DNA from: a virus | DNA: 64,000 nucleotides | Virus record (IMG/VR): IMGVR_UViG_3300039425_000002 | Reading direction: 5' to 3' (one strand) | Shown: positions 1 to 64,000 of the stretch, one piece after another | Layout of the letters: each line of letters opens with the position of its first letter | How positions within the stretch are numbered: the first letter of the stretch is position 1 | Translations under genes and position numbers: made by a program | The notes under the pieces: generated by a model | The model's input: only the letters and a program-made list of their open reading frames with translations | What the model was told of the DNA's origin: nothing | The model's database searches: none

Positions 1-381
1 ATCAGTCGATATGCACCGCGCTATAAACGGTACAAGTCTTATAAAGCCCTAGCCCCTGGTGCGTGGTATAGAACGGCGGAGGTTAATGAATATGTTCCTT
101 TGTACTTTGATATTCTGTCCAAGCTAGACGCTCAAACCGTTTATGACGAATTGATTGCGCTTGCTGCTCCTTATGAGCCAATCCTACTTTGCTACGAGGA
201 CGTTTCAAAAGATTGGTGTCACAGGCGATTTGTTGCAGATTGGATTCATGCTGAGCTTGGCATCGAGGTTCCAGAGGGTAAATTCATCAACGGCGCTTGT
301 GTGCCTAACTCTATGCAATATGATTCAATACCTAACCTTAAACTGACAGCTGAAGTCAGTCCACAACTCAATCTGTTCTAA
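1..381 (+). CDS. DUF488-family protein (5'-truncated by window edge)
   Basis: Frame is open from base 1 (ISRYAPRY...LAPGAW); LLCYE...WCHRRFVA motif typical of DUF488. Confidence 0.65.
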   Translation: MSRYAPRYKRYKSYKALAPGAWYRTAEVNEYVPLYFDILSKLDAQTVYDELIALAAPYEPILLCYEDVSKDWCHRRFVADWIHAELGIEVPEGKFINGACVPNSMQYDSIPNLKLTAEVSPQLNLF

Positions 382-384
382 GCA

Positions 385-807
385 TTGACACTCCTCAGCC
401 TGAAGGCATGAGGATTCTTGGTTCATCAAGTCCACTTAACTTAAATCCCTTGCAGTATTTAAGCCAGAGGTGGTTCTTTCCCCAAGCGTTGACTTTCCGA
501 GTGCCCCTCGGTAGTTGTATTTCTACAAAGTTTGTTTGAATTAGCTATTAGTTTTAGCTAAAAACTGGTCGCCTAGTTCCTGCAAATCTTTTACCTACTT
601 TCAGGCTGCTCAACAATGCTTGTTGAGCAACTAGGACAACAAAGTAGAACCCTTTAGATTTGATTGTCAAGGTACAGTGTTACCATTTAGGTACTAGGGT
701 TTTTACGAGGTTGATTACCCCACCTCGTGTTTAAATATACCAGACTTAAAACAACAAAGTCAAGCAAAGCCGTCTTAGAAAGACGGGGTTTTAGACCCAA
801 AATTTCG
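385..807 (-). mobile_element. Non-autonomous IS200/IS605 derivative (PATE-like) retaining omegaRNA-like right end
   Basis: Minus strand ends GAATCCTCATGCCTTCAGGCTGAGGAGTGTCAA (right-end hairpin + TCAA); left-end hairpin ccgtctt-aga-aagacgg near 770-786; no long ORF inside. Confidence 0.7.
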
Positions 808-809
808 AT

Positions 810-843
810 AAAACGCCTGAAATCTTTGTATGTCAGGCGTTTT
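810..843. terminator. Stem-loop, likely bidirectional terminator
   Basis: aaaacgcctga...tcaggcgtttt inverted repeat with A/T tails. Confidence 0.5.
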
Positions 844-909
844 CTTATTGGCATTATTAGACTACGATGTTATATTAAATATATACAAAACAAACCAATC
901 TAAAAAGCC

Positions 910-1791
910 ATGACCTTCGTAGCACAAGTTCAATCCCGCAAAATTGACAGCATCCACCCAAATCCTAACCAGCCCCGTAAGTTCTTCGATCAAGCTGAAC
1001 TTGAGAACCTAGCTGAGTCCATCAAGGTTAACGGTTTGCTACAACCGATTACAATTACTAAGCAAGGGTTGCTGGTTGCAGGCGAGCGCCGCTTCCGCGC
1101 CTGTCAACTACTCGGAATGACAACTATTCCTTGCATCGTTAAGGACATGACAGACGAACAGGTTGCGACTGCCGCTATTATCGAAAACCTCCAGCGCCGC
1201 GACGTTACACCTATGGAGGAAGCTCGTGCCTATCAGGAAATGCTCGACAACGGTTATGCCATTGATGTTAAGGATTTAGCCAAAAAATTGGGCATTAAAC
1301 AGCACTTCCGCGTCAGCGATCGCCTTAAACTTCTCAAGTGCATTCCAGCTGCACAGCAAGCATTTACTAATGGTCAAGTCACGAGCAATGGTGCATGGTA
1401 TTTGGCACAATTGGACGAGCGCAAACAGCAACTACTACTTGATGCCATCCTGAAGGGTAAGTGCACAACTGATGCTAAACTCAAGGCTCAGTATGAAGCA
1501 GTCCAGTCGCTCAATACAGAGATGGCAATTGAAGAAACCGGGCTTGGCTTAAATGTGCCAGACCCCAAGATTCAATCCCAAGTCAATACTCTCCAGTTGC
1601 AGATCGAGTCAATTGCCGCAAACCTAAGCAGCATCGCTACCAACGAAGTAATTGAAAAAGCAGACGGGTATATCCCGAATCATCAAGCCGAAGTCATGGC
1701 GCAGATATTAGCTAACTTGGCTAAAACTGCCAAGCAACTCGAAGGACAGATGTTAAAACAGGCAGCCTCAAGCCAGTTAAGGGCAGTTTGA
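910..1791 (+). CDS. parB: ParB/Spo0J family partition protein
   Basis: PNPNQPRKFF, GLLQPI, AGERRFRA, IENLQRRD motifs. Confidence 0.9.
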   Translation: MTFVAQVQSRKIDSIHPNPNQPRKFFDQAELENLAESIKVNGLLQPITITKQGLLVAGERRFRACQLLGMTTIPCIVKDMTDEQVATAAIIENLQRRDVTPMEEARAYQEMLDNGYAIDVKDLAKKLGIKQHFRVSDRLKLLKCIPAAQQAFTNGQVTSNGAWYLAQLDERKQQLLLDAILKGKCTTDAKLKAQYEAVQSLNTEMAIEETGLGLNVPDPKIQSQVNTLQLQIESIAANLSSIATNEVIEKADGYIPNHQAEVMAQILANLAKTAKQLEGQMLKQAASSQLRAV

Positions 1792-1852
1792 TTCGGTTCA
1801 AAATTAACCAAGCGAGGTTTCCCCCTCGCCTTATTCGCTTTCATAGACTACG

Positions 1853-2152
1853 ATGGGAGCATATTTACAATCTAAAAAGATGCCCCATTCTAAACGAGAA
1901 ATTGACAATTGCCCCCATACAGACCGACCATACTATGCGAAGGGACGTTGCAAAAGCTGCTACCAAAAGGATTTTCTCAAGCGCAAGAGTGCTGATGTAG
2001 ATTACGAACTAAGCGAGAAGGGACGAGAGCGTAAAGCAAAATACGAATCGCAAGAAAAGGCAAGGGAGCGGAAACGACGTTGGGCGAAGAAGAACAGGGA
2101 AAAATCGTTGAATCAGGAATCACACGACTACAAGTCGCGTAAGGTTCAATAG
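1853..2152 (+). CDS. Hypothetical basic protein with Cys/His motif
   Basis: CPH...YAKGRCKSCY followed by a K/R-rich tail. Confidence 0.5.
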   Translation: MGAYLQSKKMPHSKREIDNCPHTDRPYYAKGRCKSCYQKDFLKRKSADVDYELSEKGRERKAKYESQEKARERKRRWAKKNREKSLNQESHDYKSRKVQ

Positions 2153-2251
2153 GAAGCGATCGCTAACTCTTCACATTATTTCCGTACCCCTAGCATTATC
2201 ATCTTCATTTTCTAAAAGCCAGTATATAGGGGTCAATTCTACCCGCCTTTT

Positions 2252-2632
2252 ATGCTGAAGAATTTTCCCTTAACTGTTGCTGCCGTTGCCACTGTTTTAA
2301 CCACTACAGTCACTGGTGCAATGCTTGCACCATCAGCTACTGCTGGCTCCACTACAAACTTTCAAGGGGTAGGAGCAAAAGTTAGCGTTTACAATATCAA
2401 TTTTGATGGTGAAAAATTCATCGGACAAATACTGAATCGTACAGGGAAAACGCTCCATTTCCTCAAATTGCATTATCGGTTGTTAGATGGGCAAGGGCAA
2501 TTGGTTGATGTAGGAAGCGTCTATATACTCGAAGATCAACTTAAAGGCTCGCAGAACGGAGCATTTAGAGTTCGCGTTTGGGATACTGGTGCTACTAACT
2601 TAGTAATCACGTCTGCGGAATGGTTGGATTAG
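2252..2632 (+). CDS. Secreted FxLYD-like domain protein
   Basis: N-terminal signal peptide; GQILNRTG...YRLLDGQGQLVD. Confidence 0.6.
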   Translation: MLKNFPLTVAAVATVLTTTVTGAMLAPSATAGSTTNFQGVGAKVSVYNINFDGEKFIGQILNRTGKTLHFLKLHYRLLDGQGQLVDVGSVYILEDQLKGSQNGAFRVRVWDTGATNLVITSAEWLD

Positions 2633-2693
2633 CTCTTTCCAGCGCTTAACCAGCCTCAAAGCTTTTGCAAGGCTTGTATCCCAACTTTTTCGG

Positions 2694-3089
2694 TCAACCT
2701 GAAGTCCCTCCGTTGCTATCATGCCGCTGACTTGTCAAATACTCCCAGATTAATGCTCTTTCTTGCTCAGCGTTGTCAGCTACTAAGCTGATTGTCTGAA
2801 AGGCAATATCAATATCATCACGCAGCTGATTTAGCTGTTCTTGGGCTGCCTGTTGACGCTCTACCAAACGATCAATCCGTTCGTCAGTTGCCTGTTGGCG
2901 CTCTACCAAACGATCAATCCGTTCGTCAGTTGCCTGTTGGCGCTCTACCAAACGATCAATCCGTTCGTCAGTTGCTTCCATCCGGTCAGCAGTGGCTTCG
3001 TACCGTCTGGCTACCGTCAATAAGATATTTGTGACGGCTTCGAGGTCATTCTCTATTCTGTCTAAGCGATCGCTGTTACCACCAGTCAA
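2694..3089 (-). CDS. Coiled-coil protein with 14-aa tandem repeats
   Basis: ATDERIDRLVERQQ x3. Confidence 0.7.
   Translation of the reverse strand: MTGGNSDRLDRIENDLEAVTNILLTVARRYEATADRMEATDERIDRLVERQQATDERIDRLVERQQATDERIDRLVERQQAAQEQLNQLRDDIDIAFQTISLVADNAEQERALIWEYLTSQRHDSNGGTSG
2847..2975. repeat. 42-bp tandem repeat, about 3 copies
   Basis: tgcctgttg(a/g)cgctctaccaaacgatcaatccgttcgtcagt repeated. Confidence 0.95.
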
Positions 3090-3376
3090 AACCCTGCCCC
3101 TCCGCTAACTTTGGCTACAACAAAAGCGATCGCGGCACTGAGTAAGGCAATTCCAACACCGAAAAAGGCACTACTATTAACTTGCATTTGACGCATACTC
3201 AAATCAGCAAGGCGGTTGTCCCAGTTTGTGAAGCGCTTATCAATATTGTCAAACCGCGTCTCTAAAAAACCAAATCGTAGTTCTAGCCTCTCTAAGCGCT
3301 GGTTGAGCCTTTGTTCCATCGCTTCTAGTTGCTTCATTATGTCGGCTAAGGTTGGTTCATTGGCTGGGTTAGTCAT
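3086..3376 (-). CDS. Coiled-coil protein with C-terminal TM helix
   Basis: Heptad pattern then hydrophobic FFGVGIALLSAAIAFVV. Confidence 0.65.
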   Translation of the reverse strand: MTNPANEPTLADIMKQLEAMEQRLNQRLERLELRFGFLETRFDNIDKRFTNWDNRLADLSMRQMQVNSSAFFGVGIALLSAAIAFVVAKVSGGAGF

Positions 3377-3654
3377 GAAGCTATTCCTAAGTCTGGAGTG
3401 TACTCAATTAAATCGCTAGGAGTAAGTACCTTGCTTCCACCCTTCTCTTTGTATAAACGATTAAGTCCATTAAGGACACTGTTTATAGTTTCTCCGGTAA
3501 TCTGACCTAATTCGTCTGTCCGCTTCAGCTTAGATATAGTAACGCGATGCAAGCCAGAGCTTTCAGCCAACTCCTTGTTGCTGATGTTTTTTTCTGCCAT
3601 TAAAACTCGCAGTCGCCAGCGGATCATGTGCCGTGGTTCTAACTCTATAAACAT
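3373..3654 (-). CDS. XRE/Cro-C1 HTH transcriptional regulator
   Basis: LRVLMAEKNISNKELAESSGLHRVTISKL. Confidence 0.85.
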   Translation of the reverse strand: MFIELEPRHMIRWRLRVLMAEKNISNKELAESSGLHRVTISKLKRTDELGQITGETINSVLNGLNRLYKEKGGSKVLTPSDLIEYTPDLGIAS

Positions 3655-3723
3655 AGGCTTTCTTTAATAAATACTAGTATACAAATGCAGCAAGCTGGCT
3701 GCCACTAATATTATAGCCTATCT

Positions 3724-3783
3724 TATGTAGCTGGCTATATATTTTTGTAGTATTACTTGATTTTATGTAGCTAGCAAGCTACA
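3724..3783. promoter_or_regulatory. Operator-like palindromes in a divergent promoter region
   Basis: TGTAGC-tagcaa-GCTACA (3766-3783) and related tatgtagctggctata upstream. Confidence 0.5.
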
Positions 3784-3863
3784 CTATTAGATATAGAAAA
3801 AGGCGACCGACTCCTACATCTGACGCCCTTTCTATAGAACAAACTTCTACAAGGATTATATCA

Positions 3864-4115
3864 ATGATTTCAACTCAACGAGAAGCGATCGCTTCCACCA
3901 TCTCCGCCGACTCGCTCACCGAGGGCGACATCATTCGCCACCTAGGAAACAACTGGCAGGTTATATCTGAACCCCGCTACACCCGTCGAGGAATTGTTTT
4001 TGAGGTGCTATGGCTAGACCTAGAGCAGGACAATACTCAAGAGGTTTCTTTCGACCCACGCTGGCGCTTCGAGTTAGTTACTCACCAGCCCCAAGTTCAA
4101 CTGGAGGCAGCATGA
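3864..4115 (+). CDS. Hypothetical protein
   Basis: ORF with upstream aagga RBS; stop overlaps next ATG. Confidence 0.6.
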   Translation: MISTQREAIASTISADSLTEGDIIRHLGNNWQVISEPRYTRRGIVFEVLWLDLEQDNTQEVSFDPRWRFELVTHQPQVQLEAA

Positions 4116-4363
4116 ACGGATCTGATAAATTGCTGTCGATCGCCATGCAACGCTTGGTGAACCAAGCTCGCCAAAAAGCGTTTCTGGATGCTTTAATGCA
4201 TTTCCTTGAGGCGAGCTGGGAGCAGGACTTCCACACCGCCGATTTGTTTGGGGCTTTGAGTGCTTACTCAGCTAGAGAGAGGGACTTAGGATCCGAACAG
4301 ACGCGCCAAACTTGGGATACGGTTGCCATCCTGATGCAGATTGCGGCACAAGAAGCTAGGTAG
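4112..4363 (+). CDS. Hypothetical protein
   Basis: GGAGG RBS and ATGA coupling at 4112. Confidence 0.55.
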   Translation: MNGSDKLLSIAMQRLVNQARQKAFLDALMHFLEASWEQDFHTADLFGALSAYSARERDLGSEQTRQTWDTVAILMQIAAQEAR

Positions 4364-4423
4364 CTACCGTAAGGAACGGCGCTTTGTAGATATGCGGGGG
4401 ATTTCCCCCGCTTTAAGGAAACC

Positions 4424-4855
4424 ATGGAAGAACTACTAGAACTCAAACACCTGATCCAATCTGGAAAATACGACGATGCCCTGCTACTAGTGGAAGACTT
4501 AGAGGAGATGGGTAGAAAAGGACTTAAAAGCAATATTCGATCGCATGCCAAAATTCTCCTCCTCCACCTGATAAAACGACGGATAGAAAAGCGTACTACA
4601 AAATCCTGGGATGCATCCATTCAAAATGCTGCTAGCGAAATCAGATATTTGAACCAGCGGGAAAAGGGCAGAGGGAATTATCTGAGTGAAGAGGAATTGC
4701 ATGATGCTATCTCGTCAGCATGGAGCAATGCAGTTGTGAAAGCATCTGTCGAAGCAGCAGAAGGTATTTTTGAAGCAAGAGCTATTGAACAAATGGTTGA
4801 TCGAGAGGAAGTAATTGAGACTGCCAGGCAATTAATCCAGTCCCAAGAAGGTTAA
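4424..4855 (+). CDS. DUF29 family protein
   Basis: LEEMGR...ILLLHLIK...SWDASI. Confidence 0.8.
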   Translation: MEELLELKHLIQSGKYDDALLLVEDLEEMGRKGLKSNIRSHAKILLLHLIKRRIEKRTTKSWDASIQNAASEIRYLNQREKGRGNYLSEEELHDAISSAWSNAVVKASVEAAEGIFEARAIEQMVDREEVIETARQLIQSQEG

Positions 4856-5061
4856 TGGACACTTCTGGCATGAAAGTTCGCGAAGTTATAGAAATATTAG
4901 AGAGCGATGGTTGGTACTTAGCAAGAACAAGAGGTAGTCATCGACATTTCAAGCACCCTACCAAATTAGGTACGGTTACAGTGGCAGGCAAATTAAGCGT
5001 TGATGTACCAATAGGTACTCTAAAAAGCATTTGGCGACAGGCTCAACTGGAGGATAAATAA
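4855..5061 (+). CDS. hicA: HicA-family toxin (type II TA)
   Basis: GWYLARTRGSHRHFKHP...GTLKSI. Confidence 0.92.
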   Translation: MDTSGMKVREVIEILESDGWYLARTRGSHRHFKHPTKLGTVTVAGKLSVDVPIGTLKSIWRQAQLEDK

Positions 5062-5267
5062 TGCAGTACATAGTTTTAATTGAAAAGGGAGAAACGAGTT
5101 ATGGGGCATACGTTCCCGATTTGCCAGGTTGTGTAGCTGTGGGTGAGAGCTTAGATGAAGTCAGGAAGTTGATTCATCAAGCCATTGAATTTCACCTAGA
5201 AGAAATGCAAGCAGATGGTTTAGCAATTCCTGAACCAAAAACCAGTGCTGAATGTGTGGAGGTTTAG
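5061..5267 (+). CDS. hicB: HicB-family antitoxin
   Basis: YGAYVPDLPGCVAVGES...IPEP; coupled to hicA. Confidence 0.92.
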   Translation: MQYIVLIEKGETSYGAYVPDLPGCVAVGESLDEVRKLIHQAIEFHLEEMQADGLAIPEPKTSAECVEV

Positions 5268-5268
5268 G

Positions 5269-5362
5269 GTGAAAACTCTTGAATTCAAACTCAATGTCAC
5301 TCAACAGCAGCAAGCAACTATCGATGAATGGCTTGATGTCCAAAAATGGGTTTGGAGGAAGG
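5269..5362 (+). pseudogene. N-terminal remnant of a TnpB/C2c8-like gene
   Basis: GTG start after GGAGG; KTLEFKLNVTQQQQATIDEWLDVQKWVW parallels MKTLEFALHPNSSQQASLSGWLEALRWVW of the 55265 protein. Confidence 0.6.
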
Positions 5363-5467
5363 GTTGCCTATTCCTGAATCAACAACTCAAGCGCTCGTTG
5401 TGGAAGTTCAAATTCCGCAGAGCGATCGCTTGGAGCCAAGATAGCTTACAAAAAGCTTTGAGGCTGG

Positions 5468-6800
5468 TTGACACTCTTCGACCTAAAGGTACGAGGATTC
5501 TTGCTTCACGGGGATTCCAATGAATTTACCCTCAGCAAGCATCTTGACCGTATGCCCTACGGCTGCAAGTCCCCGAATGAGGACCACTTGAGCGGCTGCC
5601 ACATCCCTGTCTGTGGTATAACCGCAATTTGAACAAACATGAGTACGTTCCGAGAGTTCTTTCTTGCCTGTCTCAACACCACAACTAGGGCAAATCTGGC
5701 TGGTTTTGCGACTGTCTACTTTTTGGAAATAAACATCACGCTTAAAACAGGTTTGCTCTAGGATGTTAAAGAATTGCCCAAATCCAGCATCTAAACAATG
5801 CTTACCCAGCATTCCACGAGATAAGCCGACTAAATTTAGATCCTCAACAAATATCATTCCGGTATTGTTGCAGATTTGGTGAGACAATTTCCTATGCCAG
5901 TCTTTACGACAGTTAGCAACATACTCATGCAGTTTTGCAACCTTCTTCTGTGCTTTGTACCAATTGTTCCAGCCAATACGTTTTTTGGAGACGCGCTGTT
6001 GCAGTAATTTCAGCTTGTTTTCGGCATCTACAAAAAATCTCGGACGCTTGATAGTTAGTCCATTAGAAGTTGCAATAAAAGTAGTTAAACCAACATCAAT
6101 CCCTATTGCCTCTCCCTGTGGCATTGGCTGGGGTACAGATACATCCCATTGAACAGTTAGCATCACATACCATCCAGAAATTCGTTTAACCACACGAGCT
6201 TGTTTGACTACGCCCCCATCTGGAATTGACCTTGATTGACGTACTTTTACCGTACCAATCACAGGCAATTTGACATATCCATTGCTTAGTGGATTTGTCC
6301 CTAACTGGGGAAAAGAGAAGGACCGCATCCGTCCAGGCTTTTTGAATCTGGGGAAGCCATGATTTTGTTCCCACATACTGACAAAAGCCTTTTCCAATCG
6401 CCTCAACGTCTGCTGTAAAGATTGAGCATTGACACGTTTTAAATACTCACTTTTTTTGCGTGCAGCAGTCAAAGACTTGCACTGACTAGCAAAAGTTGGA
6501 CGGGGAGTATCAGCAGGGATGATGTATTCAGAATGAAGTGAGCAAGCGTTAACTTGGCAACTACGAGACTTATACCAATCCTTGCGCTCTGCTAAAGCAT
6601 GGTTGTAAACCCGTCTATGGGTTTCTAGCCATTCCTCAAACATCGCAACTTGGGACTGTATTGGTTTTAATTTAAACTCGTAAGTCAGGTTAAACACTTA
6701 ATTACCTCCTGACTTATTTTAACACATCTAATAATCGTTATTACGGTTTTTAGAATAAAGTTGCTCTCTTATGGGCGAGGCTCTAACCCCATGTTCTTGT
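5468..6800 (-). mobile_element. IS200/IS605 family element (tnpB only, IS1341-like)
   Basis: tnpB ORF; minus-strand right end ...GAAGAGTGTCAA at 5468; left end approximate. Confidence 0.75.
5483..6697 (-). CDS. tnpB: TnpB RNA-guided endonuclease, catalytic triad intact
   Basis: GIDVG, VEDL, CPSCG/CSNCG zinc finger, DRD. Confidence 0.95.
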   Translation of the reverse strand: MFNLTYEFKLKPIQSQVAMFEEWLETHRRVYNHALAERKDWYKSRSCQVNACSLHSEYIIPADTPRPTFASQCKSLTAARKKSEYLKRVNAQSLQQTLRRLEKAFVSMWEQNHGFPRFKKPGRMRSFSFPQLGTNPLSNGYVKLPVIGTVKVRQSRSIPDGGVVKQARVVKRISGWYVMLTVQWDVSVPQPMPQGEAIGIDVGLTTFIATSNGLTIKRPRFFVDAENKLKLLQQRVSKKRIGWNNWYKAQKKVAKLHEYVANCRKDWHRKLSHQICNNTGMIFVEDLNLVGLSRGMLGKHCLDAGFGQFFNILEQTCFKRDVYFQKVDSRKTSQICPSCGVETGKKELSERTHVCSNCGYTTDRDVAAAQVVLIRGLAAVGHTVKMLAEGKFIGIPVKQESSYL

Positions 6801-6983
6801 GGTAGATGTTGGAAGAGAGGATTGAGCAAGGGAGTGATCGCGCCCTGCTCCTGCCTTACAAAAGCTTCGAAGCTGGGTAGAGGTTAGAAGGGAAGAGCTT
6901 GATTGGTTTGGAGAGCGATCAGCTAAATCTTTACACAATTTCAGTATCTACCACAATCACTTTTAACGTTCGAGCAGTCAAGA

Positions 6984-7277
6984 TTGAGATTATTACACTG
7001 TGACAAAATGGCTACTTTAAAAACTTGTCCTGATTGCGGATATAAAGTATCTCCGAAAGCTACCAGCTGCCCTCGCTGTGGCAGACCGAACCCTGCTGGC
7101 GTTTCACCAGCTTATCTGGCTGCCCAAATTTTAGTTTCCGTTGGTGGGGTTGTAATTGTGCTAGGAATGATCGGTTCTGCGCTCAATCCTCGTAATGGTT
7201 TAGCCAATGACCCTCAACTTCTTCAGATGAGTGAGGCAGCCAAGGCGGCAGCCGAAGCATTTGGCGTGCAAGAATGA
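6984..7277 (+). CDS. Zinc-ribbon membrane protein
   Basis: CPDCG...CPRCG plus a TM segment; start probably at the internal MATLK. Confidence 0.7.
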   Translation: MRLLHCDKMATLKTCPDCGYKVSPKATSCPRCGRPNPAGVSPAYLAAQILVSVGGVVIVLGMIGSALNPRNGLANDPQLLQMSEAAKAAAEAFGVQE

Positions 7278-7281
7278 AATA

Positions 7282-10200
7282 CTAACCTAACCCCGAAGCG
7301 ACAACTGACTGACGCGCAATATCACTCCAAATTCTCGCTCCATCGGAAACCGGCGAAGGGGAAGAAACATTCAAAGTTCTGGGAGAGGCGATCGCTGTCT
7401 TGTTGGCATCGATTAACTCGCGCAGACAGGTCACAATATCCCGGTTAGCTTCTTTCAACCCGCCCACAAACTGAGCGTACCCAGTAGTTTGGGCTGGGAC
7501 TTCAACTGGTTTAGCAGCAGCTGAAAGTTGTGAAACCGTTGACGATTCAATTAGACCTAACTGGCGGTTAAAGTAATTCTCAACTGATTCACGGGGATTA
7601 AGTCCTAAGCTTCTTTTGTATTGGCTTTCAGCTGACTCTAACGGGTCAAGGCCTAAGCGCCGTTTAAAGAATGCTTCCACCGAAGTGCGCGGATTCAACC
7701 CTTGGTGTCTAGATTGATCCGGAGGTAAATAAGTGGTGGTTTTAATCTCAGGTAATTGATTTCGAGCCGCTTCAAGCAAGGTAGGTTTGCGTTTAGATTT
7801 ACTGTCAGACAGATCCTCAAGTCCAGCAGAGGGAGTTATTGCGTTTTCCACTCTTCGACTGGCTGCTGCCTCTGCCCGCTCCAACCCTTCTGCCTGCTGT
7901 CGAGCGCTTTCTGCTGCATTCGCTTGGTCGAGCGCCGCTTGTTGGGTTGCGGATTGCGCGCGAAGTGCATTATCAGCTAATTCACCCTGGATTTTCAAAT
8001 TTTCTTTAGAGTTGGCGAGTTGTTTGTTGGATAGCTCCAATTGGCGGTTAGCAATCTCCAGTCCCACCTCGGCTGCCTTGATTGCCACAGTATCATTCGT
8101 TGCCCTTGCCTTGCTTAAAGCAGCAGATGCCTCTATTTGTGCTTGAGTTGCTCGTAATACCCCAATTTCTGCTTCAAACTCCGCTGTTTGTGCCGCGATC
8201 GCTTGTCTTTGTAAGTCTAATTTCAGTGATTCTCTCTGATATTCTTGCTCAGCCTGAAGTGCAGCCAGCCGCTTGTTGGCAATATCCTCCTCAATCGCCT
8301 GCCGGCGCCGGACGATCTCTAATTCAGAAGCCCCGGAACTAAATCCTGCATCGCGTAGAGAGTTACCAATTTCCCGCCGTACCTCTGGATCTAGGTCCTG
8401 ATCATCAAGCTTCTTACGTAGTTCTAATGCCCGATTCACGGTATCCAGTTCCGCTTGTTCAGAAGCGATCGCAGCATCCGATAAAGCCTTACGCAGGTCG
8501 AACCGACTTTGTTCTAATTGGGAAGTGCGCTCAACACTAGCATTTAGTAAGTCCTGAGCCGCTTTTTGCTGCTCAATCCCAGAAATTGCTAGATCCGACT
8601 GATTCTTCTGCGCTTGGATCTGGACATCAATCCTATGAATTACTTCATCCCGATGCAGCTTCTCCTGGTCAATTTCCAGATCGACTAATCTGCCATTAGC
8701 ATCTGCTAATTGCTGCTGAAGCTGAAGGCGCTTTTGAGTAGCTTCTTTAGCACTGATGTACTTATTTTGCTCGGCAATGCGAGTCTGTTCCAACTCGGTT
8801 TGAATCAGTCCAATTCGTTCATTTGTCGCTATTTTCTCTGCATCAATATTTTCTCTCTGAACTGCGAACTCCCCTACTCTTTGGTCCCCAGGAGTTCGGA
8901 GTAGTTGTAGCTGTTGCTGCTTAGCTTGAGTATTGCGGAGAGTCTGGTTCTTTTGGATCGCCGCTTCAACCTTTTGGTTTGCCTGCTCAATGCCATTCAA
9001 AATCTGCTTGTTGATCTCTTCTCTGACCGCCAATTCCTGCTCAGCTAGTTGGCGCTTCAAGCTCGACTGCTGAAGGACTAATTCCCGTTCTTTACTATCG
9101 AATAGCTCAGCACTGATAAGCCCTTGGCTGTGGTAGTCCCTGAGATTTTGTAGTTGGATATCAACACTTTGCTTTTGTTTGGTCGTGGCATCAGCCTGGA
9201 TGCGAGCTAAATCTACCGCCGCCTGTTCTTCAGTCAAGGTACGTTCAGAAATCGCTTTTTTAACAGCGATCGTCCGTGCATCTTCACTTTGTTGAATAAT
9301 TGCTTGGGTGCGCGCTGCGACGTGTTGAATCGAGTCGATCGCTTGAGCTTGTGCCTCAGAGCGAACCCTACCTTCAGCTTCATAAAATTGGGTACGAGCT
9401 TCATGCAGTTTAAGCTGTGCCTCTTTCGCTGTTTTCAGGGTTTCGAGAATGCTTTTATCCTCATCCTTGGTACTGGGAAGATCCAACAGCCCTTGGATGT
9501 CGGCAGCAGTGCTTTGGGGAGTCAAGCCAAAGCGGTCGAGTACGGGTTTGAAGCTAGGTTGGGCGATCGCTGCCTGTTTACCTGCAAAATCCCGCTCCAA
9601 TGCTTGCAGATCTTTAGCTAAGCGATCGCGCTCGGCTTGTGCTGCTGCCAAAGATGCCCGTCGGGATGCGAAGATGTCGCCGCTGAATCCACCTAACTGG
9701 TTTTTAGCAATCGTTTCGCGTTGCGTGGCAAAGGCGAGCTGGGATTGTTCGGCTGTTTTCGCTAGTTCCAGGTTTAGCTTGCGGAAGGCATCGGTCATCG
9801 CCAGGATTGGGTCAGCCTTTGTGGTCGCAAGCAGGTCAGCTAAAGCATCCCTGGCGGGTTCAGCTTTGGCTATTACTTGTTCCAGTTCTTTACGAATTGG
9901 AGCAACGAATTCTTCGCCACCGTAGCTGGCGATTGTAGCGGGGTCAGAGAGGGATTTAAGAGTAGCTTTGGTGATCTCAACACTGCGGTTTAACCTGTTG
10001 AACTGGTCGACTCCCTCTTTAGAGAATTGCTGCTGTTTGGCGATCGCATCATTGTAGGCAGCATCTAGTTCTTCCTTCTGAGTCTTGAAGGTTGTGGGTA
10101 CAGCAAGTCCTTTGTCGCTAAACTCGCGCTGAATTTGCCCTTCTAGTGTTTTGCGTCTGTTTGCGATTTCCTGAATGTCTACCTCGATTTGGGGCAAGAG

Positions 10201-13200
10201 AGATAAATTGGTTTTACCTGCTCTCCCTTGAGCGACTTCTTGGAATGCCGCATCTGCCGCTTTAGACAGCAGCTGTGCATTCTTTCTGATCGTCGTAATT
10301 GCATCGTCCCGATCTTTTTCTGCGTAAGTGTATGGCTTGCGTTCTTTGAATTCCTGTAGTTTCCTGGCCCTTTCCTCCTCTGAGTATGGGGCAGAGCGGA
10401 TATGTTCTTCTGTAATCCGATTCGTAAGATTAATAAAGCTATCAAATATATTGGCGGGTGGTAATTGAGTAGTAATAGGTTTTGAAACTTCATCTCGCAT
10501 TGACTGAAATGCCTCAGCGGCTTTACGAGCACTGCTCGACATCTCATCCAGTTGCCTAGTTAACGGTCCACCATTAATCAACTGCTGCCCCGCCTTAAAT
10601 ACCTCCAACGCCGCCGTAATCCCAGCGAACGTCAGTAGCATTGGCAGGGCAGATGTCCTCAGAGCTATCAACCCACCTTTGACCCCAGCCAATCCTGCCT
10701 GAACCAGTGGCAGAGCCTTAGCAAATTGAAATAAAGATTTGAGCAAAGGAACAGCAATGAATCCACCGAGCGTAGTCAGTGCCACAAGAACTGACTGAGA
10801 ATTATCCACTAAGAATTTCATTCCCTCGGATGCTGCATTCAAGCTAAGTACAAATGCAGGTTGAATCGTTCTGCCAAACGACTCTTGCAGTTTCAGAGTT
10901 TGGTTTTGTAGGTTAAAAATAGCAGACTGGGCATTTTTGGAGGCTAATACAGCCGCATCCCCGAACTCAGCTTTCAACTGTCTGGCGAACCTAGGTAAAA
11001 AATCTTGTGCTAAGACCTGCCCAGTCTCCAGCATCTTGTTGAGCTGCGCTTCAGTTACGCCCATTGCCCTGGCAGCGATTTGGAAAGCGCCTGGAATTCG
11101 TTCTCCTAATTGACCTCTTAATTCTTCGGCTTGCACCGTGCCTTTGGAAGCAATCTGAGTTAGTGCTAGTAACGCACCACTCGACTGGTCAGCGCTCAAA
11201 CTTAATACAGTTGAGGCTTCTGCAATCCCAGTAAAAATGTCCTTAGTCGCTTGACCGGCTAGCGACGTACCTCTGGTAGCAGCATTCAGTTGAGCAAATC
11301 CTTGCTGCGATTCAGCTAAAGGAACCTTTAACCTGTCAACTTCAGCTCGGACGAATGCCAGGTTTTTCGCTCCCGCTGCTGCCCCGCCGGAGGCAAAGCT
11401 GAGTGAAGTATTTAGCTTATCAAGCTCAATCGAAGCTCTCAGCGACGACTGACCCAGTGCAACGATCGCATCCCCAAAGCTAAAAACACCTACGAGCGCC
11501 AGAACACTTGTGAGCACATCCTTGGCAGTATTCCCAAACCTGCCAAAGGCTTGCTCTAGCTTATTAACAGATGGAATGCCAGATTCAATTCGCTTTAGCT
11601 CCTGGTCGATACCTCGGGCGGCAGAGCGCATGCGGTTGTCTGCGCTCTTGCTGGCGCGACGCAAGGCAGCGTCAAACTTATCAGAAGCTGCCTCGGCGTG
11701 GTGGAGTAACTTTAGTATTTTATCGAGAAGGTCTTTTTGTTCTCCAGTTGCTCCACGTCGATTCAATCTAGAGGATATATCAAGTGGTGCAGTTCTATCT
11801 GGCAAAGAAATATCTTCGAGTCTACGAGGTTTTGAGGTCCCCTGTTTAGGCGTTAATGATTTATAAGCAGCTGATCGCAGTATTCCAGATTCTAATGGTT
11901 CATCTCGTTGCCCAAAGTCAAGCTTAGGAGGACCACTTGGTTCCGGTTTAAAGGGGAGAACTAAAGGACTTGCCGCAACTCTTGTAACAATTCCTTGCTG
12001 TTTTGCGTTGCTTAATGAGCGATTAATAGAATCACTTTCAGCCTGCTGTTTTAAGTCTGCTAACCTATCACTCAAAACATTAGCTTCTTTCACCGCTTGT
12101 TGTTGTAAAGCAGCCAGTTTGTCAGTTAACTCTAGTGCTGGAGATTCTTGTTTTAAATTATTCAGTCGGCTCGATAAAGCATTTTGATCGTTTTGGGCTT
12201 GCTGTTTTAAGTCTGCTAACCTATCACTCAAAACATTAGCTTCTTTCACCGCTTGTTGTTGTATACTTGCAAGCTTGTCAGTAAAGCCTTGTTGGTCAAA
12301 TGCTGAAATCTTCTGGTCTTTAGATTGTATAGAGCTTCGCTCTTTTTCTCCGCTTTGCTTTAAAGAAGCTAAATTATTGACTAAAGCTTCTGTAGTGTTA
12401 GATGACTGTAAAGAAGCTTCTATTAGTTTATTGGTTATGGTATCAGCTTTGATTTGGGCTTGTAGGTTTAAGTCTGCTAACCTATCACTCAAAACATTAG
12501 CTTCTTTCACCGCTTGTTGTTGTAAAGCAGCCAGTTTGTCAGTTAACTCTAGTGCTGGAGATTCTTGTTTTAAATTATTCAGTCGGCTCGATAAAGCATT
12601 TTGATCGTTTTGGGCTTGCTGTTTTAAGTCTGCTAACCTATCACTCAAAACATTAGCTTCTTTCACCGCTTGTTGTTGTATACTTGCAAGCTTGTCAGTT
12701 AATGCATTGATATCAGTCTTGCTAGCAGGTATTTTGATAAGTGCGTCCGTAGAGGGCTGTAGTGGAGTTTCCGCGATCGCTAATGAAGGAAGTTTTTCGC
12801 CAAGTGGAATTTCTGCTTGGACATTTTTCACGCCTTGGGAAAATTGAGATTTCAGCGAATTGAATATCTGTTGTGTTCCCTCAAGCCCTATTCCCAAGCC
12901 TCGTAAAACATCCTGTCCTATCCGCTGAAACACTTTTGATGGCGAACGAATCTCTAATTCGTCTTCAGTTCCAGCAATTAATTCTTTTCCTAAGAGTCCT
13001 CCCGCCTGCTTGACTTCTCCTAAATTTTGCTTTATTGAACCGCTTATGCCCGATGCAACATCAGATCCTATAGAGCTAGTATCCGAAGAAGCTAAAGCCC
13101 GATTAACAGGTTTTAGCATATTGCTAATTAGCCCTTTCGCCCGTCCGACAGTGGAAGAAATCTCGTCGCCAAAATTAATGTCAATTCCTTCAGTCTTTGC

Positions 13201-16200
13201 TTGCTTAAGAATGCTTGTCAGCTCAGATTGAGCGCGTTTGGCATTGCTGACAAAGACTTCAGCATAAGCTTTGGCTTGCTCAATATTGCCTTCTTGGAGC
13301 AGCCCATCAATTGTTTTGCGGGTACTGCGAAATGCCGATTCAATTTCTTTTGCCGCCTTAATAGCGGTTTCCCTTGAACCCTTACTAACGCCTGAGCGCA
13401 GCTTTGTCAGCTCCGATTCAACTTGGTTAATATGTCGCAGACCTTCTGGTACGTCGGTTACAACTTCAGCAACCTTTGCCTTCGGTGCTGTGCCAGGTAA
13501 TGCCGCTCTTGCCCCCGCAGGAGGAAGATAAGGAGTAACCTCGGTTTTAACCAGCTGCGGTGGGCTAAATGGCAGCTTAAGCTCAGGAGGGGGAGTAGAA
13601 GCTGGAGGCAGTGCAGCAATAACCTGCTTTACACCTGGAACCGATTTTAGGGCAGTATTAGCGGCACTACTCACTAGAGAGCCGCCCAGGATTAGCGTGA
13701 CCGCTTCTGTCAACACCCCTCCCAGAGCATGACCAGCGGCAGTAATGGCGCTGGTGCTGGTACTGGTAAGAACCCCAGCGATCGCCTTGCCACCGATAAC
13801 GCCAGTAGGGACGGCTGCCCCGATTGCAGAAGCGGCGCTACTAGATAGCAGTCCAGTTAACGCCTCTGTCGCTGGACCGACCGTTCCTCCAACCAGAGAA
13901 CCAAGTGCTTCGCCAGCAACTGCGCCACCAGGCAGCAAATTCGTAGCAGCTGTAAAGGCAGCAGCAGGTAGGATTGCATTTTTAGTTATCCCCTTGAGGG
14001 CACGACCAGCAGGAATAAAGTCTAGGGCAACTGACTCCAGCCCTCTAGCAAACTGATAACTAGCAGGCAATATAGTAGTTGCACTTTTTAATAGAGCATC
14101 GCCCAGAGCTTGCGCTCCTGGTACGATGATGCTATTAGTGCTAAAAACTAAAGTTTTACCAAGTAAATCAGCGCCTAATGTCGCCCCTTTGAATACGAGT
14201 CCGGCTGCATTTTCTATGACAGGAGTGGTATTTCCTAAGACTGCTCCTAAAGCACCTCCCTCTCTGTCTTTTACTACCTCTGCCTTGACTGGAGTTGCTG
14301 TAGTCTCTCTCTTAATAGTAGTAATTGCATCTTTCTTAAAGGCATCAACGGTTTGCAGTAACTGTTCTAGTTCTTCAAACTGCTTGCCAATAGCTCCGGC
14401 AACCTGTTGCACCATCTGCGCGTCAACAGGCTTGATCTGAATCCCCAGCAGCAAGTCGATGGAAGAGCGAACGTTGTTGGACAGCGTGTAGATGCTCTCA
14501 GTCAGCTCCTGCAACCCTTCACCTAAATCGACCCCAGCTTTTTCCGAAAGCTGTCCGAGCGTCCTCAAGTCACCTAACGCTTTGTTGAGGTTGGCTGCTG
14601 CTGCCTTTTCTAAGCGCTCGCCACCAATACCAAACTGCCTAGTTAGCTCGTTTAAAGCCTCAGTTCGCTCCTGTCTTGTTTTGGCTTCCTTTGCTTTTCT
14701 AGAAGCAACGACTTTGGCTTGCAGTTCATATCCTCGGTTCTCAGGGGCATATAAATCCAACTCTGGACCAATTGCTTTTAATTCTTCTACTGTCGGCGTA
14801 ACGGATGGAGTTAATGGGCGAAACTGGCGACGCGCCTCTACTCCCTTAACTGAACCGAAGCCAAACTGCCGAGCGTGCTCTATTTCCTCATATATGGTTT
14901 CTAGTTGCTTGATTGTTAGCTGCCCAGCTTGCAATGCTTCATAGAGTTCGCGCGTTACTTCCACAACATTGGATTCAATGTTGTACCTTGCTTCAGCGCC
15001 AGCCTTGGCAAGACCTGCTTCATTGATTCGTAACTGTGGAATTAGGTCCGCAGCTACGTCCTTTCCTGTGATATCGCGCAGGATGTCTGCATAAGCGGTG
15101 GGGATATCAGCAGGCCGCAATGTAGCTTGTGTTTCTTTGACTCCTTTAGAAACATTGCTCTTTTTGGTTATCTCTTCTTGGAGTTTGCGAAAGTCAAGCG
15201 CAGCTTTTTCTTCAAAAGCAATCAGGCTATCAATGCGATCGCTAAAGTCTTGATAAACTTCATCTAAATATTCGCTGTAGCGTTCCCTAAGATTCTGGGC
15301 ATCAAGTTCAGGGAATTGCTCTCTAAATAAATCGGGAACTTGTTCTGAGGAAGCAAAGGTTAAACGTTCTTGACTAATTCGTTCCTGACCTTTTAAAGCC
15401 TTTTGATAATCAGTCCTTGCTTGCTCTACATCTCTTACTAGCTGGGCAGAACGATCTTGAGCGCTGTAAAGATCGCGCAGGGCTTCTCGTCGTTCAACAT
15501 TCAGCTGTTCTACAGCTAAAGATCGCTCCCCTGCCTGACCTTTTCTCTGTTTAGTACGAGCAGATCTAGAGGCAACTAACACATCTTGCTTGCCTAGCGC
15601 TTCAGCAATGCCCGAGGTTAGCTCCTTGCTCAAATCCTCTGGCAAGACATCGCCAAGACTACTAGCTAGTGCCTCAGCCATACGCTGTCCCAGCAGCTTG
15701 GTACTGCCGATCGCCTCACCACTGGCTTTTTCTATTGCTAGAGAGATACCCTTGCCGAAATCAGCACTAATTGGGGCAGTCGCACCGTAGACGAGTCCCT
15801 GAAAAATACTGCCACCTAAAGCCCCAGCGGTTTTAAATGGGGCAGCGATCGCTCCTCCAACCCTTGCACCCACCCCTGGTGTAGACTGCTTCTTTATTTC
15901 CTCAGCGATTTGTTTTGGCAGAGCCTGAATGGCGTTTAGTAGCTCCTTGTTCGCGCCTCCACCTTTAGCAGAGGCAGAGACGGATGTTGCTGATACTTGC
16001 CCTAGCTCTGCTCTCAGTCTGCGGACGGAATCAATTGTTCTGGTTAGTTGGGAGCCATCAACTCGAATCGCTAGGGGGTTGCGATTAATATATTGCTGAA
16101 CCTGTTGAAAATGCCGCTGCTTCAGATCCAGGTGTTTGTTGAGCTTGTATAATTCGCGATCGTCAACCTTAACTGTGAGGGTAAGGTTCTTAAGGGAAAG

Positions 16201-16284
16201 ATTACTTAGATCGCGCAAATCCCGGTCAAATTGCTCTTTGTTGAGCCGCAATTCCAACTCTACCGATCCCAAACTAGCCATCAC
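7282..16284 (-). CDS. Tail tape measure protein (3000 aa)
   Basis: Tape-measure motif SKGTVQAEELRGQLGERIPGA; IRSPSKVF; long helical A/Q/E/K-rich composition; follows tail chaperones. Confidence 0.92.
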   Translation of the reverse strand: MMASLGSVELELRLNKEQFDRDLRDLSNLSLKNLTLTVKVDDRELYKLNKHLDLKQRHFQQVQQYINRNPLAIRVDGSQLTRTIDSVRRLRAELGQVSATSVSASAKGGGANKELLNAIQALPKQIAEEIKKQSTPGVGARVGGAIAAPFKTAGALGGSIFQGLVYGATAPISADFGKGISLAIEKASGEAIGSTKLLGQRMAEALASSLGDVLPEDLSKELTSGIAEALGKQDVLVASRSARTKQRKGQAGERSLAVEQLNVERREALRDLYSAQDRSAQLVRDVEQARTDYQKALKGQERISQERLTFASSEQVPDLFREQFPELDAQNLRERYSEYLDEVYQDFSDRIDSLIAFEEKAALDFRKLQEEITKKSNVSKGVKETQATLRPADIPTAYADILRDITGKDVAADLIPQLRINEAGLAKAGAEARYNIESNVVEVTRELYEALQAGQLTIKQLETIYEEIEHARQFGFGSVKGVEARRQFRPLTPSVTPTVEELKAIGPELDLYAPENRGYELQAKVVASRKAKEAKTRQERTEALNELTRQFGIGGERLEKAAAANLNKALGDLRTLGQLSEKAGVDLGEGLQELTESIYTLSNNVRSSIDLLLGIQIKPVDAQMVQQVAGAIGKQFEELEQLLQTVDAFKKDAITTIKRETTATPVKAEVVKDREGGALGAVLGNTTPVIENAAGLVFKGATLGADLLGKTLVFSTNSIIVPGAQALGDALLKSATTILPASYQFARGLESVALDFIPAGRALKGITKNAILPAAAFTAATNLLPGGAVAGEALGSLVGGTVGPATEALTGLLSSSAASAIGAAVPTGVIGGKAIAGVLTSTSTSAITAAGHALGGVLTEAVTLILGGSLVSSAANTALKSVPGVKQVIAALPPASTPPPELKLPFSPPQLVKTEVTPYLPPAGARAALPGTAPKAKVAEVVTDVPEGLRHINQVESELTKLRSGVSKGSRETAIKAAKEIESAFRSTRKTIDGLLQEGNIEQAKAYAEVFVSNAKRAQSELTSILKQAKTEGIDINFGDEISSTVGRAKGLISNMLKPVNRALASSDTSSIGSDVASGISGSIKQNLGEVKQAGGLLGKELIAGTEDELEIRSPSKVFQRIGQDVLRGLGIGLEGTQQIFNSLKSQFSQGVKNVQAEIPLGEKLPSLAIAETPLQPSTDALIKIPASKTDINALTDKLASIQQQAVKEANVLSDRLADLKQQAQNDQNALSSRLNNLKQESPALELTDKLAALQQQAVKEANVLSDRLADLNLQAQIKADTITNKLIEASLQSSNTTEALVNNLASLKQSGEKERSSIQSKDQKISAFDQQGFTDKLASIQQQAVKEANVLSDRLADLKQQAQNDQNALSSRLNNLKQESPALELTDKLAALQQQAVKEANVLSDRLADLKQQAESDSINRSLSNAKQQGIVTRVAASPLVLPFKPEPSGPPKLDFGQRDEPLESGILRSAAYKSLTPKQGTSKPRRLEDISLPDRTAPLDISSRLNRRGATGEQKDLLDKILKLLHHAEAASDKFDAALRRASKSADNRMRSAARGIDQELKRIESGIPSVNKLEQAFGRFGNTAKDVLTSVLALVGVFSFGDAIVALGQSSLRASIELDKLNTSLSFASGGAAAGAKNLAFVRAEVDRLKVPLAESQQGFAQLNAATRGTSLAGQATKDIFTGIAEASTVLSLSADQSSGALLALTQIASKGTVQAEELRGQLGERIPGAFQIAARAMGVTEAQLNKMLETGQVLAQDFLPRFARQLKAEFGDAAVLASKNAQSAIFNLQNQTLKLQESFGRTIQPAFVLSLNAASEGMKFLVDNSQSVLVALTTLGGFIAVPLLKSLFQFAKALPLVQAGLAGVKGGLIALRTSALPMLLTFAGITAALEVFKAGQQLINGGPLTRQLDEMSSSARKAAEAFQSMRDEVSKPITTQLPPANIFDSFINLTNRITEEHIRSAPYSEEERARKLQEFKERKPYTYAEKDRDDAITTIRKNAQLLSKAADAAFQEVAQGRAGKTNLSLLPQIEVDIQEIANRRKTLEGQIQREFSDKGLAVPTTFKTQKEELDAAYNDAIAKQQQFSKEGVDQFNRLNRSVEITKATLKSLSDPATIASYGGEEFVAPIRKELEQVIAKAEPARDALADLLATTKADPILAMTDAFRKLNLELAKTAEQSQLAFATQRETIAKNQLGGFSGDIFASRRASLAAAQAERDRLAKDLQALERDFAGKQAAIAQPSFKPVLDRFGLTPQSTAADIQGLLDLPSTKDEDKSILETLKTAKEAQLKLHEARTQFYEAEGRVRSEAQAQAIDSIQHVAARTQAIIQQSEDARTIAVKKAISERTLTEEQAAVDLARIQADATTKQKQSVDIQLQNLRDYHSQGLISAELFDSKERELVLQQSSLKRQLAEQELAVREEINKQILNGIEQANQKVEAAIQKNQTLRNTQAKQQQLQLLRTPGDQRVGEFAVQRENIDAEKIATNERIGLIQTELEQTRIAEQNKYISAKEATQKRLQLQQQLADANGRLVDLEIDQEKLHRDEVIHRIDVQIQAQKNQSDLAISGIEQQKAAQDLLNASVERTSQLEQSRFDLRKALSDAAIASEQAELDTVNRALELRKKLDDQDLDPEVRREIGNSLRDAGFSSGASELEIVRRRQAIEEDIANKRLAALQAEQEYQRESLKLDLQRQAIAAQTAEFEAEIGVLRATQAQIEASAALSKARATNDTVAIKAAEVGLEIANRQLELSNKQLANSKENLKIQGELADNALRAQSATQQAALDQANAAESARQQAEGLERAEAAASRRVENAITPSAGLEDLSDSKSKRKPTLLEAARNQLPEIKTTTYLPPDQSRHQGLNPRTSVEAFFKRRLGLDPLESAESQYKRSLGLNPRESVENYFNRQLGLIESSTVSQLSAAAKPVEVPAQTTGYAQFVGGLKEANRDIVTCLRELIDANKTAIASPRTLNVSSPSPVSDGARIWSDIARQSVVASGLG
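12051..12699. repeat. Internal duplication within the tape measure gene (about 230 bp, offset 417 bp)
   Basis: QQQAVKEANVLSDRLADL x4; near-identical DNA at 12051-12282 and 12468-12699. Confidence 0.9.
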
Positions 16285-16919
16285 AAACCCCCTAATTCAA
16301 ATTCCGCATCCAAAACCCAACGGCTATCCGAACTCAAAACCTCAATACTGAAAGTAGTGCCACTGTCGATATCCATTACTAGAACAGAGCCACTAACGCC
16401 ATCTAAAAGCGCGATCGCTGCTTGTACGACTTGTCCCTCTACCCTTGGCAACAACAACAACGCCCCCTCCCCAACCCAAGCGCGGGGACGGGAGACAGGG
16501 CGATTTTGCTTAACTTGTCGCAACTTATCAATTGGGGCAATGCCCAAAGCCCAGCTTGGCATCACCTCATCCGCGACCAAGGAAAAGAAGGCATCAGCCG
16601 CAGTTGAAGGAATATCTACTTGCGTTTGCTTGGGAGCAAAGTAAAAGAAATCACTGGGGGAGGCTGGCTTTCCTTTCTTTGGATCGCGATTAGCGTTGGT
16701 AAATAAGGCTGAGAGGGTAGCAACTCCCAACTCACCCAGGTGAAGCTGCTCCTGCCTGATTTTCTGCCCGTGCTCTAGAGCAGAAATTATCAAGCTACAA
16801 GGCTGGAATCCGAATCGCTCGGCACTGAATCTGTCGTCGTGGGGAAAATAGTCTCGGACTCGCCAGAAAATACTTCCCCAGTCTGGCTCGGCGGGTCTTC
16901 CCCGCTGAAGGATTCCCCC
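16281..16919 (-). CDS. Tail assembly chaperone, -1 frameshift (gpT-like) portion
   Basis: -1 frame is open from slippery GGGGGAA (16919-16913) through PDWGSIFWRVRDYFPHDDRF into ORF 16281..16793. Confidence 0.75.
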   Translation of the reverse strand, partial: GGILQRGRPAEPDWGSIFWRVRDYFPHDDRFSAERFGFQPCSLIISALEHGQKIRQEQLHLGELGVATLSALFTNANRDPKKGKPASPSDFFYFAPKQTQVDIPSTAADAFFSLVADEVMPSWALGIAPIDKLRQVKQNRPVSRPRAWVGEGALLLLPRVEGQVVQAAIALLDGVSGSVLVMDIDSGTTFSIEVLSSDSRWVLDAEFELGGL

Positions 16920-17410
16920 AGTATTTCTTCAGTCAAAGGTTCTGGCTCAGCCCATCCTGCCTCCTCATTTTGGGCAAATCGGAAAATTGCTTTTCTTAAC
17001 TTTGGTGGCATTTTGGCAACATCACCCGTATCTGCTAAGGTCCAATCAGGCACAAGCCGGAATCTGACAATTGCAGTCGTCATCACCAGTTCGCGGCGAT
17101 CGCCTACCTTATCGACCAGCTGCTGGAAATTCAGCACTTCTTCGATGTATTCGCTCAAAACAACCATATTGCCGCGAGTAAGAGCTTCATAAGTTTCCAT
17201 TAAGCTTTTACCCATAGCCTGTGCTATTGTTTTTGCAATCTTCACGCCCTCGATTCGCACATCTGGCAGGGCTTTCATCTCTTCCGTAATAAAAATTCGT
17301 TCGTTTGGGGTCAAGTCCCCAAGCTTGGGGATTTCTAGGGTGCCAGAAGCTTCGTCACCGACTAGGTACAGTTCTGGCTTTGGTTCCGTCTTAAATGGGA
17401 GTCGAATCAT
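16790..17410 (-). CDS. Tail assembly chaperone (gpG-like)
   Basis: Lies between major tail and tape measure genes; contains slippery site. Confidence 0.75.
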   Translation of the reverse strand: MIRLPFKTEPKPELYLVGDEASGTLEIPKLGDLTPNERIFITEEMKALPDVRIEGVKIAKTIAQAMGKSLMETYEALTRGNMVVLSEYIEEVLNFQQLVDKVGDRRELVMTTAIVRFRLVPDWTLADTGDVAKMPPKLRKAIFRFAQNEEAGWAEPEPLTEEILGESFSGEDPPSQTGEVFSGESETIFPTTTDSVPSDSDSSLVA

Positions 17411-17680
17411 AGTTATAAATTATCAATCCTTAACAAGAAGACTCCATCCATAAAATTAATTTGGGTGGGGATGAATTGTGTTTTACAAGAAAGTGTGTTA
17501 CAATTAATACATTGACAAAGCTGAAAATGCTGGTCAATGCAATTTGAATCTTTTACTTGTACGCAGTCTGCGGCGGGGCATCCCGTGGACTCAAAACAAA
17601 GCTCATCGTATCCGTAAGCAATAGCTGGAGTTGGTGAGAAGCCCCTCCTATACTGCGAAGCAGTTAGGAAGGGGAGTATG

Positions 17681-18382
17681 TCACGCGTAATGTGCGATAA
17701 TGGGCGCTCCACGACCTTTGAAGGTCAAACTCCCAGTAATAATCCCGTCAGCTGGGTTTGACTTAGAAAAATCTGTCACTGCCACAAGCCCAGCAATCGA
17801 CTCGCCAACCGTATAACCCGATGGCGCTTGGTCTTCCTTCTTTAGCCAACCGAGTACGCCGTTGACTGAGTTTCTAGCTGTGTAGGCAAGCCGAAAGTAA
17901 CCATCATCAGCTGGTAGGACGTTGAACGAATAAGTCACCTGCCAAGATGCACTTGTTACCCGACCAGTTGAGTAGCCAAGTTCGTCCCCGTAGACCGTCG
18001 TTTCGGTGTCATTAGCTGAAATACTTTCATCAGAAGTCGTACCGCCAGCAAGTAGCAGTAGAGCGGTATAGGTTGCTTGGGAAGTAATCGCAATTCCTGC
18101 GCTCACTGGCTCCACAGTAATACTAGTTGCACCAGCGGCAGCGGCGGCTGTAGTGTATACTTTCACATCTGGGTTGCCCGCTTTAACAAACTTTAACGGA
18201 GTACCAGCCGGCACGGGTCCACTCAAAGCGCTTACAGGAATTGTCGTAGCGCTAGCAGAAACAGCGGCGGAATTGGTAATTGTTACGTTTGCTGGAGCAA
18301 CTGGGTTATCGATTAGCGAATCGGGCATGACGGTAAAACTAAGTTTCGTCTTATTGCCAATGACAAAATTCTGGGTAGGCAT
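17681..18382 (-). CDS. Major tail (tube) protein
   Basis: Position; C-terminal TDFSKSNPADGIITGSLTFKGRG typical of siphovirus tube proteins. Confidence 0.8.
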   Translation of the reverse strand: MPTQNFVIGNKTKLSFTVMPDSLIDNPVAPANVTITNSAAVSASATTIPVSALSGPVPAGTPLKFVKAGNPDVKVYTTAAAAAGATSITVEPVSAGIAITSQATYTALLLLAGGTTSDESISANDTETTVYGDELGYSTGRVTSASWQVTYSFNVLPADDGYFRLAYTARNSVNGVLGWLKKEDQAPSGYTVGESIAGLVAVTDFSKSNPADGIITGSLTFKGRGAPIIAHYA

Positions 18383-18384
18383 AG

Positions 18385-18445
18385 CTAGGGGTTAGGGGTT
18401 AGGGGGAGCAGGGGAGGCAGGGGAGGCAGGGGAGGCAGGGGGAGC
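18385..18445. repeat. G-rich short tandem repeats
   Basis: taggggt x2-3 then gcaggggag x4. Confidence 0.8.
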
Positions 18446-18457
18446 AAATTCCCCGCG

Positions 18458-18637
18458 TCACCGTGTCACCGCGTCCTCGTCCTCTTCTTGGGCTTCAATT
18501 TCTTCTTCTAAAGGCGCGATCGCTTCAATTGCAAGCAACGACTCTGCTTGTTGCTTGCTCATGGTGACGGTGCTTCCTTCCTCGTACAACTTGCCGTCGC
18601 TGTGTTGTAAATCTGTCAAAACCTTATATTTAGGCAC
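18458..18637 (-). CDS. Small phage structural/assembly protein (59 aa, not in ORF track)
   Basis: GTG start: MPKYKVLTDLQHSDGKLYEEGSTVTMSKQQAESLLAIEAIAP; within the tail operon. Confidence 0.6.
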   Translation of the reverse strand: MPKYKVLTDLQHSDGKLYEEGSTVTMSKQQAESLLAIEAIAPLEEEIEAQEEDEDAVTR

Positions 18638-18777
18638 AAAAATACCCTGCGCTTGGTTTCTATCTCGCTTAAATCAGCCAGGATTCGCAGCGCTTGACCA
18701 GCCAGGGTCGGAGCCAGCACTATCAGCCAGGAAAGCACTGGGTCGCTATCTAATGATATTTCTCAAAGTTTAGTTTG

Positions 18778-19218
18778 TCAGGCGGAAAGGAACTCGTATT
18801 CAAGTATCTCAAACTTCACCTGCTCAATTATGCCCAGCGCTGGGCTGGGCGGCACCAACTTAGGTGAAGTCATCAGATAGTCCAGCCCATCCACCAAAGC
18901 TTCAGTCGCTTCTAATAAACTATCCTGGGCGTTCCATTGCTTAAGAGTGATCGCCCAGCGCAAAGGCTTCATTTTACCGCCGATTAAGGGGACAACGCTT
19001 GGATAAGGACGAGTGATAATACACTCGATTCCAGTCGTTACCGTGCCACCATTGGGATAATTCCATCCTGCATTGATATCAGGAAGAACTGCGATCGCTG
19101 GCTCTGTATACCCATCAGAGTAGCGGTAAGTGCCAACTATCCCATCGAGGAGGGTAAGGATTTGCGATCGCAGTTGAGTACACTCAATCATGCAAAGTAT
19201 TGAGGGTAGATTGATCAA
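18778..19218 (-). CDS. Putative tail terminator / neck protein
   Basis: Size and position upstream of major tail gene. Confidence 0.55.
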   Translation of the reverse strand: MINLPSILCMIECTQLRSQILTLLDGIVGTYRYSDGYTEPAIAVLPDINAGWNYPNGGTVTTGIECIITRPYPSVVPLIGGKMKPLRWAITLKQWNAQDSLLEATEALVDGLDYLMTSPKLVPPSPALGIIEQVKFEILEYEFLSA

Positions 19219-19637
19219 ATTTCTGGGTAGATATCTGGATACAGAATTCTGTCATCAAAGTTGTGCCCATACTTTCGCCGTCTATCAACAGCTAACATTC
19301 CATTACAATCTTCTTGTCTATGTTTAGCAACTCCAGGACCAATAGCAAATGTTGATGCCTGAGGGGTAGCGTTGGGAGAGACATAAAAATACCAACTCCA
19401 CCATCTACCATAAAACCAGATTGGAGGATGGAAGCAGATAAAACCCCATCTTTTAGTGTGGATGTTAACCGCGACGTGCATCGCGTTGAAGCCATAAATA
19501 GTAACCTTTCCCCAGGAGACGTGACCTCCTAACTTCTCTTCGAGATACCTTTCGAGTGAATGCTTCACAATCGTCTCTCTAGTTCTTGTTGAAATACTTC
19601 TACTGGATTTACCTCTTCTAGTGCTACTTCTGTCCAC
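19215..19637 (-). CDS. Hypothetical aromatic-rich protein (start uncertain)
   Basis: ORF between neck genes; W/F/Y-rich core. Confidence 0.45.
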   Translation of the reverse strand: MDRSSTRRGKSSRSISTRTRETIVKHSLERYLEEKLGGHVSWGKVTIYGFNAMHVAVNIHTKRWGFICFHPPIWFYGRWWSWYFYVSPNATPQASTFAIGPGVAKHRQEDCNGMLAVDRRRKYGHNFDDRILYPDIYPEI

Positions 19638-19969
19638 GGACGAGCAGGTAATTCAGTTCCCGATCGCAGCGTTGCCCCTTCGTGTACCGCGATCGCATGA
19701 TTAACGTCCCAGCTGAACTCTGCTGCGTTGGCAGAGCGAGTGATCGCCTTTGATTCAAGCAGTGCGCCCGTATCAATGATGTCACGCGGGCTAGTTACGG
19801 TCTTGCCCGATTTCCTTTTGGTAGGACGTGGCCAATCATAGATTTGGGCAGCGATCGCATCGTCAAATGCTTGGCTCATGCGGTCTACAGTATTGTCAAA
19901 AGCTCGATTAATTGCACCATTGAGCTTCTGCGCATCAATTCTGATTTCAGCCATGGCGAAATACTCCAA
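19565..19969 (-). CDS. HK97 gp10-like tail completion protein
   Basis: PRDIIDTGALLES...AVHEG...PARPW. Confidence 0.75.
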   Translation of the reverse strand: MEYFAMAEIRIDAQKLNGAINRAFDNTVDRMSQAFDDAIAAQIYDWPRPTKRKSGKTVTSPRDIIDTGALLESKAITRSANAAEFSWDVNHAIAVHEGATLRSGTELPARPWTEVALEEVNPVEVFQQELERRL

Positions 19970-20339
19970 TAATTTTAGTCAGAAAGTTGATTTTCAGTCC
20001 AGTCAGGTAAGGTGAACTGGATAGGGGCTGTAGTTCAAACGTCCCCGTCTCTGTTTTACCAACTGCCGTGGTGATTGTCGCCCTGCCTTCGGCTGGGGGG
20101 TGCAAGTTGGTGGGTAGTTGTAGTGGGTTTGTTAAGTAGCCAGACATTAGCTCTGCCGTCTGATCGTCGCCTAAGTAGTAAGCGACTTCTGCTGCATTCC
20201 TCACTGGTTTGAGCATGGCGCGGATTTCTACCTGCGTTTCTTCCATCACGCGGTTGCCCACTGAGTTGATCGTAAAGTTACCCGTGGGGATGTCGAAGTG
20301 AAGAACAGCGTTTTCAAATGGACTGAATGGAGAAGACAT
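19947..20339 (-). CDS. Putative head closure protein
   Basis: Size and position at the start of the neck/tail operon. Confidence 0.5.
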   Translation of the reverse strand: MSSPFSPFENAVLHFDIPTGNFTINSVGNRVMEETQVEIRAMLKPVRNAAEVAYYLGDDQTAELMSGYLTNPLQLPTNLHPPAEGRATITTAVGKTETGTFELQPLSSSPYLTGLKINFLTKIIGVFRHG

Positions 20340-20346
20340 AAGTTAC

Positions 20347-20721
20347 AGAGTGGGAAGCAAAGCCCACCACTTTTAAGGGTGGGATGTAGCGTTAGCGCTT
20401 TTAAACGCCGTCGTGTTATAATTGATACAAGTTCTTCGACATACTTGAGGTAGGGGGTTCTGTTCAGAAGTTGAGCAGGTAAAACCTTAAACGTACCGTA
20501 AGGATGTAGCTGATCAGTTTGATGGGTCATAGAGTCGCTAGGGGTAAAAGCCGGGATTCAACCACTGAGAAGCCTCAAGAAAGAAAACCATCCTGGAGTT
20601 TGGGTTCGCCCAACTAGGCAGGGCGTTGTCTAGTAGGAGAGAATGTGTCAGACGGGGTTCGCCTCGCATCGTTCGCCAGTATCCTAGAATCCCACTGCTT
20701 CTAGCTGTGGGAGTGCGTCAA
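20347..20721 (+). mobile_element. Non-autonomous IS200/IS605 derivative
   Basis: Left hairpin cccacc-actttta-agggtggg; right end gaatcccactgcttctagctgtgggagtgcgTCAA. Confidence 0.7.
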
Positions 20722-21017
20722 TGACGTTTCCAAATCTCAACTTCCCCAAACTGAGGATCGTGTTCTACATGGAGGACAAATCCTTTCCTCTCCAAAATCT
20801 TTTGCATCTGCCTTAGAGGGTTAGGCACGACAACTTGCAAGTTTCGAGACTCAATTGACTCTAGAAGGCGCGAAAAATTGCCCTTTCCTGGGCGCTTCGA
20901 CAGAATTGCTGAAATGAAAATGCGATCGCCCTCTCTCCATAGATAGCCGTAGAACTTGTCGCTAGTAAAGCCAATTTGTTTAGCAAAATCAGAATCTAAG
21001 TCAATGAGTCCACTCAT
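20718..21017 (-). CDS. Small GNAT-like protein
   Basis: IFISAILSKRPGKGNFSRLL...MQKILERKGF; likely start MSGLID. Confidence 0.5.
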   Translation of the reverse strand: MSGLIDLDSDFAKQIGFTSDKFYGYLWREGDRIFISAILSKRPGKGNFSRLLESIESRNLQVVVPNPLRQMQKILERKGFVLHVEHDPQFGEVEIWKRH

Positions 21018-21036
21018 AGTGATCACCGAAAATAGA

Positions 21037-21444
21037 ACGGGAGTGTGGATGCCCTGTACCTTCAGGTCAGGGAGGAAGCACGACGCGGTGGTTTTAACCA
21101 CCGTCATGATATAATTTATACATACCGAAATGCTGCAAAGGCACTGTCTGATCTCGCAGGAACCGCTTCGCCAGTAGGTAAGTGTTGGTGCATAACACGC
21201 AAATCGAGATTTATTGGGGTCGTCCGATGATCGAATCGGTGTATAAACAATACTCCAGCAGGGGGACACAGGCTCTCGTACCGCTTGTGGGGAAGCGTTG
21301 GAGATGTAAGCCGACCTGGAGGTTCCTGAACTAATATGCTTGCAGGTGTCCATCTGTAACATCGTTAGGGAAGAGGGCTACTGAAACATTCCATCTGGAG
21401 GACTAAGGCGAATGCCCCGTCTCTTCAGAGCGGGGTGAGCTTAC
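21037..21444 (+). mobile_element. Non-autonomous IS200/IS605 derivative
   Basis: Related subterminal hairpins ccctgtaccTTCAggtcaggg and ccccgtctcTTCAgagcgggg; no transposase. Confidence 0.65.
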
Positions 21445-21527
21445 TTTTACCGAAATTCATACTTCTTTTTGGAAAGATGCGATCGCTCTAACCTCAGCTA
21501 TGATAGTGGCGAGCATTACCTCTACCA

Positions 21528-22004
21528 ATGTCCCTCACTCTTTCCCTTGCTGGCATCAGCGTTACCCTAGAAAAATTTCTCTCCACAGATTACCCCAGAA
21601 TTACGATTGAATCTTTAGCCGCAGTAGAATTCTCAGCTTTGGGTACTCCTGCTATTTCTGGTAGTCAGTTTGAGCCAAAGTTTTTGTGGAACATCAGTTG
21701 TCTTGTTAATCAACAGCAGCGGGATTTGTTGGAGGCGATCGCCTACGAATTCCAAACCCGCCGTCGAGCACTACAAGCCTGCGATATTTTAATTTATGAC
21801 CGAACGGCAACTTTGAAAGAACGCAGTCCCAGGAGTCGAGCACTGGTGCCAACTACCGCTGAATTATCTTTAAATGGTGGTACTCACACGGCATATTATG
21901 GGCAGTTCTACGCCGGAATCACAGAGGGTCCGCGCTTTACTAAACAGGGACGGTTGGATGCTATGTCACTCGTTCTAACTGAAACAATCAAGGTGAGCGC
22001 GTAG
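21528..22004 (+). CDS. Putative distal tail protein
   Basis: Size; first gene of the tail-tip cluster. Confidence 0.45.
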   Translation: MSLTLSLAGISVTLEKFLSTDYPRITIESLAAVEFSALGTPAISGSQFEPKFLWNISCLVNQQQRDLLEAIAYEFQTRRRALQACDILIYDRTATLKERSPRSRALVPTTAELSLNGGTHTAYYGQFYAGITEGPRFTKQGRLDAMSLVLTETIKVSA

Positions 22005-24478
22005 TGGCGATTAACACCAGCGCAAGAAAGCACAGACTGCTGATCGGCGGACAAGACTTTTCCGCTGGTCTAGTTGAGGTTTCAAATTGGCAGTCCACCC
22101 CAATTGACGGCAGTGGATTAATCCGCACTACCGCTACGCTGACGTTGATTGAGGTTAGAGGATTGCCAGGAAGTCTAGACGATCGCATCAATTCCCTATG
22201 GCGGGTTGGACAAACCGTTCATATTGATGTCACCACCGAGGATGCTGGCACTTTATCCCGACACCCAGCTGGCACCCTCCGCATCCTCAGCAGCGAGTGG
22301 GATTATGAAAGCCGTCGCCTCACCCTCAACTGCGGTTGTTTGATTACCCTACTTTCCTATCGTCAACCGACAGACCCTAAAAAGACAGGCATTGAACCAG
22401 GGAGTTTGACCTCAAGGAATGCGATTGTCCGCAATCTACTACAAGCCGCCGGGATAACAGCGATCGCCCTCCCCTACAGCCTGCCTTATCCCCTCCACTA
22501 CCCGGAAATCAACGGTAGCTACTTAGAGGCAGATGGAAAATTGCTTTACAGTGCCGGGTTTGTGGGGTGGATTGATAAGACAGAAACCTTCCGGATTAAA
22601 CCAGTTAGCCTGCAAGGAATCTCTCAACTAACTCTGCAAATTGGCGGCGATCGCGGGGATGAACTATGGTGGCGCAGGCTCTCTTCGGCAGAAGGTCCAA
22701 GGGAAATTATTAAAGTCCGGGGCGTTAAACAAATCGCCTCGTTTCCGGAATACCCCAAGCAAACAACTGTCACTCGCTACGGGGCAGCCAACACTGTAAT
22801 TCCAGGGGCAGGGAACTACACGATAGTCACGGGATACGAAACGATTAGAGAAGAGTATGATTCTTCGGCAAAGAAACTAACAGCCACGCGCATAAGTTAT
22901 CGGAGTTTCAGCTTAGTTTATCCTGAAAAAGAGCCGCGTTCGACTAATCTAGTTAATGATCTACTAAGTATTGAATCAAGGCAATTTGAAACAGGGGATG
23001 AAGGTAAATTAATTAGTAGTTATACCAAAGTTTACAAGCAAGCCGATGTGATTGAAGCGGAGTATATTAAGTACAAAGAAGAGAATGAAAACGTGCAATT
23101 TAGTCTTGGGAACTTGATTTTAGCTGAGGAGATTTTCACCTCCTATACCTACGATCGCAAGAACCGCCCGGTTTCTGTAACAACGACTAAATACGAAACC
23201 GAAGTAGCAATTCTCACGGGGACTAACCACGATTGGGGACCTTATCCTTTGCCACCGACTAATCGCGTTCCTTCGGAGGTGACGACTGAAACTTGGTCTA
23301 ACCCTCGACTGAATGAATGGGCGCATACAGTTTTTGGCTCCAAAAGTTACTGTCGGTTGAAGCCAGAATTGCTGACAGATGAAACCACAACCAATCAGAA
23401 ACTAAGTCTAGCTGCGGATGATTCTGTATCGGTAAGGGAAGTGTCAAATAGCGGTCAGACTGTACCGCCTGCACCCGAACGGTGCCCCCCTAAAGCGAAC
23501 TTCTACGACCAGCAAGTGTGTGGGGAAGCCAGATTTTCTCAGCACGGCGGAAATCCCTATCAAGAAAGAGAGCGGGTATTTCAAATTGATTACCTAGCTG
23601 GAAAAGTACAGACTCAAAGTAATGTAGACTATACTTCCACTCCAATTGAGGATTGCACAGATGCCCAGTGCCAGAAGATAGCTCAGATTGAGGGCGCTTT
23701 ACTCTACGGCAGGTTCAAGGGACAAGATATTGGCTTGAATTTAAATGATGCCTTGTTTAACTGGGAACCGCTGATGCGGGTAAATTGTGTCGAACCAGAT
23801 GGAACGCAACGTGTCTTCGCTTTGGATGATGCCCACTGGTACCTGGGGCAGCAGCGGGCAATGTGTAATTTTGGTTGTATTTGGATAGGCGACGCTAGCG
23901 GCATAACTCGTACTGCTACCGTGACAACGAGTGCGATGGTCGCTCCGCGAACCGCCGAAGGCATCGCTTCCCCTGGCGATACGACAATCTCGATTCAGCC
24001 AAGTCCGGGGTATATCCCAGCCAATACAGTGCTGACAATTGGGGGAGTGGAGGTGGTGACGGCGGAAGCTGTGCAGTTTGGGGATACGGCGATCGCTGTT
24101 GTTTCAATTCCCGCTCCAATTGATAGTGGCGTAAGCGCTACTTACACAGAAGAAATCCTACACCTGCCTTATGTACGGGTGCAGAACCTGACGGTGCGGG
24201 GTGTGGGGGTCGTGGAGGTCGTGGCTCGTCCTTATGCCCTAACTGCAACTACTGTGAGTGTTGAAATAGTAGGTGTAGGAGCGATCGCAGTTCAGACTGC
24301 TTCATCTGGAACTGGGGCAGGTTTTTACTGGGATGACGTGAGTGAGGAACAGTGGAACAACATGACTGAAACTGACTGGAACAACGCTTTCCCTGGTAGC
24401 GGCACCCTGACTTGGAATGCTATGACTGAGGAGAATTGGAATAATTTAACTGAAAATAGCTGGAACAATCTTGCCTGA
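22004..24478 (+). CDS. Putative tail tip / hub protein
   Basis: 824-aa beta-rich protein sharing a domain with the major tail protein; Trp-rich C-terminal repeats. Confidence 0.6.
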   Translation: MAINTSARKHRLLIGGQDFSAGLVEVSNWQSTPIDGSGLIRTTATLTLIEVRGLPGSLDDRINSLWRVGQTVHIDVTTEDAGTLSRHPAGTLRILSSEWDYESRRLTLNCGCLITLLSYRQPTDPKKTGIEPGSLTSRNAIVRNLLQAAGITAIALPYSLPYPLHYPEINGSYLEADGKLLYSAGFVGWIDKTETFRIKPVSLQGISQLTLQIGGDRGDELWWRRLSSAEGPREIIKVRGVKQIASFPEYPKQTTVTRYGAANTVIPGAGNYTIVTGYETIREEYDSSAKKLTATRISYRSFSLVYPEKEPRSTNLVNDLLSIESRQFETGDEGKLISSYTKVYKQADVIEAEYIKYKEENENVQFSLGNLILAEEIFTSYTYDRKNRPVSVTTTKYETEVAILTGTNHDWGPYPLPPTNRVPSEVTTETWSNPRLNEWAHTVFGSKSYCRLKPELLTDETTTNQKLSLAADDSVSVREVSNSGQTVPPAPERCPPKANFYDQQVCGEARFSQHGGNPYQERERVFQIDYLAGKVQTQSNVDYTSTPIEDCTDAQCQKIAQIEGALLYGRFKGQDIGLNLNDALFNWEPLMRVNCVEPDGTQRVFALDDAHWYLGQQRAMCNFGCIWIGDASGITRTATVTTSAMVAPRTAEGIASPGDTTISIQPSPGYIPANTVLTIGGVEVVTAEAVQFGDTAIAVVSIPAPIDSGVSATYTEEILHLPYVRVQNLTVRGVGVVEVVARPYALTATTVSVEIVGVGAIAVQTASSGTGAGFYWDDVSEEQWNNMTETDWNNAFPGSGTLTWNAMTEENWNNLTENSWNNLA

Positions 24479-25152
24479 TGCCAGTCACAGCCACTCAACA
24501 CGCAGATATTCTTGATTTCAAAGTAGAACGCATCTACCGAGGTCAGACAGCTAGGATATGCCTCTCAAATACTGCCCTTACAGTCAATAGCACCCCAGAA
24601 GAAGTGTTTGCTTCCGAACTGCTACCTCAGAATGGATATGCTCGGATTAGTCAAGCGATTGCTACCGATGCTGGTATCTATAATTCCAGCACTGAGGAAT
24701 TGACTTTACCTATCCTGAATGCTACCTTCACCGCCTCCGGTGCTGCCTTGGAGTGGCGATCGTGCTTCGTGCTTATAGGGGGCAGCGCCACAGCATCCAA
24801 GTCTTTTACCGCAGCAAGCGTCGACCCAGCAGCCGATCGGATTACGCTAGCTGCCCACGGTTTAGCGAATGGCGATCGCATCCTATTTACACCCGAAGCG
24901 ACGAGCATGCTACCAGGAGGAATAGCTAGTTCTGTGCGTTACTACGTGGAAGCGGTTGACCTCAACACTATCCGCTTGCACGCTAATTTGGCACTCTCTT
25001 CTTTGGTAGACATTACCAACACTGGTAGTGGCACAATGTACCTCCGCTATGCCAGTGGCAGAATTGCAGCAGTGGTACAAGAGGATGCGCCGGTGCAGCG
25101 TTTGGATGGGCAGCAGTACACATACAGTATTAATCTCAAGGAGGCAATTTAG
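24478..25152 (+). CDS. Phage tail structural protein
   Basis: NGYARI...ATFTASG and DRITLAAHGLANGDRI motifs seen in tail proteins; translationally coupled. Confidence 0.6.
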   Translation: MPVTATQHADILDFKVERIYRGQTARICLSNTALTVNSTPEEVFASELLPQNGYARISQAIATDAGIYNSSTEELTLPILNATFTASGAALEWRSCFVLIGGSATASKSFTAASVDPAADRITLAAHGLANGDRILFTPEATSMLPGGIASSVRYYVEAVDLNTIRLHANLALSSLVDITNTGSGTMYLRYASGRIAAVVQEDAPVQRLDGQQYTYSINLKEAI

Positions 25153-25154
25153 TC

Positions 25155-26306
25155 GTGGCACCACAGACAGGATATGCCGTAGCAGATATAGCAGCACTGA
25201 AGGCAATTGCTGCCACAGATAGGACGGACGGGTACTCAAGATTAGTAAAGATCGCGGCTGACGGAAAGCCTGCTTGGTATACATTCGTCGATAGTAGTAG
25301 CGCCACTGGCGATGATAGTTCGGTGGTCGTACCAAATGCAGGAACGGGGAGATGGGTTAGATCAAATCAACCCCTCAACACGACTACAAATGGCGGCTCT
25401 AGTAGTTCTGGCGCAGACAATATTCTGACTGGATTGCTTTCTTTCTGGCAGTTTGAAGAAGCCTCTGGCATTAGAAACGATGTCATGGGATCTAATCATT
25501 TAACGCCTTCTGGGACAATAACCCAAGTTGCTGGAAAAGTAGGTAATGGGGCGCATATTTCAACTGGAAGTTACTTATCGGTAGAGGATAACTCTCCTAA
25601 CCTGAGAATATTATCAAACAATAGCTTGACTATTGCGGGATGGTTTAAACCGGATACTTTGAACGCTACAACTCTTAGGGAGATAATTCAAACAGAGGGA
25701 TACCATATAGGTATAACTCCGGCTAATAACCTGATTTTTGTTGTACGAGCTAGCAACGGTCCAGAGGGTTATATATCACTACCAATAGCAACAGCAAATG
25801 TTTGGTACTTTTTTGTTTGTGAATATAATTCTAGTACAAACAAAATTTCATTACAGTTGAACAACAACGCAGAAACTACAGGCGACTGCATAGCTGATAA
25901 TAGTTACGTAAGTGGTACTTTTTATATTGGATGTTATAACCCTGATTATTATTACTTTGATGGTATTGTTGATGCGCTAGGAGTTTGGAATAAAGTACTC
26001 ACAACAGAAGAAAAGACATATTTATATAATGAAGGCAATGGTGTAAAGCTTCCAACCTTAGTTAATGCACATCAAATTCAATCTCGCAAAGTATCTAATA
26101 CAACCCCTACAGATGAGCAAGCTTTGATCTGGGACAACACTGCTTTGATATGGAAACCCGGATTCCCTAAAAAACTCGGCTTTGGCAATGCTCCTGCCAC
26201 TACTATATCTACAGGAACACAAGGTGAAATCAGAGTAGATGACAATTATTTGTATATTTGCGTCTCGCAGGATACCTGGAAGCGAGTTAGCTTAGCAACG
26301 TGGTAA
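25155..26306 (+). CDS. LamG/concanavalin-domain tail fibre protein
   Basis: WQFEE, TIAGWFKP, FDGIVDALGVWNKVLT; C-terminal GEIRVDDNYLYICV..DTWKR. Confidence 0.8.
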   Translation: MAPQTGYAVADIAALKAIAATDRTDGYSRLVKIAADGKPAWYTFVDSSSATGDDSSVVVPNAGTGRWVRSNQPLNTTTNGGSSSSGADNILTGLLSFWQFEEASGIRNDVMGSNHLTPSGTITQVAGKVGNGAHISTGSYLSVEDNSPNLRILSNNSLTIAGWFKPDTLNATTLREIIQTEGYHIGITPANNLIFVVRASNGPEGYISLPIATANVWYFFVCEYNSSTNKISLQLNNNAETTGDCIADNSYVSGTFYIGCYNPDYYYFDGIVDALGVWNKVLTTEEKTYLYNEGNGVKLPTLVNAHQIQSRKVSNTTPTDEQALIWDNTALIWKPGFPKKLGFGNAPATTISTGTQGEIRVDDNYLYICVSQDTWKRVSLATW

Positions 26307-28351
26307 ATCCAGAGTCTAGGTTACAACAACAAGCCGCTCTAGCCCGTGCTGCCCGCCAACAACAACGGGCAAAAAAGGAGCGATCGCTACCTCATCCCCA
26401 CGCCACAGCTGCTGGGTTTGATGCCGACTTGGGATTAGAGAGGATTCAGCTAAGTGATGGCTCCATCCGGTACGCGGCACCCGAGACGAATGGGGCGATT
26501 GGGATTGGAGATCCTGTGCTGATGCATGAGAGTAGGGGAGCGACTCATGTTGATGCACCGCCATCTGTGAAACGCAGACTTAACCCACAATTACCCAAAA
26601 GTCCACCAGTTACAACTCCTTTCAAAGTGTTATTTAGCGTGGAATCTAATGATATACGAAAATTTTATATTGGAGGTGATAGACCAGTTCCCGTAGAAAT
26701 TCTTTCTTTAAATATGAACGATGTTTATATTTACGATATATATATATCAAATACTGGTAAGAAAAAAGATGACTGGATTGTAACCCTTCGTTATTGGGAA
26801 TTTGACACAAATAATGTAATAACGCGATCACTTGGATTTCCAGAAGATACTTGGCAGTTTAGTTCTCCCCCTTCTCCGAATGAACACCCATCAATATTTA
26901 CTGAATATAGAGGCGGCGGGGTATGGTTGAGCAGACAAGCCATATATGCTAACACTAGTAGATCGTCCACTATTGATTATTTAGATCCTAACAAGGATGC
27001 TGAATCAATTATTTATCCCATACTGAATAGTCCCCCATTCATGTCTTGCGGCGGTGAAAAGCGCATCACAGTTGAGATGACTGGAGGGAATTGTAAGTCT
27101 GATGGTACGCCTTATTATGTCGATGGAATGAATTTATATCGACCAAGCCGAAGCACTCTTTCTGACAATACTCATGTTGACATGGGTAGTTTTGCACTTT
27201 TTAAAAATCAATCAAAGTTGTCCATAGGTGAATACCGCTTTGATACTACAAGTATTCTTGACAGGCTGTGCGCGGATAATCTTGAACAACGCGGAACGAA
27301 AGACCACCTATATACAGAACAATTAACACATTTTTTATCTAATACCATATCAGGAGAAATTACAGAACGCTTTGAGGCTCACGGTGTTTATGCTGGACGT
27401 GATTATAATAGTTGGTCAGCTATAGTTCCTGAATACCGAGAATATGAAGACGCTAATATCTTAGTAGCAGTGGGGGGAAAAACCTGCATAAGTGCTAGTG
27501 CAGAGCATACAGAAGTTGTAGAAAGCTACGGAAAGGGTAGTAGTGTTAGTGAAACTTTTATTCAGTCTACCTCAACTCGTTTTTTCTTGAATATAACTAC
27601 ACTTAAAGAAAAAGAATTAAATAACTCTTCTAGCTTTACTTTTGTTTGCGGAAGCAAGCTTGATATCAATGAAAATACAACTACAATTAATATTCCTACT
27701 AGCTTTTATGGTATTTCAGCTAGAATGTCTGTGCCGTTAGATATCTATACAGGCTATAATAATTCCACGCGGACAAGCGAACCTTTAAATTTTAATTTCA
27801 TTGGACAGCCTGTTAAAATCTCTCAAATAGCCAATTCAGAATTTACCGAATACTGGACAGCATTAGGAACGATAAGTTCATTTCGGTTAGGTGGTCTTCT
27901 TCAGCAAAATTCAGATCATGTTAGAAGTGCTTATATTACTGAAATGTCAATCAATATTACTGAAGTTAAAAAAACAAAATATGATTATTTAGCATCTATA
28001 AACGGAACTGTTACTTGCCTCAATAATTCAGTTTTTCCCTTACTTTACCTTGAACAAGGTTTTTTTCATCCGATGGTTAATTTTAAAGGTGGGGCTTATC
28101 AAAGTGTTGACTATAGATTCACAAATTTTATTAAAGATAAAATATATTTTTCTCGCTATCCTCAAGAGTTGTTATCTAAATCTGGCAATGGTCATGCTGA
28201 AGTGTGGGAACTTCGTCAAAATGGAGATAAATTAGATGCGGTTCAAGGAGAGCTTGTTTCAGGTAAAGTTTACTCTTTAAAAGCGCCTACAAACTACAAA
28301 GATAATCCTAATATTATTTATAAGATTGAAAGTGTAAGTTGCTATGCCTAA
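26300..28351 (+). CDS. Putative receptor-binding / tail protein with AT-rich C-terminal region
   Basis: In tail cluster; composition shift after about 26640. Confidence 0.55.
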   Translation: MVNPESRLQQQAALARAARQQQRAKKERSLPHPHATAAGFDADLGLERIQLSDGSIRYAAPETNGAIGIGDPVLMHESRGATHVDAPPSVKRRLNPQLPKSPPVTTPFKVLFSVESNDIRKFYIGGDRPVPVEILSLNMNDVYIYDIYISNTGKKKDDWIVTLRYWEFDTNNVITRSLGFPEDTWQFSSPPSPNEHPSIFTEYRGGGVWLSRQAIYANTSRSSTIDYLDPNKDAESIIYPILNSPPFMSCGGEKRITVEMTGGNCKSDGTPYYVDGMNLYRPSRSTLSDNTHVDMGSFALFKNQSKLSIGEYRFDTTSILDRLCADNLEQRGTKDHLYTEQLTHFLSNTISGEITERFEAHGVYAGRDYNSWSAIVPEYREYEDANILVAVGGKTCISASAEHTEVVESYGKGSSVSETFIQSTSTRFFLNITTLKEKELNNSSSFTFVCGSKLDINENTTTINIPTSFYGISARMSVPLDIYTGYNNSTRTSEPLNFNFIGQPVKISQIANSEFTEYWTALGTISSFRLGGLLQQNSDHVRSAYITEMSINITEVKKTKYDYLASINGTVTCLNNSVFPLLYLEQGFFHPMVNFKGGAYQSVDYRFTNFIKDKIYFSRYPQELLSKSGNGHAEVWELRQNGDKLDAVQGELVSGKVYSLKAPTNYKDNPNIIYKIESVSCYA

Positions 28352-28389
28352 CCCAAGCCCTGACATACTCAAGAGCGCCGCATCAAAAA

Positions 28390-28530
28390 TGGACAATTAA
28401 CAGTGGACAGTGGACAGTTGATAGTTGACAGTTGAAAAATCTTCGTTGTCAATTGTCAATTGTCAACTGTTCACTGTCTTCGCTGTCAATTGTCCACTGT
28501 CAATTGTCAACTCTCTTTGTCAATTGTTAA
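28390..28530. repeat. Cyanobacterial STRR-like heptamer repeats in inverted arrangement
   Basis: gacagt(g/t)g series followed by ttgtcaa / ctgtc series. Confidence 0.8.
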
Positions 28531-28532
28531 CT

Positions 28533-28808
28533 ATGCGACCAGAAGAATTACTCCAACAACAAGCCGCGATCGCTCGCACTCAACGCTCTTCACTCAAGGT
28601 CGAGCAGCAGGAACTGCAACAAAACCGCACCCAGTTATCCGCCACCCTGCTCAGTTTCGACTCCGCTCTCGGTGCTTGGCGGTGCCGGTTAGAGGATGGC
28701 TCAGTGATTTATGCCAAGTCAATTACTTCTAGCGGTGGCAAGGGAGCTGGCAGCGTGATTTCTTTATATAAGCCTGCTCAGGGAATGGCGATTATCAAGT
28801 GGCTTTAG
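28533..28808 (+). CDS. Small paralog of the N-terminal domain of 26300..28351
   Basis: PEELLQQQAAIAR...FDSALG...LEDGSVIYA vs PESRLQQQAALAR...FDADLG...LSDGSIRYA. Confidence 0.65.
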   Translation: MRPEELLQQQAAIARTQRSSLKVEQQELQQNRTQLSATLLSFDSALGAWRCRLEDGSVIYAKSITSSGGKGAGSVISLYKPAQGMAIIKWL

Positions 28809-28835
28809 GGCTGGGTGCGATCGCCAAAGGCATTA

Positions 28836-29333
28836 TCAATCCGTCCGGCTTGAAGCATAGTGCACATGCTCCCACGCCCCTTTAAGTGCTTCCCGCTCTC
28901 GCTCTATCGCATTCGCTCTTTGCTGCACTGCTTGATAAATCAATTGCAACTTCTTTTCTCGTTGCTTGAGTAAATCTTCCCGGCGCTCAATCTCTTGCTC
29001 GCGAATAAACAATTGCTGGCTCTGATAATCTAGCGATTCGCGCCAGAGCTTGATTTCCGATTCTCGACCATCAAATTTAGCCGACTTGAGCACCCAATCT
29101 CGGAAAGAACTAATTAGCTCATCTAAAGCAGGAATAATTTTGACAATCTGCCGTTGCTCGTTCAACTCAACTAGAACCAATACGCCCTGATTGAAGCGAT
29201 TTTGCTCCGACGATAAAGCGATCGCTTCTGATGCAACTTTCGCCCATAGCCCATCAAGGCGCTTCTGGCTGACCAGCTGCACCTTTGTTTTGCCGTAGAG
29301 AGGCTTCTCAATCACCTGGGCGAGGTAGTACAT
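28836..29333 (-). CDS. Truncated homolog of the N-terminus of pilus motility protein HmpF
   Basis: MYYLAQV...GVLVLVELNEQRQI...EIKLWRESLDYQSQQLFIREQE resembles the recalled cyanobacterial HmpF N-terminus. Confidence 0.7.
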   Translation of the reverse strand: MYYLAQVIEKPLYGKTKVQLVSQKRLDGLWAKVASEAIALSSEQNRFNQGVLVLVELNEQRQIVKIIPALDELISSFRDWVLKSAKFDGRESEIKLWRESLDYQSQQLFIREQEIERREDLLKQREKKLQLIYQAVQQRANAIEREREALKGAWEHVHYASSRTD

Positions 29334-29624
29334 CTACTCAAGCTTGCGCCCCCCAGATAAAGCGCTGCCGAGAGCGATCGCCAACTTGTCTGTATTAAAT
29401 CCCAAGGCTGAGGCTACCAAAAACAAATAGCCACCTAGCACATGCACTGGAACATCTTTAGTATGGATATCCAGACCAGATTTAGAACTATACTTAGCAT
29501 CAACTGACTGCCAGCAAAGTAGTCCAGTCAGGGCAATACTGAACAGATAAGCATAACCTTTGCCCAGAGTTTTAGATTGAGGAATAATTTCTTTATCGTT
29601 GAGCACTAGTCTGTTCCTCCCCAA
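29334..29624 (-). CDS. Two-TM membrane protein (holin candidate or pilus-cluster accessory)
   Basis: Two hydrophobic segments; near the endolysin. Confidence 0.5.
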   Translation of the reverse strand: MGRNRLVLNDKEIIPQSKTLGKGYAYLFSIALTGLLCWQSVDAKYSSKSGLDIHTKDVPVHVLGGYLFLVASALGFNTDKLAIALGSALSGGRKLE

Positions 29625-30168
29625 CCGCTACGCTTTGGTTAGTACACTTGATCTCCCCGCCGCCCATGTGAGCCTCGCCGGTTGTTAGCTCGATGTTGGC
29701 AGCACTCAGAACCTGCCCTAGCTGGGTTGATTCGCACATTGCGGTCAAGGTAGCCGGTTCACCAGAACCAGGTTGGTAAGCTAACCCGATTGCCCCAACA
29801 TAAGACTTGTAAGCATTGCCCTTGGGAGTCGCGATCATCGCTACCCCTACGCCCTCTTGGGTTGGAGCAAAGCTGTAGTCGTAATTGCTGGTAGAGGTGG
29901 CGATGCCCAAACCTAGTTTGCCAATCTGGGCAGTGTCGGTGACAAACTCACCGTGTTCAAGGTAATAGACTTGCTGCGCTCTGTTTAAGCTAGACAGGTT
30001 TACTTTGGCATCTGTTTGCTTTGCTTTGTTGGCTTGACTTAACAGCGAAGGTACAGAAATGGCAGATAGAATGCCAATGATAATAATCACGACTAATAGT
30101 TCGGTTAGGGTAAAACCTTGTTCTTTTTGCTGGTTTTTTAAATACTTTATTAGATAAAGTTTTATCAT
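29593..30168 (-). CDS. Type IV pilin (PilA-like, cyanobacterial pilin G/H type)
   Basis: Prepilin site QG|FTLTELLVVIIIIGILSAISVP; NRAQQVYYLE; C-terminal Cys pair. Confidence 0.92.
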   Translation of the reverse strand: MIKLYLIKYLKNQQKEQGFTLTELLVVIIIIGILSAISVPSLLSQANKAKQTDAKVNLSSLNRAQQVYYLEHGEFVTDTAQIGKLGLGIATSTSNYDYSFAPTQEGVGVAMIATPKGNAYKSYVGAIGLAYQPGSGEPATLTAMCESTQLGQVLSAANIELTTGEAHMGGGEIKCTNQSVAVGEEQTSAQR

Positions 30169-30243
30169 ATTTAATCAACTAGAAATACTTATCTAATTAG
30201 AACTTACCCAGTTAGCTACAATTCATTTCATCGCCCAATTTTT

Positions 30244-30273
30244 ATACTAACTAAGTCATAACTTAGTTAGTAT
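30244..30273. promoter_or_regulatory. 13-bp perfect inverted repeat (operator candidate)
   Basis: ATACTAACTAAGT-cata-ACTTAGTTAGTAT between divergent pilin and CopG-like genes. Confidence 0.65.
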
Positions 30274-30344
30274 TTTTCTTTGGTGTCTACTTATAAAAAG
30301 GCATAAAATAGTAATAATTTAGTTAGCACATAACTAGTATAGAA

Positions 30345-30524
30345 ATGCCGCGTGGTAAGCCAGGAAAGAAGACTGAAAGAGCGCCAACCATTTGCTTCCA
30401 GCCTTCGGAAGCGGAGCGAGAGATATTAGAGACTTACTGCCAGCAACAAGAAAGAACAATGACCGATGTGCTGAGGGAATTAATTAGAGGATTGAAAGTA
30501 AAACCTAAGAGCGATCGCCCATAG
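30345..30524 (+). CDS. CopG/RHH transcriptional regulator (59 aa, not in ORF track)
   Basis: SEAEREILETYCQQQERTMTDVLRELIRGL. Confidence 0.75.
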   Translation: MPRGKPGKKTERAPTICFQPSEAEREILETYCQQQERTMTDVLRELIRGLKVKPKSDRP

Positions 30525-30578
30525 TTTGTGGGCAAACTAATCTAGGAAGGTAAGTTTAGTCTGATTATTGAAACTTTA

Positions 30579-31469
30579 TTGTTTAAAACAATGACACTAA
30601 ATATTCTGGAATCAATTACTAACCCTGTGAAGTTACAAGAGGCACCGCTTGAGATTGTAAAAGCAGTGCAAATCGAGCTAATCCGGATTGGGTTATTCAA
30701 TGATAGGGTTGATGGTATTGCTGGCAATAAGACGATGGTGGCATTTCATCAATTTAAGAATTTAACTGGCTTAGGCGAATTTGACACTTTGGGACAGACA
30801 ACAGCACAGAAACTACTCAAGGTAAAGTCAATCACTCCCAAACAGCTGCATTTAGGAAACGATTTGGCTGCACGAATTATCAAGTATTGCTTAGCACAAA
30901 ACTATTCGGTAGCAGTAGGCGATCGCCTTTATAATCTTGTGTACGTTGAAGGCGTTGATGCCGATGGAAAGCCGAACGCGGACCGCTTAAACGAATGGAA
31001 CGATCGCCGGATTGTAATTGAGATTGTGGGCGGTACTCCTAAAATTGTTGGCAACTGGCTAGCAACCAGTGAACCCGGAGCCAAGTATACCTATTCGCCG
31101 CTCAACCCAGAGGGAGCAGCGCGAATTGCTTTTGGTCAGTATAAAAGCTGGAAAGTAGGCATTCACAAGGATCACGAAGCACTGGTGCAGGTGGCAAATA
31201 TCAAAGTCCACCGCGATCGCAATCAAGATGGCTCCCGTGCTGGCGATCCAGTCAGAATTGGCTGCTACGGAGTAAATCAGCACTGGGGCTATGATATGAC
31301 CCGTGTTGACGGCGCATCGGCGGGGTGTTTGGTTGGGCAATCAAGGCAAGGGCATAGAGAATTCATGGCTCTGATTAAGCAAGATCAGCGTTACCAAGCA
31401 AACCACAACTATTTATTTGATACGGCAGTTATTCCTGGGGATGATCTGGCAAAGCGTTTTCCTGCATAG
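30579..31469 (+). CDS. Endolysin: peptidoglycan-binding domain plus YkuD-like catalytic domain
   Basis: VDGIAGNKT..AFHQFK PG-binding motif; NQHWG...SAGC. Confidence 0.8.
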   Translation: MFKTMTLNILESITNPVKLQEAPLEIVKAVQIELIRIGLFNDRVDGIAGNKTMVAFHQFKNLTGLGEFDTLGQTTAQKLLKVKSITPKQLHLGNDLAARIIKYCLAQNYSVAVGDRLYNLVYVEGVDADGKPNADRLNEWNDRRIVIEIVGGTPKIVGNWLATSEPGAKYTYSPLNPEGAARIAFGQYKSWKVGIHKDHEALVQVANIKVHRDRNQDGSRAGDPVRIGCYGVNQHWGYDMTRVDGASAGCLVGQSRQGHREFMALIKQDQRYQANHNYLFDTAVIPGDDLAKRFPA

Positions 31470-31501
31470 ATTGGTAGCAGATGGCGTAGCGGGGAGTGCA
31501 A

Positions 31502-31972
31502 CTAAGCGATCGCTGGGATTAGGTTAAGCTGCTGTGCTAAAGATTCTACTTGCGCCTTCACATAGTCAAAGTCTTTATAAGTTTCCCAATCTCGGGTTCT
31601 CATCACCCACGCACCAGGGCAGATATCGCCTGCATGGCAGCAATCAAACCCAATCCACCAAACTTTATCCGACTGACCTGGCTGGGGGATATGGCAGATT
31701 CCAAACTCCTTGTTATCTTCCTGACAAAAATCAGTAAAAGTTATACCGCCGTGAATCTGAAGGCTTTCGATTTCATCAGTAAGATAGTCGAGTTCGAAGT
31801 AAGGGTGCGACTGGTTTACCCCTACATAACCGCATAAAGCACCGTGATTTGGCTGGCGTACAATCAAACAGGGTAAGCCAGTAGCTAAGTCAATCCATTG
31901 CGCCTTGTCTGGTTCGTCTTTCCACTTGCCTTTGTCCCAATTACTCTTATCTATAAACGTCCAAGTTTTCAT
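31502..31972 (-). CDS. Conserved phage hypothetical protein
   Basis: GALCGYVGV...HGGITF...WWIGFDCCHAGD. Confidence 0.7.
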   Translation of the reverse strand: MKTWTFIDKSNWDKGKWKDEPDKAQWIDLATGLPCLIVRQPNHGALCGYVGVNQSHPYFELDYLTDEIESLQIHGGITFTDFCQEDNKEFGICHIPQPGQSDKVWWIGFDCCHAGDICPGAWVMRTRDWETYKDFDYVKAQVESLAQQLNLIPAIA

Positions 31973-32411
31973 TATTTTGATTGAGGCGATCGCCTGAATA
32001 CCTTCTTTTTTTGTTAACTATACTGTATAAGTGCAAAAAAATATGCCCCCTCTTGTAGAGAGTGTTGCGGAACGCGCTAGCCTAATCTTGCCCTGGCTTG
32101 CTTGATTTTGCTTCCATGCGATCGGTGATTTTTGAGGGCGATCGCTAAGTTAATCAATATTTGAGGCTTCGACTACGCTCAGCCTCAACACCTCGACTTC
32201 GCTCGGTGTTGAGGTTTTTTTGCATTTTTTTGCATACTGCATAGCCACTATCACTTCGCCGTCTTGCGAGCGGAAAATAGGTGCTAAAAGATATTTTCTG
32301 TTTCGTGCCGCTGCTCTTGCGTTAGTTGACACAGTCTCAAACTCTCCAGTAAACTCAAAAAATTTTTCTGGATAGCCTGACTTGATTGCGTGAGGAAAAC
32401 CTGATTTATTC

Positions 32412-32455
32412 ATGATATACTGATTGAAGTACTGATATACTGATAAAAGTATAGC
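32412..32455. promoter_or_regulatory. Direct repeats upstream of parA (parS/operator candidate)
   Basis: tgatatactgat x2 plus overlapping tactgat copies. Confidence 0.5.
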
Positions 32456-32463
32456 CTGAAGTC

Positions 32464-33123
32464 ATGAATACTTGCATTGGTATTGTCAATCAAAAAGGCG
32501 GAAGTGGAAAAAGCAGTACGGCTGTAGCTTTAGCGTATTGGTTGTATCACAAACAAAATTACAAAACGATACTTATTGATGCGGATGCGCAGCGATCAAG
32601 TTCTAGGTGGATTGCATCATTGCCAAAAACAGAAACTATACCCTATGAGGTTATAGGAGATGCAGATTCGTTAATTGAACAAATCGAGCCAATTTTACAG
32701 AAGCATGAATTTGTTGTGATTGATGGACCTGGAAGTTTAGCTGAAGTAACAAGAGCAATCGTCCTTTTATCGCATTTAGCTGTAATACCTTGTCAGCCAA
32801 CAGGATTAGATTTAGGAAGTGCGGCAGATACAGTTCGATTAGTTTTACAGGCACGCCAAATTAGAAAAAAGCTGCCATTATCAGTAGCTTTTTTAAACCG
32901 AGCAGTAAAAGGGACTCGACTAAAACTTGAAGCGCGATCGCTTCTGGGCGATCTTCCTGGCATACATTTATTGAATTCTGTCGTTCATCAAAAACAAATC
33001 ATTGCGGATGCAGTAGGGCAGCAATCAACAGTATGGAATATCCGCGATCGCACATCAACTGATTCGGCACGGGAATACAGCAATTTATTTACTGAAATAT
33101 TACAATGCCTAGAAAACCTTTAA
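32464..33123 (+). CDS. parA: ParA family ATPase
   Basis: NQKGGSGKSS Walker A, IDADAQ, VIDGPG. Confidence 0.92.
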   Translation: MNTCIGIVNQKGGSGKSSTAVALAYWLYHKQNYKTILIDADAQRSSSRWIASLPKTETIPYEVIGDADSLIEQIEPILQKHEFVVIDGPGSLAEVTRAIVLLSHLAVIPCQPTGLDLGSAADTVRLVLQARQIRKKLPLSVAFLNRAVKGTRLKLEARSLLGDLPGIHLLNSVVHQKQIIADAVGQQSTVWNIRDRTSTDSAREYSNLFTEILQCLENL

Positions 33124-33500
33124 ATCATTCAGAGCAATTTAAAGAGAACTTTGAATTATTACCAAAACAAGAGATTTTAGATTTTGTCCACAATAAAAGA
33201 GCGAGGGTAAGTGAAGATAAGAAGCAAAACAGACGACAGGGCGTTGAGGAAACCTCAACGCAACGTCCTCCTGAAAATCCTGAAACTAGTTCTTCTTCTC
33301 CTCACCCTTTTTCGTGTGAATCAATTATGTCTGAAGTTAAAAAAGAAGACGCTCAACCAATAAAAACTGTAAGAATAACAGCCGACCTGCCTAAACCGAA
33401 CCATAAAAGGTTGAAGGAAGCCGTGTATGACATGAATACGGATATTAATAAATTGGTTAATGCTTTAGTCGATCAATTTTTGGATGCTGCGGGATATTGA
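33105..33500 (+). CDS. ParG-like RHH partition partner
   Basis: Overlaps the parA end; C-terminal RITADLP...LVNALVDQFL RHH pattern. Confidence 0.65.
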   Translation: MPRKPLNHSEQFKENFELLPKQEILDFVHNKRARVSEDKKQNRRQGVEETSTQRPPENPETSSSSPHPFSCESIMSEVKKEDAQPIKTVRITADLPKPNHKRLKEAVYDMNTDINKLVNALVDQFLDAAGY

Positions 33501-34119
33501 CAAAGGAGCGATCGCAATGCCAAACAAATCGGAATCGGTAAGTGAAGACAAAGTTATCTCTGTTGAGTCAGTCGTCACATCAGTCAACGACAAGCCGTAT
33601 ATTCAAATTAATTGGGGCAATTCCAAAGGAGTACTTTCTGTTCCTGATGCTAGAGCTAGAGCAATGGCTTTGTTAAATGCATCTGCGATCGCAGATGCTG
33701 AGGCGCGAGTATTTGAATTGCTTCTGCCTCCAAGTAAAGGCTTTAATCCAAATAATCCTGATAGAAAAGCACAGCAAGCAATTTTGACGTTGAGAGAGAT
33801 GCGGCGCAAGCGATCGCCCCTGCCTCCAGATATCAATCCTATTTACGGCTTCAAAAATCGCGAACCATTAATTGAATATCAGTGGGGTGATGAAAAAGGT
33901 ACTTTGGATTTGGATGCCGCTCGCGATCATGCTAGGGGGCTGTTGGAGTCAGCGGAGACAGCGGAGAACGATAGTTTCTTCTATCACTTTTTTACGACCA
34001 AGCATGACATTTTAAGCCGCAGTCAAACTGAAGAGTTTTTGCAAGATTTTAAGCTATTTAGACAACAAACCATATTAGAAGAAATGTTTGAAGAAGAGAG
34101 CGATCGCCATGAAATCTGA
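33484..34119 (+). CDS. Hypothetical protein with internal domain duplication
   Basis: WG..KG.L....AR..A..LL occurs twice. Confidence 0.6.
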   Translation: MLRDIDKGAIAMPNKSESVSEDKVISVESVVTSVNDKPYIQINWGNSKGVLSVPDARARAMALLNASAIADAEARVFELLLPPSKGFNPNNPDRKAQQAILTLREMRRKRSPLPPDINPIYGFKNREPLIEYQWGDEKGTLDLDAARDHARGLLESAETAENDSFFYHFFTTKHDILSRSQTEEFLQDFKLFRQQTILEEMFEEESDRHEI

Positions 34120-34627
34120 GTGGACTGACTGCGGCGACTACGAGGATTTGATCTGCGATTACGGCAGAATTTCTCTCCAGCCGCGCCCTAGTTATTGCGA
34201 TCGCGGTCGATTTGTCGTCCAGTTACTGATACATGGTCCGACCAATCATTTGCTTAGCACGCCATTAAGTAATGCCTATTTCTTTAGCTATCAAAATGCT
34301 AAAGAGGAAATTGCCCGGTGGTTGACCCTAGCTGCTAGTGCCACCCCCGAACAATTGCGAACGCTCAAGCCAGAAACATCTAGGGAGCAGTGCTTGCACA
34401 TGAGCGGATTGAATTGCGAGGCTAAAGTTTATCAGCAGGTTTTGCAGCCCGTCAATACCACCATGTACATATTCGAGGTGGAGATCAAGCCAGGAAATGA
34501 ACTGGCGCTTGATGTTAATGAAGCAGACGAATTTCCCAGAGTCTATTTGGATTTAGGTGTTGCTCGGCAAGAAGTTTTGGCATGGATGCAGTGTCGCGGG
34601 CAGATCGACCAAACATTAATTGGTTGA
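34088..34627 (+). CDS. Hypothetical protein
   Basis: Coupled ORF. Confidence 0.55.
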   Translation: MKKRAIAMKSEWTDCGDYEDLICDYGRISLQPRPSYCDRGRFVVQLLIHGPTNHLLSTPLSNAYFFSYQNAKEEIARWLTLAASATPEQLRTLKPETSREQCLHMSGLNCEAKVYQQVLQPVNTTMYIFEVEIKPGNELALDVNEADEFPRVYLDLGVARQEVLAWMQCRGQIDQTLIG

Positions 34628-34650
34628 CACTGGTTAACCAATAGGCTATA
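34624..34650 (+). promoter_or_regulatory. Sigma70-type promoter with palindrome in the spacer
   Basis: TTGACA-ctggttaaccaataggc-TATATT. Confidence 0.65.
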
Positions 34651-34831
34651 TTAGATACATGGAAAACAAACGGGTCGCCGCCGCAACGGGCGTAAAGGGA
34701 TTCCATGCAACTAATCAACGCGATCGCACAAGTCCTCAAAGTTTCAGAGAATCAAATCAAATCAATCGATAAGTGGGCATCAGTATATTTCGTTCGCTTC
34801 AATATTGGTTGAATCATTAAGGAGAACTCAA

Positions 34832-35311
34832 ATGTCTTTACAAGAATTTCTAGCTAATAATAATTCCGCTGAAACTCAATGGGGTGTATGGGTAAATCCA
34901 CAAGACTTAGAGGACTACAGGATTGGGCAATACGTCTTTGAAAATGATGGAGTTCTTGACGAGAAAGTTTGTATCGGAAACCTGGATAAACTATCTCATG
35001 AGCGTCGGGTTTATTGCGGTGAAGAGGATGGGTTATCGGGATACGTTCGGGATCTGGACGGATTAACTCGATACAAGAATAAACTAGTAAAATTCAATCC
35101 TGAAGCTTTGGCTGATGCCATTAGCAACGGCTTCTGTAATGAAGAATTTGAAGAACACTTTCGCACCGAAGCCGAAGAACAGTGGCAAGAATTTTCCCAA
35201 GAGTGGGCAAGGCAGAAGATTGAGGAGTTGAAAGAGTATTTTGCTCCTGGCGGTGAGTGGGAGGAAGAGTGCGAGCAGCAAAGGCTTGAAGCCGAGGCAT
35301 GGGCATCTTAA
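34832..35311 (+). CDS. Highly acidic hypothetical protein
   Basis: AGGAG RBS; strongly E/D-rich. Confidence 0.65.
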   Translation: MSLQEFLANNNSAETQWGVWVNPQDLEDYRIGQYVFENDGVLDEKVCIGNLDKLSHERRVYCGEEDGLSGYVRDLDGLTRYKNKLVKFNPEALADAISNGFCNEEFEEHFRTEAEEQWQEFSQEWARQKIEELKEYFAPGGEWEEECEQQRLEAEAWAS

Positions 35312-35688
35312 CCAGCAGGAACTACCGCCCAAAGCGGTCGCCCGCTGGCGACCGAATCTCAGTGAAATTAATGATTAAAAGTAATATGACTCAAAAAGAA
35401 CTTCCGCTTCGAATTAGATTTTTAATGATTGAGATGAATTCTAGATTTCAAGAATCTAAATCCCTAAAGAGAAAGTATCAACTAAATAAGCTGGTATCAA
35501 TAGCTAAAGCACTTTTTAATTGGGGCAAGGCTAAAGCAGTTTTAGAACAAGGACGTATTGAAAGAAACAGACTAATTGCTCGGATGGACAGAATAGCTCA
35601 AGAACTAAGTGATTTACAAAATTCTTTAGACAAGGAAGTAGAAGCATTACAAAATGCAAAAAGCCAAAGCGATTTACAGAGCAGGTGA
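35299..35688 (+). CDS. Hypothetical coiled-coil protein
   Basis: Coupled ORF. Confidence 0.5.
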   Translation: MGILTSRNYRPKRSPAGDRISVKLMIKSNMTQKELPLRIRFLMIEMNSRFQESKSLKRKYQLNKLVSIAKALFNWGKAKAVLEQGRIERNRLIARMDRIAQELSDLQNSLDKEVEALQNAKSQSDLQSR

Positions 35689-36520
35689 AATTGTTAGTGC
35701 AACCGAATGCGATTATAATTCTGCAAAGATTCTAGGCTTGATTTGTCCCTTTTGCCTAGAGCCTGTTTTTCTTTGTGAGGGAAGCACGCGTGTCACCTCA
35801 AAAGGCAAAGTATTCGTTGTGGACAAATACTTTGCCCACTACCAAAGTTCCCCCAAAAACTGGGACTGCGAACAAAGAGCTAAAACTAAGGCGGGAAGGG
35901 AGTTTCTAGAAAAACAAAAACTTGCAAGCAAGGGACAGAGACTTGAGCTGTTTAACAACTACTTCTGGGCAATGGTTCGAGATAGTGCGGGTTACCCAAA
36001 AGCACCTGAGCCCTTGGTTAGACAGTACCTTAATTCCACTGATCTAGTCTCTCTAGTCAAAAAAACTCAAGAATTTTGGATAGATAACCTAGAAGGAACT
36101 TACAAACTGCTAGAAGCTTTTCTCAATCAGTCTCTTGAAGAGTTAGCAGCGAGTAACGAACTACTGGTTTCTCAGATCCGCAAAGACCCCAAAGATGGCT
36201 TAGCGCGCGCCATCCTCCGAACGCGCAAACAAGTTGTAGATAAGCGATTGCATCGAGCGATTGCCTACGAAGCCTGTGATTTTTTGGCAACACCCAAAAG
36301 TGGCTACGCCATGAAAAAGATGGTTGCGACTGCCATCTGGATGGATTTGAGAATTAAACCAGTAAAGACTGTTTCAGATTTGAGGGGTTTGGCATCCGAT
36401 ATGTTTGCCGCATTGTTGCTCATGCTGGCAACAACCGACTGGATTGGACAAGTACAGGTAAAAGAGGAATGTACAACAAATATAACAGCAACAAAATCGC
36501 CTTCCACGCTGCTGATTTAA
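35654..36520 (+). CDS. CoiA-like zinc-finger protein
   Basis: LICPFCLEPVFL...YFAH...C. Confidence 0.6.
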   Translation: MQKAKAIYRAGEIVSATECDYNSAKILGLICPFCLEPVFLCEGSTRVTSKGKVFVVDKYFAHYQSSPKNWDCEQRAKTKAGREFLEKQKLASKGQRLELFNNYFWAMVRDSAGYPKAPEPLVRQYLNSTDLVSLVKKTQEFWIDNLEGTYKLLEAFLNQSLEELAASNELLVSQIRKDPKDGLARAILRTRKQVVDKRLHRAIAYEACDFLATPKSGYAMKKMVATAIWMDLRIKPVKTVSDLRGLASDMFAALLLMLATTDWIGQVQVKEECTTNITATKSPSTLLI

Positions 36521-36906
36521 TCGATGCCTTAAAACAGCGCAATCCTGATTCCCCAAGTCTAGCTGCCAAGCGTGATTTGGAACGTTACTACACCTTATTA
36601 GAGGATGCGCTCCCGACACTAGATTTATCTGAAGCCGAAGCATTGTTGATATTCGATGCGTTGAATGGCGTGAAATTTAGCACCGAAACTATTCAATTAC
36701 TCCGCTATAACGTGGCAGATGGAATTGAAGAAAGACTGGATCAAAAGTGGGGAGTAAATGGGAAAGCTCTGTTGCAAAAGCTGAAATCTTATAACCATAC
36801 ACAGCTATTTGCTTTAGCTGATGCAATTGAACAGCTAGGAGTCGATAGCTACCAAATTGCAGATTTGGCAACTGAATTGAAGCGGGTGGGGTTGATCAGT
36901 GGATAG
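36469..36906 (+). CDS. Hypothetical protein
   Basis: Coupled ORF; LSEAEALLIFDALNG. Confidence 0.6.
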   Translation: MYNKYNSNKIAFHAADLIDALKQRNPDSPSLAAKRDLERYYTLLEDALPTLDLSEAEALLIFDALNGVKFSTETIQLLRYNVADGIEERLDQKWGVNGKALLQKLKSYNHTQLFALADAIEQLGVDSYQIADLATELKRVGLISG

Positions 36907-37351
36907 CGAATCCTTGAATCTTCAAGCCGAAGAAGATGAAAATATAAAGTGCGATCGCACCAGAACTGTTTACGTGGACGCTCGGGTAGAGTGGTCTAAT
37001 CCCGCCCTACCCAATGCCGGAATACCTGTTAAGGCGACGATCGCTGCTTACTGCCACCAAACAAAAGAGGCAGTAATCAGGGATATAAAACCCAGAGATT
37101 TAGGGCAGAGCTTTTGTATCGAGTCGGCTGAAGTTGAGGCGATTCAGATGGGGATTGTTGAATTGCAAGCAACCGAAATCTATTCAGATCATTTGTCTGC
37201 ATCAAAATGGAACTTTGAAGTTCCAGTTCGACACATCCCTCGCAAAGACAACAAAATAGCTGATTGGCTAACGAAAAGCAAACTCAGGGGCAGGAGATGG
37301 ATTATACTGCGATCCACACAGCCTTGCCGAGGATGGATAGAAATTCTTTGA
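36899..37351 (+). CDS. RNase H-like protein
   Basis: VYVDA, AEVEAI, IYSD, HIPRKDNKIADWL match RNase HI acidic motifs. Confidence 0.75.
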   Translation: MDSESLNLQAEEDENIKCDRTRTVYVDARVEWSNPALPNAGIPVKATIAAYCHQTKEAVIRDIKPRDLGQSFCIESAEVEAIQMGIVELQATEIYSDHLSASKWNFEVPVRHIPRKDNKIADWLTKSKLRGRRWIILRSTQPCRGWIEIL

Positions 37352-37366
37352 TCGGGAGCGATCACA

Positions 37367-37696
37367 ATGACAAACGAATCGGAATTGGCGATCGCCATGA
37401 AAGAAAAGCTGCGTCTCAAACTTGAAGAACTGGCTGCCAGTTTCAACGCTCGTAACCATTTAGGGCAGACATGGAAGGTTGTACCGGATAAAAACATTCT
37501 CGGCGGCACGGTTTTGTCTAACCGACTATATCTACTTCCAGCCCATAGAGTTTGGATTGATCAAGGTATTATCCATTGGAAAATTTGCACGGCAACCAAG
37601 GAAAAATCGGGGACGTGCCAAAGCCTAGAGGAAGCGATCGCTATACTTGCGTTCAACGCTGGAAAGGATTTCGCCTTAAAGTACTACCAGTTTTGA
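37367..37696 (+). CDS. Hypothetical protein
   Basis: ORF in operon. Confidence 0.5.
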   Translation: MTNESELAIAMKEKLRLKLEELAASFNARNHLGQTWKVVPDKNILGGTVLSNRLYLLPAHRVWIDQGIIHWKICTATKEKSGTCQSLEEAIAILAFNAGKDFALKYYQF

Positions 37697-37782
37697 TCAT
37701 TGACAACTCCTGCCGAAGACCGCAAGCGATAGAGATGGCGATTTTGTCTTCGAGAATATAGCGTTTGGTCATAGGCGATCGC

Positions 37783-38211
37783 TCACTGGGGAAACCAGTT
37801 CTTGTCTTTCAACTGCTCAATTGTATAGGGACATTCGACAGGAAAGTTCTGCAAAAAAATCGTCGTTTCTTCACTTGCCTTTTCCCTCGCCTCTTCATAC
37901 GCATCAGGAACTGATTCCAAGAGAAAATCTCCAGCTAAGCTTGGATTATCTTTCAGCAAGCGCAGTAACTGCCTTCGGGCGTTGTTGATAGACACCTTCC
38001 AACTTCGGCATTGATACTCTGGTTGATACTGCCATTTGAGCAGGTGCAGCAACAAAATAACCAGGTGACTCGCAACTGCTCGTTTCTCACTCCTGCCCAA
38101 GGCTTCTAGTTCCTCAATCAGATTATCCCAATCAACCAAATCAAACTTCTGCTGCCTCAACTGGTCAGCAGTTGTTTCAATCCATTGATAAAAGTCGCGA
38201 TCGTAAAGCAT
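37783..38211 (-). CDS. DUF29 family protein
   Basis: LYDRDFYQW...DWDNLIEELEALGRSE...HLLKWQYQP...CPYTIEQL. Confidence 0.92.
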   Translation of the reverse strand: MLYDRDFYQWIETTADQLRQQKFDLVDWDNLIEELEALGRSEKRAVASHLVILLLHLLKWQYQPEYQCRSWKVSINNARRQLLRLLKDNPSLAGDFLLESVPDAYEEAREKASEETTIFLQNFPVECPYTIEQLKDKNWFPQ

Positions 38212-38239
38212 AACGAGTAATTCAGTCCTGGGGTCAAAA

Positions 38240-38398
38240 ATTGACAATGGACAATTAACAATTAACAATTACCTCTCCCTAAAAGAAAGAGGATTGATCC
38301 CAAGGCGGCAACTTATTTCTTCTTTTCTCCTTAAAAGGAGAGGTCTTAAACCAAATTAATCAATTGTCAATTGTCAATTATTAATTGTTCATTGGTGA
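38240..38398. repeat. STRR-like heptamer repeats flanking a small insert
   Basis: ttgacaa/ttaacaa series and caattgt series. Confidence 0.7.
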
Positions 38399-38415
38399 AT
38401 GGGCGATCGCAGACA

Positions 38416-38673
38416 TCAGGCAACCTCAATTCCCTCAGAGGCATCTTTAACCGCTTCGTGCAATTCCTCAATCGTGCAGTTGTAGAGCTGACATAGTTTG
38501 ACAAACTGATCTAATCGCATCTTAGGAACAGTTCTGCCCTGTTCCCAGTTTCTAACTGTTGATATAGCAATGCCTAGTTCTACCGCTACGTCTTCGGCTC
38601 TTAAACCACTCCTTTTTCTTAACTCCATCACTGGGCTATTCATACACAGTAAATCCGCCATTCCTGCTACCAC
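38416..38673 (-). CDS. XRE-family repressor
   Basis: LRKRSGLRAEDVAVELGIAISTVRNWEQG. Confidence 0.9.
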   Translation of the reverse strand: MVAGMADLLCMNSPVMELRKRSGLRAEDVAVELGIAISTVRNWEQGRTVPKMRLDQFVKLCQLYNCTIEELHEAVKDASEGIEVA

Positions 38674-38674
38674 C

Positions 38675-38756
38675 TTAGCACTAACTGGTTGCTTTATCTA
38701 ATATACTATCACGTTAGCACTAACCCATTGACAAATACTAACCAGTTAGTTATCAT
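38675..38756 (+). promoter_or_regulatory. Consensus sigma70 promoter with operator palindromes
   Basis: TTGACA (38728)-17 bp-TATCAT (38751); actaac-ca-gttagt in the spacer; ttagcactaac repeated upstream. Confidence 0.75.
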
Positions 38757-38917
38757 ATAGATACGCAAACAAACAGCACCTAGACAACTGCATAGCCATT
38801 CACGCCGCCCTGGTTGGGGGTTCGCAAGGGTGTGGTGGTAGTTCAAAGTTCACAATGATCGCGCCCTGAAAAGGATATGCGATCGCCTGACTAACTATTA
38901 CTAAAAACGAGGTTTTA

Positions 38918-39181
38918 ATGCTGGTTAGATATTTTTCGATAAAACCCTGTATGGCTGTATCTGGCGAATACGAAGCGATTCCTAACGGCGATATTTGCGA
39001 TGATGCCGACCTGCTGAATGGGTGTGAAGGAGAGGTTTACGAGCTAGGTTCCGAGGACTTGCCCGAAGGAGTAGAAGACATTCGCGGCAAAATTCACAAT
39101 GAACCTGAGAAGGTTTTTGTTGAGCGTAGTAGCGACGAAACCAGAGTCTCTTACTTCGGTTTTAGCAAGGTCGAAGGCTGA
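38918..39181 (+). CDS. Small acidic hypothetical protein
   Basis: GAGG RBS; first gene after the promoter. Confidence 0.6.
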   Translation: MLVRYFSIKPCMAVSGEYEAIPNGDICDDADLLNGCEGEVYELGSEDLPEGVEDIRGKIHNEPEKVFVERSSDETRVSYFGFSKVEG

Positions 39182-39277
39182 GTCACAAAAAACGGTAGGG
39201 ATATTCCCTACCGCTCAAACTTTTGATGCAGTGCGGCGGCGAAGAGAAATGAAGTTGTTTTTACTAAGGAGTCAAAG

Positions 39278-39448
39278 ATGTCCGACTTTGCACATCGAAT
39301 GATGAGACAAGAGCAAGAAGAGCTAGAACAGATGGAGAGCGATTATCAGGCCATGGAAGCCGAGAAACACTACGCGGCTATGGTTGGGCAATCCGTTGCT
39401 CAATCACCTGATTCAGATGACGAACCAGACAACGAAAGCGAAGACTAA
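39278..39448 (+). CDS. Small acidic hypothetical protein (56 aa, not in ORF track)
   Basis: AAGGAG RBS; MSDFAHRMMRQEQEELEQ...DDEPDNESED. Confidence 0.55.
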   Translation: MSDFAHRMMRQEQEELEQMESDYQAMEAEKHYAAMVGQSVAQSPDSDDEPDNESED

Positions 39449-39918
39449 GTTCAAAGAGCGATCGCCCTCCCTTCCACAGTTGCGCGATCGCTCCCACCCC
39501 TAGGAAAGGAGTTCAACATCATTATGACTACTACTTGCGCCACTTGCCCATATTTTCAAGATTTCTCTCAAGCCAACGGTAGAGGTTGGTGCCAAATTTT
39601 CGACCGCCAGGCGCGATCGCACCACCTCAAGACAAATAGCTGCACCTTGGAGATTGAGGGAAACAGAGCATGAAAAACCTCAACTTGTGCAGCCTAACAC
39701 TTCCAGAATTACGCGATTATGCCGCTTCAATCAATGCCAGACCAATTGGTGATGAAAAATTCAAATCAAGCTGGTTGATTGGAATAGAATTTAAGAAAAT
39801 TAGCGATCGCTTAGAGAATAAGGCCAAACTTCCTACTAGAAATAGCGGCTATATAACTAAGGTAAAATAGTAGTTATATAGCCAGAATTCACTAACTTAA
39901 CTAACAACTACTTTTGAA

Positions 39919-40569
39919 ATGGAAGCCGAAATCATTAAACTTGAAAACAAAATAGAGCCAATTACTGCTACTGCTGACCACTACCAATTGATGATCGATT
40001 TCGTCAAGCAATCAATGCGGCTGGGGCAGGATTACGGAATTATTCCTGGCACCAACAACAAGCCAACACTACTGAAACCAGGAGCGGAAAAGCTGTGTCG
40101 CTTATTCAACCTGTACCCGCAATTTGAACTAGTTCATTCAATAGTGGAGTTTGAAAAACCTCTGTTTCACTACCACTACAGATGTACCGTGTATCGACAC
40201 GGAGAACCAATTGGGCAAGGGGATGGTTGCTGTAATAGCAAGGAGAAGAAGTACGAGAAGCAGCAGTTTAAGGTTTACGATTTAGTTAATACAATTACTA
40301 AAATTGCCCAAAAAAGAGCGATGGTTTCAGCTGTTCTGGTGGCAGTAGGAGCAAGCGAGTTTTTTACTCAGGATTTAGAAGATACGGAAGAGGAACAAAA
40401 ATTTGAGAAGGCTTCTTTAATTGACCAGACTACCGCTGAACTGAAACGCCTAGGCTGGAGCAACGAACAAGGCAAAGCCTACCTCCAGCAACACTTCGGT
40501 AAATCAACTCGCGCTAGCTTAAGTGAAACTCAATTGCGACAGTTTTTACAGGAGCTGCGATCGCTCTAG
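39919..40569 (+). CDS. Putative phage single-strand annealing / recombination protein
   Basis: DYGIIPG..KPTLLKPGAEKL...AQKRA...FFTQDLED. Confidence 0.55.
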   Translation: MEAEIIKLENKIEPITATADHYQLMIDFVKQSMRLGQDYGIIPGTNNKPTLLKPGAEKLCRLFNLYPQFELVHSIVEFEKPLFHYHYRCTVYRHGEPIGQGDGCCNSKEKKYEKQQFKVYDLVNTITKIAQKRAMVSAVLVAVGASEFFTQDLEDTEEEQKFEKASLIDQTTAELKRLGWSNEQGKAYLQQHFGKSTRASLSETQLRQFLQELRSL

Positions 40570-40574
40570 TTGAA

Positions 40575-40755
40575 GAGGACGCGGGGACGCGGGGGAAGAG
40601 GACGCGGGGACGCGGTGACGCGGGGACGCGGGGAGTGAGTGAGGCGCAATGCGCCTCAAAGGACAAAGCTTCTATTGAGCAATCTTTATCTGCAATGTCA
40701 CCGCGTCCCCGCGTCTCCCTGTCCCCGCGTCCTCTTCCCCCGCGTCCCCGCGTCA
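40575..40755. repeat. Small repeat element with inverted GACGCGGG 8-mer flanks (copy 1)
   Basis: Core of about 90 bp near-identical to 46545-46635. Confidence 0.85.
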
Positions 40756-40763
40756 TTTCTTGT

Positions 40764-41183
40764 TCAAAGTCTTTCTACTAAGCTTGCCGCAACTTCTTTT
40801 ATTAATTCAGCCCTTTGCTTCAAGGATAGCCGAGGGTGCTTAAGAAGAAATTCAGCTAATTGAATAACTTCTTCAGATGGAAGCGTAGCAATTGTTGAAT
40901 ACAAATCAGCGGCAACAACTGGGGTAGGAATACTATCAGAAACTCCACTCATGCAAATTTTTCTCAATTGCTCGAAAGAGTAAGGGACTTGGGGCAGCTG
41001 TGCTATTTTTTTTAGCGTTCCTGCCTCTACTCCTTGTGGTTTTCCTTTCTCCAATTTCATCAAGGTGGTATGAGATAATCCTACTTCATCTCTCAAAGTT
41101 CGGTAGCTTACAGTCTTTCTTGCCGCCCTGACAATCTCAGCTAGCCTAATTGCACCCTCCTCAGATAAATAGACAATGCTCAT
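40764..41183 (-). CDS. XRE HTH regulator
   Basis: SYRTLRDEVGLSHTTLMKLEKG. Confidence 0.75.
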   Translation of the reverse strand: MSIVYLSEEGAIRLAEIVRAARKTVSYRTLRDEVGLSHTTLMKLEKGKPQGVEAGTLKKIAQLPQVPYSFEQLRKICMSGVSDSIPTPVVAADLYSTIATLPSEEVIQLAEFLLKHPRLSLKQRAELIKEVAASLVERL

Positions 41184-41450
41184 TAGGCCTCTCGCTTACT
41201 GATTTTCGTCGTACAAATTAATCTGCCTCTCAAGAAGAATCGATATGCTTTTAGTCAGTTTGTGCCATCTGCCCATTTCTTGTGAGTCATATAATTCTTC
41301 TTTAACTTGATTGATTAAACGCAAAGATTCTTCAATGTCATCGATCGTTTTCTGGTCTCTGTCACTACTGTGGAAGTTTTGGGGAAGCTGAGTCACGATC
41401 AAGTCCAGGCTTTTAATAGACAACAGAATCAAAGGAGCAAAGTCTCATGT

Positions 41451-41738
41451 TCAAGAAACCTCTGCTCTAAGCACTGCTCTAAGCTCGGCATCAAAGTCGA
41501 ATTCCAACGCTTGAGACAATTTTTTCAGCGTGGTTCGCGGCAAACTTTTAACTTCCTCGTTTTCAATTCGGTACCAATTAGCCGTACTCATGTTGGCAAG
41601 CGCTCCTGCTTCCGTCGCCGTCAACCCCTTTGCCAACCGTACCCGCCTAATTCGATCGCCTAATCCTGGAATATCAACTGAAAGTGATACTTGCACTCTG
41701 AGCCAACCAAACATAACTTCCTCCATCACTTTAATCAT
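41451..41738 (-). CDS. XRE HTH regulator
   Basis: LGDRIRRVRLAKGLTATEAGALANMSTANWYRIEN. Confidence 0.85.
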   Translation of the reverse strand: MIKVMEEVMFGWLRVQVSLSVDIPGLGDRIRRVRLAKGLTATEAGALANMSTANWYRIENEEVKSLPRTTLKKLSQALEFDFDAELRAVLRAEVS

Positions 41739-41922
41739 GTGTCGCTTTTAAGTCGCCACTTGAAACGTGACACATGATACTAGAAAAATATGTATATACT
41801 GTAACAACTGTGAAAATACTGATATTTTCACTCACCTACTATAAGCCGAAATAGATATTTACGTATTTTCCACAGTGAAATAAATTAAAAGACAGTTGTA
41901 AATTCTAAAACACCACCTGGAA

Positions 41923-42102
41923 ATGGATAACTGCCACAATATGCAGGGAGTCACCAGCAAGATTGAAGTAAGCAGCAAGATTGAGCGAGAAATCAACGAG
42001 AGGTTGAAAGCTCATGCTGCATTACGAGGAATACCACTAGGACGGCTAACAAATCAGATTTTGCGAAAGTGGTTGGACGATCATCCAATCACTATTTGCT
42101 AG
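41923..42102 (+). CDS. RHH/Arc-like regulator (59 aa, not in ORF track)
   Basis: SSKIEREINERLKAHAALRGIPLGRLTNQILRKWL; divergent from the XRE genes. Confidence 0.6.
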   Translation: MDNCHNMQGVTSKIEVSSKIEREINERLKAHAALRGIPLGRLTNQILRKWLDDHPITIC

Positions 42103-42549
42103 AAGCGGCAAGGAATTCCCCAAGTCGCTTTTTGTTTTTTAATTTTATGTCGCGCCACCCCAGCCTGCCAAGCGATGGTAGCGCGCACTCCCAATTAGGA
42201 GACATCTTCATGTTACCCCGAAACCATACTGAAGCGCAGGTGCCAGAAATAACATCCCTGCGTTACAAAATTACGCAATTAAATCAGCAAATCGAAGTAT
42301 TGCAAAACTGCTTGGACAGTGCAACAAGAAAGCTGGCTGCCAAGCAGGCGGAGATAGAGGAGCTGCGATCGCACCTTTATCCGAGATCTGGGGACGCGGC
42401 ATAGTGGGTAGGAGAGCGGATTTCGATACCAAGTACTACCGCGATCGCACCCGCGAACTTTATCAGCAGCGCCTTTCCCAATCAAAAATTGCTGCTCGAC
42501 TTGGGATTAGCAAGACAGCTGTATACCAATATCTTCAAGGGATTAAAAG

Positions 42550-42915
42550 ATGCGATTGTTTGAGTCGAAAGCCATAAATCATCATTGTGGCCTCTGTCCA
42601 AAACGCTTTTACGCTCCGGCTGGATTGTTTTCCGAATCAGACTTGCGATCGCTGGATGCTAAGTGTCTCGGCGAGTGGATTATCTCCCCCGACGGTTCTT
42701 TCGCCTATCGCGTGGTGTCAGGTCCACTGTGCCGGTTGCACTGGGAGGAAGGGAAGGCAACGCCCAGTTGCTTTGAGTCCGGCTGGATTCAAGACGAGCA
42801 AGGGAGGTGGCGCAAACGGTCTAGTAACTATTTAAGTTATGCCATTGCGGGAGGTGGTTTTTTGACTGTGCGTTGGGAGCCGGTTGGAACAGAAGTTTTA
42901 GTTCAAGCTGCTTGA
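42550..42915 (+). CDS. Hypothetical protein
   Basis: ORF in the early operon. Confidence 0.5.
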   Translation: MRLFESKAINHHCGLCPKRFYAPAGLFSESDLRSLDAKCLGEWIISPDGSFAYRVVSGPLCRLHWEEGKATPSCFESGWIQDEQGRWRKRSSNYLSYAIAGGGFLTVRWEPVGTEVLVQAA

Positions 42916-43447
42916 GGAAGATTTGTTGTGGAAGATTTGGTTTTGGTTTTAGGTTCTGTTTTCGCCTCGATTATTGCTTGCCAAATTTTGTACTTGGCAT
43001 TAGCCCTTACCAGGAAAAAACTGTGGTAGCCACCAAACCGTTTTTAGCTTTTTTCTGCGAGGAAGTACAAAGAGCTTACCTCCGACACTCACCCGGACTA
43101 GTACGCAGTACCTCAGCTCATTTAGATCAAAGTGAGCATTCCTTAATATTTCATTTTGAAATCGCCCATCCCAGAGACGTGGACCAGATTGATATTCGAT
43201 TCATTGGTCGTGACGTGACTATTGATTATCTCCCCGGCACTTCCTGTATTCCTTTCTGCTTGAAAGATAGCCACAGCTTAAGGTGGATCGCTCTAGATTT
43301 TTCCACCGCTTGCAACAAGCTGAGTGACTGGGATAAGCAGCAGGTAGTAAAGGCAACGACCGCGATCTACGAGTTAGCGCAGCAGTATCGAGAGGAATTG
43401 CGGTCGTTGCTGCTGGGCAAGAAGGCTTTAGCCAAGGAGGTGCGATC

Positions 43448-44044
43448 TTGAATTCGCCCAACTGGTCCGTTGACAAAGCACTTTCGCTGCCTCAGCGGCA
43501 AAGATCTAGACCCTTGACGCACAACGGTAAAACTCAAAATCTGAAAGCCTGGGCGCGGGAAATTGGTATCAGCCACACTACCTTGAGAGATCGCATCAAT
43601 CGTTGGGGATTAGAAACGGCTTTATCTCTCCCAAAAGTTCAGCGAGTAGAGGATTCTGTTCTCGTACACTACAGACCGATCGCCTACAAAGGTAAAACGC
43701 AATCAATTTATGCTTGGACCAGAGAACTGGGCTTAGACTACGACATTGTGCGCTCTCGCCTCAGACATTGGTCACCCCAAAAAGTTTTCAACTCAATTTA
43801 TGCACCTCCGCTAGCCCAAACTTCTGTTATCCCCAATTCCTCATTACCAGCTGGGGTTAAACGAGGTTACTACGTCCGCGACGTAGGCGAAGAATTAGGA
43901 GAGGTCTACCAACTCCGCATAAATCGCTGGACCCATTCTGGTGCAATCAATTTATCTCATCTCCAATACTCGCGCACTTGGAGGACTCGACTACAAGCGA
44001 TCGCCGATTTAGCAAAAAGCACTTGTGTGGAGGTAGCAGCGTGA
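43448..44044 (+). CDS. DNA-binding protein with two HTH repeats of the type found with HNH endonucleases
   Basis: HNGKTQNLKAWAREIGI and YKGKTQSIYAWTRELGL. Confidence 0.65.
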   Translation: MNSPNWSVDKALSLPQRQRSRPLTHNGKTQNLKAWAREIGISHTTLRDRINRWGLETALSLPKVQRVEDSVLVHYRPIAYKGKTQSIYAWTRELGLDYDIVRSRLRHWSPQKVFNSIYAPPLAQTSVIPNSSLPAGVKRGYYVRDVGEELGEVYQLRINRWTHSGAINLSHLQYSRTWRTRLQAIADLAKSTCVEVAA

Positions 44045-44209
44045 ACGACAAATCCTTAAAACTCCTCATTTCTCTCGGTTCTTGGAGAATTTATTGGCAC
44101 AAATTAGAGCGACCGCGATTGTCTATTGCCCATAAATACTGGGGATATCGAGTTGGTTTAAAAAGTTTCATTAAGCAGCGATTCGGTTGAGGAAAACCCA
44201 AACAAGTTC

Positions 44210-44587
44210 ATGGCAAAAAATATGCTGAAAATTGAAGAAATTGCACAAGTAGCACACGAAACCAATCGAATTTACTGCCAAATTTTAGGCGACTACTCTC
44301 AACCACCTTGGGAAGAAGCCCCAGACTGGCAAAAGGAAAGCGCGATCGCAGGAATTCAGGCTTATAGAGATGACCCATCCATCACTCCTGAACAATCCCA
44401 CGAAAACTGGATGGCGTTGAAGCTTGAGGATGGCTGGGTTTACGGAGAAACAAAAAATCCAGACACGAAAGAACACCCCTGCATGGTGCCTTACTCGGAA
44501 CTACCACCTGAGCAGAAGATTAAAGATTTGTTGTTCTTGTCTGTAGTTAAAGCACTCTTGTTAGAAGAAAACGCCCCCACAGTTTGA
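44210..44587 (+). CDS. RyR-domain protein
   Basis: HENWM..KLEDGWVYGE.K....KEHPCMVPYSELPPEQKIKD. Confidence 0.85.
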   Translation: MAKNMLKIEEIAQVAHETNRIYCQILGDYSQPPWEEAPDWQKESAIAGIQAYRDDPSITPEQSHENWMALKLEDGWVYGETKNPDTKEHPCMVPYSELPPEQKIKDLLFLSVVKALLLEENAPTV

Positions 44588-44707
44588 CGACTGCTGGGGG
44601 CACAGTTCAAAAACCATCCAGATCATGCAACAAAACTTAGCTATTGGAAATAGTACAAGCGATCGCTCTAGCTTGATTACAAATTACTCTAGTACCCCAG
44701 GATATTC

Positions 44708-44926
44708 CTACGCCGATTTCTTGGACGCGATCGTGCGCGATCGACGTTCTTCAAATGCTTCTATTAGCTCAAAAAATGGCATCTTTAGGTCAGCGGCAAT
44801 CTTACGTAAAGTATCGAGAGTTGGAGACATCCCGCCATTGAACCACTTAGACCAAACAGAAGGGTCTATCTCGGTTTCACGACAAAGTTTTGAATACGAT
44901 AATTTCAAAAACTCGTCTTTTGACAT
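44708..44926 (-). CDS. Small XRE/Cro-like HTH protein
   Basis: SYSKLCRETEIDPSVWSKWFNGGMSPTLDTLRKIA. Confidence 0.65.
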   Translation of the reverse strand: MSKDEFLKLSYSKLCRETEIDPSVWSKWFNGGMSPTLDTLRKIAADLKMPFFELIEAFEERRSRTIASKKSA

Positions 44927-45220
44927 AGTTGACGAGATCGTACTGATACCCATATACTTTTCACATCTATTGATGTATAATTCAATAGTATATCTATCGA
45001 ATAAGTTTAGCAATACTTGGAGGGACTCGCAACCTTCTGCGTATAGCAATATTCGACTATTTGACAGTTCTTCCCAGCCTGCTCGCATCAGGCTAGGGAA
45101 CGGTTACGCTATCCATCTCAAACCAAAGCGCAACATTACTTATGAATATATCACGTCGGGGAAGCGATCGCTACCCCCTAGCAACTGCATTGTCCTGTTT
45201 AGACGAGGAGGTGCAGTGAA

Positions 45221-46825
45221 ATGACCGCAGTAGCCAAAGAACTACCTCAAGTAAAATTACCTGTCTTCTGCCACTCGGTCATCGATGACCTGCCAATGTC
45301 CTTGGAAGCATTTAGAGTGTACAGTCACTTAGCTCGTAAGTGGGGCAACGGAAAGACAGGGGCATTAGGGTCTTATGCAGACATGGCTGAACATTGCTTC
45401 CGTAGCTCGTACCCTAAAGCAACGAGAGCTACCCTCAGACGTAAAGCGATCGCAGCTGTAGCAGAACTAGAAGAACTGAATCTTCTACACAAAAAAACTC
45501 GTGAAGGTGAAGACAAAAGATGCCTTGCTAACGCCTACATTCTTCACGATATAAGCGTGGTAGTGTCAACGCACCAGGGGGAGTGTCAATACACTAGGGT
45601 AGTGTCAATACACCGGGGTAGTGCGATCGCACCCCAAGAAGATACTAATAACGAAGTTACTACTTCCGAAGATACTCTCCCCCTTAACCCCCTCACGGGG
45701 GAAGAGAGCGAGTGCGAAGAAAAACCAGAACTAGAAGAAACCGGAACGCACACCCAACCACCCGCTTCGTTGCCAGATAAAACCAAACCACTCGACCAAC
45801 GAACAGAAACGGTTGAGGACAAATCTTCCGCCGCCGCACCGAATATTACAGAAAACTCTAGTACCCCACCCCCAAGTGACCCATTTTTCAAGCGTCGCCG
45901 AAAACCTAACGAAAATTACCAGGGACCACCACCGCTGGAAAAGTGGGAGATAGTACCAGGTGAACCCTATCCTTACTTCTGGCAATGGCGAGCTAATCAA
46001 TACAAGCAAGAGGGTGGCAAGTGGGCAGCGAATGCCAAATCCAATGCTTATTCAGAGTTCTACAACAATCGCGATCGCGCCCGGGTGCTATGGCTGGAGT
46101 TTTTAGAGTATTACAACATCACTGTTGATAGCGCTTTAGCAATTCAGTCTGCTGGCATGACCCCAACTCTGCCCTCATGTTTTTCCAATGCAGAGGAGGT
46201 CACGGAAGAGAAGGTCGCCGCTAAGGTGCAAGCCCTTGGTAGTAACGTACTGGTTGCTTTACCGCAAGCTACAGCAACTCCCAGTTGTAACCAATCGACA
46301 GCTTGGCTACAGCCCGAAACCATGCAACCTGCTCGCCACCTCAATCCAGCGATCGCTCAGAACAAAGCGCCAGAGGGTGCGGAGGATTACGACGCTTACA
46401 CAGTGAAGGCGCAGGAACATATTGCGCTAGAGGCAGCAAATCAGAACTACGAACAGATATGCCGCATGGTTGGGGAAAAAATGTCGATGCGTTCATACGC
46501 TCGTCCTCCTCAGCTTGAACAAGAAATGACGCGGAGACGGGGAGACGCGGGGACGCGGGGAGTGAGTGAGGCGCAATGCGCCTCACAGGACAAAGCTTCT
46601 ATTGAGCAATCTTTATCTGCAATGTCTCCGCGTCACCACGTCACCGCGTCACCGCGTCCTCTTCAACAGCCAATTTCATCAATTGAAAGATATCGCGGCT
46701 GGTTGCAAAGTTCAGAACCAGCATTGGTCAAGGAAGCCCGTAAGTGGGCGCAAAAGAACGCTCTTAAGTTGGATATTGTCTACGACGAACAGGGAATAAT
46801 TATCGATTTTGAGGAAGGCTTCTGA
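45221..46825 (+). CDS. Putative replication initiator (N-terminal winged HTH)
   Basis: AFRVYSHL...AVAELEELNLL..NAY; directly upstream of the helicase. Confidence 0.6.
   Translation: MTAVAKELPQVKLPVFCHSVIDDLPMSLEAFRVYSHLARKWGNGKTGALGSYADMAEHCFRSSYPKATRATLRRKAIAAVAELEELNLLHKKTREGEDKRCLANAYILHDISVVVSTHQGECQYTRVVSIHRGSAIAPQEDTNNEVTTSEDTLPLNPLTGEESECEEKPELEETGTHTQPPASLPDKTKPLDQRTETVEDKSSAAAPNITENSSTPPPSDPFFKRRRKPNENYQGPPPLEKWEIVPGEPYPYFWQWRANQYKQEGGKWAANAKSNAYSEFYNNRDRARVLWLEFLEYYNITVDSALAIQSAGMTPTLPSCFSNAEEVTEEKVAAKVQALGSNVLVALPQATATPSCNQSTAWLQPETMQPARHLNPAIAQNKAPEGAEDYDAYTVKAQEHIALEAANQNYEQICRMVGEKMSMRSYARPPQLEQEMTRRRGDAGTRGVSEAQCASQDKASIEQSLSAMSPRHHVTASPRPLQQPISSIERYRGWLQSSEPALVKEARKWAQKNALKLDIVYDEQGIIIDFEEGF
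46528..46660. repeat. Small repeat element (copy 2), in frame within the initiator gene
   Basis: ggggagtgagtgaggcgcaatgcgcctca...tttatctgcaatgtc shared with the 40575-40755 copy. Confidence 0.85.
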
Positions 46826-47649
46826 TGAGCATCGACTTTGTTGAAACCGGATTACACGACTTGGATGTTGTTCTTGGTGGTTTAGAGCGAGGTCAATTGA
46901 CTGTCTTGGCAGGAAGACCCTCAATGGCGAAAAGTCAATTGGCGGTATTCATCGCCAATCAAGCAGCCGCAAACAATGGGGAGTCTGTAACTTTCTTCAC
47001 GCTTGAGTCAAGCAAGGAAAGGCTAACTCTTAAATTCTTAGCATTAAATAGCGGCATTGATTCCTCCCTGCTTTTGAGAAGAAAGATCGATCAATCTGAT
47101 TCAGAAAAACTTTCAAAGGCACGCAAGAAAATAAGTGCGGCTAACTTGTTTATTCAAGATGAACCACGCCTTACTCTCGATTTAATAGCATCCAACCTCA
47201 ACAATCTTCAGAAGGAACGTGGTGAGATTAGTCTGATTATATTGGACTATCTACAACTTCTAAATTTAACTCCACTCGATACATACAGACAAAACTTAGA
47301 GCGTTTTCTTGTTGAGTGTAAAGCTTTAGCTCGTCAATATAATGCAGCCTTTCTAGTCCTGGCTCAGGTAACTCGCGCTCCTCAAAGTAGGGTTAACAAA
47401 CGACCCTTGATTTCAGATATTCGCGAAAGTGGTGCAATTGAAGAAGTAGCCGATCAAGTTTGGATGCTCTACCGCGACCAATACTACTACCCTAATTCGC
47501 CCGATCACAACACCATTGAACTTATTGTCGGAAAAAACCGGATGGGGTTGGTAGGTACGTTCAAGTTTTTCTTTGACCCAACGACATCGAACTTTACCAA
47601 TCTCCCTAGATCATCATCTGACTCTGTGCAAACGCCAGATTCGCTCTAA
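46825..47649 (+). CDS. dnaB: DnaB-like helicase, C-terminal ATPase domain only
   Basis: ETGLHDLD, AGRPSMAKS, LDYLQL, RPLISDIRESGAIEEVAD, KNRMG. Confidence 0.85.
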   Translation: MSIDFVETGLHDLDVVLGGLERGQLTVLAGRPSMAKSQLAVFIANQAAANNGESVTFFTLESSKERLTLKFLALNSGIDSSLLLRRKIDQSDSEKLSKARKKISAANLFIQDEPRLTLDLIASNLNNLQKERGEISLIILDYLQLLNLTPLDTYRQNLERFLVECKALARQYNAAFLVLAQVTRAPQSRVNKRPLISDIRESGAIEEVADQVWMLYRDQYYYPNSPDHNTIELIVGKNRMGLVGTFKFFFDPTTSNFTNLPRSSSDSVQTPDSL

Positions 47650-47930
47650 TGCAGACATCACCACGTTCTCGTGAACCCCTAGATAAGTGGCAATTTTTAG
47701 CAGCGATCGCCAACTCCCCTCGCATTCAGAAAAGCTGGGAATACGAAGCGCGAGATATCAAAACCTACTATTCAGACCTTTATAGCTTAGGAAATTACGA
47801 CTACCTCTCCATCAACGCTTGCCGCGCCATCAGGTTTGCAATTACTTTCATGAACCATTTCGGCGCACTCTCCCACGAGCACCAAAAACAGATCTTGCAG
47901 ATTCTTAGAGATGTTGATCGGGACTTTTAG
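47649..47930 (+). CDS. Hypothetical protein
   Basis: Coupled ORF. Confidence 0.5.
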   Translation: MQTSPRSREPLDKWQFLAAIANSPRIQKSWEYEARDIKTYYSDLYSLGNYDYLSINACRAIRFAITFMNHFGALSHEHQKQILQILRDVDRDF

Positions 47931-47932
47931 CC

Positions 47933-48274
47933 ATGCTTAAATCCATTCCCTATTATTCTCCACCTCGACCAGGAGACATTGTACTAATCGCCGCCACTCC
48001 CTTTGTTGACTGGCTGCGAGAAATTGATTTCGCTAGGGACCCGGAATTTTTTAAGTTCTACCGCTACGACCTACTACCTGCCCGAAGCGATCACCTCGAC
48101 CGCTGGCTGTGGGCGAAAAGCAGAGTAGTCCAAATCGAGGGGTGCGTGGCACGACTGCGATCGCCAACCTTGGGAGAAGCCAACATCCCCATCCACTGCC
48201 TGAGAGTGCTAGAAAGTACTGCCCTCGCTACATCGGAAGGAAAAAAACATGCCAAAACGCAAACGAACAGATAG
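47933..48274 (+). CDS. Hypothetical protein
   Basis: Coupled ORF. Confidence 0.5.
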   Translation: MLKSIPYYSPPRPGDIVLIAATPFVDWLREIDFARDPEFFKFYRYDLLPARSDHLDRWLWAKSRVVQIEGCVARLRSPTLGEANIPIHCLRVLESTALATSEGKKHAKTQTNR

Positions 48275-50531
48275 CACGTTAGACAACGACCTTCGCGCCG
48301 AAGCAGCTAGCAAGTTCCAGGCAGGCGATCGCGTTCTTTATAAACTGACGCAGCAAGAAGGCTTCTTTTTGGAAAAAGCAGACTTCGCTGTTCTGGAATG
48401 CTGGGTGCAATTTGACGACGAGCTGACTCCTAAACCTATATCGCCTCTGAACCTGGAGCTTTTACCGGAAGTAACATGGGTGGAAACCAATGTCTTACAT
48501 CTGGCGGTAGGCGATCGCATCTCTGTCGCGGCTTGGGGGCATCAGCAGGGAGATGTGGTGAGTGTAGAGCCGTTGGTAGTGCGGTTTGAGGGTAGAGATT
48601 GCGATTCAAAGATTAGTCAGCGGGATATAGAGCAGGGACTGAAACGATTATGGATAGGCAACTACGAATGCTCGACTGCTATGCCGGAGTTGGTTCCTTC
48701 AGCTATGCAGCCTCGCTTGTTGGTGGAATTGCCACCACCCAACTCATCGAAATCGGCGAGTTCCAGCAATCAGTCTTGCGATCGCGCTTTCCAGGAGTTC
48801 CCCTCCACGATGACATCCGCACCTTCAACCCATCAGGGCAACAATGGGATTTATTCTGCGCTGGAGTCCCCTGTCCTCCTTTCTCCAGAGAGGGTCGTCG
48901 AGGAGCAACCAGTGACCAGCGCAACTTGTTCCCCGACACCATCCGACTCATCAAACAATGCAGCCCTAAATGGGTCATCATCGAAAATGTTGTCGGACTG
49001 CTCGACGCTCCCCTGTTCCCCGGAGAGCCAGCAGGAACTTTCTTTAGACACTTACTTCGGTCCTTATCCAGCTGCGGGTACGTGGGCGAATGGCTCGTTC
49101 TCTCCGCAGCCTGCTTTGGATTGCCACACAGTCGTCAAAGGGTCTTTGTCGTTGCCTACCCCGACAGCTTTAAGTTCAAAGAACAGCCGACCCCCTGGAC
49201 AGAACAAATTAGAGGCGAAGTTGAAGAGTTTAGGGCTAATAGCCCCTGGCAAAACAGTCAATCCCGAATTTCTGGAAATGATGCAGGGATTTCCCAGGGG
49301 CTGGACAGCAGTTGCTTTAACGGGGGAAATCCCTGCACAGCACTGCCTTACGGATGCCCAACTTCCACTCCTGGAAGAAGTAGTATCACTCGTAGAAGAA
49401 GAGAAGTCCTTGGAAATACTATCGCTCTCCCCGTTGCAATCGCTGTCCTTAGAAGAGTTCTCTACCTCAATCAACTTACAGAATGAGGAGCTTACCTCGC
49501 AGGACTTGGAGTATGGGAAGATGGTTGAAATAGTTCCCGCCGAAAGTTTGGCGACTGGTGGCGGGGAGGAGAATAAATTACTTAGCGACTCCACTATGGA
49601 TAGTACCATAGGCGGCACAGCTGTTGCTGCCGAAAAGTCTATTACTGCTCTTTCTTTAAATGAAATAGCCACTGACGGCGGTACTCAGTCACGCCTCAAG
49701 CTGAATCATGTAACTATTGAGGATTACGCCGAAGCGATGCAGGCGGGTGTAGAGTTTCCGCCCATAACCGTGTTCTATGACGGTAAGATCTACTGGCTAG
49801 CTGACGGTTTTCATCGAGTAGCAGCAGCGAGAAAAGCTTTTGTTGAAGATATTGCTTGTGAGGTACGGCAAGGCACTCGGCGCGATGCTGTGCTGTATTC
49901 GGTTGGTGCTAATGCTGCTCACGGTCTACCTCGCAGTCGGGAAGATAAGAAGTGCGCTGTCATGACCCTGCTGCATGATGAGGAGTGGAGTAAGTGGAGC
50001 GATCGCGAGATTGCTCGTCAATGCCACGTCGATCATAAGTATGTTGGTAAGTTGCGTAAAGAGGTCAATGGGGATATCCCCATTGAGAATCGCACCTTCG
50101 TTTCCAAACATGGCACGATTGCCACAAGGAGAGTAGAAAATAAAAAATCAACAGATGACTTTCCAGAAGGCACATCCGTCTTACTCAAACCTTCACACCA
50201 TCTGAACGGGCATAATGGTACGATTACTTCCCGTCCAAACGCGGAGACAGCGATCGTGAAGATAGAGGAGACGGGAGAGCGGGAAATTGTATCGCTACAT
50301 CACTTGCAACCAGTTATTGAAGAGGACGCCCAGACGGGGAGGCAGGGAGACGCGGTGACATTGCAGATGGTGAATGGGGCGGCAATGCAAGAGTCGTGCA
50401 ATCTAGCAGTATTAGCGACTGAAATTACAATTGGCGCAATCAGTAGTGCTAGCTTGCTATCAGATGCTCAAGTCAAATCAATTTTTGAGGCATATAAACA
50501 CAGGTTTGAGCAGCTGGGACTCCTAGGATAG
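48249..50531 (+). CDS. Multidomain protein: C5-MTase motif IX segment plus ParB/Srx-like domain and HTH
   Basis: NPEFLEMMQGFPRGWT; YWLADGFHRVAA; WSDREIARQCHVDHKYVGKLR. Confidence 0.7.
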   Translation: MPKRKRTDSTLDNDLRAEAASKFQAGDRVLYKLTQQEGFFLEKADFAVLECWVQFDDELTPKPISPLNLELLPEVTWVETNVLHLAVGDRISVAAWGHQQGDVVSVEPLVVRFEGRDCDSKISQRDIEQGLKRLWIGNYECSTAMPELVPSAMQPRLLVELPPPNSSKSASSSNQSCDRAFQEFPSTMTSAPSTHQGNNGIYSALESPVLLSPERVVEEQPVTSATCSPTPSDSSNNAALNGSSSKMLSDCSTLPCSPESQQELSLDTYFGPYPAAGTWANGSFSPQPALDCHTVVKGSLSLPTPTALSSKNSRPPGQNKLEAKLKSLGLIAPGKTVNPEFLEMMQGFPRGWTAVALTGEIPAQHCLTDAQLPLLEEVVSLVEEEKSLEILSLSPLQSLSLEEFSTSINLQNEELTSQDLEYGKMVEIVPAESLATGGGEENKLLSDSTMDSTIGGTAVAAEKSITALSLNEIATDGGTQSRLKLNHVTIEDYAEAMQAGVEFPPITVFYDGKIYWLADGFHRVAAARKAFVEDIACEVRQGTRRDAVLYSVGANAAHGLPRSREDKKCAVMTLLHDEEWSKWSDREIARQCHVDHKYVGKLRKEVNGDIPIENRTFVSKHGTIATRRVENKKSTDDFPEGTSVLLKPSHHLNGHNGTITSRPNAETAIVKIEETGEREIVSLHHLQPVIEEDAQTGRQGDAVTLQMVNGAAMQESCNLAVLATEITIGAISSASLLSDAQVKSIFEAYKHRFEQLGLLG
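48650..49486 (+). CDS. DNA (cytosine-5)-methyltransferase, alpha-type polypeptide
   Basis: Motif I YAGVG, IV GVPCPPFS, VI IENV, VIII RQRVFVVA, X LGNTI; no motif IX in this frame. Confidence 0.88.
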   Translation: MDRQLRMLDCYAGVGSFSYAASLVGGIATTQLIEIGEFQQSVLRSRFPGVPLHDDIRTFNPSGQQWDLFCAGVPCPPFSREGRRGATSDQRNLFPDTIRLIKQCSPKWVIIENVVGLLDAPLFPGEPAGTFFRHLLRSLSSCGYVGEWLVLSAACFGLPHSRQRVFVVAYPDSFKFKEQPTPWTEQIRGEVEEFRANSPWQNSQSRISGNDAGISQGLDSSCFNGGNPCTALPYGCPTSTPGRSSITRRRREVLGNTIALPVAIAVLRRVLYLNQLTE

Positions 50532-50557
50532 GAACAAATTGGGGTTTCATCAAAGTT

Positions 50558-51940
50558 GTGACAACTCCACTCACTAATTGCTTGCAATTAGCGGCGGCTT
50601 CTCAAACTCACGAATGAGACTTGCTGCCTCACAGGCTGAGTAACCTCTAAGCCTCCGCAGCCAGGAATCGGTAGTCCCACCGACCCACGTTTTAACAGAT
50701 TCAGCGCCGCATTCCAATCTCTGTCTATCACTAACTTACAGCTAGGACAATCATGAACCCGAACGCTCAAACCTTTTTCAACTCGCGTACCACAACTAAA
50801 ACACTCAATGCTACTTCTTCTAGGGTCAACTCCTTTTGTCCGCTTGCCGCATTTGACTGCCACTGCTTGCAAAATCTCAAGGAATCCACCCCAAGCAACA
50901 TCGAGTATTGATTTAGCTAATCGAGTTCTAGCCAAACCTTTGATGTTTAAGCTCTCAAAAACAATTAAGTCATAGGAATTAACCAACCAATGAGCAACTT
51001 GATAATGAAACTCTTTTCTCTGTCTTGCAACGTGCAAATGAAGTCTTGCAACCTTGTTGGCTTGCTTTTGGTAGTTCTTAGACCCTTTGATAGACCTTGC
51101 AAGTTTACGTTGTTGACGGGCTAAAGTTGCGTGTGTTGTCCGATAGTAATGTGGTACTTCAACACTTTGTCCATCAGCAGTAGTTAAAAACTTCTCTAAC
51201 CCAACATCTATGCCAGTAGCTGTTTTAATTTCATCAATAGGCAATGCAGTGGGAACAGTCTTATCTTCCAGCGAAAAGCTTACATACCATCCGTCAGCTT
51301 TGCGTAAAATCGTTGCTTGTTTAATCTCAAATCTCTCTGGAATTGGGCGGTGCAGAATAATTTCAACTTTGCCAATTTTAGATAACTTCAGAACATTTCC
51401 TGATAGGTCTGCGCCTGCTTTTGAGGAATTAACACGCGGAAACGTAAAAGAACAGATATCGCCGCGCTTCTTAAAACGTGGTCGTCCTCCCCGCTTACCG
51501 TTCTTGTCTGGAATCAACCAGCGCTTCCAGCATGAGTCCAACCGCATCAAGTTCTGTTGCTGGCAGTCAGCGTAGATGTCCTTGTACTCAGGAAACAGTT
51601 CTTTGGTTTGTTTTAGTTGTGATGCTTGAGTGTAGTAATCAACTTTTTCTGGGATCTCACCAATTGGTTCAGAAACGAGACTACAACGATCTATTTGACA
51701 CGCCCGTCGATTCAACCAATCAAGTCTTTGACCGAGTGCGTAGTTGTAGTGACGACGCAGCAATTCGCCCCAAGTCTCCATCGTGGCGACCTGTTCAGGT
51801 GTAGGGCAAAGACGGTACTGGTACGTAAGCAACATTTATTAATTGTAGCATATTTAGCTTATGAAATACCTAAAAAACTGTATGTTCGCATTCCCCTCAC
51901 CGCCAACACTTGTATGGCGGGAGTACCCTGCGGAGGTCTA
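50558..51940 (-). mobile_element. IS200/IS605 family element (tnpB only)
   Basis: tnpB ORF; minus-strand right end ...GGAGTTGTCAC; left-end hairpin near 51890-51935 (boundary approximate). Confidence 0.75.
50588..51835 (-). CDS. tnpB: TnpB RNA-guided endonuclease, catalytic triad intact
   Basis: GIDVG, FESL, CFSCG/CPSC, DRDWNAA. Confidence 0.95.
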   Translation of the reverse strand: MLLTYQYRLCPTPEQVATMETWGELLRRHYNYALGQRLDWLNRRACQIDRCSLVSEPIGEIPEKVDYYTQASQLKQTKELFPEYKDIYADCQQQNLMRLDSCWKRWLIPDKNGKRGGRPRFKKRGDICSFTFPRVNSSKAGADLSGNVLKLSKIGKVEIILHRPIPERFEIKQATILRKADGWYVSFSLEDKTVPTALPIDEIKTATGIDVGLEKFLTTADGQSVEVPHYYRTTHATLARQQRKLARSIKGSKNYQKQANKVARLHLHVARQRKEFHYQVAHWLVNSYDLIVFESLNIKGLARTRLAKSILDVAWGGFLEILQAVAVKCGKRTKGVDPRRSSIECFSCGTRVEKGLSVRVHDCPSCKLVIDRDWNAALNLLKRGSVGLPIPGCGGLEVTQPVRQQVSFVSLRSRR

Positions 51941-51941
51941 G

Positions 51942-52397
51942 ATGGATTTAGAACAACTCAAGCTTATTCAGAAGCGCAACGAAGAGCGGAAGAAACTAAA
52001 ATCTGAAGCCAGCCCTGGTCCTTGGAGATGGTCTTATAGCTACGACATGTGGAATTCTGTTCATTGGTGTTTGGAGAATCCAGAGAGTCCAGATAACGGC
52101 GTAGGAGATGGAATACACAGAACAATTAATTCTCACCTAGTTACTTTATCGAGTGTATTTGATACAAAATTGGACGACAGTGCCCCTGCAATTCCTTTAG
52201 ATGAAACCCCAGACTTTCGCTTAATAATTGCTGCCCGAAACGATACTCCGGAAGAGGATATTGATGTGTTGATTGGCTATTTAGATCAGTTGCAGGAAGA
52301 GCTGAAAGATCGGGAAAGAGATTTAGAGTTTGAATATAACGAGCGCGTTGCAGCAGAGAAAGAACTAGAGCGATTCAAACAAAAATATGGGGATTAA
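51942..52397 (+). CDS. Phage hypothetical protein (Ead/Ea22-like)
   Basis: ASPGPW...LIIAARN pattern. Confidence 0.55.
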   Translation: MDLEQLKLIQKRNEERKKLKSEASPGPWRWSYSYDMWNSVHWCLENPESPDNGVGDGIHRTINSHLVTLSSVFDTKLDDSAPAIPLDETPDFRLIIAARNDTPEEDIDVLIGYLDQLQEELKDRERDLEFEYNERVAAEKELERFKQKYGD

Positions 52398-52502
52398 GGG
52401 GTCAACTTTTTAGCTCAAAAAGGGGTACAAAAAATTTGAGGTGTCTCGAAAATTTCCATCAACTTGTTTCTGCCTGGAAAAAAAGGGTATGAACTACCGC
52501 CT

Positions 52503-53033
52503 ATGAAACTACTAATGCTCGATTTAGACGGCACAGTTCGTCGCTGTAAGTCAGATCCCAAAGGATTTATCAACGAAGCAACTGACCAAGAGTTGATTGA
52601 AGGGGCAGCAGAGGCAGTTGCCCGTTATGCAGCCGATGGATGGAAAATCATTGGCATTACAAACCAGGGAGGAGTAGCAGCTGGTCATAAATCAATGGAA
52701 GCTGCAATTGCAGAGCAAAATTACACCTTACAACTATGCTCCGAACTAGCGGCTATCATCTTCTGCCCCGATTTTGAGGGAGAAACCAGAGTTGATCTCA
52801 TTCGTCCAGGAGTGCTAGCAATAAATCCTAGTTTCAACCCCAACCAGACCCATGAGTCTTTGAAGGGAACTTACAGAAAACCTAACCCTGGCATGCTTTT
52901 GTGGACTATGGCTTGGTTGGGAGTAGATAAAGCTGACACCCTTTATGTTGGCGATCGCCTTGAAGATGAACAAGCAGCGGCGGCGGCAGAAGTTGAATTT
53001 CTGTGGGCACAAGAGTGGAGGAAATTGAGTTAA
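52503..53033 (+). CDS. HAD-IIIA family phosphatase (GmhB/PNKP-like)
   Basis: DLDGT, ITNQGG, RKPNPGML, VGDRLED. Confidence 0.9.
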   Translation: MKLLMLDLDGTVRRCKSDPKGFINEATDQELIEGAAEAVARYAADGWKIIGITNQGGVAAGHKSMEAAIAEQNYTLQLCSELAAIIFCPDFEGETRVDLIRPGVLAINPSFNPNQTHESLKGTYRKPNPGMLLWTMAWLGVDKADTLYVGDRLEDEQAAAAAEVEFLWAQEWRKLS

Positions 53034-53046
53034 GGAGCGATCGCCG

Positions 53047-53304
53047 ATGGATGCAGATCGAGAATTAGTCAAGCTTGGCAGCGTAGTGCAAATTTCCCCA
53101 GAAACTAAGTCCGCTTTTGCTGGCTGCTTCTTACTGGTCACGGAACTTAAAGCATGGGGCGTTCAAGGCTTTATTGCTATGCCAAAGGGTATGGGTTCTA
53201 TGCCGGGTCAAGCTTACTATCGCGCTAAGTGGGAGGAGATTGAGTACATCGGTCAAGCTGTTTGGGTTCCACAAGACCTCTACGAAGAGAGCGATCGCCT
53301 ATGA
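53047..53304 (+). CDS. Phage hypothetical protein
   Basis: AAGGAG RBS; VTELKAWGVQG...AYYR. Confidence 0.6.
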   Translation: MDADRELVKLGSVVQISPETKSAFAGCFLLVTELKAWGVQGFIAMPKGMGSMPGQAYYRAKWEEIEYIGQAVWVPQDLYEESDRL

Positions 53305-53560
53305 AGTGCCTTTGGTGTGGTGAAGCAGTAGAATCAATAGACAATCGCGTTCTCCCAGGTCTTCAGCCAATGCATCTGGAGTGTTCTGTCCGTTGTCTAG
53401 TTGGATCGGTTGCACACCAAAAAAGGGAATGCTCTTGCTTCGGTGGGACTGGGGAGGATGCACCTAATCTCAGTTCCCGTCAAGCGGCGCTAGCTGTCTA
53501 TCAATATGCTAGTGCTGCTAATTTTGCAGCAAGTGTCAATAGAGAGGGGAGCGATCGCCC

Positions 53561-53773
53561 ATGAATATCCTGCATCAAAAATGGTTTGTAGTCGATCAGC
53601 CCTGGGGTGAAGGCGATTGGATTAGGGCTGGCGCTCCTGATGCTGCTGGCGAATTTGTTTGCGATTGTCAGGGACTAATAGATGAGTGCGATCTTAATAG
53701 GTCAGAGTCAGCTCAAGAAATTGCAGAGTATATTGTCAATCTTCATAACTCACGCTTGAAGGGTAATGAATAA
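53561..53773 (+). CDS. Phage hypothetical protein
   Basis: AEYIVNLHN motif; coupled to next gene. Confidence 0.5.
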   Translation: MNILHQKWFVVDQPWGEGDWIRAGAPDAAGEFVCDCQGLIDECDLNRSESAQEIAEYIVNLHNSRLKGNE

Positions 53774-54422
53774 CTCGCTAGCAGCTGCCCTCATTTCCCC
53801 CCTACTCCTGGTTTTCCCAGCGATCGCCCAGAACACCCTATCCACAGTTGTTTCAGTTGGTGACGGCGATACCCTGCGCCTGGACGACCAGGGCAAGGTA
53901 ATCACCGTTCGACTAGGCTGCATAGATGCCCCAGAAATAGCCCAGAAGCCTTGGGGTCAGCAATCGGCTACCCGTCTCAAGCAGCTGCTACCTCCAGGGA
54001 CTGCTGTGCGCGTTCGGGAAATTGAGCGCGATCGCTACGGCAGGACGGTGGCAGAAATCTATCTGGGCAGCCAGTCAATCAATTTGCAGCTAATCACAGA
54101 AGGGCAAGCAGTTGTCTACCGCCAGTATCTATCTGGCTGTACTGCCAACCAGTTCCTGCAAGCCGAGGCACAGGCAAAGCAGAAAAGGTTGGGGTTCTGG
54201 AACCAGCCCTCCCCAGTTATGCCTTGGGATTTCCGTCGCACTGGTTCACCTCCACAGGAGACACCGCGAACCAATCAACTACCTGCCTGCGTCAATAGCG
54301 ATTGCAATTGCAGTGACTTCAAAACCCAAGCTGAAGCACAGCGAGTTTTGGCAGCGTTTCCAGGCGATCCACACAAGTTGGATAGGGATGGCGATGGGGT
54401 TGCCTGCGAGAGTTTGCGTTAA
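53766..54422 (+). CDS. Secreted thermonuclease (SNase) with Excalibur Ca-binding domain
   Basis: Signal peptide; GDGDT, VRLGCIDAPE, DRYGR; NCSDF...LDRDGDGVACE. Confidence 0.92.
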   Translation: MNNSLAAALISPLLLVFPAIAQNTLSTVVSVGDGDTLRLDDQGKVITVRLGCIDAPEIAQKPWGQQSATRLKQLLPPGTAVRVREIERDRYGRTVAEIYLGSQSINLQLITEGQAVVYRQYLSGCTANQFLQAEAQAKQKRLGFWNQPSPVMPWDFRRTGSPPQETPRTNQLPACVNSDCNCSDFKTQAEAQRVLAAFPGDPHKLDRDGDGVACESLR

Positions 54423-54571
54423 CTTTGTTTAGCCTCGGCTCTCCAAATATAAAGAGAATCCATTAGTTTGATAAAGTTTGCATAAAGTAGGTGACAAAGT
54501 AGGTGACAAAGGTTATCTTAGATACATGGAGGAAGCGGCACAAGAGTTGAACCCCAGCCGCAAACAAACAA

Positions 54572-55093
54572 ATGTTATTTAAAACAGAACAAGTACAAGA
54601 TCGTAGATACGGAATTTGCTTCATCACATTGCCAAAAAATGAGAGCATTGTCAGTTTCAATATCTGGGATACTGATTCCGATCTGCCTTGCATTGGAATG
54701 GCAGGGCAATTAGTGACAGACCAGCATACTTACGATCTGACAGGATACAGAGATGTGGGCACCCACACAGGGCATCCACCTAAGTTAAGTGTAGTCAAAT
54801 CCCGTGTTGGGGATTTAGAGTACTTCAACCTTCTCACCCAACAGTGGCAAGACGCACTCCCCGATCCACTACCACCGCTAGAGACTGTTATCGGATTCCA
54901 GGATGGGCTACTAAAACCCGGTGTAACATGGAGCCATTTCGCTCCCTTTGATGGAGAGTACGTTGTCCGCGACGAGCCGGACAACGGGGAAACATTCTGG
55001 TACTGGGACTGCCCATCGCGGCATGGGGAATCCCGACCCAAGGAGGTGATTGCTGTCCCAAAGATTGTTGCCGCGCCTGCGGCAAGCCCCTAG
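54572..55093 (+). CDS. Hypothetical protein
   Basis: ORF upstream of the Cas12-like gene. Confidence 0.55.
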   Translation: MLFKTEQVQDRRYGICFITLPKNESIVSFNIWDTDSDLPCIGMAGQLVTDQHTYDLTGYRDVGTHTGHPPKLSVVKSRVGDLEYFNLLTQQWQDALPDPLPPLETVIGFQDGLLKPGVTWSHFAPFDGEYVVRDEPDNGETFWYWDCPSRHGESRPKEVIAVPKIVAAPAASP

Positions 55094-55264
55094 CGGCCCA
55101 AAACAAGAGCGGCTATTGTAAGGTACATCAAGATAAAGCGCCGCATCGTAAGAAGACTCGGCACAGAAATCGAACGAAAATGCGAGCATTGCCATTGACT
55201 ACCGTAGGGGAGGCTGTCAATCGCCTTGATCGCGATAAAATGGAATAGTTTGCGAAAGTTTGCG

Positions 55265-56848
55265 ATGAAAACCCTCGAATTCGCTCTTCACCCCAACTCC
55301 TCTCAACAAGCCAGCCTAAGCGGCTGGCTAGAGGCATTGCGATGGGTGTGGAACGAGGGCTTGAGGTTATGCCTAGAATTTGATCGCTACTCCGCTTGGG
55401 ATAAGCAGAGTAAAACCTGGACTGCTTGCTGCCCTAGATTTGGTGACGAGAAGATCCGCTGGCTTAAAGAGGGTGACAATTGGATTGCCGCTCCCTATTC
55501 TCCCATCGCCACCCGACGCAATCCTACCCGATTCTTCTGTCCGCTGCCTCCTGCCAAAGAATACCGTCAGCCGCAGCTACCGAATATCAGCGAATTCAGT
55601 CTGGCATCAGCTTTCGCTCACAAACGCCATCCTGACAAGCCGTGGCTCAAAGCAATCCCCGCCAATTTTATTCGGGGCGTTACTCAGTCGCTCAATACTG
55701 CGTGGCAGCGATATAAGAAAGGCGAGCAGGGGGAACCGCGCTTCAAAGGTAGGGGCAACTCCCTGGAAACGTTGACAAACAACGACGCGAAGATTATCAA
55801 GCGGGATGGCGATCGCCTGAAGATTCCCAATCTGGGTTGGATTCGACTCAAGGAGTTGACCCAACGATGGGGAGAAACAGCAATTAGCAGTCTAAAAATT
55901 TGTCAGCGTCCCTCTGGGTGGTACGTGCAGTTAAGTGGGGAATTACCAGAAAAAAGTTTTCCTAATCCATCGCGACCTGTAGCGGGAGTCGCCTTGATTT
56001 GTAAGGGGGCGCATCACGCAACTCACTATAAGCGACAAACTATTCAGTATAGACCGCACCAATTAGAGAGAAAGCTGCACAGACTGGAGCGGCAGCTAGC
56101 TCAACAACCTAACGAAGGATCAGAACAGCTCCTTGAAGGATTAAAGGCAAAGATAAGTCGCGCTTATACGCTGATTCAGGCGAGAGTGCATAAGTTAGAA
56201 GCAAGGCTGCTGAGGCTTCAGCGCCAACTAGCGCGGCAGCAATTTCTATCAAGCAACTGGCAGCGAACCAAAAAAGAAATAGGCAAGCTGCACGAACAGA
56301 TTCGCTTGCGTCGGCGTAACCTGAACCACAAACTATCGACTTTCCTGGTACGGCAGTACGACACCTTGGCAATTCAGAAAATTAAGCCGGGTCCTAAAAA
56401 GCGACCCCAACCCGTTCCTATCAACACCGACCCCCAGCAGTGGGCAGAGAATGGCGCACTTGAGCGCAGCCGCAAGAATCGATACATTGCTGACTTGGGG
56501 ATAGGACAGTTTGTAAGTTTCGTCAAAAGCAAAGCAGAAAAAGCTGGTCGAAAAGTTGTAGAAGTCGCTACAGAAACGGGACTTTTCGGTCAGGAGTTGG
56601 CGAGAAAGCTTCAAACAGAGTACATCTCTGGGCGAAGGTACGATGAGTGTGAATCGGAACTGATGCCTGTGAAGGGGGGCGATTCGCCCTCGGTGCAGCA
56701 GGAACCTGGACAACCGGGACATGCCAACCCAGTTGGCACAACTCAATCCTCAACTCAAGGTGCAACAACCTCAGCTCAAACGATAGATAGGAGCTTGCAA
56801 GATTCTTCAGAATCTGAAGCGGGACAGGGCTTTCCACGTCCGCCGTGA
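55265..56848 (+). CDS. Nuclease-dead TnpB-derived compact type V effector (C2c8/V-U2-like)
   Basis: TnpB-type MKTLEF...WVWN, PRFK, GWYVQL, SSNWQRTKKEIGKLHEQI..RR..NHKLST; RuvC-I GVA (D->A), RuvC-II AIQK (E->Q); zinc finger/RuvC-III absent; abuts CRISPR array. Confidence 0.85.
   Translation: MKTLEFALHPNSSQQASLSGWLEALRWVWNEGLRLCLEFDRYSAWDKQSKTWTACCPRFGDEKIRWLKEGDNWIAAPYSPIATRRNPTRFFCPLPPAKEYRQPQLPNISEFSLASAFAHKRHPDKPWLKAIPANFIRGVTQSLNTAWQRYKKGEQGEPRFKGRGNSLETLTNNDAKIIKRDGDRLKIPNLGWIRLKELTQRWGETAISSLKICQRPSGWYVQLSGELPEKSFPNPSRPVAGVALICKGAHHATHYKRQTIQYRPHQLERKLHRLERQLAQQPNEGSEQLLEGLKAKISRAYTLIQARVHKLEARLLRLQRQLARQQFLSSNWQRTKKEIGKLHEQIRLRRRNLNHKLSTFLVRQYDTLAIQKIKPGPKKRPQPVPINTDPQQWAENGALERSRKNRYIADLGIGQFVSFVKSKAEKAGRKVVEVATETGLFGQELARKLQTEYISGRRYDECESELMPVKGGDSPSVQQEPGQPGHANPVGTTQSSTQGATTSAQTIDRSLQDSSESEAGQGFPRPP
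56650..56844 (+). ncRNA. Putative omegaRNA/tracrRNA-like scaffold and leader overlapping the effector 3' end
   Basis: TnpB right-end-like GCCTGTGAAG...GCAGCAGGAA; hairpins gggcg/cgccc and tgccaac/gttggca; GTGCAACAACCTCA complementary to the repeat 3' end. Confidence 0.55.
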
Positions 56849-57823
56849 AACTAGTCTTAGTTGATTGAGGGGAGTTGCACGAGCACGACGAATTTACCCC
56901 CGAGCAGATACTTCAGGTGAAACTAGTCTTAGTTGTTTGAGGTGAGTTGCACTGGTCTGACAATGATCAGAGATCGATCTGCTAGGTTGTGAAACTGGTC
57001 TTAGTTGTTTGAGGTGAGTTGCACAACAATGATGAACTGTACAGCTCTGGTCAAACAACGGTGAAACTAGTCTTAGTTGTTTGAGGGTTGCACTCCTTGG
57101 ATGCTCGCTGAACAACTAGCAACTCCCGTCAAGTGAAAAGCCTTGGTTAGTTGAGGAGGCGTTGCACCCTAGAATATCTAAGCTTTGATTGCCTTGTTCA
57201 CCCATGTGTGAAAAGCCCTTGATTAATTAAGGAAAGTTGCACTTCTGCATACCAGAATGAGGTTTTTGCTTTCGTTGAGTGAAACTAGTCTTAGTTGTTT
57301 GGGGAAAGTTGCACACAACTCGTAGGAGGCAGTATGACCCCTGAAGTAGAGTGAAACCAGTCTTAGTTGATTGAGGGGAGTTGCACTCAACGCCAGTGGT
57401 ATTACAAGAACTGCTTGAGCAGGTGAAAACACCCTTGATTAGTTGAGGAAAGTTGCACAGATCAATAGCTGGCAAAGTGATCGCTCGGCTAGAGGTGAAA
57501 ACACCCTTGATTCAGTTGAGGAAAGTTGCACGTAGTGGTTTGTAAGCCTTCTTCACGTTCTTACGCTTCGTGAAAACACCCTTGATTGGTTGAGGAAAGT
57601 TGCACAAAACTCGGAAGCCCAAGAGTTCCTGGCTGGGTGTTGTGAAAACACTCTTGTTGGTTGAGGTAAAGTTGCACATGGGCGTGGACCTGTTGAGTGA
57701 AACTAGTCTTAGTTGCCGTGAAGCGTCCTTTAGTGACTTGAGGTGAGTTGCACATCGCTTATCCATTGTATTCGCGGGAGCATGAGGCTGAAAACACTCT
57801 TGATTAGTTGAGGAAAGTTGCAC
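56845..57823 (+). CRISPR. CRISPR array: 14 repeats (33-37 nt), 13 spacers (34-40 nt)
   Basis: Repeats start at 56845, 56917, 56989, 57061, 57133, 57208, 57279, 57351, 57423, 57495, 57570, 57642, 57718, 57788; consensus GTGAA...TTGAGG...GTTGCAC; + orientation inferred from gene direction and the degenerate last repeat. Confidence 0.95.
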
Positions 57824-57866
57824 TCTTCACGGTGAACGGTTGGCTGGTAATGATCGCATGTAACCT

Positions 57867-58361
57867 ATGGGAACTAACTTCTACTTCAGAGGTCATCGCA
57901 ATGATGACGACCCTAATTTTCACATTGGCAAAAGATCTGCGGCTGGATTGTATTGCTGGGACTGTAGAGTTACGCTGTGTCGGGAAGGGGAAAGTCAAGT
58001 TCACTACAGACCGACTTGGTACAGCACTTGTCCGCAATGTGGACAGAAGGCAGCAAAAGAGTCTTTAGAAGTATCTGCGGTAGGTAGAGAGTTAGGATTT
58101 AACAAATCTCAACCTCAAGCTAAAAAGGGTGTTAGAGGTTGTAGTTCATTTAGCTGGGCAATGGAGCCGGAAAGACTATTTCAAGCCAGCGTTTACCAAC
58201 CAAAGCAAGTGTCACTACCATTTCTCTCTTGTGAAGCCGAATCACCCCAGTACACCGTTGAGGATGAGTACGGGGAACTTTATACTTTGATTGAGTTTAG
58301 GCAGATTCTGAATGAATGCCCTATTCACTTCACAAAGATGATAGGCGAATGGTTCTGCTAA
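57867..58361 (+). CDS. Conserved phage hypothetical protein
   Basis: MGTNFY...HIGKRSAAG...CWDC...CPQC...DEYG. Confidence 0.7.
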   Translation: MGTNFYFRGHRNDDDPNFHIGKRSAAGLYCWDCRVTLCREGESQVHYRPTWYSTCPQCGQKAAKESLEVSAVGRELGFNKSQPQAKKGVRGCSSFSWAMEPERLFQASVYQPKQVSLPFLSCEAESPQYTVEDEYGELYTLIEFRQILNECPIHFTKMIGEWFC

Positions 58362-58942
58362 GAAGCGATCGCCCCTAAAATAGAGAGGTCAACCACATCA
58401 AGCGGAGACACTCCCCCTGCGGGACGCTCAACCCCGACTCTTGGCGGAGATCGGGGCTTTCTGGGTACAAATTGGGTATAATACCCACCTCTCTAAGTAA
58501 AAAATGTTACTCCATAAGGCTTTGAGGGGAGTGAGCACCACAGTGGTTGTGTGGGGGTCAAGAGTGGTGCCAAAGCGCGTAGTTCATAAATGGGGCAGGC
58601 TCAAAAGATTGGTGGTTTTACGGTTATGTTACTCCTGTAAATTGTTAATAATAGGGGCATGGTACAAGTCATTTGGTAATTTGATTTGTATCTCCTGTGG
58701 TTTAAACCGTCCGACGTTTTCGTTGGGGCGGTTTTATTATTGCAGAAATTCTCGGGAAATTGCTAAAGTATTAATCGATACTTCTAAGAAGAGATGGCGT
58801 GATCGCCTACGCCAAGGGCTAATCGAAAGCATCAACCATCTGCTCAAAACATCCGCAAGTTGGTTACTATAACCAAAATCGGTGCTATTGACTTCGCTAG
58901 TTCCGCTTACTCAGTCGCTGTTTTATTGAGCTTAATACTGCA

Positions 58943-59332
58943 ATGAATAACTTTATTTTGGATGAGTATACCTCGGTTAATAAATTTAAGGAGTGTGCTG
59001 ATTGTCTAAACAACTACAAAGACAAAATTATTAAAAATTATGTTGAACAAATCTTTCCCTGTTCCCAATTGGAAAGTTCTGGAGGAATCCGCAAGCTAAA
59101 TGGCAGCCTCGCTGGAAAATCCTGGCTAGAAGTTGCGAAACTCTACTGGGATAAAAAGCGTGTTGCAGAACATCGCGAAGACGAAGGGAATAAGTTTTGG
59201 CTAGTTCTGCCTTCAGGCAATCTACAGCAAATTAGTCAGATCATTTTAGAGTGTGATGAAGATTGTTTGCAATTGATAGTCGATAGACCAAACGGATCTC
59301 AACTTTATCTAGCTGTGAATTTTGTTAGCTAG
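58943..59332 (+). CDS. Hypothetical protein
   Basis: ATG ORF, AT-rich. Confidence 0.5.
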   Translation: MNNFILDEYTSVNKFKECADCLNNYKDKIIKNYVEQIFPCSQLESSGGIRKLNGSLAGKSWLEVAKLYWDKKRVAEHREDEGNKFWLVLPSGNLQQISQIILECDEDCLQLIVDRPNGSQLYLAVNFVS

Positions 59333-59386
59333 ACACGCGAGAAACCCCGCGCTATAAATTCAACGTACCTTAATTTGTTTCCCTAC

Positions 59387-59968
59387 TTACCAACCCTGTG
59401 TAACATCAAACGCCAACACTTCTTCAACCGTCAGCATTGCGTCAACTTGCGATCGCAGCTTAGCCCGACGCCCAGCAACCAATGCTGTTTGTGTTCTCAA
59501 ATAGTTTGATTTTTGCAGAATCCTTTGCGCCAAAGCTTGAGTCGCGGCTAGGACTTGTTCTGGGGTAGTGGCACCCGTTGCAGCGATCGCTTCTACCTTT
59601 AGATATGGAGCTTGGTCGATATCGTTGCTTGCCACCAGTGCTTTAGCTTCCTTCTCCTTCTCATCCCAGGAGGTAGCTTCCGCATAGGAATATCCGCTAA
59701 TTAAAGCGTCTTGTCTTCGTGCGGTTTCGTCGATAATTTGTTGATAAATTATCGCTTTGGCTGCCTCTAGAGTTGGGGGTTCTGGTTCCGCGTCGCTTAG
59801 ATCAAGTTTGCCGTGAATCGCTTCCCAAGCTCTCAATTCTTGGGTTAGTGGATGGGATTCGTCGAAGGTTTGAGTTTCTGTATTGAAGGGTAGTAGCACC
59901 CCATCAATTCGATGGACTAAAGCTACTCTGCCTGAATTGTCCCGATTAATTCTGTAATTACCTTGCAT
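59387..59968 (-). CDS. Tail-fibre-assembly-like protein
   Basis: EATSWDEKEKEAKA...PYLKVEA...LAQRILQK pattern; end of structural operon. Confidence 0.55.
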   Translation of the reverse strand: MQGNYRINRDNSGRVALVHRIDGVLLPFNTETQTFDESHPLTQELRAWEAIHGKLDLSDAEPEPPTLEAAKAIIYQQIIDETARRQDALISGYSYAEATSWDEKEKEAKALVASNDIDQAPYLKVEAIAATGATTPEQVLAATQALAQRILQKSNYLRTQTALVAGRRAKLRSQVDAMLTVEEVLAFDVTQGW

Positions 59969-60500
59969 AGCGATAAATTAATCCACCGAAAATTTCAATA
60001 TTGCCAGGAGAACCTGTTTTAGTTACTTGGGCTTGCATCCGCCTATGACTGCTATTAGTCAAGGTTGATAGCGGGATAAACAAATTAAATGGAATCGAGA
60101 AATTAAGGAATGCTCCCAATGTAGAGTAGGGTCGAGAGTCAAATAACAGAGGATCGGAAACGGGAGGCGAAAATAAGTTGAAAGTCCAGTAGTTTGATGA
60201 GTCGTTCAAGGTACTAAGAAGAAAAGTACCAAAACTTCTGACAAACCATAGGCTGTAAGCAGTGTCTATTTTATTGCGATTGACTGTCGCTGCTGAGGCA
60301 GAGAAAGAGGTATTAACAAATTGATATTCAAAAGTTTGCGTACTAAGCCAATAATTACCATTCCAGAACCACTCCTGTACTAGATCGCTATTGCCATCAA
60401 TTTCAGTCCAAAAATAGCCCCGAATCGGATTTAAGGGCGGAGTACTAGAAGCGGGATATCTTCTATTTACAATAACCGGATCAATAGTTCTTAGCGGCAT
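59958..60500 (-). CDS. Phage structural protein
   Basis: Coupled within the structural operon. Confidence 0.55.
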   Translation of the reverse strand: MPLRTIDPVIVNRRYPASSTPPLNPIRGYFWTEIDGNSDLVQEWFWNGNYWLSTQTFEYQFVNTSFSASAATVNRNKIDTAYSLWFVRSFGTFLLSTLNDSSNYWTFNLFSPPVSDPLLFDSRPYSTLGAFLNFSIPFNLFIPLSTLTNSSHRRMQAQVTKTGSPGNIEIFGGLIYRYAR

Positions 60501-60501
60501 A

Positions 60502-61566
60502 CTAACTCCAACTCTCGATTCTTACGACAGCACCCGTAAAGGTCAAGCTCACGGTAGCTGATGCAGTGGCATTCTGCGAGAGCGTAATCGAACTCCCCGC
60601 TGCATTGCGAGCCACAACAATCGTATTTGCTGCAATTCCCGTTCCCGTCACAGCTTGCCCAAGTGTGATGCCACTAAAAGCGCCTGCCCCTGCCGTGACT
60701 GTAGGAGAACCGCTGGTAGTTGTACAGGAAGCAACGCTAGTAGAGGGGATTGTTTCTGCTGAAAAGTAGAGAGTGCCACTGAAATTTAGTTCTGTTTCGG
60801 AATACTCTTGTCCTGCCCGAATTGTGGTGAAATTAGGGGTGTTTATCGTGTTTCCGAGTGTAGTATCAAAGCGAATATCTACATTATTCCGGGCGTGAAT
60901 TGAAAGCTTTTTGGCATTAGTGAGAGGCACACTTGCTTCTTGAAGTGCTGTGGTGAGTGCAGTAGTGGTTGTTGTACGGGTGGTTGCAGGTTGGATGATA
61001 GGGCGATCGCGGACTTGTACCAAAGTCGTTTCACTGGCTGTCCCAGCACTGGGGAGGCGATCGCGGATTGCCTGCGCCATCGCATCAGTAGCAGCATTTG
61101 TCGGCAAGGGTAAGGCTGTGGCGCTGATCGGTTGCGTTGCTGGTAGGTTGGAGACTGCAACAGAACCTGAAATCGATTGAGTAGCGGGAAAGTTACCAAC
61201 ACTAACAGAACCTGAGATCGGTTGAGTTACTGCGCTACCGTCAACTTTCAGCCGATCGCTCACCAAAGCAGAAGGAAGGCGATCGCGGATTGCTGTTTCT
61301 AGCACTACCAAAGCATCCTGCTTCGCCTCTGTGGCAGGAGCTGCTATTAGTTTGGCAAGAATTGCCGCTAGGGTAGTCTGGGTTGCAAAGTCGGTAGAAG
61401 CAAGGCGATCGCGGATTGCCTCTAGCCTGGCAATCTCGGTTAGTTGGTTGGCAGCAGTAGCGTCGCCTCCACTGCCGCCTGTAGTTGGCATAGTGCCATC
61501 ATTGTTAAGGCGGAGGGTAACAATCTTCCCAGTAGGAGTAATGCCACGAATAATAGAACCAGGCAT
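60502..61566 (-). CDS. Phage fibre/decoration-like structural protein
   Basis: T/A/S-rich with AIRDRL and TQPISGSV repeats. Confidence 0.6.
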   Translation of the reverse strand: MPGSIIRGITPTGKIVTLRLNNDGTMPTTGGSGGDATAANQLTEIARLEAIRDRLASTDFATQTTLAAILAKLIAAPATEAKQDALVVLETAIRDRLPSALVSDRLKVDGSAVTQPISGSVSVGNFPATQSISGSVAVSNLPATQPISATALPLPTNAATDAMAQAIRDRLPSAGTASETTLVQVRDRPIIQPATTRTTTTTALTTALQEASVPLTNAKKLSIHARNNVDIRFDTTLGNTINTPNFTTIRAGQEYSETELNFSGTLYFSAETIPSTSVASCTTTSGSPTVTAGAGAFSGITLGQAVTGTGIAANTIVVARNAAGSSITLSQNATASATVSLTFTGAVVRIESWS

Positions 61567-61568
61567 AG

Positions 61569-61946
61569 CTAAATCACTGCTCTAGTTTTGATAGTGGTGG
61601 AAGGAAAAGGAATAAGCGATCGCCCGGACGCGATCGCTTCTAGTCCAGCTGGTATCTTTAGCTCTTGCGCTGAGTCATAGCCCAGTTGCAATGCCCGCAA
61701 GGAGGCGATCGCCTCCTTCATTTGAGTAAACACAACCCCATCCGCCTCAGATAATTGTTGGAATTGAGGTGACTGCTCTAACCACACCGCAGCAGCAAGG
61801 AATGGGCGGTAATGAGTTGTCCCTGCTGCATCCTTAGCTGCTGATAAATCCAAGAATTCATTCAGGAAGGCATCGGCTTCAGTACCAGCATTCGCTGCTC
61901 GTTCTTTGGCGCGAACCAATGCGGCAGCTTTTTCGGTGTAATGCAT
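61569..61946 (-). CDS. Putative head-tail adaptor
   Basis: Size and position downstream of the capsid gene. Confidence 0.5.
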   Translation of the reverse strand: MHYTEKAAALVRAKERAANAGTEADAFLNEFLDLSAAKDAAGTTHYRPFLAAAVWLEQSPQFQQLSEADGVVFTQMKEAIASLRALQLGYDSAQELKIPAGLEAIASGRSLIPFPSTTIKTRAVI

Positions 61947-61948
61947 GG

Positions 61949-62191
61949 CTATTTAGATTTGGGCTTTGAGGACGGAGGAGGCTTGTCTTCTGTTGGTGGT
62001 GGATCTGCCGCGTCCTCCGGTGTCGCATCTTTTCCAGCAGGATCGGATATCAAAGGAGGTTCTTCTTGAGGAGGTTGCGTCTTTTCAGTCAATCCCAGCG
62101 CCGCTGCTAATTCGTCGGGAATTTCAATCTCCTCTCCAGGGAGATAAGTTTTATTGGCCCAGAAATAAGCCTTATCAAGCACAGTTTTCAT
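61949..62191 (-). CDS. Small capsid-adjacent protein
   Basis: YLPGEEIEIPDELAAALG plus P/E/K tail, typical after capsid genes. Confidence 0.6.
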   Translation of the reverse strand: MKTVLDKAYFWANKTYLPGEEIEIPDELAAALGLTEKTQPPQEEPPLISDPAGKDATPEDAADPPPTEDKPPPSSKPKSK

Positions 62192-62219
62192 GGTTTTTAT
62201 TTAGGGGGTTGAAACCGTA

Positions 62220-62251
62220 AATTACGAATTACGAATTACGAATTACGAATT
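62220..62251. repeat. 7-bp tandem repeat (aattacg x4)
   Basis: aattacgaattacgaattacgaattacgaatt. Confidence 0.9.
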
Positions 62252-63365
62252 ATTGGGTCGGTTTCGGAACAGTAATCGTAGCCACAGCCTCTACCTCTGT
62301 GGGGACTGGAAACGATGTGGCAAATCCCTGCGAGTACAAGCCAATCGGCTTTAAGTTGCGGCTCTCGGCTCGGATCACCCGACCTGGCAAGTCTTCGCCG
62401 ACAGCGATACCAATCGCGTAGTAACCTAAAGTATCTTCAATGACTTGCAAGCCAGCATCCCCCAAATCAATCGTCTCGCTGCGTCCAGTCGTCGCGATAA
62501 ACACCAGAGATCCGCGAGGTTTGAAGAATCCAGTGCTGGTCTGGGTGCGATAAGTTAGGTTGTATTCTTCAATCGGTGGCAGACCGAAGTTGTTGATTAA
62601 ATAATTATCAAGTGCTTGTTTATCAACCAGCCCCACGCGGCTCGTAAAACCAGCACCATTAACAGTCAATGACCCTAGGCGTTGTTGCATGACTTGGTTA
62701 GTTGCTATGGCTGAAGTAATATCAGTGTCGCCAATAATCCGCGCCACCTCATACCCTTTAGAAGCCAGCAGCACCTTCATGGCGAAGATCGCCTCCATCG
62801 GATCTTCCGTGCCATACCATCCAGTCGGAGCAGCCACAGTCCCGCTTGGCACTGTAATCCGGTGCCCAGGGGGATCGCGAAACGCTACAGTACTACTCTT
62901 ACCATCAGTACCCTGAATCGTGACAGCACCATTAACTAATGCTTGCCATCTTTGAATCTCGTGCTTTTCTACTAAAGCTAGATTGACCGCAGTATTGAGC
63001 CATGCGATCAGTTGCGCTTTCGCTTGGTCTGGATTATTTTTGGCAATCTTGCGAATGTTGTCGAAATCCTTTCCAGTTAGCTGTCGAGCAATGTCAATCT
63101 CACCCAGTTTCACGTCAAACGAGCCAACGAGCTGACCTTCTTTGAGTTGTGGCTCAGAATAGCGAGTTGCATCATTCGCTGGAATTGAGAAGTAAACAAT
63201 TTTGTCTTCTGTAAACTGGTTTTCAGTAACTGGTCGCTCTGGTAGGAACTCTGCGCCTAGGTAACGGCGGTTGCCCGTACCAAATTGGATCATGGGGTTG
63301 CGCGCCAGCACTATTGGTTGGTCATCGCGCAGAACTTCGTCGATTACGGTAAAAATATCAGCCAC
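62250..63365 (-). CDS. Major capsid protein (lambda E-like family)
   Basis: 371 aa; YLGAEFLPE, E..RWQAL..G motifs; follows the decoration gene. Confidence 0.85.
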   Translation of the reverse strand: MADIFTVIDEVLRDDQPIVLARNPMIQFGTGNRRYLGAEFLPERPVTENQFTEDKIVYFSIPANDATRYSEPQLKEGQLVGSFDVKLGEIDIARQLTGKDFDNIRKIAKNNPDQAKAQLIAWLNTAVNLALVEKHEIQRWQALVNGAVTIQGTDGKSSTVAFRDPPGHRITVPSGTVAAPTGWYGTEDPMEAIFAMKVLLASKGYEVARIIGDTDITSAIATNQVMQQRLGSLTVNGAGFTSRVGLVDKQALDNYLINNFGLPPIEEYNLTYRTQTSTGFFKPRGSLVFIATTGRSETIDLGDAGLQVIEDTLGYYAIGIAVGEDLPGRVIRAESRNLKPIGLYSQGFATSFPVPTEVEAVATITVPKPTQ

Positions 63366-64000
63366 TTAAGCTACCCCCGTCTCGCAAACATAGTTTTGTC
63401 TGATAAAGGTTTTGACTGCAGTAGGCAGGGCAGCCCATCCAGGTAGCAAGTTTTCGTACACTACGTTTCCGGCTCTCGGCATATACAGCTCAGCTTCGTT
63501 GTCGGTCAAGCAATCAACCACATCGAAATAGAGCAAGTAAATTTGGTCGTCCGGGGTCGTCACATCAGCCGGTCCATATCCAATTCCCGCATCCCGCTCT
63601 GCATAGGTGCGACCTACCAAGGTGCCAGACTGGACAAATCTACGCGTTAAAGGCGAATAATAAGCTATATCTCCAGCAGTCAGCGCTTGGGGCAATGCTT
63701 CTACTGTAAGTGAGGTAGCTCCAGCAGCAGCGGCGGCGGTAAGTTTAGCAAAGCTACCAGGAGCAGTGAAATCTAGAATGGTACCGTTAGGAATTGGTTT
63801 GGCTAGAGCAGCAACTGGTACAGTCGTTGCCCCAGCTGTGGCTCCACCCGTACCAACAGTCACCATCACGGCATCGCTACTGGCAACAAATTCTGCTGCA
63901 TTGAGGTGTCCGCCACCAGGCAGCAGCACCTTAGGTTGATGTTGGGGCGTCCCTGCCCAAATCGGGGAGGTGCGCTGGAAATCTGAAAAATTGATACTTG
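63366..64000 (-). CDS. Head decoration protein (5'-truncated by window edge)
   Basis: Frame open to the window end; VQSGTLVGRT; immediately upstream of the capsid gene. Confidence 0.75.
   Translation of the reverse strand, partial: SINFSDFQRTSPIWAGTPQHQPKVLLPGGGHLNAAEFVASSDAVMVTVGTGGATAGATTVPVAALAKPIPNGTILDFTAPGSFAKLTAAAAAGATSLTVEALPQALTAGDIAYYSPLTRRFVQSGTLVGRTYAERDAGIGYGPADVTTPDDQIYLLYFDVVDCLTDNEAELYMPRAGNVVYENLLPGWAALPTAVKTFIRQNYVCETGVA

Follow-up and report, generated by a model that had tools for sequence, protein, structure and literature searches.

Phage-encoded pilins and modulators of the pilus motor are both known from Pseudomonas. P-FimU and P-PilA, pilus subunits encoded by prophages of Pseudomonas and Xylella, have been proposed to replace the receptor (PMC12952977). 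Zip binds PilZ, has an anti-Kronos effect and is under the control of a host regulator (bioRxiv 2024.03.05.583538), and Aqs1 is a PilB-binding protein (PMC13060843). The SNJ2 proviral pilins of Natrinema are assembled by the host machinery, create a receptor and promote biofilm formation (PMC12426801), and marine cyanophages have been reported to bind pili (bioRxiv 2025.09.20.677514). On the host side, pilus extension depends on HmpF, which has Hfq and PilT as binding partners (PMC12288463, PMC11407516), and HmpF homologues show cross-interaction (PMC7002697). The sequence GGGTAAG is the SigF/pilA1 motif of Synechocystis (PMC2532724), and in Nostoc punctiforme, whose SigF regulon is very small, no other characterised hormogonium gene shares the strict SigF dependence of pilA (PMC6495340).

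The locus described here lies within a 64-kb stretch of viral DNA (the window) and comprises genes for a prepilin, for a protein with two hydrophobic segments (2-TM protein) and for a 165-residue protein related to the N-terminus of HmpF (mini-HmpF). It resembles P-FimU and P-PilA in providing a phage pilus subunit with a divergent surface and a promoter of its own that appears tuned to that of the host gene. It differs from them in that the pilin is of the cyanobacterial major-pilin type, the box is of the type read by host SigF, and an HmpF-derived protein and a holin-like gene, next to the endolysin gene, are predicted to be co-transcribed with it. The role proposed for mini-HmpF is similar to that of Zip and Aqs1, two small proteins with which phages adjust the pilus motor so as to exclude rivals or protect progeny; it differs from both in deriving from a regulator of the host that is confined to cyanobacteria. 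SNJ2 likewise has virus-encoded pilins, but it is archaeal and comes without a motor regulator. An earlier note made from the sequence of the locus had known of no description of the combination. No match for it was found in the literature, although phage pilins as such are known (PMC12952977, PMC12426801), and searches of the open full-text literature for a phage HmpF homologue or for this cassette found neither (Table S3 of PMC12952977, on PilA-like proteins of phages, could list cyanophages). What appears to be new, and was not found in the literature searched, is the HmpF-derived and seemingly SigF-driven cyanobacterial version.

Phage setting and cassette architecture

Judged by its gene content, the window belongs to a tailed siphophage of a cyanobacterium. 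Profile searches identified genes for a tape measure protein (7282-16284), a tail tube protein (17681-18382) and a major head protein (62250-63365), and also for DnaB, ParA, ParB and an endolysin. The window contains 95 copies of an octamer that we take to be HIP1, and no integrase was seen in its 64 kb. From ParA/ParB and HIP1 we infer a temperate life, and the ParA/ParB genes suggest a plasmid-like prophage state. A ParB gene was located at 910-1791, ParA with a small downstream gene at 32464-33500, and a ParB/methyltransferase-like fusion at 48249-50531. The virion genes are arranged in blocks on opposite strands (7282-21362, 21528-28808 and 59387-63929), with the head genes >38 kb away from the tail block. 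Three IS605/TnpB-type genes are also present (5483-6697, 50588-51835 and 55226-56848), as are a 34-bp inverted repeat (40578-40758) flanking part of the region before an HTH gene, and two 40-bp stretches repeated inside a 534-aa gene that precedes DnaB (46544-46626), resembling the repeats of replication origins.

A single 14,172-bp contig equal to window positions 21416-35587, with zero variant letters, was present in each of the two rock-metagenome runs that contain the stretch and are possibly the window's own source. The tail genes, the cassette and the endolysin gene are therefore physically joined. The depth of this contig was about 1023× and 315× in the two runs, i.e. the phage is abundant and near-clonal. 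Short contig matches at 35558-35592, again in both runs, had loose ends resembling a cyanobacterial CRISPR repeat, which we take them to be; a host spacer thus probably targets the window phage.

Features of the cassette and its surroundings in the window
Feature	Position	Strand	Remarks
Tail and tail-fibre genes	21528..28808	+	convergent with the cassette; same contig as the cassette
mini-HmpF, 165 aa	28836..29333	-	NF038350 match; AlphaFold2 model; own clade
Holin-like 2-TM protein, 90 aa	29334..29606	-	two hydrophobic segments; unnamed cyanophage family
Type IVa major-pilin-like prepilin, 191 aa	29593..30168	-	Pilin_GH, N_methyl
Candidate SigF-type -12 box TGGGTAAGTT	30201..30210	-	41 nt before the pilin ATG
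Palindrome, perfect 13-bp arms	30244..30273	.	divergent intergenic region; candidate RHH operator
RHH/CopG-like small regulator, 59 aa	30345..30524	+	weak RHH Pfam matches
SigF-like boxes TGGGCAAACT, then GGTAAGTT	30529..30556	+	between RHH stop and endolysin start
Endolysin, PG-binding N-terminus and catalytic domain	30579..31469	+	likely start ATG 30591

The pilin, 2-TM and mini-HmpF genes were found tightly coupled on the minus strand, all where the earlier note had placed them. The 2-TM gene (GTG start) overlaps the end of the pilin gene by 14 nt and the mini-HmpF gene abuts its stop codon, while the RHH gene and the endolysin gene run in the opposite (+) direction. DNA context was available for five mini-HmpF loci (the window, L132, L158, L070 and L069), about 40 other members of the clade being without it. 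The layout endolysin-RHH / pilin-2TM-mini-HmpF is common to the window, L132 (a phage-like contig of 6.5 kb belonging to genome G660) and L158 (a 43.8-kb IMG/VR record with terminal repeats); the same gene order with a divergent RHH gene thus recurs in other phages, a co-occurrence on which the earlier note had made its proposal depend. Across these three cassettes the window mini-HmpF is about 34% identical to its counterparts, and the type of endolysin differs (M15 peptidase in L132, CHAP in L158). In L070 (a prophage with an integrase-like gene) and L069 (a remnant whose mini-HmpF gene is interrupted by TAG, amid IS elements), the order is 2-TM, mini-HmpF and endolysin on one strand, with no pilin; in neither of them does a SigF box precede the 2-TM gene at the spacing known from pilA. 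Accordingly, a 2-TM gene adjoins mini-HmpF and an endolysin gene lies within about 1.3 kb of it in all five loci, whereas the pilin, the RHH gene and the SigF box accompany it in only three. The fixed link between mini-HmpF and the endolysin had been missed in the first reading of the locus.

Two further mini-HmpF records come from contigs of 8487 and 7173 bp, sizes shared with 2-TM records, which is only a hint of linkage; 20 more mini-HmpF records showed no such size match. Scans of IMG/VR with mini-HmpF or with the pilin as single proteins gave no matches, nor did a degenerate motif scan of viral and genome contigs, which in metagenomes returned one chance, fungal-looking match. GenBank phage and plasmid records gave no tblastn match to mini-HmpF or the pilin. 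The phage with an endolysin 51% identical to that of the window (L001) was found to have neither mini-HmpF nor a pilin.

Relatives of mini-HmpF and of the pilin

The homology to the N-terminus of HmpF, named in the earlier note, was borne out by NCBIfam model NF038350 (E 9.8e-27, residues 1-161 versus profile 1-175 of 553); the score was 93.5 bits against an equivalog cut-off of 200, and the protein falls short of the about 550 aa of full HmpF. It keeps W30, L52, L101, Q104 and R111, which are conserved in the family. An AlphaFold2 model (pLDDT 96) shows a five-strand beta domain (residues 2-68) and one long helix (70-164, 95 residues), and fold searches yielded weak OB-fold rows (no E <= 0.001) and generic coiled coils, with no clear match. 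The N-terminal beta domain, the first coiled-coil and the conserved residues are common to HmpF and mini-HmpF, but HmpF is a host protein of about 550-600 aa, while mini-HmpF has 165 aa, is located in phages and forms a separate clade. No hydrophobic segment was found in mini-HmpF, which ruled out a spanin role.

When 1.84 billion representatives were searched with mini-HmpF, 210 matches were obtained, the best being short proteins. When 148 of the 150 matches listed (of 210) were placed in a tree, the window protein fell in a group of 43, all of 111-210 aa (SH-aLRT 100); this group contained no long protein among the matches listed. In a 71-row tree, to which locus-derived copies were added (six ungrouped duplicates uncounted), a branch (97/82) recovered in 100% of 200 bootstrap trees separated 36 mini rows from 21 full-length HmpF proteins and eight short chromosomal paralogues. 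Another branch (100/100) set the paralogues by themselves, with mini-HmpF outside. By these trees, what had been called a truncated HmpF is rather an old, fast-evolving clade of short proteins, distinct from both full HmpF and the short chromosomal paralogue, and no fresh truncation.

HmpF matches were found in 141 of 401 genomes of the phylum and 388 of 401 genomes of the order. Most genomes with a match carry full HmpF plus a short HmpF-domain paralogue, so shortness alone is ordinary. This chromosomal paralogue, of about 140-230 aa (e.g. L072:9745-10164, L036 and L037) and near valS in G004, belongs to a different clade from mini-HmpF; the literature passages available gave no function for it. 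Among 20 genomes inspected by sequence and partly by tree (17 with at least three HmpF matches and three others, those with two matches being left out), copies of the mini clade occurred only in G308 and G660.

The window pilin is, by its sequence features, of the complete major-pilin type. It has a class III signal peptide (TIGR02532 and PF07963 above cut-off), a G18-F19 cleavage site, E5, a hydrophobic helix, a Pilin_GH head (PF16734, E 3e-24, 86 bits versus a cut-off of 28.9) and Cys145/Cys175. PHROG 3433 ('pilin', moron category) matches its N-terminus (E 2e-10), but spans only residues 11-61. Identity is about 57-59% to the L132 pilin, 40% to the L158 pilin and, for the six chromosomal pilins compared, 35-49%. 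In a tree of 29 rows (L016, a long branch, was removed), the window and L132 pilins were sisters (100/98) and the L158 pilin grouped with chromosomal pilins of G660 (100/99); this split had first been suggested by an earlier tree, and monophyly of the three cassette pilins was rejected (p-AU 0.002). The position of the L158 pilin implies that a new pilin entered the slot and that the box stayed in place; by this phylogeny, host pilins have supplied the slot on at least two occasions. Compared with the two chromosomal pilins of G660, the genome in which it lies, the L132 pilin shows 39% and 32% identity, values that fall to 27% and 22% for the head. A phage pilin with its own promoter and a host-unlike surface was thus found, the surface being that of L132 measured against G660. 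Separately, a major-pilin gene lies inside the tail operon of a provirus (L157:7920-8486, record G696) whose tail genes are related to those of the window, and a second pilin-like gene lies elsewhere in the same record (L174:5815-6255); neither mini-HmpF nor a SigF box was found in this provirus.

It could be argued that a pilA gene, its promoter and a piece of hmpF were simply picked up from hosts and have no joint role. The promoter could indeed have travelled with the pilin, the L069 copy is broken, and the clade is rare (two genomes among those searched). Gene order, SigF box, RHH gene and palindrome nevertheless persist across about 34% mini-HmpF identity and a pilin swap, and the 43 short clade members include no long one among the matches listed, making mere passengers without a joint role highly unlikely.

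Promoters, regulator and lysis genes

The sequence TGGGTAAGTT was the sole match in the window (0.15 expected). The GGGTAA core lies 41, 35 and 34 nt before the pilin starts of the window, L132 and L158, respectively, all three pilin operons bearing the GGGTAAG SigF box of host pilA. Among host pilin loci, GGGTAA was found <=200 nt from the first ATG in 18 of 25 (L020 was left out as cut, and some misses reflect a misplaced start or a variant box). The box of the pilin operon is thus a pilA-like GGGTAAG -12 element at a pilA-like distance, and a SigF promoter is predicted. A phage-encoded SigF was considered as its reader, and tblastn detected none in the complete G697 record or in the window, although the window may not cover the entire phage genome. 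Sigma factors of SigF-like appearance do occur in several cyanophages (L176:8894-9583, L179, L177 and L174), where they often follow a 2-TM gene and a conserved protein, about 200 aa long and without annotation.

None of 300 shuffles reached the palindrome at 30244-30273; related TACT.A/T.AGTA palindromes occupy the same place in L132 (21/300 shuffles) and L158 (11/300 shuffles), where they are weaker. The divergent CopG regulator claimed in the earlier note is present as a gene, while its label is weak, the matches to PF21432 and PF19839 being below cut-off. Its counterparts in L132 and L158 are 46-48% identical and both match the PHROG 876 repressor. Upstream of the endolysin ATG, TGGGCA[AG][AG]CT is found at -62, -77 and -67 in the window, L132 and L158, the second box, GGTAAGTT, being restricted to the window. 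In L132 and L158, the endolysin ATG is closely preceded by a hairpin and T-run. The window endolysin itself matches PHROG endolysins (E 1e-18 and 6e-6).

The 2-TM protein of the window has hydrophobic segments at residues 19-35 and 52-68 and matched no family in Pfam, PHROG or NCBIfam; searches of ESM Atlas returned only sub-0.9 viral hypothetical clusters. It belongs to a 13-member family (two segments in 13/13 tested), found at eight IMG/VR loci (one being the L158 record and two being duplicates) and in nine places in seven of 401 genomes. Fourteen of these 17 2-TM loci were inspected (L178, L188 and L189 were left out), and none had a pilin or mini-HmpF nearby; an endolysin was nearby in four, and none was found by BLAST in ten. 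In L183, which has the order tail fibre, 2-TM and endolysin, the endolysin is directly downstream. Five whole records with a 2-TM gene contained no mini-HmpF (0/5) and no Pilin_GH (0/5; the same search was silent in controls). L132, L070 and L069 carry a second 2-TM type that gives no alignment with that of the window (hhalign probability 0.3%). A varied context and unalignable types in one slot are typical of holins. The membrane protein had been taken as part of a pilus cassette, but it is not pilus-specific: its family is widespread among cyanophages in which pilin and mini-HmpF are absent, and can occupy the holin position.

The lysis genes found at every mini-HmpF locus leave room for a role in lysis timing. 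The operon could be a lysis module timed by the host SigF, in which the 2-TM protein is the holin and SigF boxes on both its operon and the endolysin would let the cell burst when the host is piliated and dispersing; mini-HmpF would then be a cytoplasmic partner of the holin, a pole- or septum-targeting factor, or a means of shutting off pili at lysis. The position of the 2-TM gene directly upstream of mini-HmpF, with an endolysin close by, in 5/5 loci, the two unalignable 2-TM types in the same slot, the gene order of L183 and the TGGGCA[AG][AG]CT element before the endolysin in the three full cassettes (a GGGCAA variant occurs at G308's own pilins) would all be consistent with this. Yet no holin family in Pfam or PHROGs matched the 2-TM proteins, no endolysin was found by BLAST near 10 of the 14 other 2-TM loci, the hairpin and T-run of L132 and L158 would insulate the endolysin, and the repeated capture of divergent pilins is left without explanation. 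A lysis module, the main rival of pilus remodelling, is considered unlikely. A further scheme, also unlikely and slightly more so, is that cyanophages domesticated HmpF into a lysis-linked family and that in one lineage pilin, holin, mini-HmpF and endolysin were wired to SigF, so that the host's switch to a piliated, dispersing state would trigger both disguise and lysis.

Proposed remodelling of the host pilus

The homology to HmpF, the recurrence of the cassette and the pilA-type SigF box make pilus targeting the best reading, as the earlier note had proposed, although the 2-TM protein it had included is not pilus-specific. The form preferred here is a SigF-timed remodelling of the host pilus for superinfection exclusion or progeny protection, which is given about an even chance of being correct. 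Three phage sequences share an operon of closely coupled genes that bears a SigF box of the pilA type. The host SigF would transcribe it along with pilA; the host prepilin peptidase would process the phage pilin, which would co-assemble into host pili and display a foreign head. By masking the receptor, this pilin could reduce the adsorption of rival phages or of the phage's own progeny. Mini-HmpF, in which the beta domain and the first coiled-coil are kept and about 400 C-terminal residues are gone, would for that reason be expected to associate with HmpF at the motor or compete with it there, damping extension. The RHH protein may bind the intergenic palindrome and set the level of expression. 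The 2-TM/mini-HmpF pair would have come from a lysis cassette, pilin and promoter being added in one lineage.

Several observations weigh against remodelling. The 2-TM gene stands directly before the endolysin in L183 and often occurs without a pilin, so the SigF promoter would be driving a holin, and it is difficult to see how a lysogen could express this without harm. The pilin is found at only three of the five mini-HmpF loci, while 2-TM and endolysin are found at all five, and SigF-like boxes precede the endolysin too.

Whether mini-HmpF inhibits or activates pili also bears on the matter; damping is the predicted direction. If it were instead a constitutively active HmpF mimic, then together with the extra pilin it could raise piliation, adhesion or motility, and the infected host would be spread or sheltered, as with the SNJ2 pilins in a haloarchaeon. 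HmpF is an activator of extension, a supplied pilin suits building pili more than abolishing them, and SNJ2 offers a precedent (PMC12426801). Nonetheless, mini-HmpF is without about 70% of HmpF and occurs also without any pilin (L070 and L069), and the foreign pilin head and its turnover suit receptor competition, which renders pilus boosting quite unlikely.

What is new in the locus is a short HmpF clade, a SigF box on three pilin operons and at least two captures of pilins from hosts. The retention of the first 165 residues of HmpF over a long divergence points to that module as a candidate for its motor-contacting part, and mini-HmpF offers a ready dominant-acting probe of HmpF. The 2-TM proteins constitute a candidate holin family for cyanophages. 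If remodelling of the host pilus is true, the cassette would represent a cyanobacterial case of phage pilus remodelling, and would provide a testable link between a developmental sigma factor of the host, phage receptors and lysis genes.

Follow-up and report, generated by a model that had tools for sequence, protein, structure and literature searches.

A cyanophage cassette pairing a nuclease-dead V-U2-derived Cas12 effector with its own CRISPR array and a predicted scaffold RNA

The window (the whole stretch of viral DNA analysed, 64,000 nucleotides) encodes a compact Cas12 effector that has lost its RuvC catalytic positions and whose gene runs directly into a CRISPR array. We consider it probable (about 0.7), judging from sequence and predicted structure, that the product is an RNA-guided, non-cutting DNA binder, which would silence its targets by acting as a roadblock.

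The effector gene and its descent

The effector gene was delimited at positions 55265-56848 on the plus strand and characterized by ORF mapping, HMM search, AlphaFold modelling, fold matching and alignment. Its frame is unbroken and encodes 527 aa, and the TGA stop codon forms bases 2-4 of repeat 1 of the array, which starts at 56845. In an alignment of 174 proteins, Ala243 (codon 55991-55993, plus strand) and Gln371 (codon 56375-56377, plus strand) occupied the RuvC-I and RuvC-II positions, aligned to the catalytic Asp and Glu of both TnpB proteins of the window. The zinc finger and RuvC-III had no counterpart in the window protein, being deleted further downstream of Gln371. The ORF and array mapping and the alignment therefore agreed with the first-pass annotation, which had described a 527-aa ORF ending inside the first repeat of a 14-repeat array, had placed the RuvC-I and RuvC-II changes at the same two codons, and had claimed the absence of the zinc finger and the DRD segment. 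The two TnpB genes of the window, located at 5483-6697 and 50588-51835 (-), are of the IS605 type and intact; both keep the zinc finger and all of the D-E-D triad, and their motifs read GID/FES/DRD and GID/VED/DRD.

The AlphaFold model of the window protein showed a TnpB fold with a mean pLDDT of 80, residues 469-527 falling below 50. The best match in the fold search was the ISDra2 TnpB (8exa, E 6e-16), with Cas12p ranked 3rd, Cas12m 26th, and Cas12k 47 and 49. The folded core of ~465 aa would be small for a CRISPRi or base-editing chassis. Cys/Pro-rich and helical insertions were present according to both the alignment and the model. Alignment, modelling and comparison with homologs further revealed a tandem duplication of the bridge-helix segment (56039-56236, plus strand), in which aa 259-280 and aa 303-324 are identical at 14/22 positions. 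A helical insert of ~42 aa here is missing in the closest homologs, P0002 and P0003, and the duplicated segment is a feature of the query only. By analogy with Cas12m, in which helical insertions are thought to tighten binding (PMC11013384), the duplicated segment may have the same effect. The C-termini of the intact V-U2 ORFs at loci L003, L004, L005, L006, and L027 carry a QLxL(x)W-like motif, which is absent from the window protein (56820-56848) and its Pro-Pro-ending relatives.

Among the HMMs compared, NF038192 (C2c8) was the best for the window protein, with 276 bits, below the cut-off of 350. The dead relatives P0002-P0004, P0014, and P0021 scored 250-319, P0009 scored 364 and L048 566; the intact relatives L027 and L005 reached 504 and 409. 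Against NF038281 (IS200/IS605 TnpB), the window protein obtained 117 bits, compared with a cut-off of 425, and it lacks the active RuvC expected of that class. There was no match to the V-U1/C2c4 (Cas12m) NCBIfam model at E 0.1 and none to the Cas12k HMM.

The FastTree phylogeny comprised 100 rows, namely 98 of the 174 proteins (the closer hits and every sequence without D or E) and two plasmid proteins; this sampling was enriched for dead sequences, and the alignments used for FastTree and IQ-TREE retained the RuvC catalytic columns. The window protein fell into a clade of 34 rows (support 98), in which the RuvC-I Asp and RuvC-II Glu never occurred together (0/34) and the two CxxC motifs were likewise absent (0/34). 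The sister group consisted of three D/E/K proteins with an intact zinc finger and three D/A rows without it. With IQ-TREE (42 rows), the dead clade comprised 17 rows (SH-aLRT 95) and the wider clade 22 rows (95), the branching order between them being unsettled. The loss of RuvC-III may have come early. The window protein was nested among proteins above the NF038192 cut-off; P0009 belonged to the same 40-row (support 95) and 22-row (95) clades. The best HMM and both trees bore out the likeness to C2c8 (V-U2) that had been claimed, and descent of the window effector from within V-U2 is supported at the level of sequence.

Further dead branches occur within V-U2; one of them, outside the window clade, is represented by the RefSeq c2c8 protein of Chroococcidiopsis thermalis (WP_015162998), which has S and K at the RuvC-I and RuvC-II positions, no zinc finger and no array, and scores 566 bits. 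RefSeq c2c8 genes on two Chroococcidiopsis plasmids (L048 8001-9512 and L049 8001-9512) are dead by sequence and retain the scaffold described below; one apparent repeat remnant was seen there and no array, and their inactivation is independent.

Comparison of the window gene with that of the related provirus L001 (encoding P0003) gave a dN/dS of 0.11 over 421 codons and 0.12 in the WED/REC half, which is the best-conserved part (80% identity); the underlying dS of ~1.9 is near saturation. The RuvC-I substitutions vary across the dead clade (A, T, S, E, V, C, K), and the same A/Q substitutions recur in six proteins. These values support maintenance of the effector under purifying selection, with no decay. 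The check proposed beforehand, on whether homologs keep the inactivating changes under purifying selection, thus came out in the affirmative (no row of 34 with D plus E, dN/dS 0.11), and the shared A/Q pair together with the dN/dS speaks against the case in which the closest homologs are intact and this copy is decaying neutrally.

The array, its spacers and the phage setting

Repeat mapping placed the CRISPR array at 56845-57823 (plus strand), with 14 heterogeneous repeats of 33-37 nt and 13 spacers of 34-40 nt; the start-to-start distance is 69-76 nt. All 14 repeats differ from each other, while their last 7 nt are identical in 14/14; the first 5-6 nt are conserved as well, the first five being identical in 13/14. 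The repeats were found via the conserved 7-mer, and their spacing leaves no room for an overlooked one. The repeat hairpin was stabler on the plus strand in all 14. Array mapping resolved spacer 12 (57678-57717, plus strand) into a 19-nt spacer remnant and a partial repeat, likely the scar of a recombination or deletion. Spacer 7 (57315-57350) contains a ribosome-binding-like hexamer followed four bases on by ATG, which resembles a gene start. Duplicated spacers were observed in the arrays of L001 (11626-12320; one full and one shortened copy) and L047 (11672-12220; two identical spacers side by side), pointing to recombination within arrays.

A Pfam scan of the 79 window ORFs yielded no cas1, cas2, cas4 or Tn7 families, in agreement with the claim that adaptation genes and Tn7-like genes are lacking nearby, and neither Pfam nor PHROG families for tnsB, tnsC, or tniQ occurred among the scanned ORFs. 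An adjacent array without an adaptation module, one of the criteria for V-U2, is found at the window locus.

The origin of the spacers was approached through a survey of cas1_MYXAN in 201 genomes, in which 15 loci exceeded the cut-off and the repeat was recovered at 9. Eight of these nine repeats end in GCAC, and 7 are 36 nt long; 15 cas1 loci outside this group yielded 12 repeats, none with that ending. The repeat of the intact locus L006 resembles the non-MYXAN cas1 repeats instead. Internal similarity to the I-MYXAN repeats is weak, and it is absent for the window type A repeat and for L001. Cyanobacterial I-B and MYXAN systems are the same group. ATG, the expected PAM of type I-B (PMC9881144), precedes the one protospacer found. 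With moderate confidence, we infer that a host type I-MYXAN Cas1-Cas2 supplied new spacers in trans; the mixture of repeats also points to recombination.

The spacer searches that had been proposed gave a match for one of the 13 spacers. Spacer 9 (57459-57494, plus strand), taken at its exact boundaries, matched another contig at 35/36 positions, with one mismatch, non-repeat flanks and a 5' flank ending in ATG; the candidate PAM 5'-ATG derives from this single site. In each of the two runs containing this phage, the matching contig (14.5 and 32.5 kb) shows open frames around the target; the runs are not independent, as both may be the source of the phage DNA. The depth of the target contig was 0.56 and 0.43 of that of the phage contig in the two runs. 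The target is absent from the window itself, and the remaining 12 spacers had no credible match in any search. The target contig could belong to another phage or to a plasmid; with the phage at about two copies, the host chromosome would fit too. A near-perfect target at high depth would fit a non-cutting effector only if phage and target share cells. We infer that co-resident mobile elements are more likely targets than host genes.

Pfam and PHROG families identified capsid, tape-measure, tail, DnaB, ParA/ParB, and Cro/C1-type genes in the window. These structural and replication genes, together with 95 HIP1 octamers in 64 kb, fit the cyanophage origin that had been suggested. An integrase was not detected in the window, itself only part of a genome; the ParA/ParB and Cro/C1-type genes and a relative classed as a provirus point indirectly to a temperate phage. 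That relative, the IMG/VR provirus L001, encodes P0003, which is 64% identical to the window protein with the same A and Q, and has the same Pro-Pro-stop inside repeat 1 of a 10-repeat array. L001 and the window share DnaB, methylase, nuclease, and tail-region genes, and in both phages the cassette lies between the replication and structural genes. On the Gloeobacter morelensis plasmid pGMOR1, a partly dead relative has an array directly behind it, with repeats ending in GCAC. The expectation that homologs stay array-linked therefore held for the L001 provirus and the Gloeobacter plasmid, but not for that part of the dead clade without this array layout.

A type IV pilin gene was detected at 29593-30168 (-) by Pfam and PHROG. 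By analogy with prophage flagellin and TldR, the phage pilin could replace a silenced host pilin; the gene is 25 kb away from the cassette, no spacer matches it, and it has no homolog in the partial relative G004. A C5 DNA methylase ORF (48650-49486) lies in another frame inside a longer ParB-like ORF (48249-50531), and the same overlap is found in L001.

A predicted scaffold RNA and a mini-repeat relative

Alignment, covariation and a covariance model predicted the core of an omegaRNA/tracr-like scaffold at 56620-56748 (plus strand), with four stem regions, in the 3' end of the effector gene; there it overlaps the coding sequence for the last helix and the disordered protein tail. The alignment covered ~130 nt of nine loci, of which five are intact and four dead, three of the latter having arrays and one being a C2c8 locus. 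Its consensus contains 30 pairs, 27 of which show compensatory changes on both sides, and 92% of cells were paired, compared with 61.5% in shuffles (0/500 as high) and 39-51% with slid partners, figures biased in favour of the structure because a single alignment served both to derive and to score it. Within the three dead array loci alone, both sides had changed at 17/29 pairs. A covariance model built from the nine loci found the held-out loci L007, L192, L193, L043, and L021 at 41-96 bits and gave weaker matches at L045 and L023; it found nothing at the window's two IS TnpB genes, and a comparison of the scaffold region with Rfam returned no match. Two dead relatives with DNA context, L037 and L002, had neither a scaffold match nor an array behind the gene. 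In L027, a second copy of the scaffold core (8507-8625, 85 bits) lies in frame within the intact V-U2 gene.

Base pairing is predicted between the loop at 56647-56650 and the final 4 nt of the repeat. Between the first scaffold loop and the repeat end of the same locus, 4/4 pairs were possible in five of six array loci and 3/4 in L047, the combinations being GTGT/GCAC in the window and L001, and CTTC/GAAG, CTTG/CAAG, and CTTT/AAAG in the intact loci. The held-out L192, L193, and L043 fit the same pairing by sequence reading. Since loop and repeat end change together (CTTN to GTGT, -AAG to GCAC), the orientation of the array is fixed as plus. A candidate anti-repeat, complementary to the 3' end of the repeat, was located at 56760-56775 (plus strand) through ranking among ORF windows and shuffles; it ranked 3-4 with z -2.9 (25 shuffles), the values for L001 and L047 being -4.4 and -1.6, and its support is moderate. 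The predicted pseudoknot and the anti-repeat compete for the same 4 nt. When folded alone, the window scaffold plus repeat was no better than shuffles (z -1.3), and that of L001 gave z -3.6.

A more derived arrangement was observed in L037, a contig from a JGI metagenome whose ORFs include some that look like head genes. Its gene at 9310-10752 (+) encodes P0021, which is dead and truncated after RuvC-II. Just upstream and divergent, the region 7790-8960 (- strand) contains ~38 units that match the 7-base repeat end exactly or nearly so, mostly at intervals of 16-27 nt; of the 28 exact copies in the locus, 24 are packed into 1.2 kb. Hairpins at about 8955-9110 precede the first mini-repeat unit and may be the scaffold of this locus. 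Three of the L037 spacers end like cyanobacterial CRISPR repeats. L037 is the only 7-base mini-repeat locus found.

In a less likely reading, cyanophages would have evolved a multi-guide programmable transcription regulator from a V-U2 nuclease, with which they would silence host chromosomal genes and rival elements, and its descendants would have cut the repeat down to a 7-base handle. Some 38 guides would then fit in 1.2 kb, in a form missed by standard array finders and probably not extendable by Cas1-Cas2. If this is true, a 7-base-handle array implies another way of writing guides, and the series from an intact triad through RuvC-III loss and full death to the 7-base-repeat array would illustrate a possible path from nuclease to regulator and the reduction of a repeat to nothing but its handle.

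Proposed mechanism, alternatives and known systems

In the proposed mechanism, a single transcript would run through gene, scaffold and array and give rise to both scaffold and crRNAs, with a host RNase presumably needed for crRNA processing. The protein would load the scaffold from its own 3' end and array-derived crRNAs, holding the repeat's invariant 7-nt 3' end as the putative crRNA handle. The conserved WED/REC half would read a 5' PAM, an R-loop would form, and the bound complex, without cutting, would stand in the way of transcription or replication at a host gene or a co-resident element. A domesticated, multi-guide, non-cutting binder had been proposed by the first-pass annotation: V-U2 descent, an old shared inactivation, selection, array linkage and one protospacer speak for it, whereas its binding and repression are predictions.

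The dead effector might instead be a targeting module that recruits a partner, such as a recombinase, transposase, sigma factor or methylase, and represses nothing itself. Dead Cas12 proteins are used in this way, for example Cas12k and the RpoE-linked dead Cas12f (PMC10691335), and the Cys/Pro-rich and helical insertions could be docking surfaces. However, no Tn7, integrase or sigma family occurred among the 79 window ORFs, the immediate neighbours of the effector differ among the window, L001, L047, and L037, and L037, L047, and L027 share no notable non-TnpB neighbour with the window; we regard such recruitment as unlikely. Conservation of the WED/REC half above all other parts, the type I-B-like ATG 5' of the protospacer (PMC9881144) and a scaffold that tracks the repeat end make it less probable still that the protein binds RNA, or diverts host crRNAs or adaptation machinery as a decoy, without DNA targeting, even though the repeats are unusually variable and their termini, which resemble those of host I-MYXAN repeats, could engage host Cas proteins.

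Residual cutting or nicking through a rearranged active site appears highly improbable. TnpB proteins often have RuvC sites that are rearranged yet probably active (PMC10691335), a review table gives V-U2 as cleaving (PMC11641405), and the six closest dead proteins have some acidic columns in common, which either are acidic in intact relatives too or fall away from both motif positions; yet the window protein retains none of the three catalytic positions and no zinc finger, and the RuvC-I substitutions vary freely in the clade, unlike a fixed rearrangement. The view that an intact V-U2 nuclease has become a decaying pseudogene beside a relic array is strongly disfavoured. It would account for the heterogeneous repeats, the spacer 12 scar, the lack of adaptation genes and the few spacer matches, but against it stand the open frame, the A/Q substitutions identical in six proteins, the low dN/dS after a dS of ~1.9, the compensatory changes among the three dead loci and the 35/36 protospacer in the same samples. 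A non-cutting DNA binder thus remains the preferred reading.

Among known systems, V-U2 (C2c8, NF038192) resembles the window locus in the lack of adaptation genes, the gene running into the array and the same scaffold core. In contrast to most V-U2 members examined, which are intact, the window protein lies below the family cut-off and has neither the catalytic triad nor the zinc finger; its heterogeneous repeats end in GCAC, whereas those of the intact V-U2 relatives examined end in -AAG or -AAC. Cas12k is cyanobacterial, nuclease-dead and tracrRNA-dependent, but the window locus differs from this type V-K CAST effector in having no Tn7 genes, no Cas12k HMM match and a weak fold rank. A published table also lists Cas12k as non-cleaving and tracrRNA-requiring (PMC11641405). 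Carriage of V-U2 by a cyanophage has been published for vB_AphaS-CL131, at whose locus no tracrRNA was found and a regulatory role was suggested (PMC6293099).

Cas12m (type V-M, formerly V-U1) is likewise compact and array-linked, and it silences by binding without cutting (PMC11013384). Cas12m is guided by a single crRNA, needs no tracrRNA, carries out its own pre-crRNA processing and has kept its zinc finger, whereas the window protein has no zinc finger and is accompanied by a predicted scaffold RNA, which sets the system apart. The nuclease-dead TnpB repressors TldR, which like Cas12m silence without cutting (PMC11013384, 10.1101/2023.11.30.569447), have one adjacent guide RNA and linked cargo such as fliC or oppF (10.1101/2023.11.30.569447); the window locus differs from them in its 13-spacer array and its descent from a CRISPR effector. 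Cas12p, or "Cas12 hacker" (PDB 9jfs), is a phage-encoded miniature Cas12 with a tracrRNA and a 4-nt pseudoknot to the 3' end of the repeat (10.1101/2025.01.20.633832), but according to the same source it is an active nuclease that recognizes a GTN PAM and carries a thioredoxin-binding domain; it is 14% identical to the window protein in a structural alignment.

The text portions of PMC10691335 name the dead Cas12 branches V-U24, V-U43, V-U44, and V-M, with V-U2 not among them, while its data tables may list this clade; in the literature searched, which left most subscription papers outside, a dead V-U2 clade with linked arrays was nowhere described. By its sequence features, the window system would work like Cas12m or TldR and belongs to neither, being a V-U2 derivative below the family cut-off. 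What is new here is the predicted covarying scaffold in the 3' end of the gene, with a loop that changes together with the last 4 nt of the repeat. If the proposed reading is true, it would represent an independent origin of cut-free CRISPR targeting, in a phage. The parts list (protein, scaffold, repeat handle, one target and candidate PAM) makes the little-tested V-U2 group assayable, with intact and dead sisters alongside.

Follow-up and report, generated by a model that had tools for sequence, protein, structure and literature searches.

A phage-borne V-U2-like CRISPR locus with a nuclease-dead effector and a predicted tracrRNA in the tail of the effector gene

The window, i.e., the whole 64,000-nt stretch of viral DNA analyzed here, carries a V-U2-like CRISPR locus. 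Its effector has lost the catalytic residues of RuvC, and the last 200 bases of the effector gene encode a predicted, omegaRNA-like tracrRNA. Our confidence in this RNA architecture, judged from homologous loci, is high. As to function, we consider it rather probable that this phage-borne locus binds and blocks the DNA of rival mobile elements without cutting it. Interference by binding only is proposed because the RuvC center is dead, the protein appears to be under purifying selection, and one protospacer is found. The features are collected in Table 1.

Table 1. Features of the V-U2-like locus, in window coordinates
Feature	Position	Strand	Remarks
C2c8/V-U2-like effector, 527 aa	55265..56848	+	alternative TTG start at 55226; stop codon in repeat 1
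RuvC-I Asp to Ala; RuvC-II Glu to Gln; RuvC-III and zinc finger absent	effector		catalytic-column alignment
Scaffold stem 1	56639..56656	+	56641-56644 with 56653-56656; covariation
Stem-1 loop GTGT	56647-56650	+	predicted pseudoknot with repeat-terminal GCAC
Scaffold stem 2, enclosing hairpin 56675-56691	56665..56704	+	56666-56670 with 56698-56702; folds and covariation
Scaffold hairpin	56705..56718	+	56705-56709 with 56714-56718; covariation
Scaffold hairpin directly before anti-repeat	56722..56738	+	56722-56728/56732-56738
Position-conserved anti-repeat	56739..56758	+	pairs with repeat from -4 upstream; terminal bases left for pseudoknot
Second anti-repeat	56760..56776 (GTGCAACAACCTCA of the first-pass annotation: 56760-56773)	+	tandem-like copy; pairs through repeat 3′ end
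CRISPR array, 14 heterogeneous repeats (33-37 nt), 13 spacers	56845..57823	+	two interleaved repeat sequence families
Spacer 9	57459..57494	+	35/36 match on a different contig, two DNA runs

The window belongs to a tailed phage, with genes for capsid, tape measure, helicase, and ParA/ParB recognized among ORFs scanned against PHROGs (40 ORFs) and Pfam (24 ORFs, an overlapping set). All named sources of homologs are cyanobacterial, and the phage is, judged by them, probably of cyanobacterial type. Neither Cas1 nor a transposon-targeting gene was recognized among the scanned ORFs; ORFs shorter than 150 aa in positions 1–48000 lie outside the scan, and a Cas2 gene is possible there. The Tn7-like genes tnsB, tnsC, and tniQ, to which Cas12k is linked in V-K CAST elements, were likewise not recognized among the scanned ORFs. 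The layout is that of V-U2, i.e., a TnpB-like gene abutting a CRISPR array, with no adaptation module recognized among those ORFs. Rfam gave zero matches in positions 55000–59000, and a promoter and terminator scan gave counts no higher than the shuffle level.

The effector scores 277 bits against NF038192 (C2c8), by far its best family among the profiles; the curated cut-off is 350 bits, and 10 relatives tested score 250–573 bits. PADLOC places it with Cas12u2 (E 1.8e-92) well ahead of Cas12u4 (E 3e-28), and in the tree it is nested among V-U2 proteins that score above the NCBIfam cut-off. In structural comparison, its AlphaFold model matches TnpB and Cas12p best. Where the RuvC columns are expected to read D, E, D, the aligned effector has A, Q, and a gap, and no CxxC motif of a zinc finger is found in its C-terminal 260 residues. 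That is, the effector lacks the intact D-E-D triad and zinc finger of the active Cas12f3, TranC, Cas12n, and Cas12p nucleases. The tail of about 60 residues had been described as low-complexity, which holds to a modest degree; its entropy is 3.66 bits, against 3.63–4.02 bits in the other 62-residue blocks, and is no lower than that of the coiled-coil blocks. The tail is, however, predicted to be disordered (pLDDT <50 for residues 465–525 of the AlphaFold model).

A syntenic contig of a related phage, L001, encodes an effector 64% identical to that of the window; synteny is kept at the locus, and the array is different. Between the two genes, the N-terminal 200 codons show a dN of 0.09 and a dS of 1.3, and the RuvC region shows a dN of 0.27 with dS saturated. 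With dN so far below dS, the effector looks conserved rather than decaying. It is thus, on this pairwise comparison, under purifying selection despite the lost catalytic residues.

In a FastTree phylogeny of 65 proteins, the window effector falls in a clade of 17 nuclease-dead proteins (support 97), the sister group of which is made up of three proteins of the D-E-K type. Nine further dead proteins form another clade (support 100), separate from that of the window effector; it includes the RefSeq-labelled c2c8 of Chroococcidiopsis plasmids (L061 and L063, nearly identical). The tree suggests that V-U2 has lost its nuclease activity independently at least twice, once by way of D-E-K intermediates. 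The highest NF038192 score among the 10 tested relatives, 573 bits, belongs to a dead protein of the Chroococcidiopsis-plasmid c2c8 type, so catalogued C2c8 already includes dead proteins. The first-pass annotation had read the locus as an intermediate between TnpB and Cas12. The tree argues otherwise: the effector is nested among V-U2 proteins that already have a split RNA and is, by its phylogenetic position, a derived, nuclease-dead branch rather than a transitional form; the label of intermediate fits V-U2 generally. A literature search covering titles and the beginnings of abstracts found no paper on dead V-U2 proteins or a V-U2 tracrRNA, and our searches found no biochemical study of V-U2. 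Dead V-U2 proteins may already be listed in Jin 2025, in Tordoff 2025, or in supplements of the papers cited here.

The spacers of the array are 34–40 nt long. The two repeat blocks earlier proposed to pair with the anti-repeat are GTTGCAC, kept in all 14 repeats as described, and TGAGG, kept in 12 of them; they are separated by 0–4 variable bases. The repeat 5′ end, GTGAA, is conserved in 13 of the 14 repeats and is left unpaired by the anti-repeat, so repeat conservation must have other causes as well. The repeats are unusually heterogeneous, for which decay could be the cause; they may derive from a split transposon end or from a captured host-type array. Spacer 12 has half a repeat embedded within it. 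A scan of viral contigs for the repeat pattern gave 69 single matches, none of them with a C2c8 gene.

A target was found for one of the 13 spacers, spacer 9. The matching contigs are 14.5 kb and 32.5 kb long, the flanks of the match are unlike the repeats, and the 5′ flank ends in ATG. From this one natural flank, a PAM that ends in ATG, or a looser RTN, would be expected. Both DNA runs that contain the match also carry the locus, and both may be the source of the window. The remaining 12 spacers have no target in the phages, plasmids, or viral contigs searched. Two apparent matches were rejected: spacer 7 and positions 57880–57896 share 16 of 17 bases, confined to the PAM-distal half of the spacer (E 0.29), and the supposed match of a "spacer 11" in L001 to window positions 59548–59581 is due to an orthologous gene following a chance GTTGCAC (L001 has 10 repeats).

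The targets bear on whether the complex acts in defense at all. It might instead control host or phage genes as a programmable regulator, either TldR-like or CRISPR-regulating, and not be directed against mobile elements. Regulatory roles are common among dead derivatives of TnpB and Cas12 (PMC10691335, PMC13622181), the spacer 9 target contig could be that of a host as well as of a phage or plasmid, and the ATG that precedes the match on its 5′ side may be a start codon. We nevertheless judge regulation to be unlikely. Thirteen spacers of this length and a full-length 35/36 match look like acquired immunity. The window contains no self-target, the best agreement outside the array being 23 matches for a 34–40-nt spacer, and 401 genomes of the phylum of G001 contain no full spacer match, only three short matches at chance level. 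Further, no sigma factor or similar partner was recognized beside the effector gene.

For the RNA, 63 homologous loci were gathered, some of them duplicates and some plain TnpB genes. In 29 of these loci and in the window (n = 30), both a scaffold head and one or more repeats were located; 21 of the 30 have at least two repeats. The permutation tests given below on array loci exclude the nine loci with a single repeat, as well as L023, which duplicates L022. RNAalifold, applied to 24 scaffold heads, predicts 22 pairs, and all 22 show compensatory changes. In a set of 20 pairs, taken from the window fold together with the alignment, the fraction of paired cells is 96.9%, and the covariation score is 0.82 as against 0.20 in shuffled alignments (0/500) and at most 0.23 with slid partners. 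In the hairpin that precedes the anti-repeat, the six inner pairs are formed in 99.3% of cells, all with two-sided changes. The head lies in frame inside the ORF in 27 of the 30 loci, and in 21 of the 30 the stop codon falls within the first repeat. In the other three loci the head is out of frame or past the stop, so its persistence is not a matter of protein constraint.

The earlier proposal of an omegaRNA-like scaffold plus anti-repeat embedded in the coding tail is borne out, and in homologs these elements covary with the repeats. The span then given, 56650..56880, is right in placing the scaffold in the tail, but the scaffold begins upstream, at 56639. The motifs themselves are present, i.e., GCCTGTGAAG at 56665–56674, GCAGCAGGAA at 56695–56704, the hairpin 56722–56728/56732–56738, and GTGCAACAACCTCA at 56760–56773; the first, likened to a TnpB right end and put at 56664, starts one base later. 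In L045 and L049, ordinary TnpB genes carry flanking head motifs of the GCCTGTGAAG/GCAGCAGGAA type at their 3′ ends. A covariance model of the scaffold recovers loci outside its training set (L033, L017, L043, L010, and L038) and, weakly (E ~0.1), two plain TnpB genes at their 3′ ends, where the motifs of the first-pass annotation are present; it does not match the two plain TnpB genes within the window. The arrangement is not that of an IS200/IS605 TnpB with its single omegaRNA, in which the scaffold ends in a right-end hairpin with one guide after it. Here, anti-repeats and a 14-repeat array come after the scaffold, which is not the case at the TnpB ends compared. Nor is the layout universal in V-U2, as the tail lacks a scaffold in eight array-bearing homologs (L014, L015, L037, L051–L054, and L056); in three of them, the covariance model gives weak matches upstream, on the opposite strand.

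Overlooked in the first-pass annotation, a pseudoknot is predicted in which the stem-1 loop pairs with the four bases that end the repeat. The partners change together among loci: CUUC with GAAG, CUUU with AAAG, CUUG with CAAG or UAAG, GUUC with GAAC, GUUG with CAAC, and, in the window, GUGU with GCAC. Taking one locus for each of the seven repeat-end types, 28 of 28 loop–repeat pairs form, a result equaled by 4 of 5040 permutations with either of two registers allowed; because the homologs are related, P values of this kind, here and for the anti-repeat, overstate independence. In the three GCAC-ended loci, the register is moved by one base, and in L062 only three of the four pairs form.

The homolog-conserved anti-repeat lies at 56739–56758. 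At least five of six pairs form in 18 of the 21 array loci, in an aligned column after the preceding hairpin. L010, L036, and L038 do not fit, for which misalignment is the probable cause. Across 14 different segments of repeats, 72 of 84 anti-repeat pairs form, against a permutation mean of 59.1 (0/200,000), and the pair types do swap across loci. These anchored tests replaced folding of whole-repeat duplexes against whole tails, which was noisy (p ≤ 0.05 in 6 of 21).

The segment that had been designated the anti-repeat, 56760–56773, does pair with the repeat 3′ end and is a real, second copy. It lies 21 bases downstream of the position-conserved copy, and its GTG extension covers the very end of the repeat, i.e., the bases needed by the pseudoknot; the two pairings compete and exclude each other. 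A 22-nt segment containing the second anti-repeat forms duplexes with the 14 repeats of mean energy -20.2 kcal/mol, beating all 11,398 background windows sampled from both strands of the phage DNA; with 200 shuffled tails as the reference, p = 0.02. The idea that each anti-repeat serves its own repeat family is unsupported by the duplex energies. Co-folding with a repeat, suggested earlier as a check, gives an answer that depends on where the scaffold is cut. Cut at 56760, it forms stem 1 and the upstream duplex and leaves the repeat's terminal CAC unpaired; extended to 56790, it flips to the duplex of the second anti-repeat, and the upstream copy pairs onto stem 1. Thus, two exclusive folds are predicted, by a program that ignores pseudoknots and protein. 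The second anti-repeat may hold the precursor in the alternative duplex, or it may be a redundant duplicate.

The second copy could, in principle, be the working anti-repeat of the mature complex, with the pseudoknot and the upstream copy vestigial in this dead lineage. It forms the stronger duplex with each of the 14 repeats if the whole 3′ end may pair, and, when it is present, the minimum-energy fold is the alternative that disrupts stem 1. Moreover, a comparable site is significant in all three GCAC-ended loci, in the clade in which the pseudoknot register is shifted. We hold this to be distinctly improbable, on the following grounds. The loop changed to GTG in precisely the one clade with CAC-ended repeats, and in all three GCAC-ended loci the upstream copy, in its aligned column, pairs at 6 of 6 positions. 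Of 18 loci, only four have a significant second site (the window, L001, L062, and L039; mean z -1.14), and the distance at which it lies varies. A pseudoknot of this kind is also characteristic of Cas12 tracrRNAs, according to bioRxiv 2025.01.20.633832. That the whole locus is a decaying relic, its scaffold and array drifting without function, is very unlikely: the lost catalytic residues, heterogeneous repeats, half repeat in spacer 12, and 12 of 13 spacers without a match would fit decay, but the protein core with dN far below dS, the supported clade of 17 dead proteins, the intact compensated stems, the near-perfect present-day match of spacer 9 (35/36), and the occurrence of the locus in synteny, with another array, in a related phage do not.

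The preferred reading, interference by binding, may be pictured as follows. Gene, scaffold, and array would be read as a single transcript. Starting at 56639, its scaffold part would fold into omegaRNA-like stems, the anti-repeat at 56739–56758 would pair with the repeat, and the loop of stem 1 would take up the last four bases of the repeat. The RNAs are probably trimmed by host RNases. Guided by a spacer, the dead effector would clamp PAM-flanked DNA and form a roadblock to transcription or replication, as in Cas12m. Spacers are probably gained in trans through host adaptation proteins; near-identical spacers common to a V-U2 array and a Cas12k array have been described (bioRxiv 2021.02.06.429022). 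A bolder version makes the locus an independently evolved phage CRISPRi weapon, in which a dead, zinc-finger-less, tracrRNA-dependent V-U2 effector silences rival phages or plasmids through binding and the doubled anti-repeat is a two-state RNA switch. We regard this version as doubtful. If true, the switch would alternate between a precursor duplex and a pseudoknotted mature form, and one scaffold would serve several repeat families.

An RNA within the gene is a known layout, with the tracrRNA of Cas12n in the tail and omegaRNA splitting described for TranC. What appears new is a nuclease-dead phage V-U2 lineage with a doubled anti-repeat, by analogy likely a Cas12m-like roadblock. If the dead proteins act by binding, they would provide a compact natural CRISPRi effector of about 465 folded residues and a further case of phages using non-cutting CRISPR against competitors. 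Since covariation gives base-level boundaries for the tracrRNA, the pseudoknot, and the anti-repeat, the V-U2 family becomes directly testable.

Among known systems, C2c8/V-U2 has been grouped under Cas12f3 (PMC7229846). V-U2 loci, including that of cyanophage vB_AphaS-CL131, share with the window a TnpB-like effector directly upstream of the array and, probably, a cyanobacterial phage or plasmid setting, and the window locus shows no recognized adaptation genes either. It differs in that the effector scores below the cut-off (277 vs. 350 bits), is dead, and has no zinc finger. The CL131 locus, the one phage locus of V-U2 that has been described, is reported without a tracrRNA (PMC6293099), whereas that of the window is predicted inside the gene. 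The tracrRNA of Cas12n (V-N, formerly V-U4) overlaps the ORF under a disordered C-terminal tail (PMC12216341; bioRxiv 10.64898/2026.03.27.714800) and forms a pseudoknot with the repeat 3′ end, as is predicted for that of the window; the window locus appears, from its predicted disorder and scaffold, to have this architecture. Cas12n, in contrast, is an active nuclease of another lineage. Cas12p, or "Cas12 hacker" (PDB 9jfs, 9jg3), is the best sequence match of the effector among solved structures. Its tracrRNA bases 7–10 pair with crRNA -1 to -4 (bioRxiv 2025.01.20.633832), as predicted for the stem-1 loop here, and it is likewise phage-encoded, with a disordered C-terminal domain and TnpB-omegaRNA-like stems. 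Cas12p is, however, reported to be active, larger, and thioredoxin-dependent, and is 14% identical to the window effector in structural alignment. For TranC, in which omegaRNA splitting is described (PMC13639567; 10.1101/2025.09.28.678669), the characterized members are reported to cut DNA, unlike the dead window effector.

More broadly, about 50 independent origins of Cas12 from TnpB, with repeated inactivation, have been reported (PMC10691335, PMC12669027). By analogy, the window complex may be likened to Cas12m and the TldRs, both derived from TnpB, which bind DNA under RNA guidance and do not cut it. TldRs use a single omegaRNA and are not known to have an array. They are described as TnpB-derived repressors (PMC13622181). 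Cas12m, according to PMC11013384, interferes by binding only, needs no tracrRNA, and keeps its zinc finger; the window locus, in contrast to such a crRNA-only system, has an anti-repeat and a scaffold that covary.

The window array (effector and array are taken to belong to the V-U2 group) consists of two interleaved repeat families besides some outlying repeats, and half a repeat (the 5′ half) is embedded in its spacer 12. Together, these two features of the sequence suggest that the array has been shaped by recombination between arrays or by deletions. Spacer 7 matches with its 3′ half, in antisense orientation and at 16 of 17 bases (E 0.29), the start of the gene adjoining the array on its downstream side. 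This spacer perhaps originated from a related phage that carries a homolog of the gene, or perhaps the match is due to chance. The same gene contains a 21 nt segment with 81% complementarity to the second of the two repeat families, probably by chance.

The same phage carries two TnpB genes with the RuvC catalytic triad (D-E-D) intact. The predicted right end of one of them is similar to the sequence in which the array repeats end on their 3′ side, a likeness that may be coincidental, as the repeats of related V-U2 loci have different ends. Two further features are common to the window and L001, a syntenic contig of a related phage. In the window, a palindrome-like intergenic element of 40 nt precedes parB, and its similarity to a stretch lying 5′ of the effector gene in L001 is 87.5%. 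In both, a DNA methyltransferase ORF is completely nested in a ParB-like ORF, on the same strand and in a different frame.

Positions of the features discussed (window unless a homolog locus is named)
Feature	Position	Strand	Remark
Array	56845-57823
Half repeat in spacer 12	57697-57717
Spacer 7, 3′ half	57334-57350
Spacer 7 match	57880-57896
Segment complementary to repeats	58113-58133
TnpB gene	50588-51835	minus
Its predicted right end	~50557-50572
TnpB gene	5483-6697	minus
Palindrome-like element	766-805
Its L001 counterpart	L001 3925-3964
ParB-like ORF	48249-50531		760 aa
DNA methyltransferase ORF	48650-49486		278 aa
Weak covariance-model matches	L037 3339-3462; L051 882-989; L052 591-698	minus
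Weak covariance-model matches	L003 2638-2733; L004 3703-3805	minus

The scaffold covariance model also gave weak matches in five loci, most of which have no scaffold in the tail; the matches lie 5′ of the effector gene and on the strand opposite to it. They are possibly relocated tracrRNAs. Most members of a V-U2 subclade with a lost triad (P0006-P0008, P0010, P0015, P0017, P0022, P0027, L009, L016) end without the scaffold-coding tail, and neither array nor scaffold was found downstream in the two of its loci having DNA. Members of this subclade are possibly orphan regulators.

Of the 79 D-E-D V-U2 proteins, 28 have a QLxL[FW]-like motif within their 60 C-terminal residues (L002, L011-L013, L035, L039, P0011 and P0018, for example), and just 1 of the 79 has it in the body of the protein; none of the 33 dead or 8 partial-triad proteins has it in the tail, the window protein included. 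The motif, which may explain why the V-U2 tail is kept open as far as the first repeat, resembles the sliding-clamp-binding motif.
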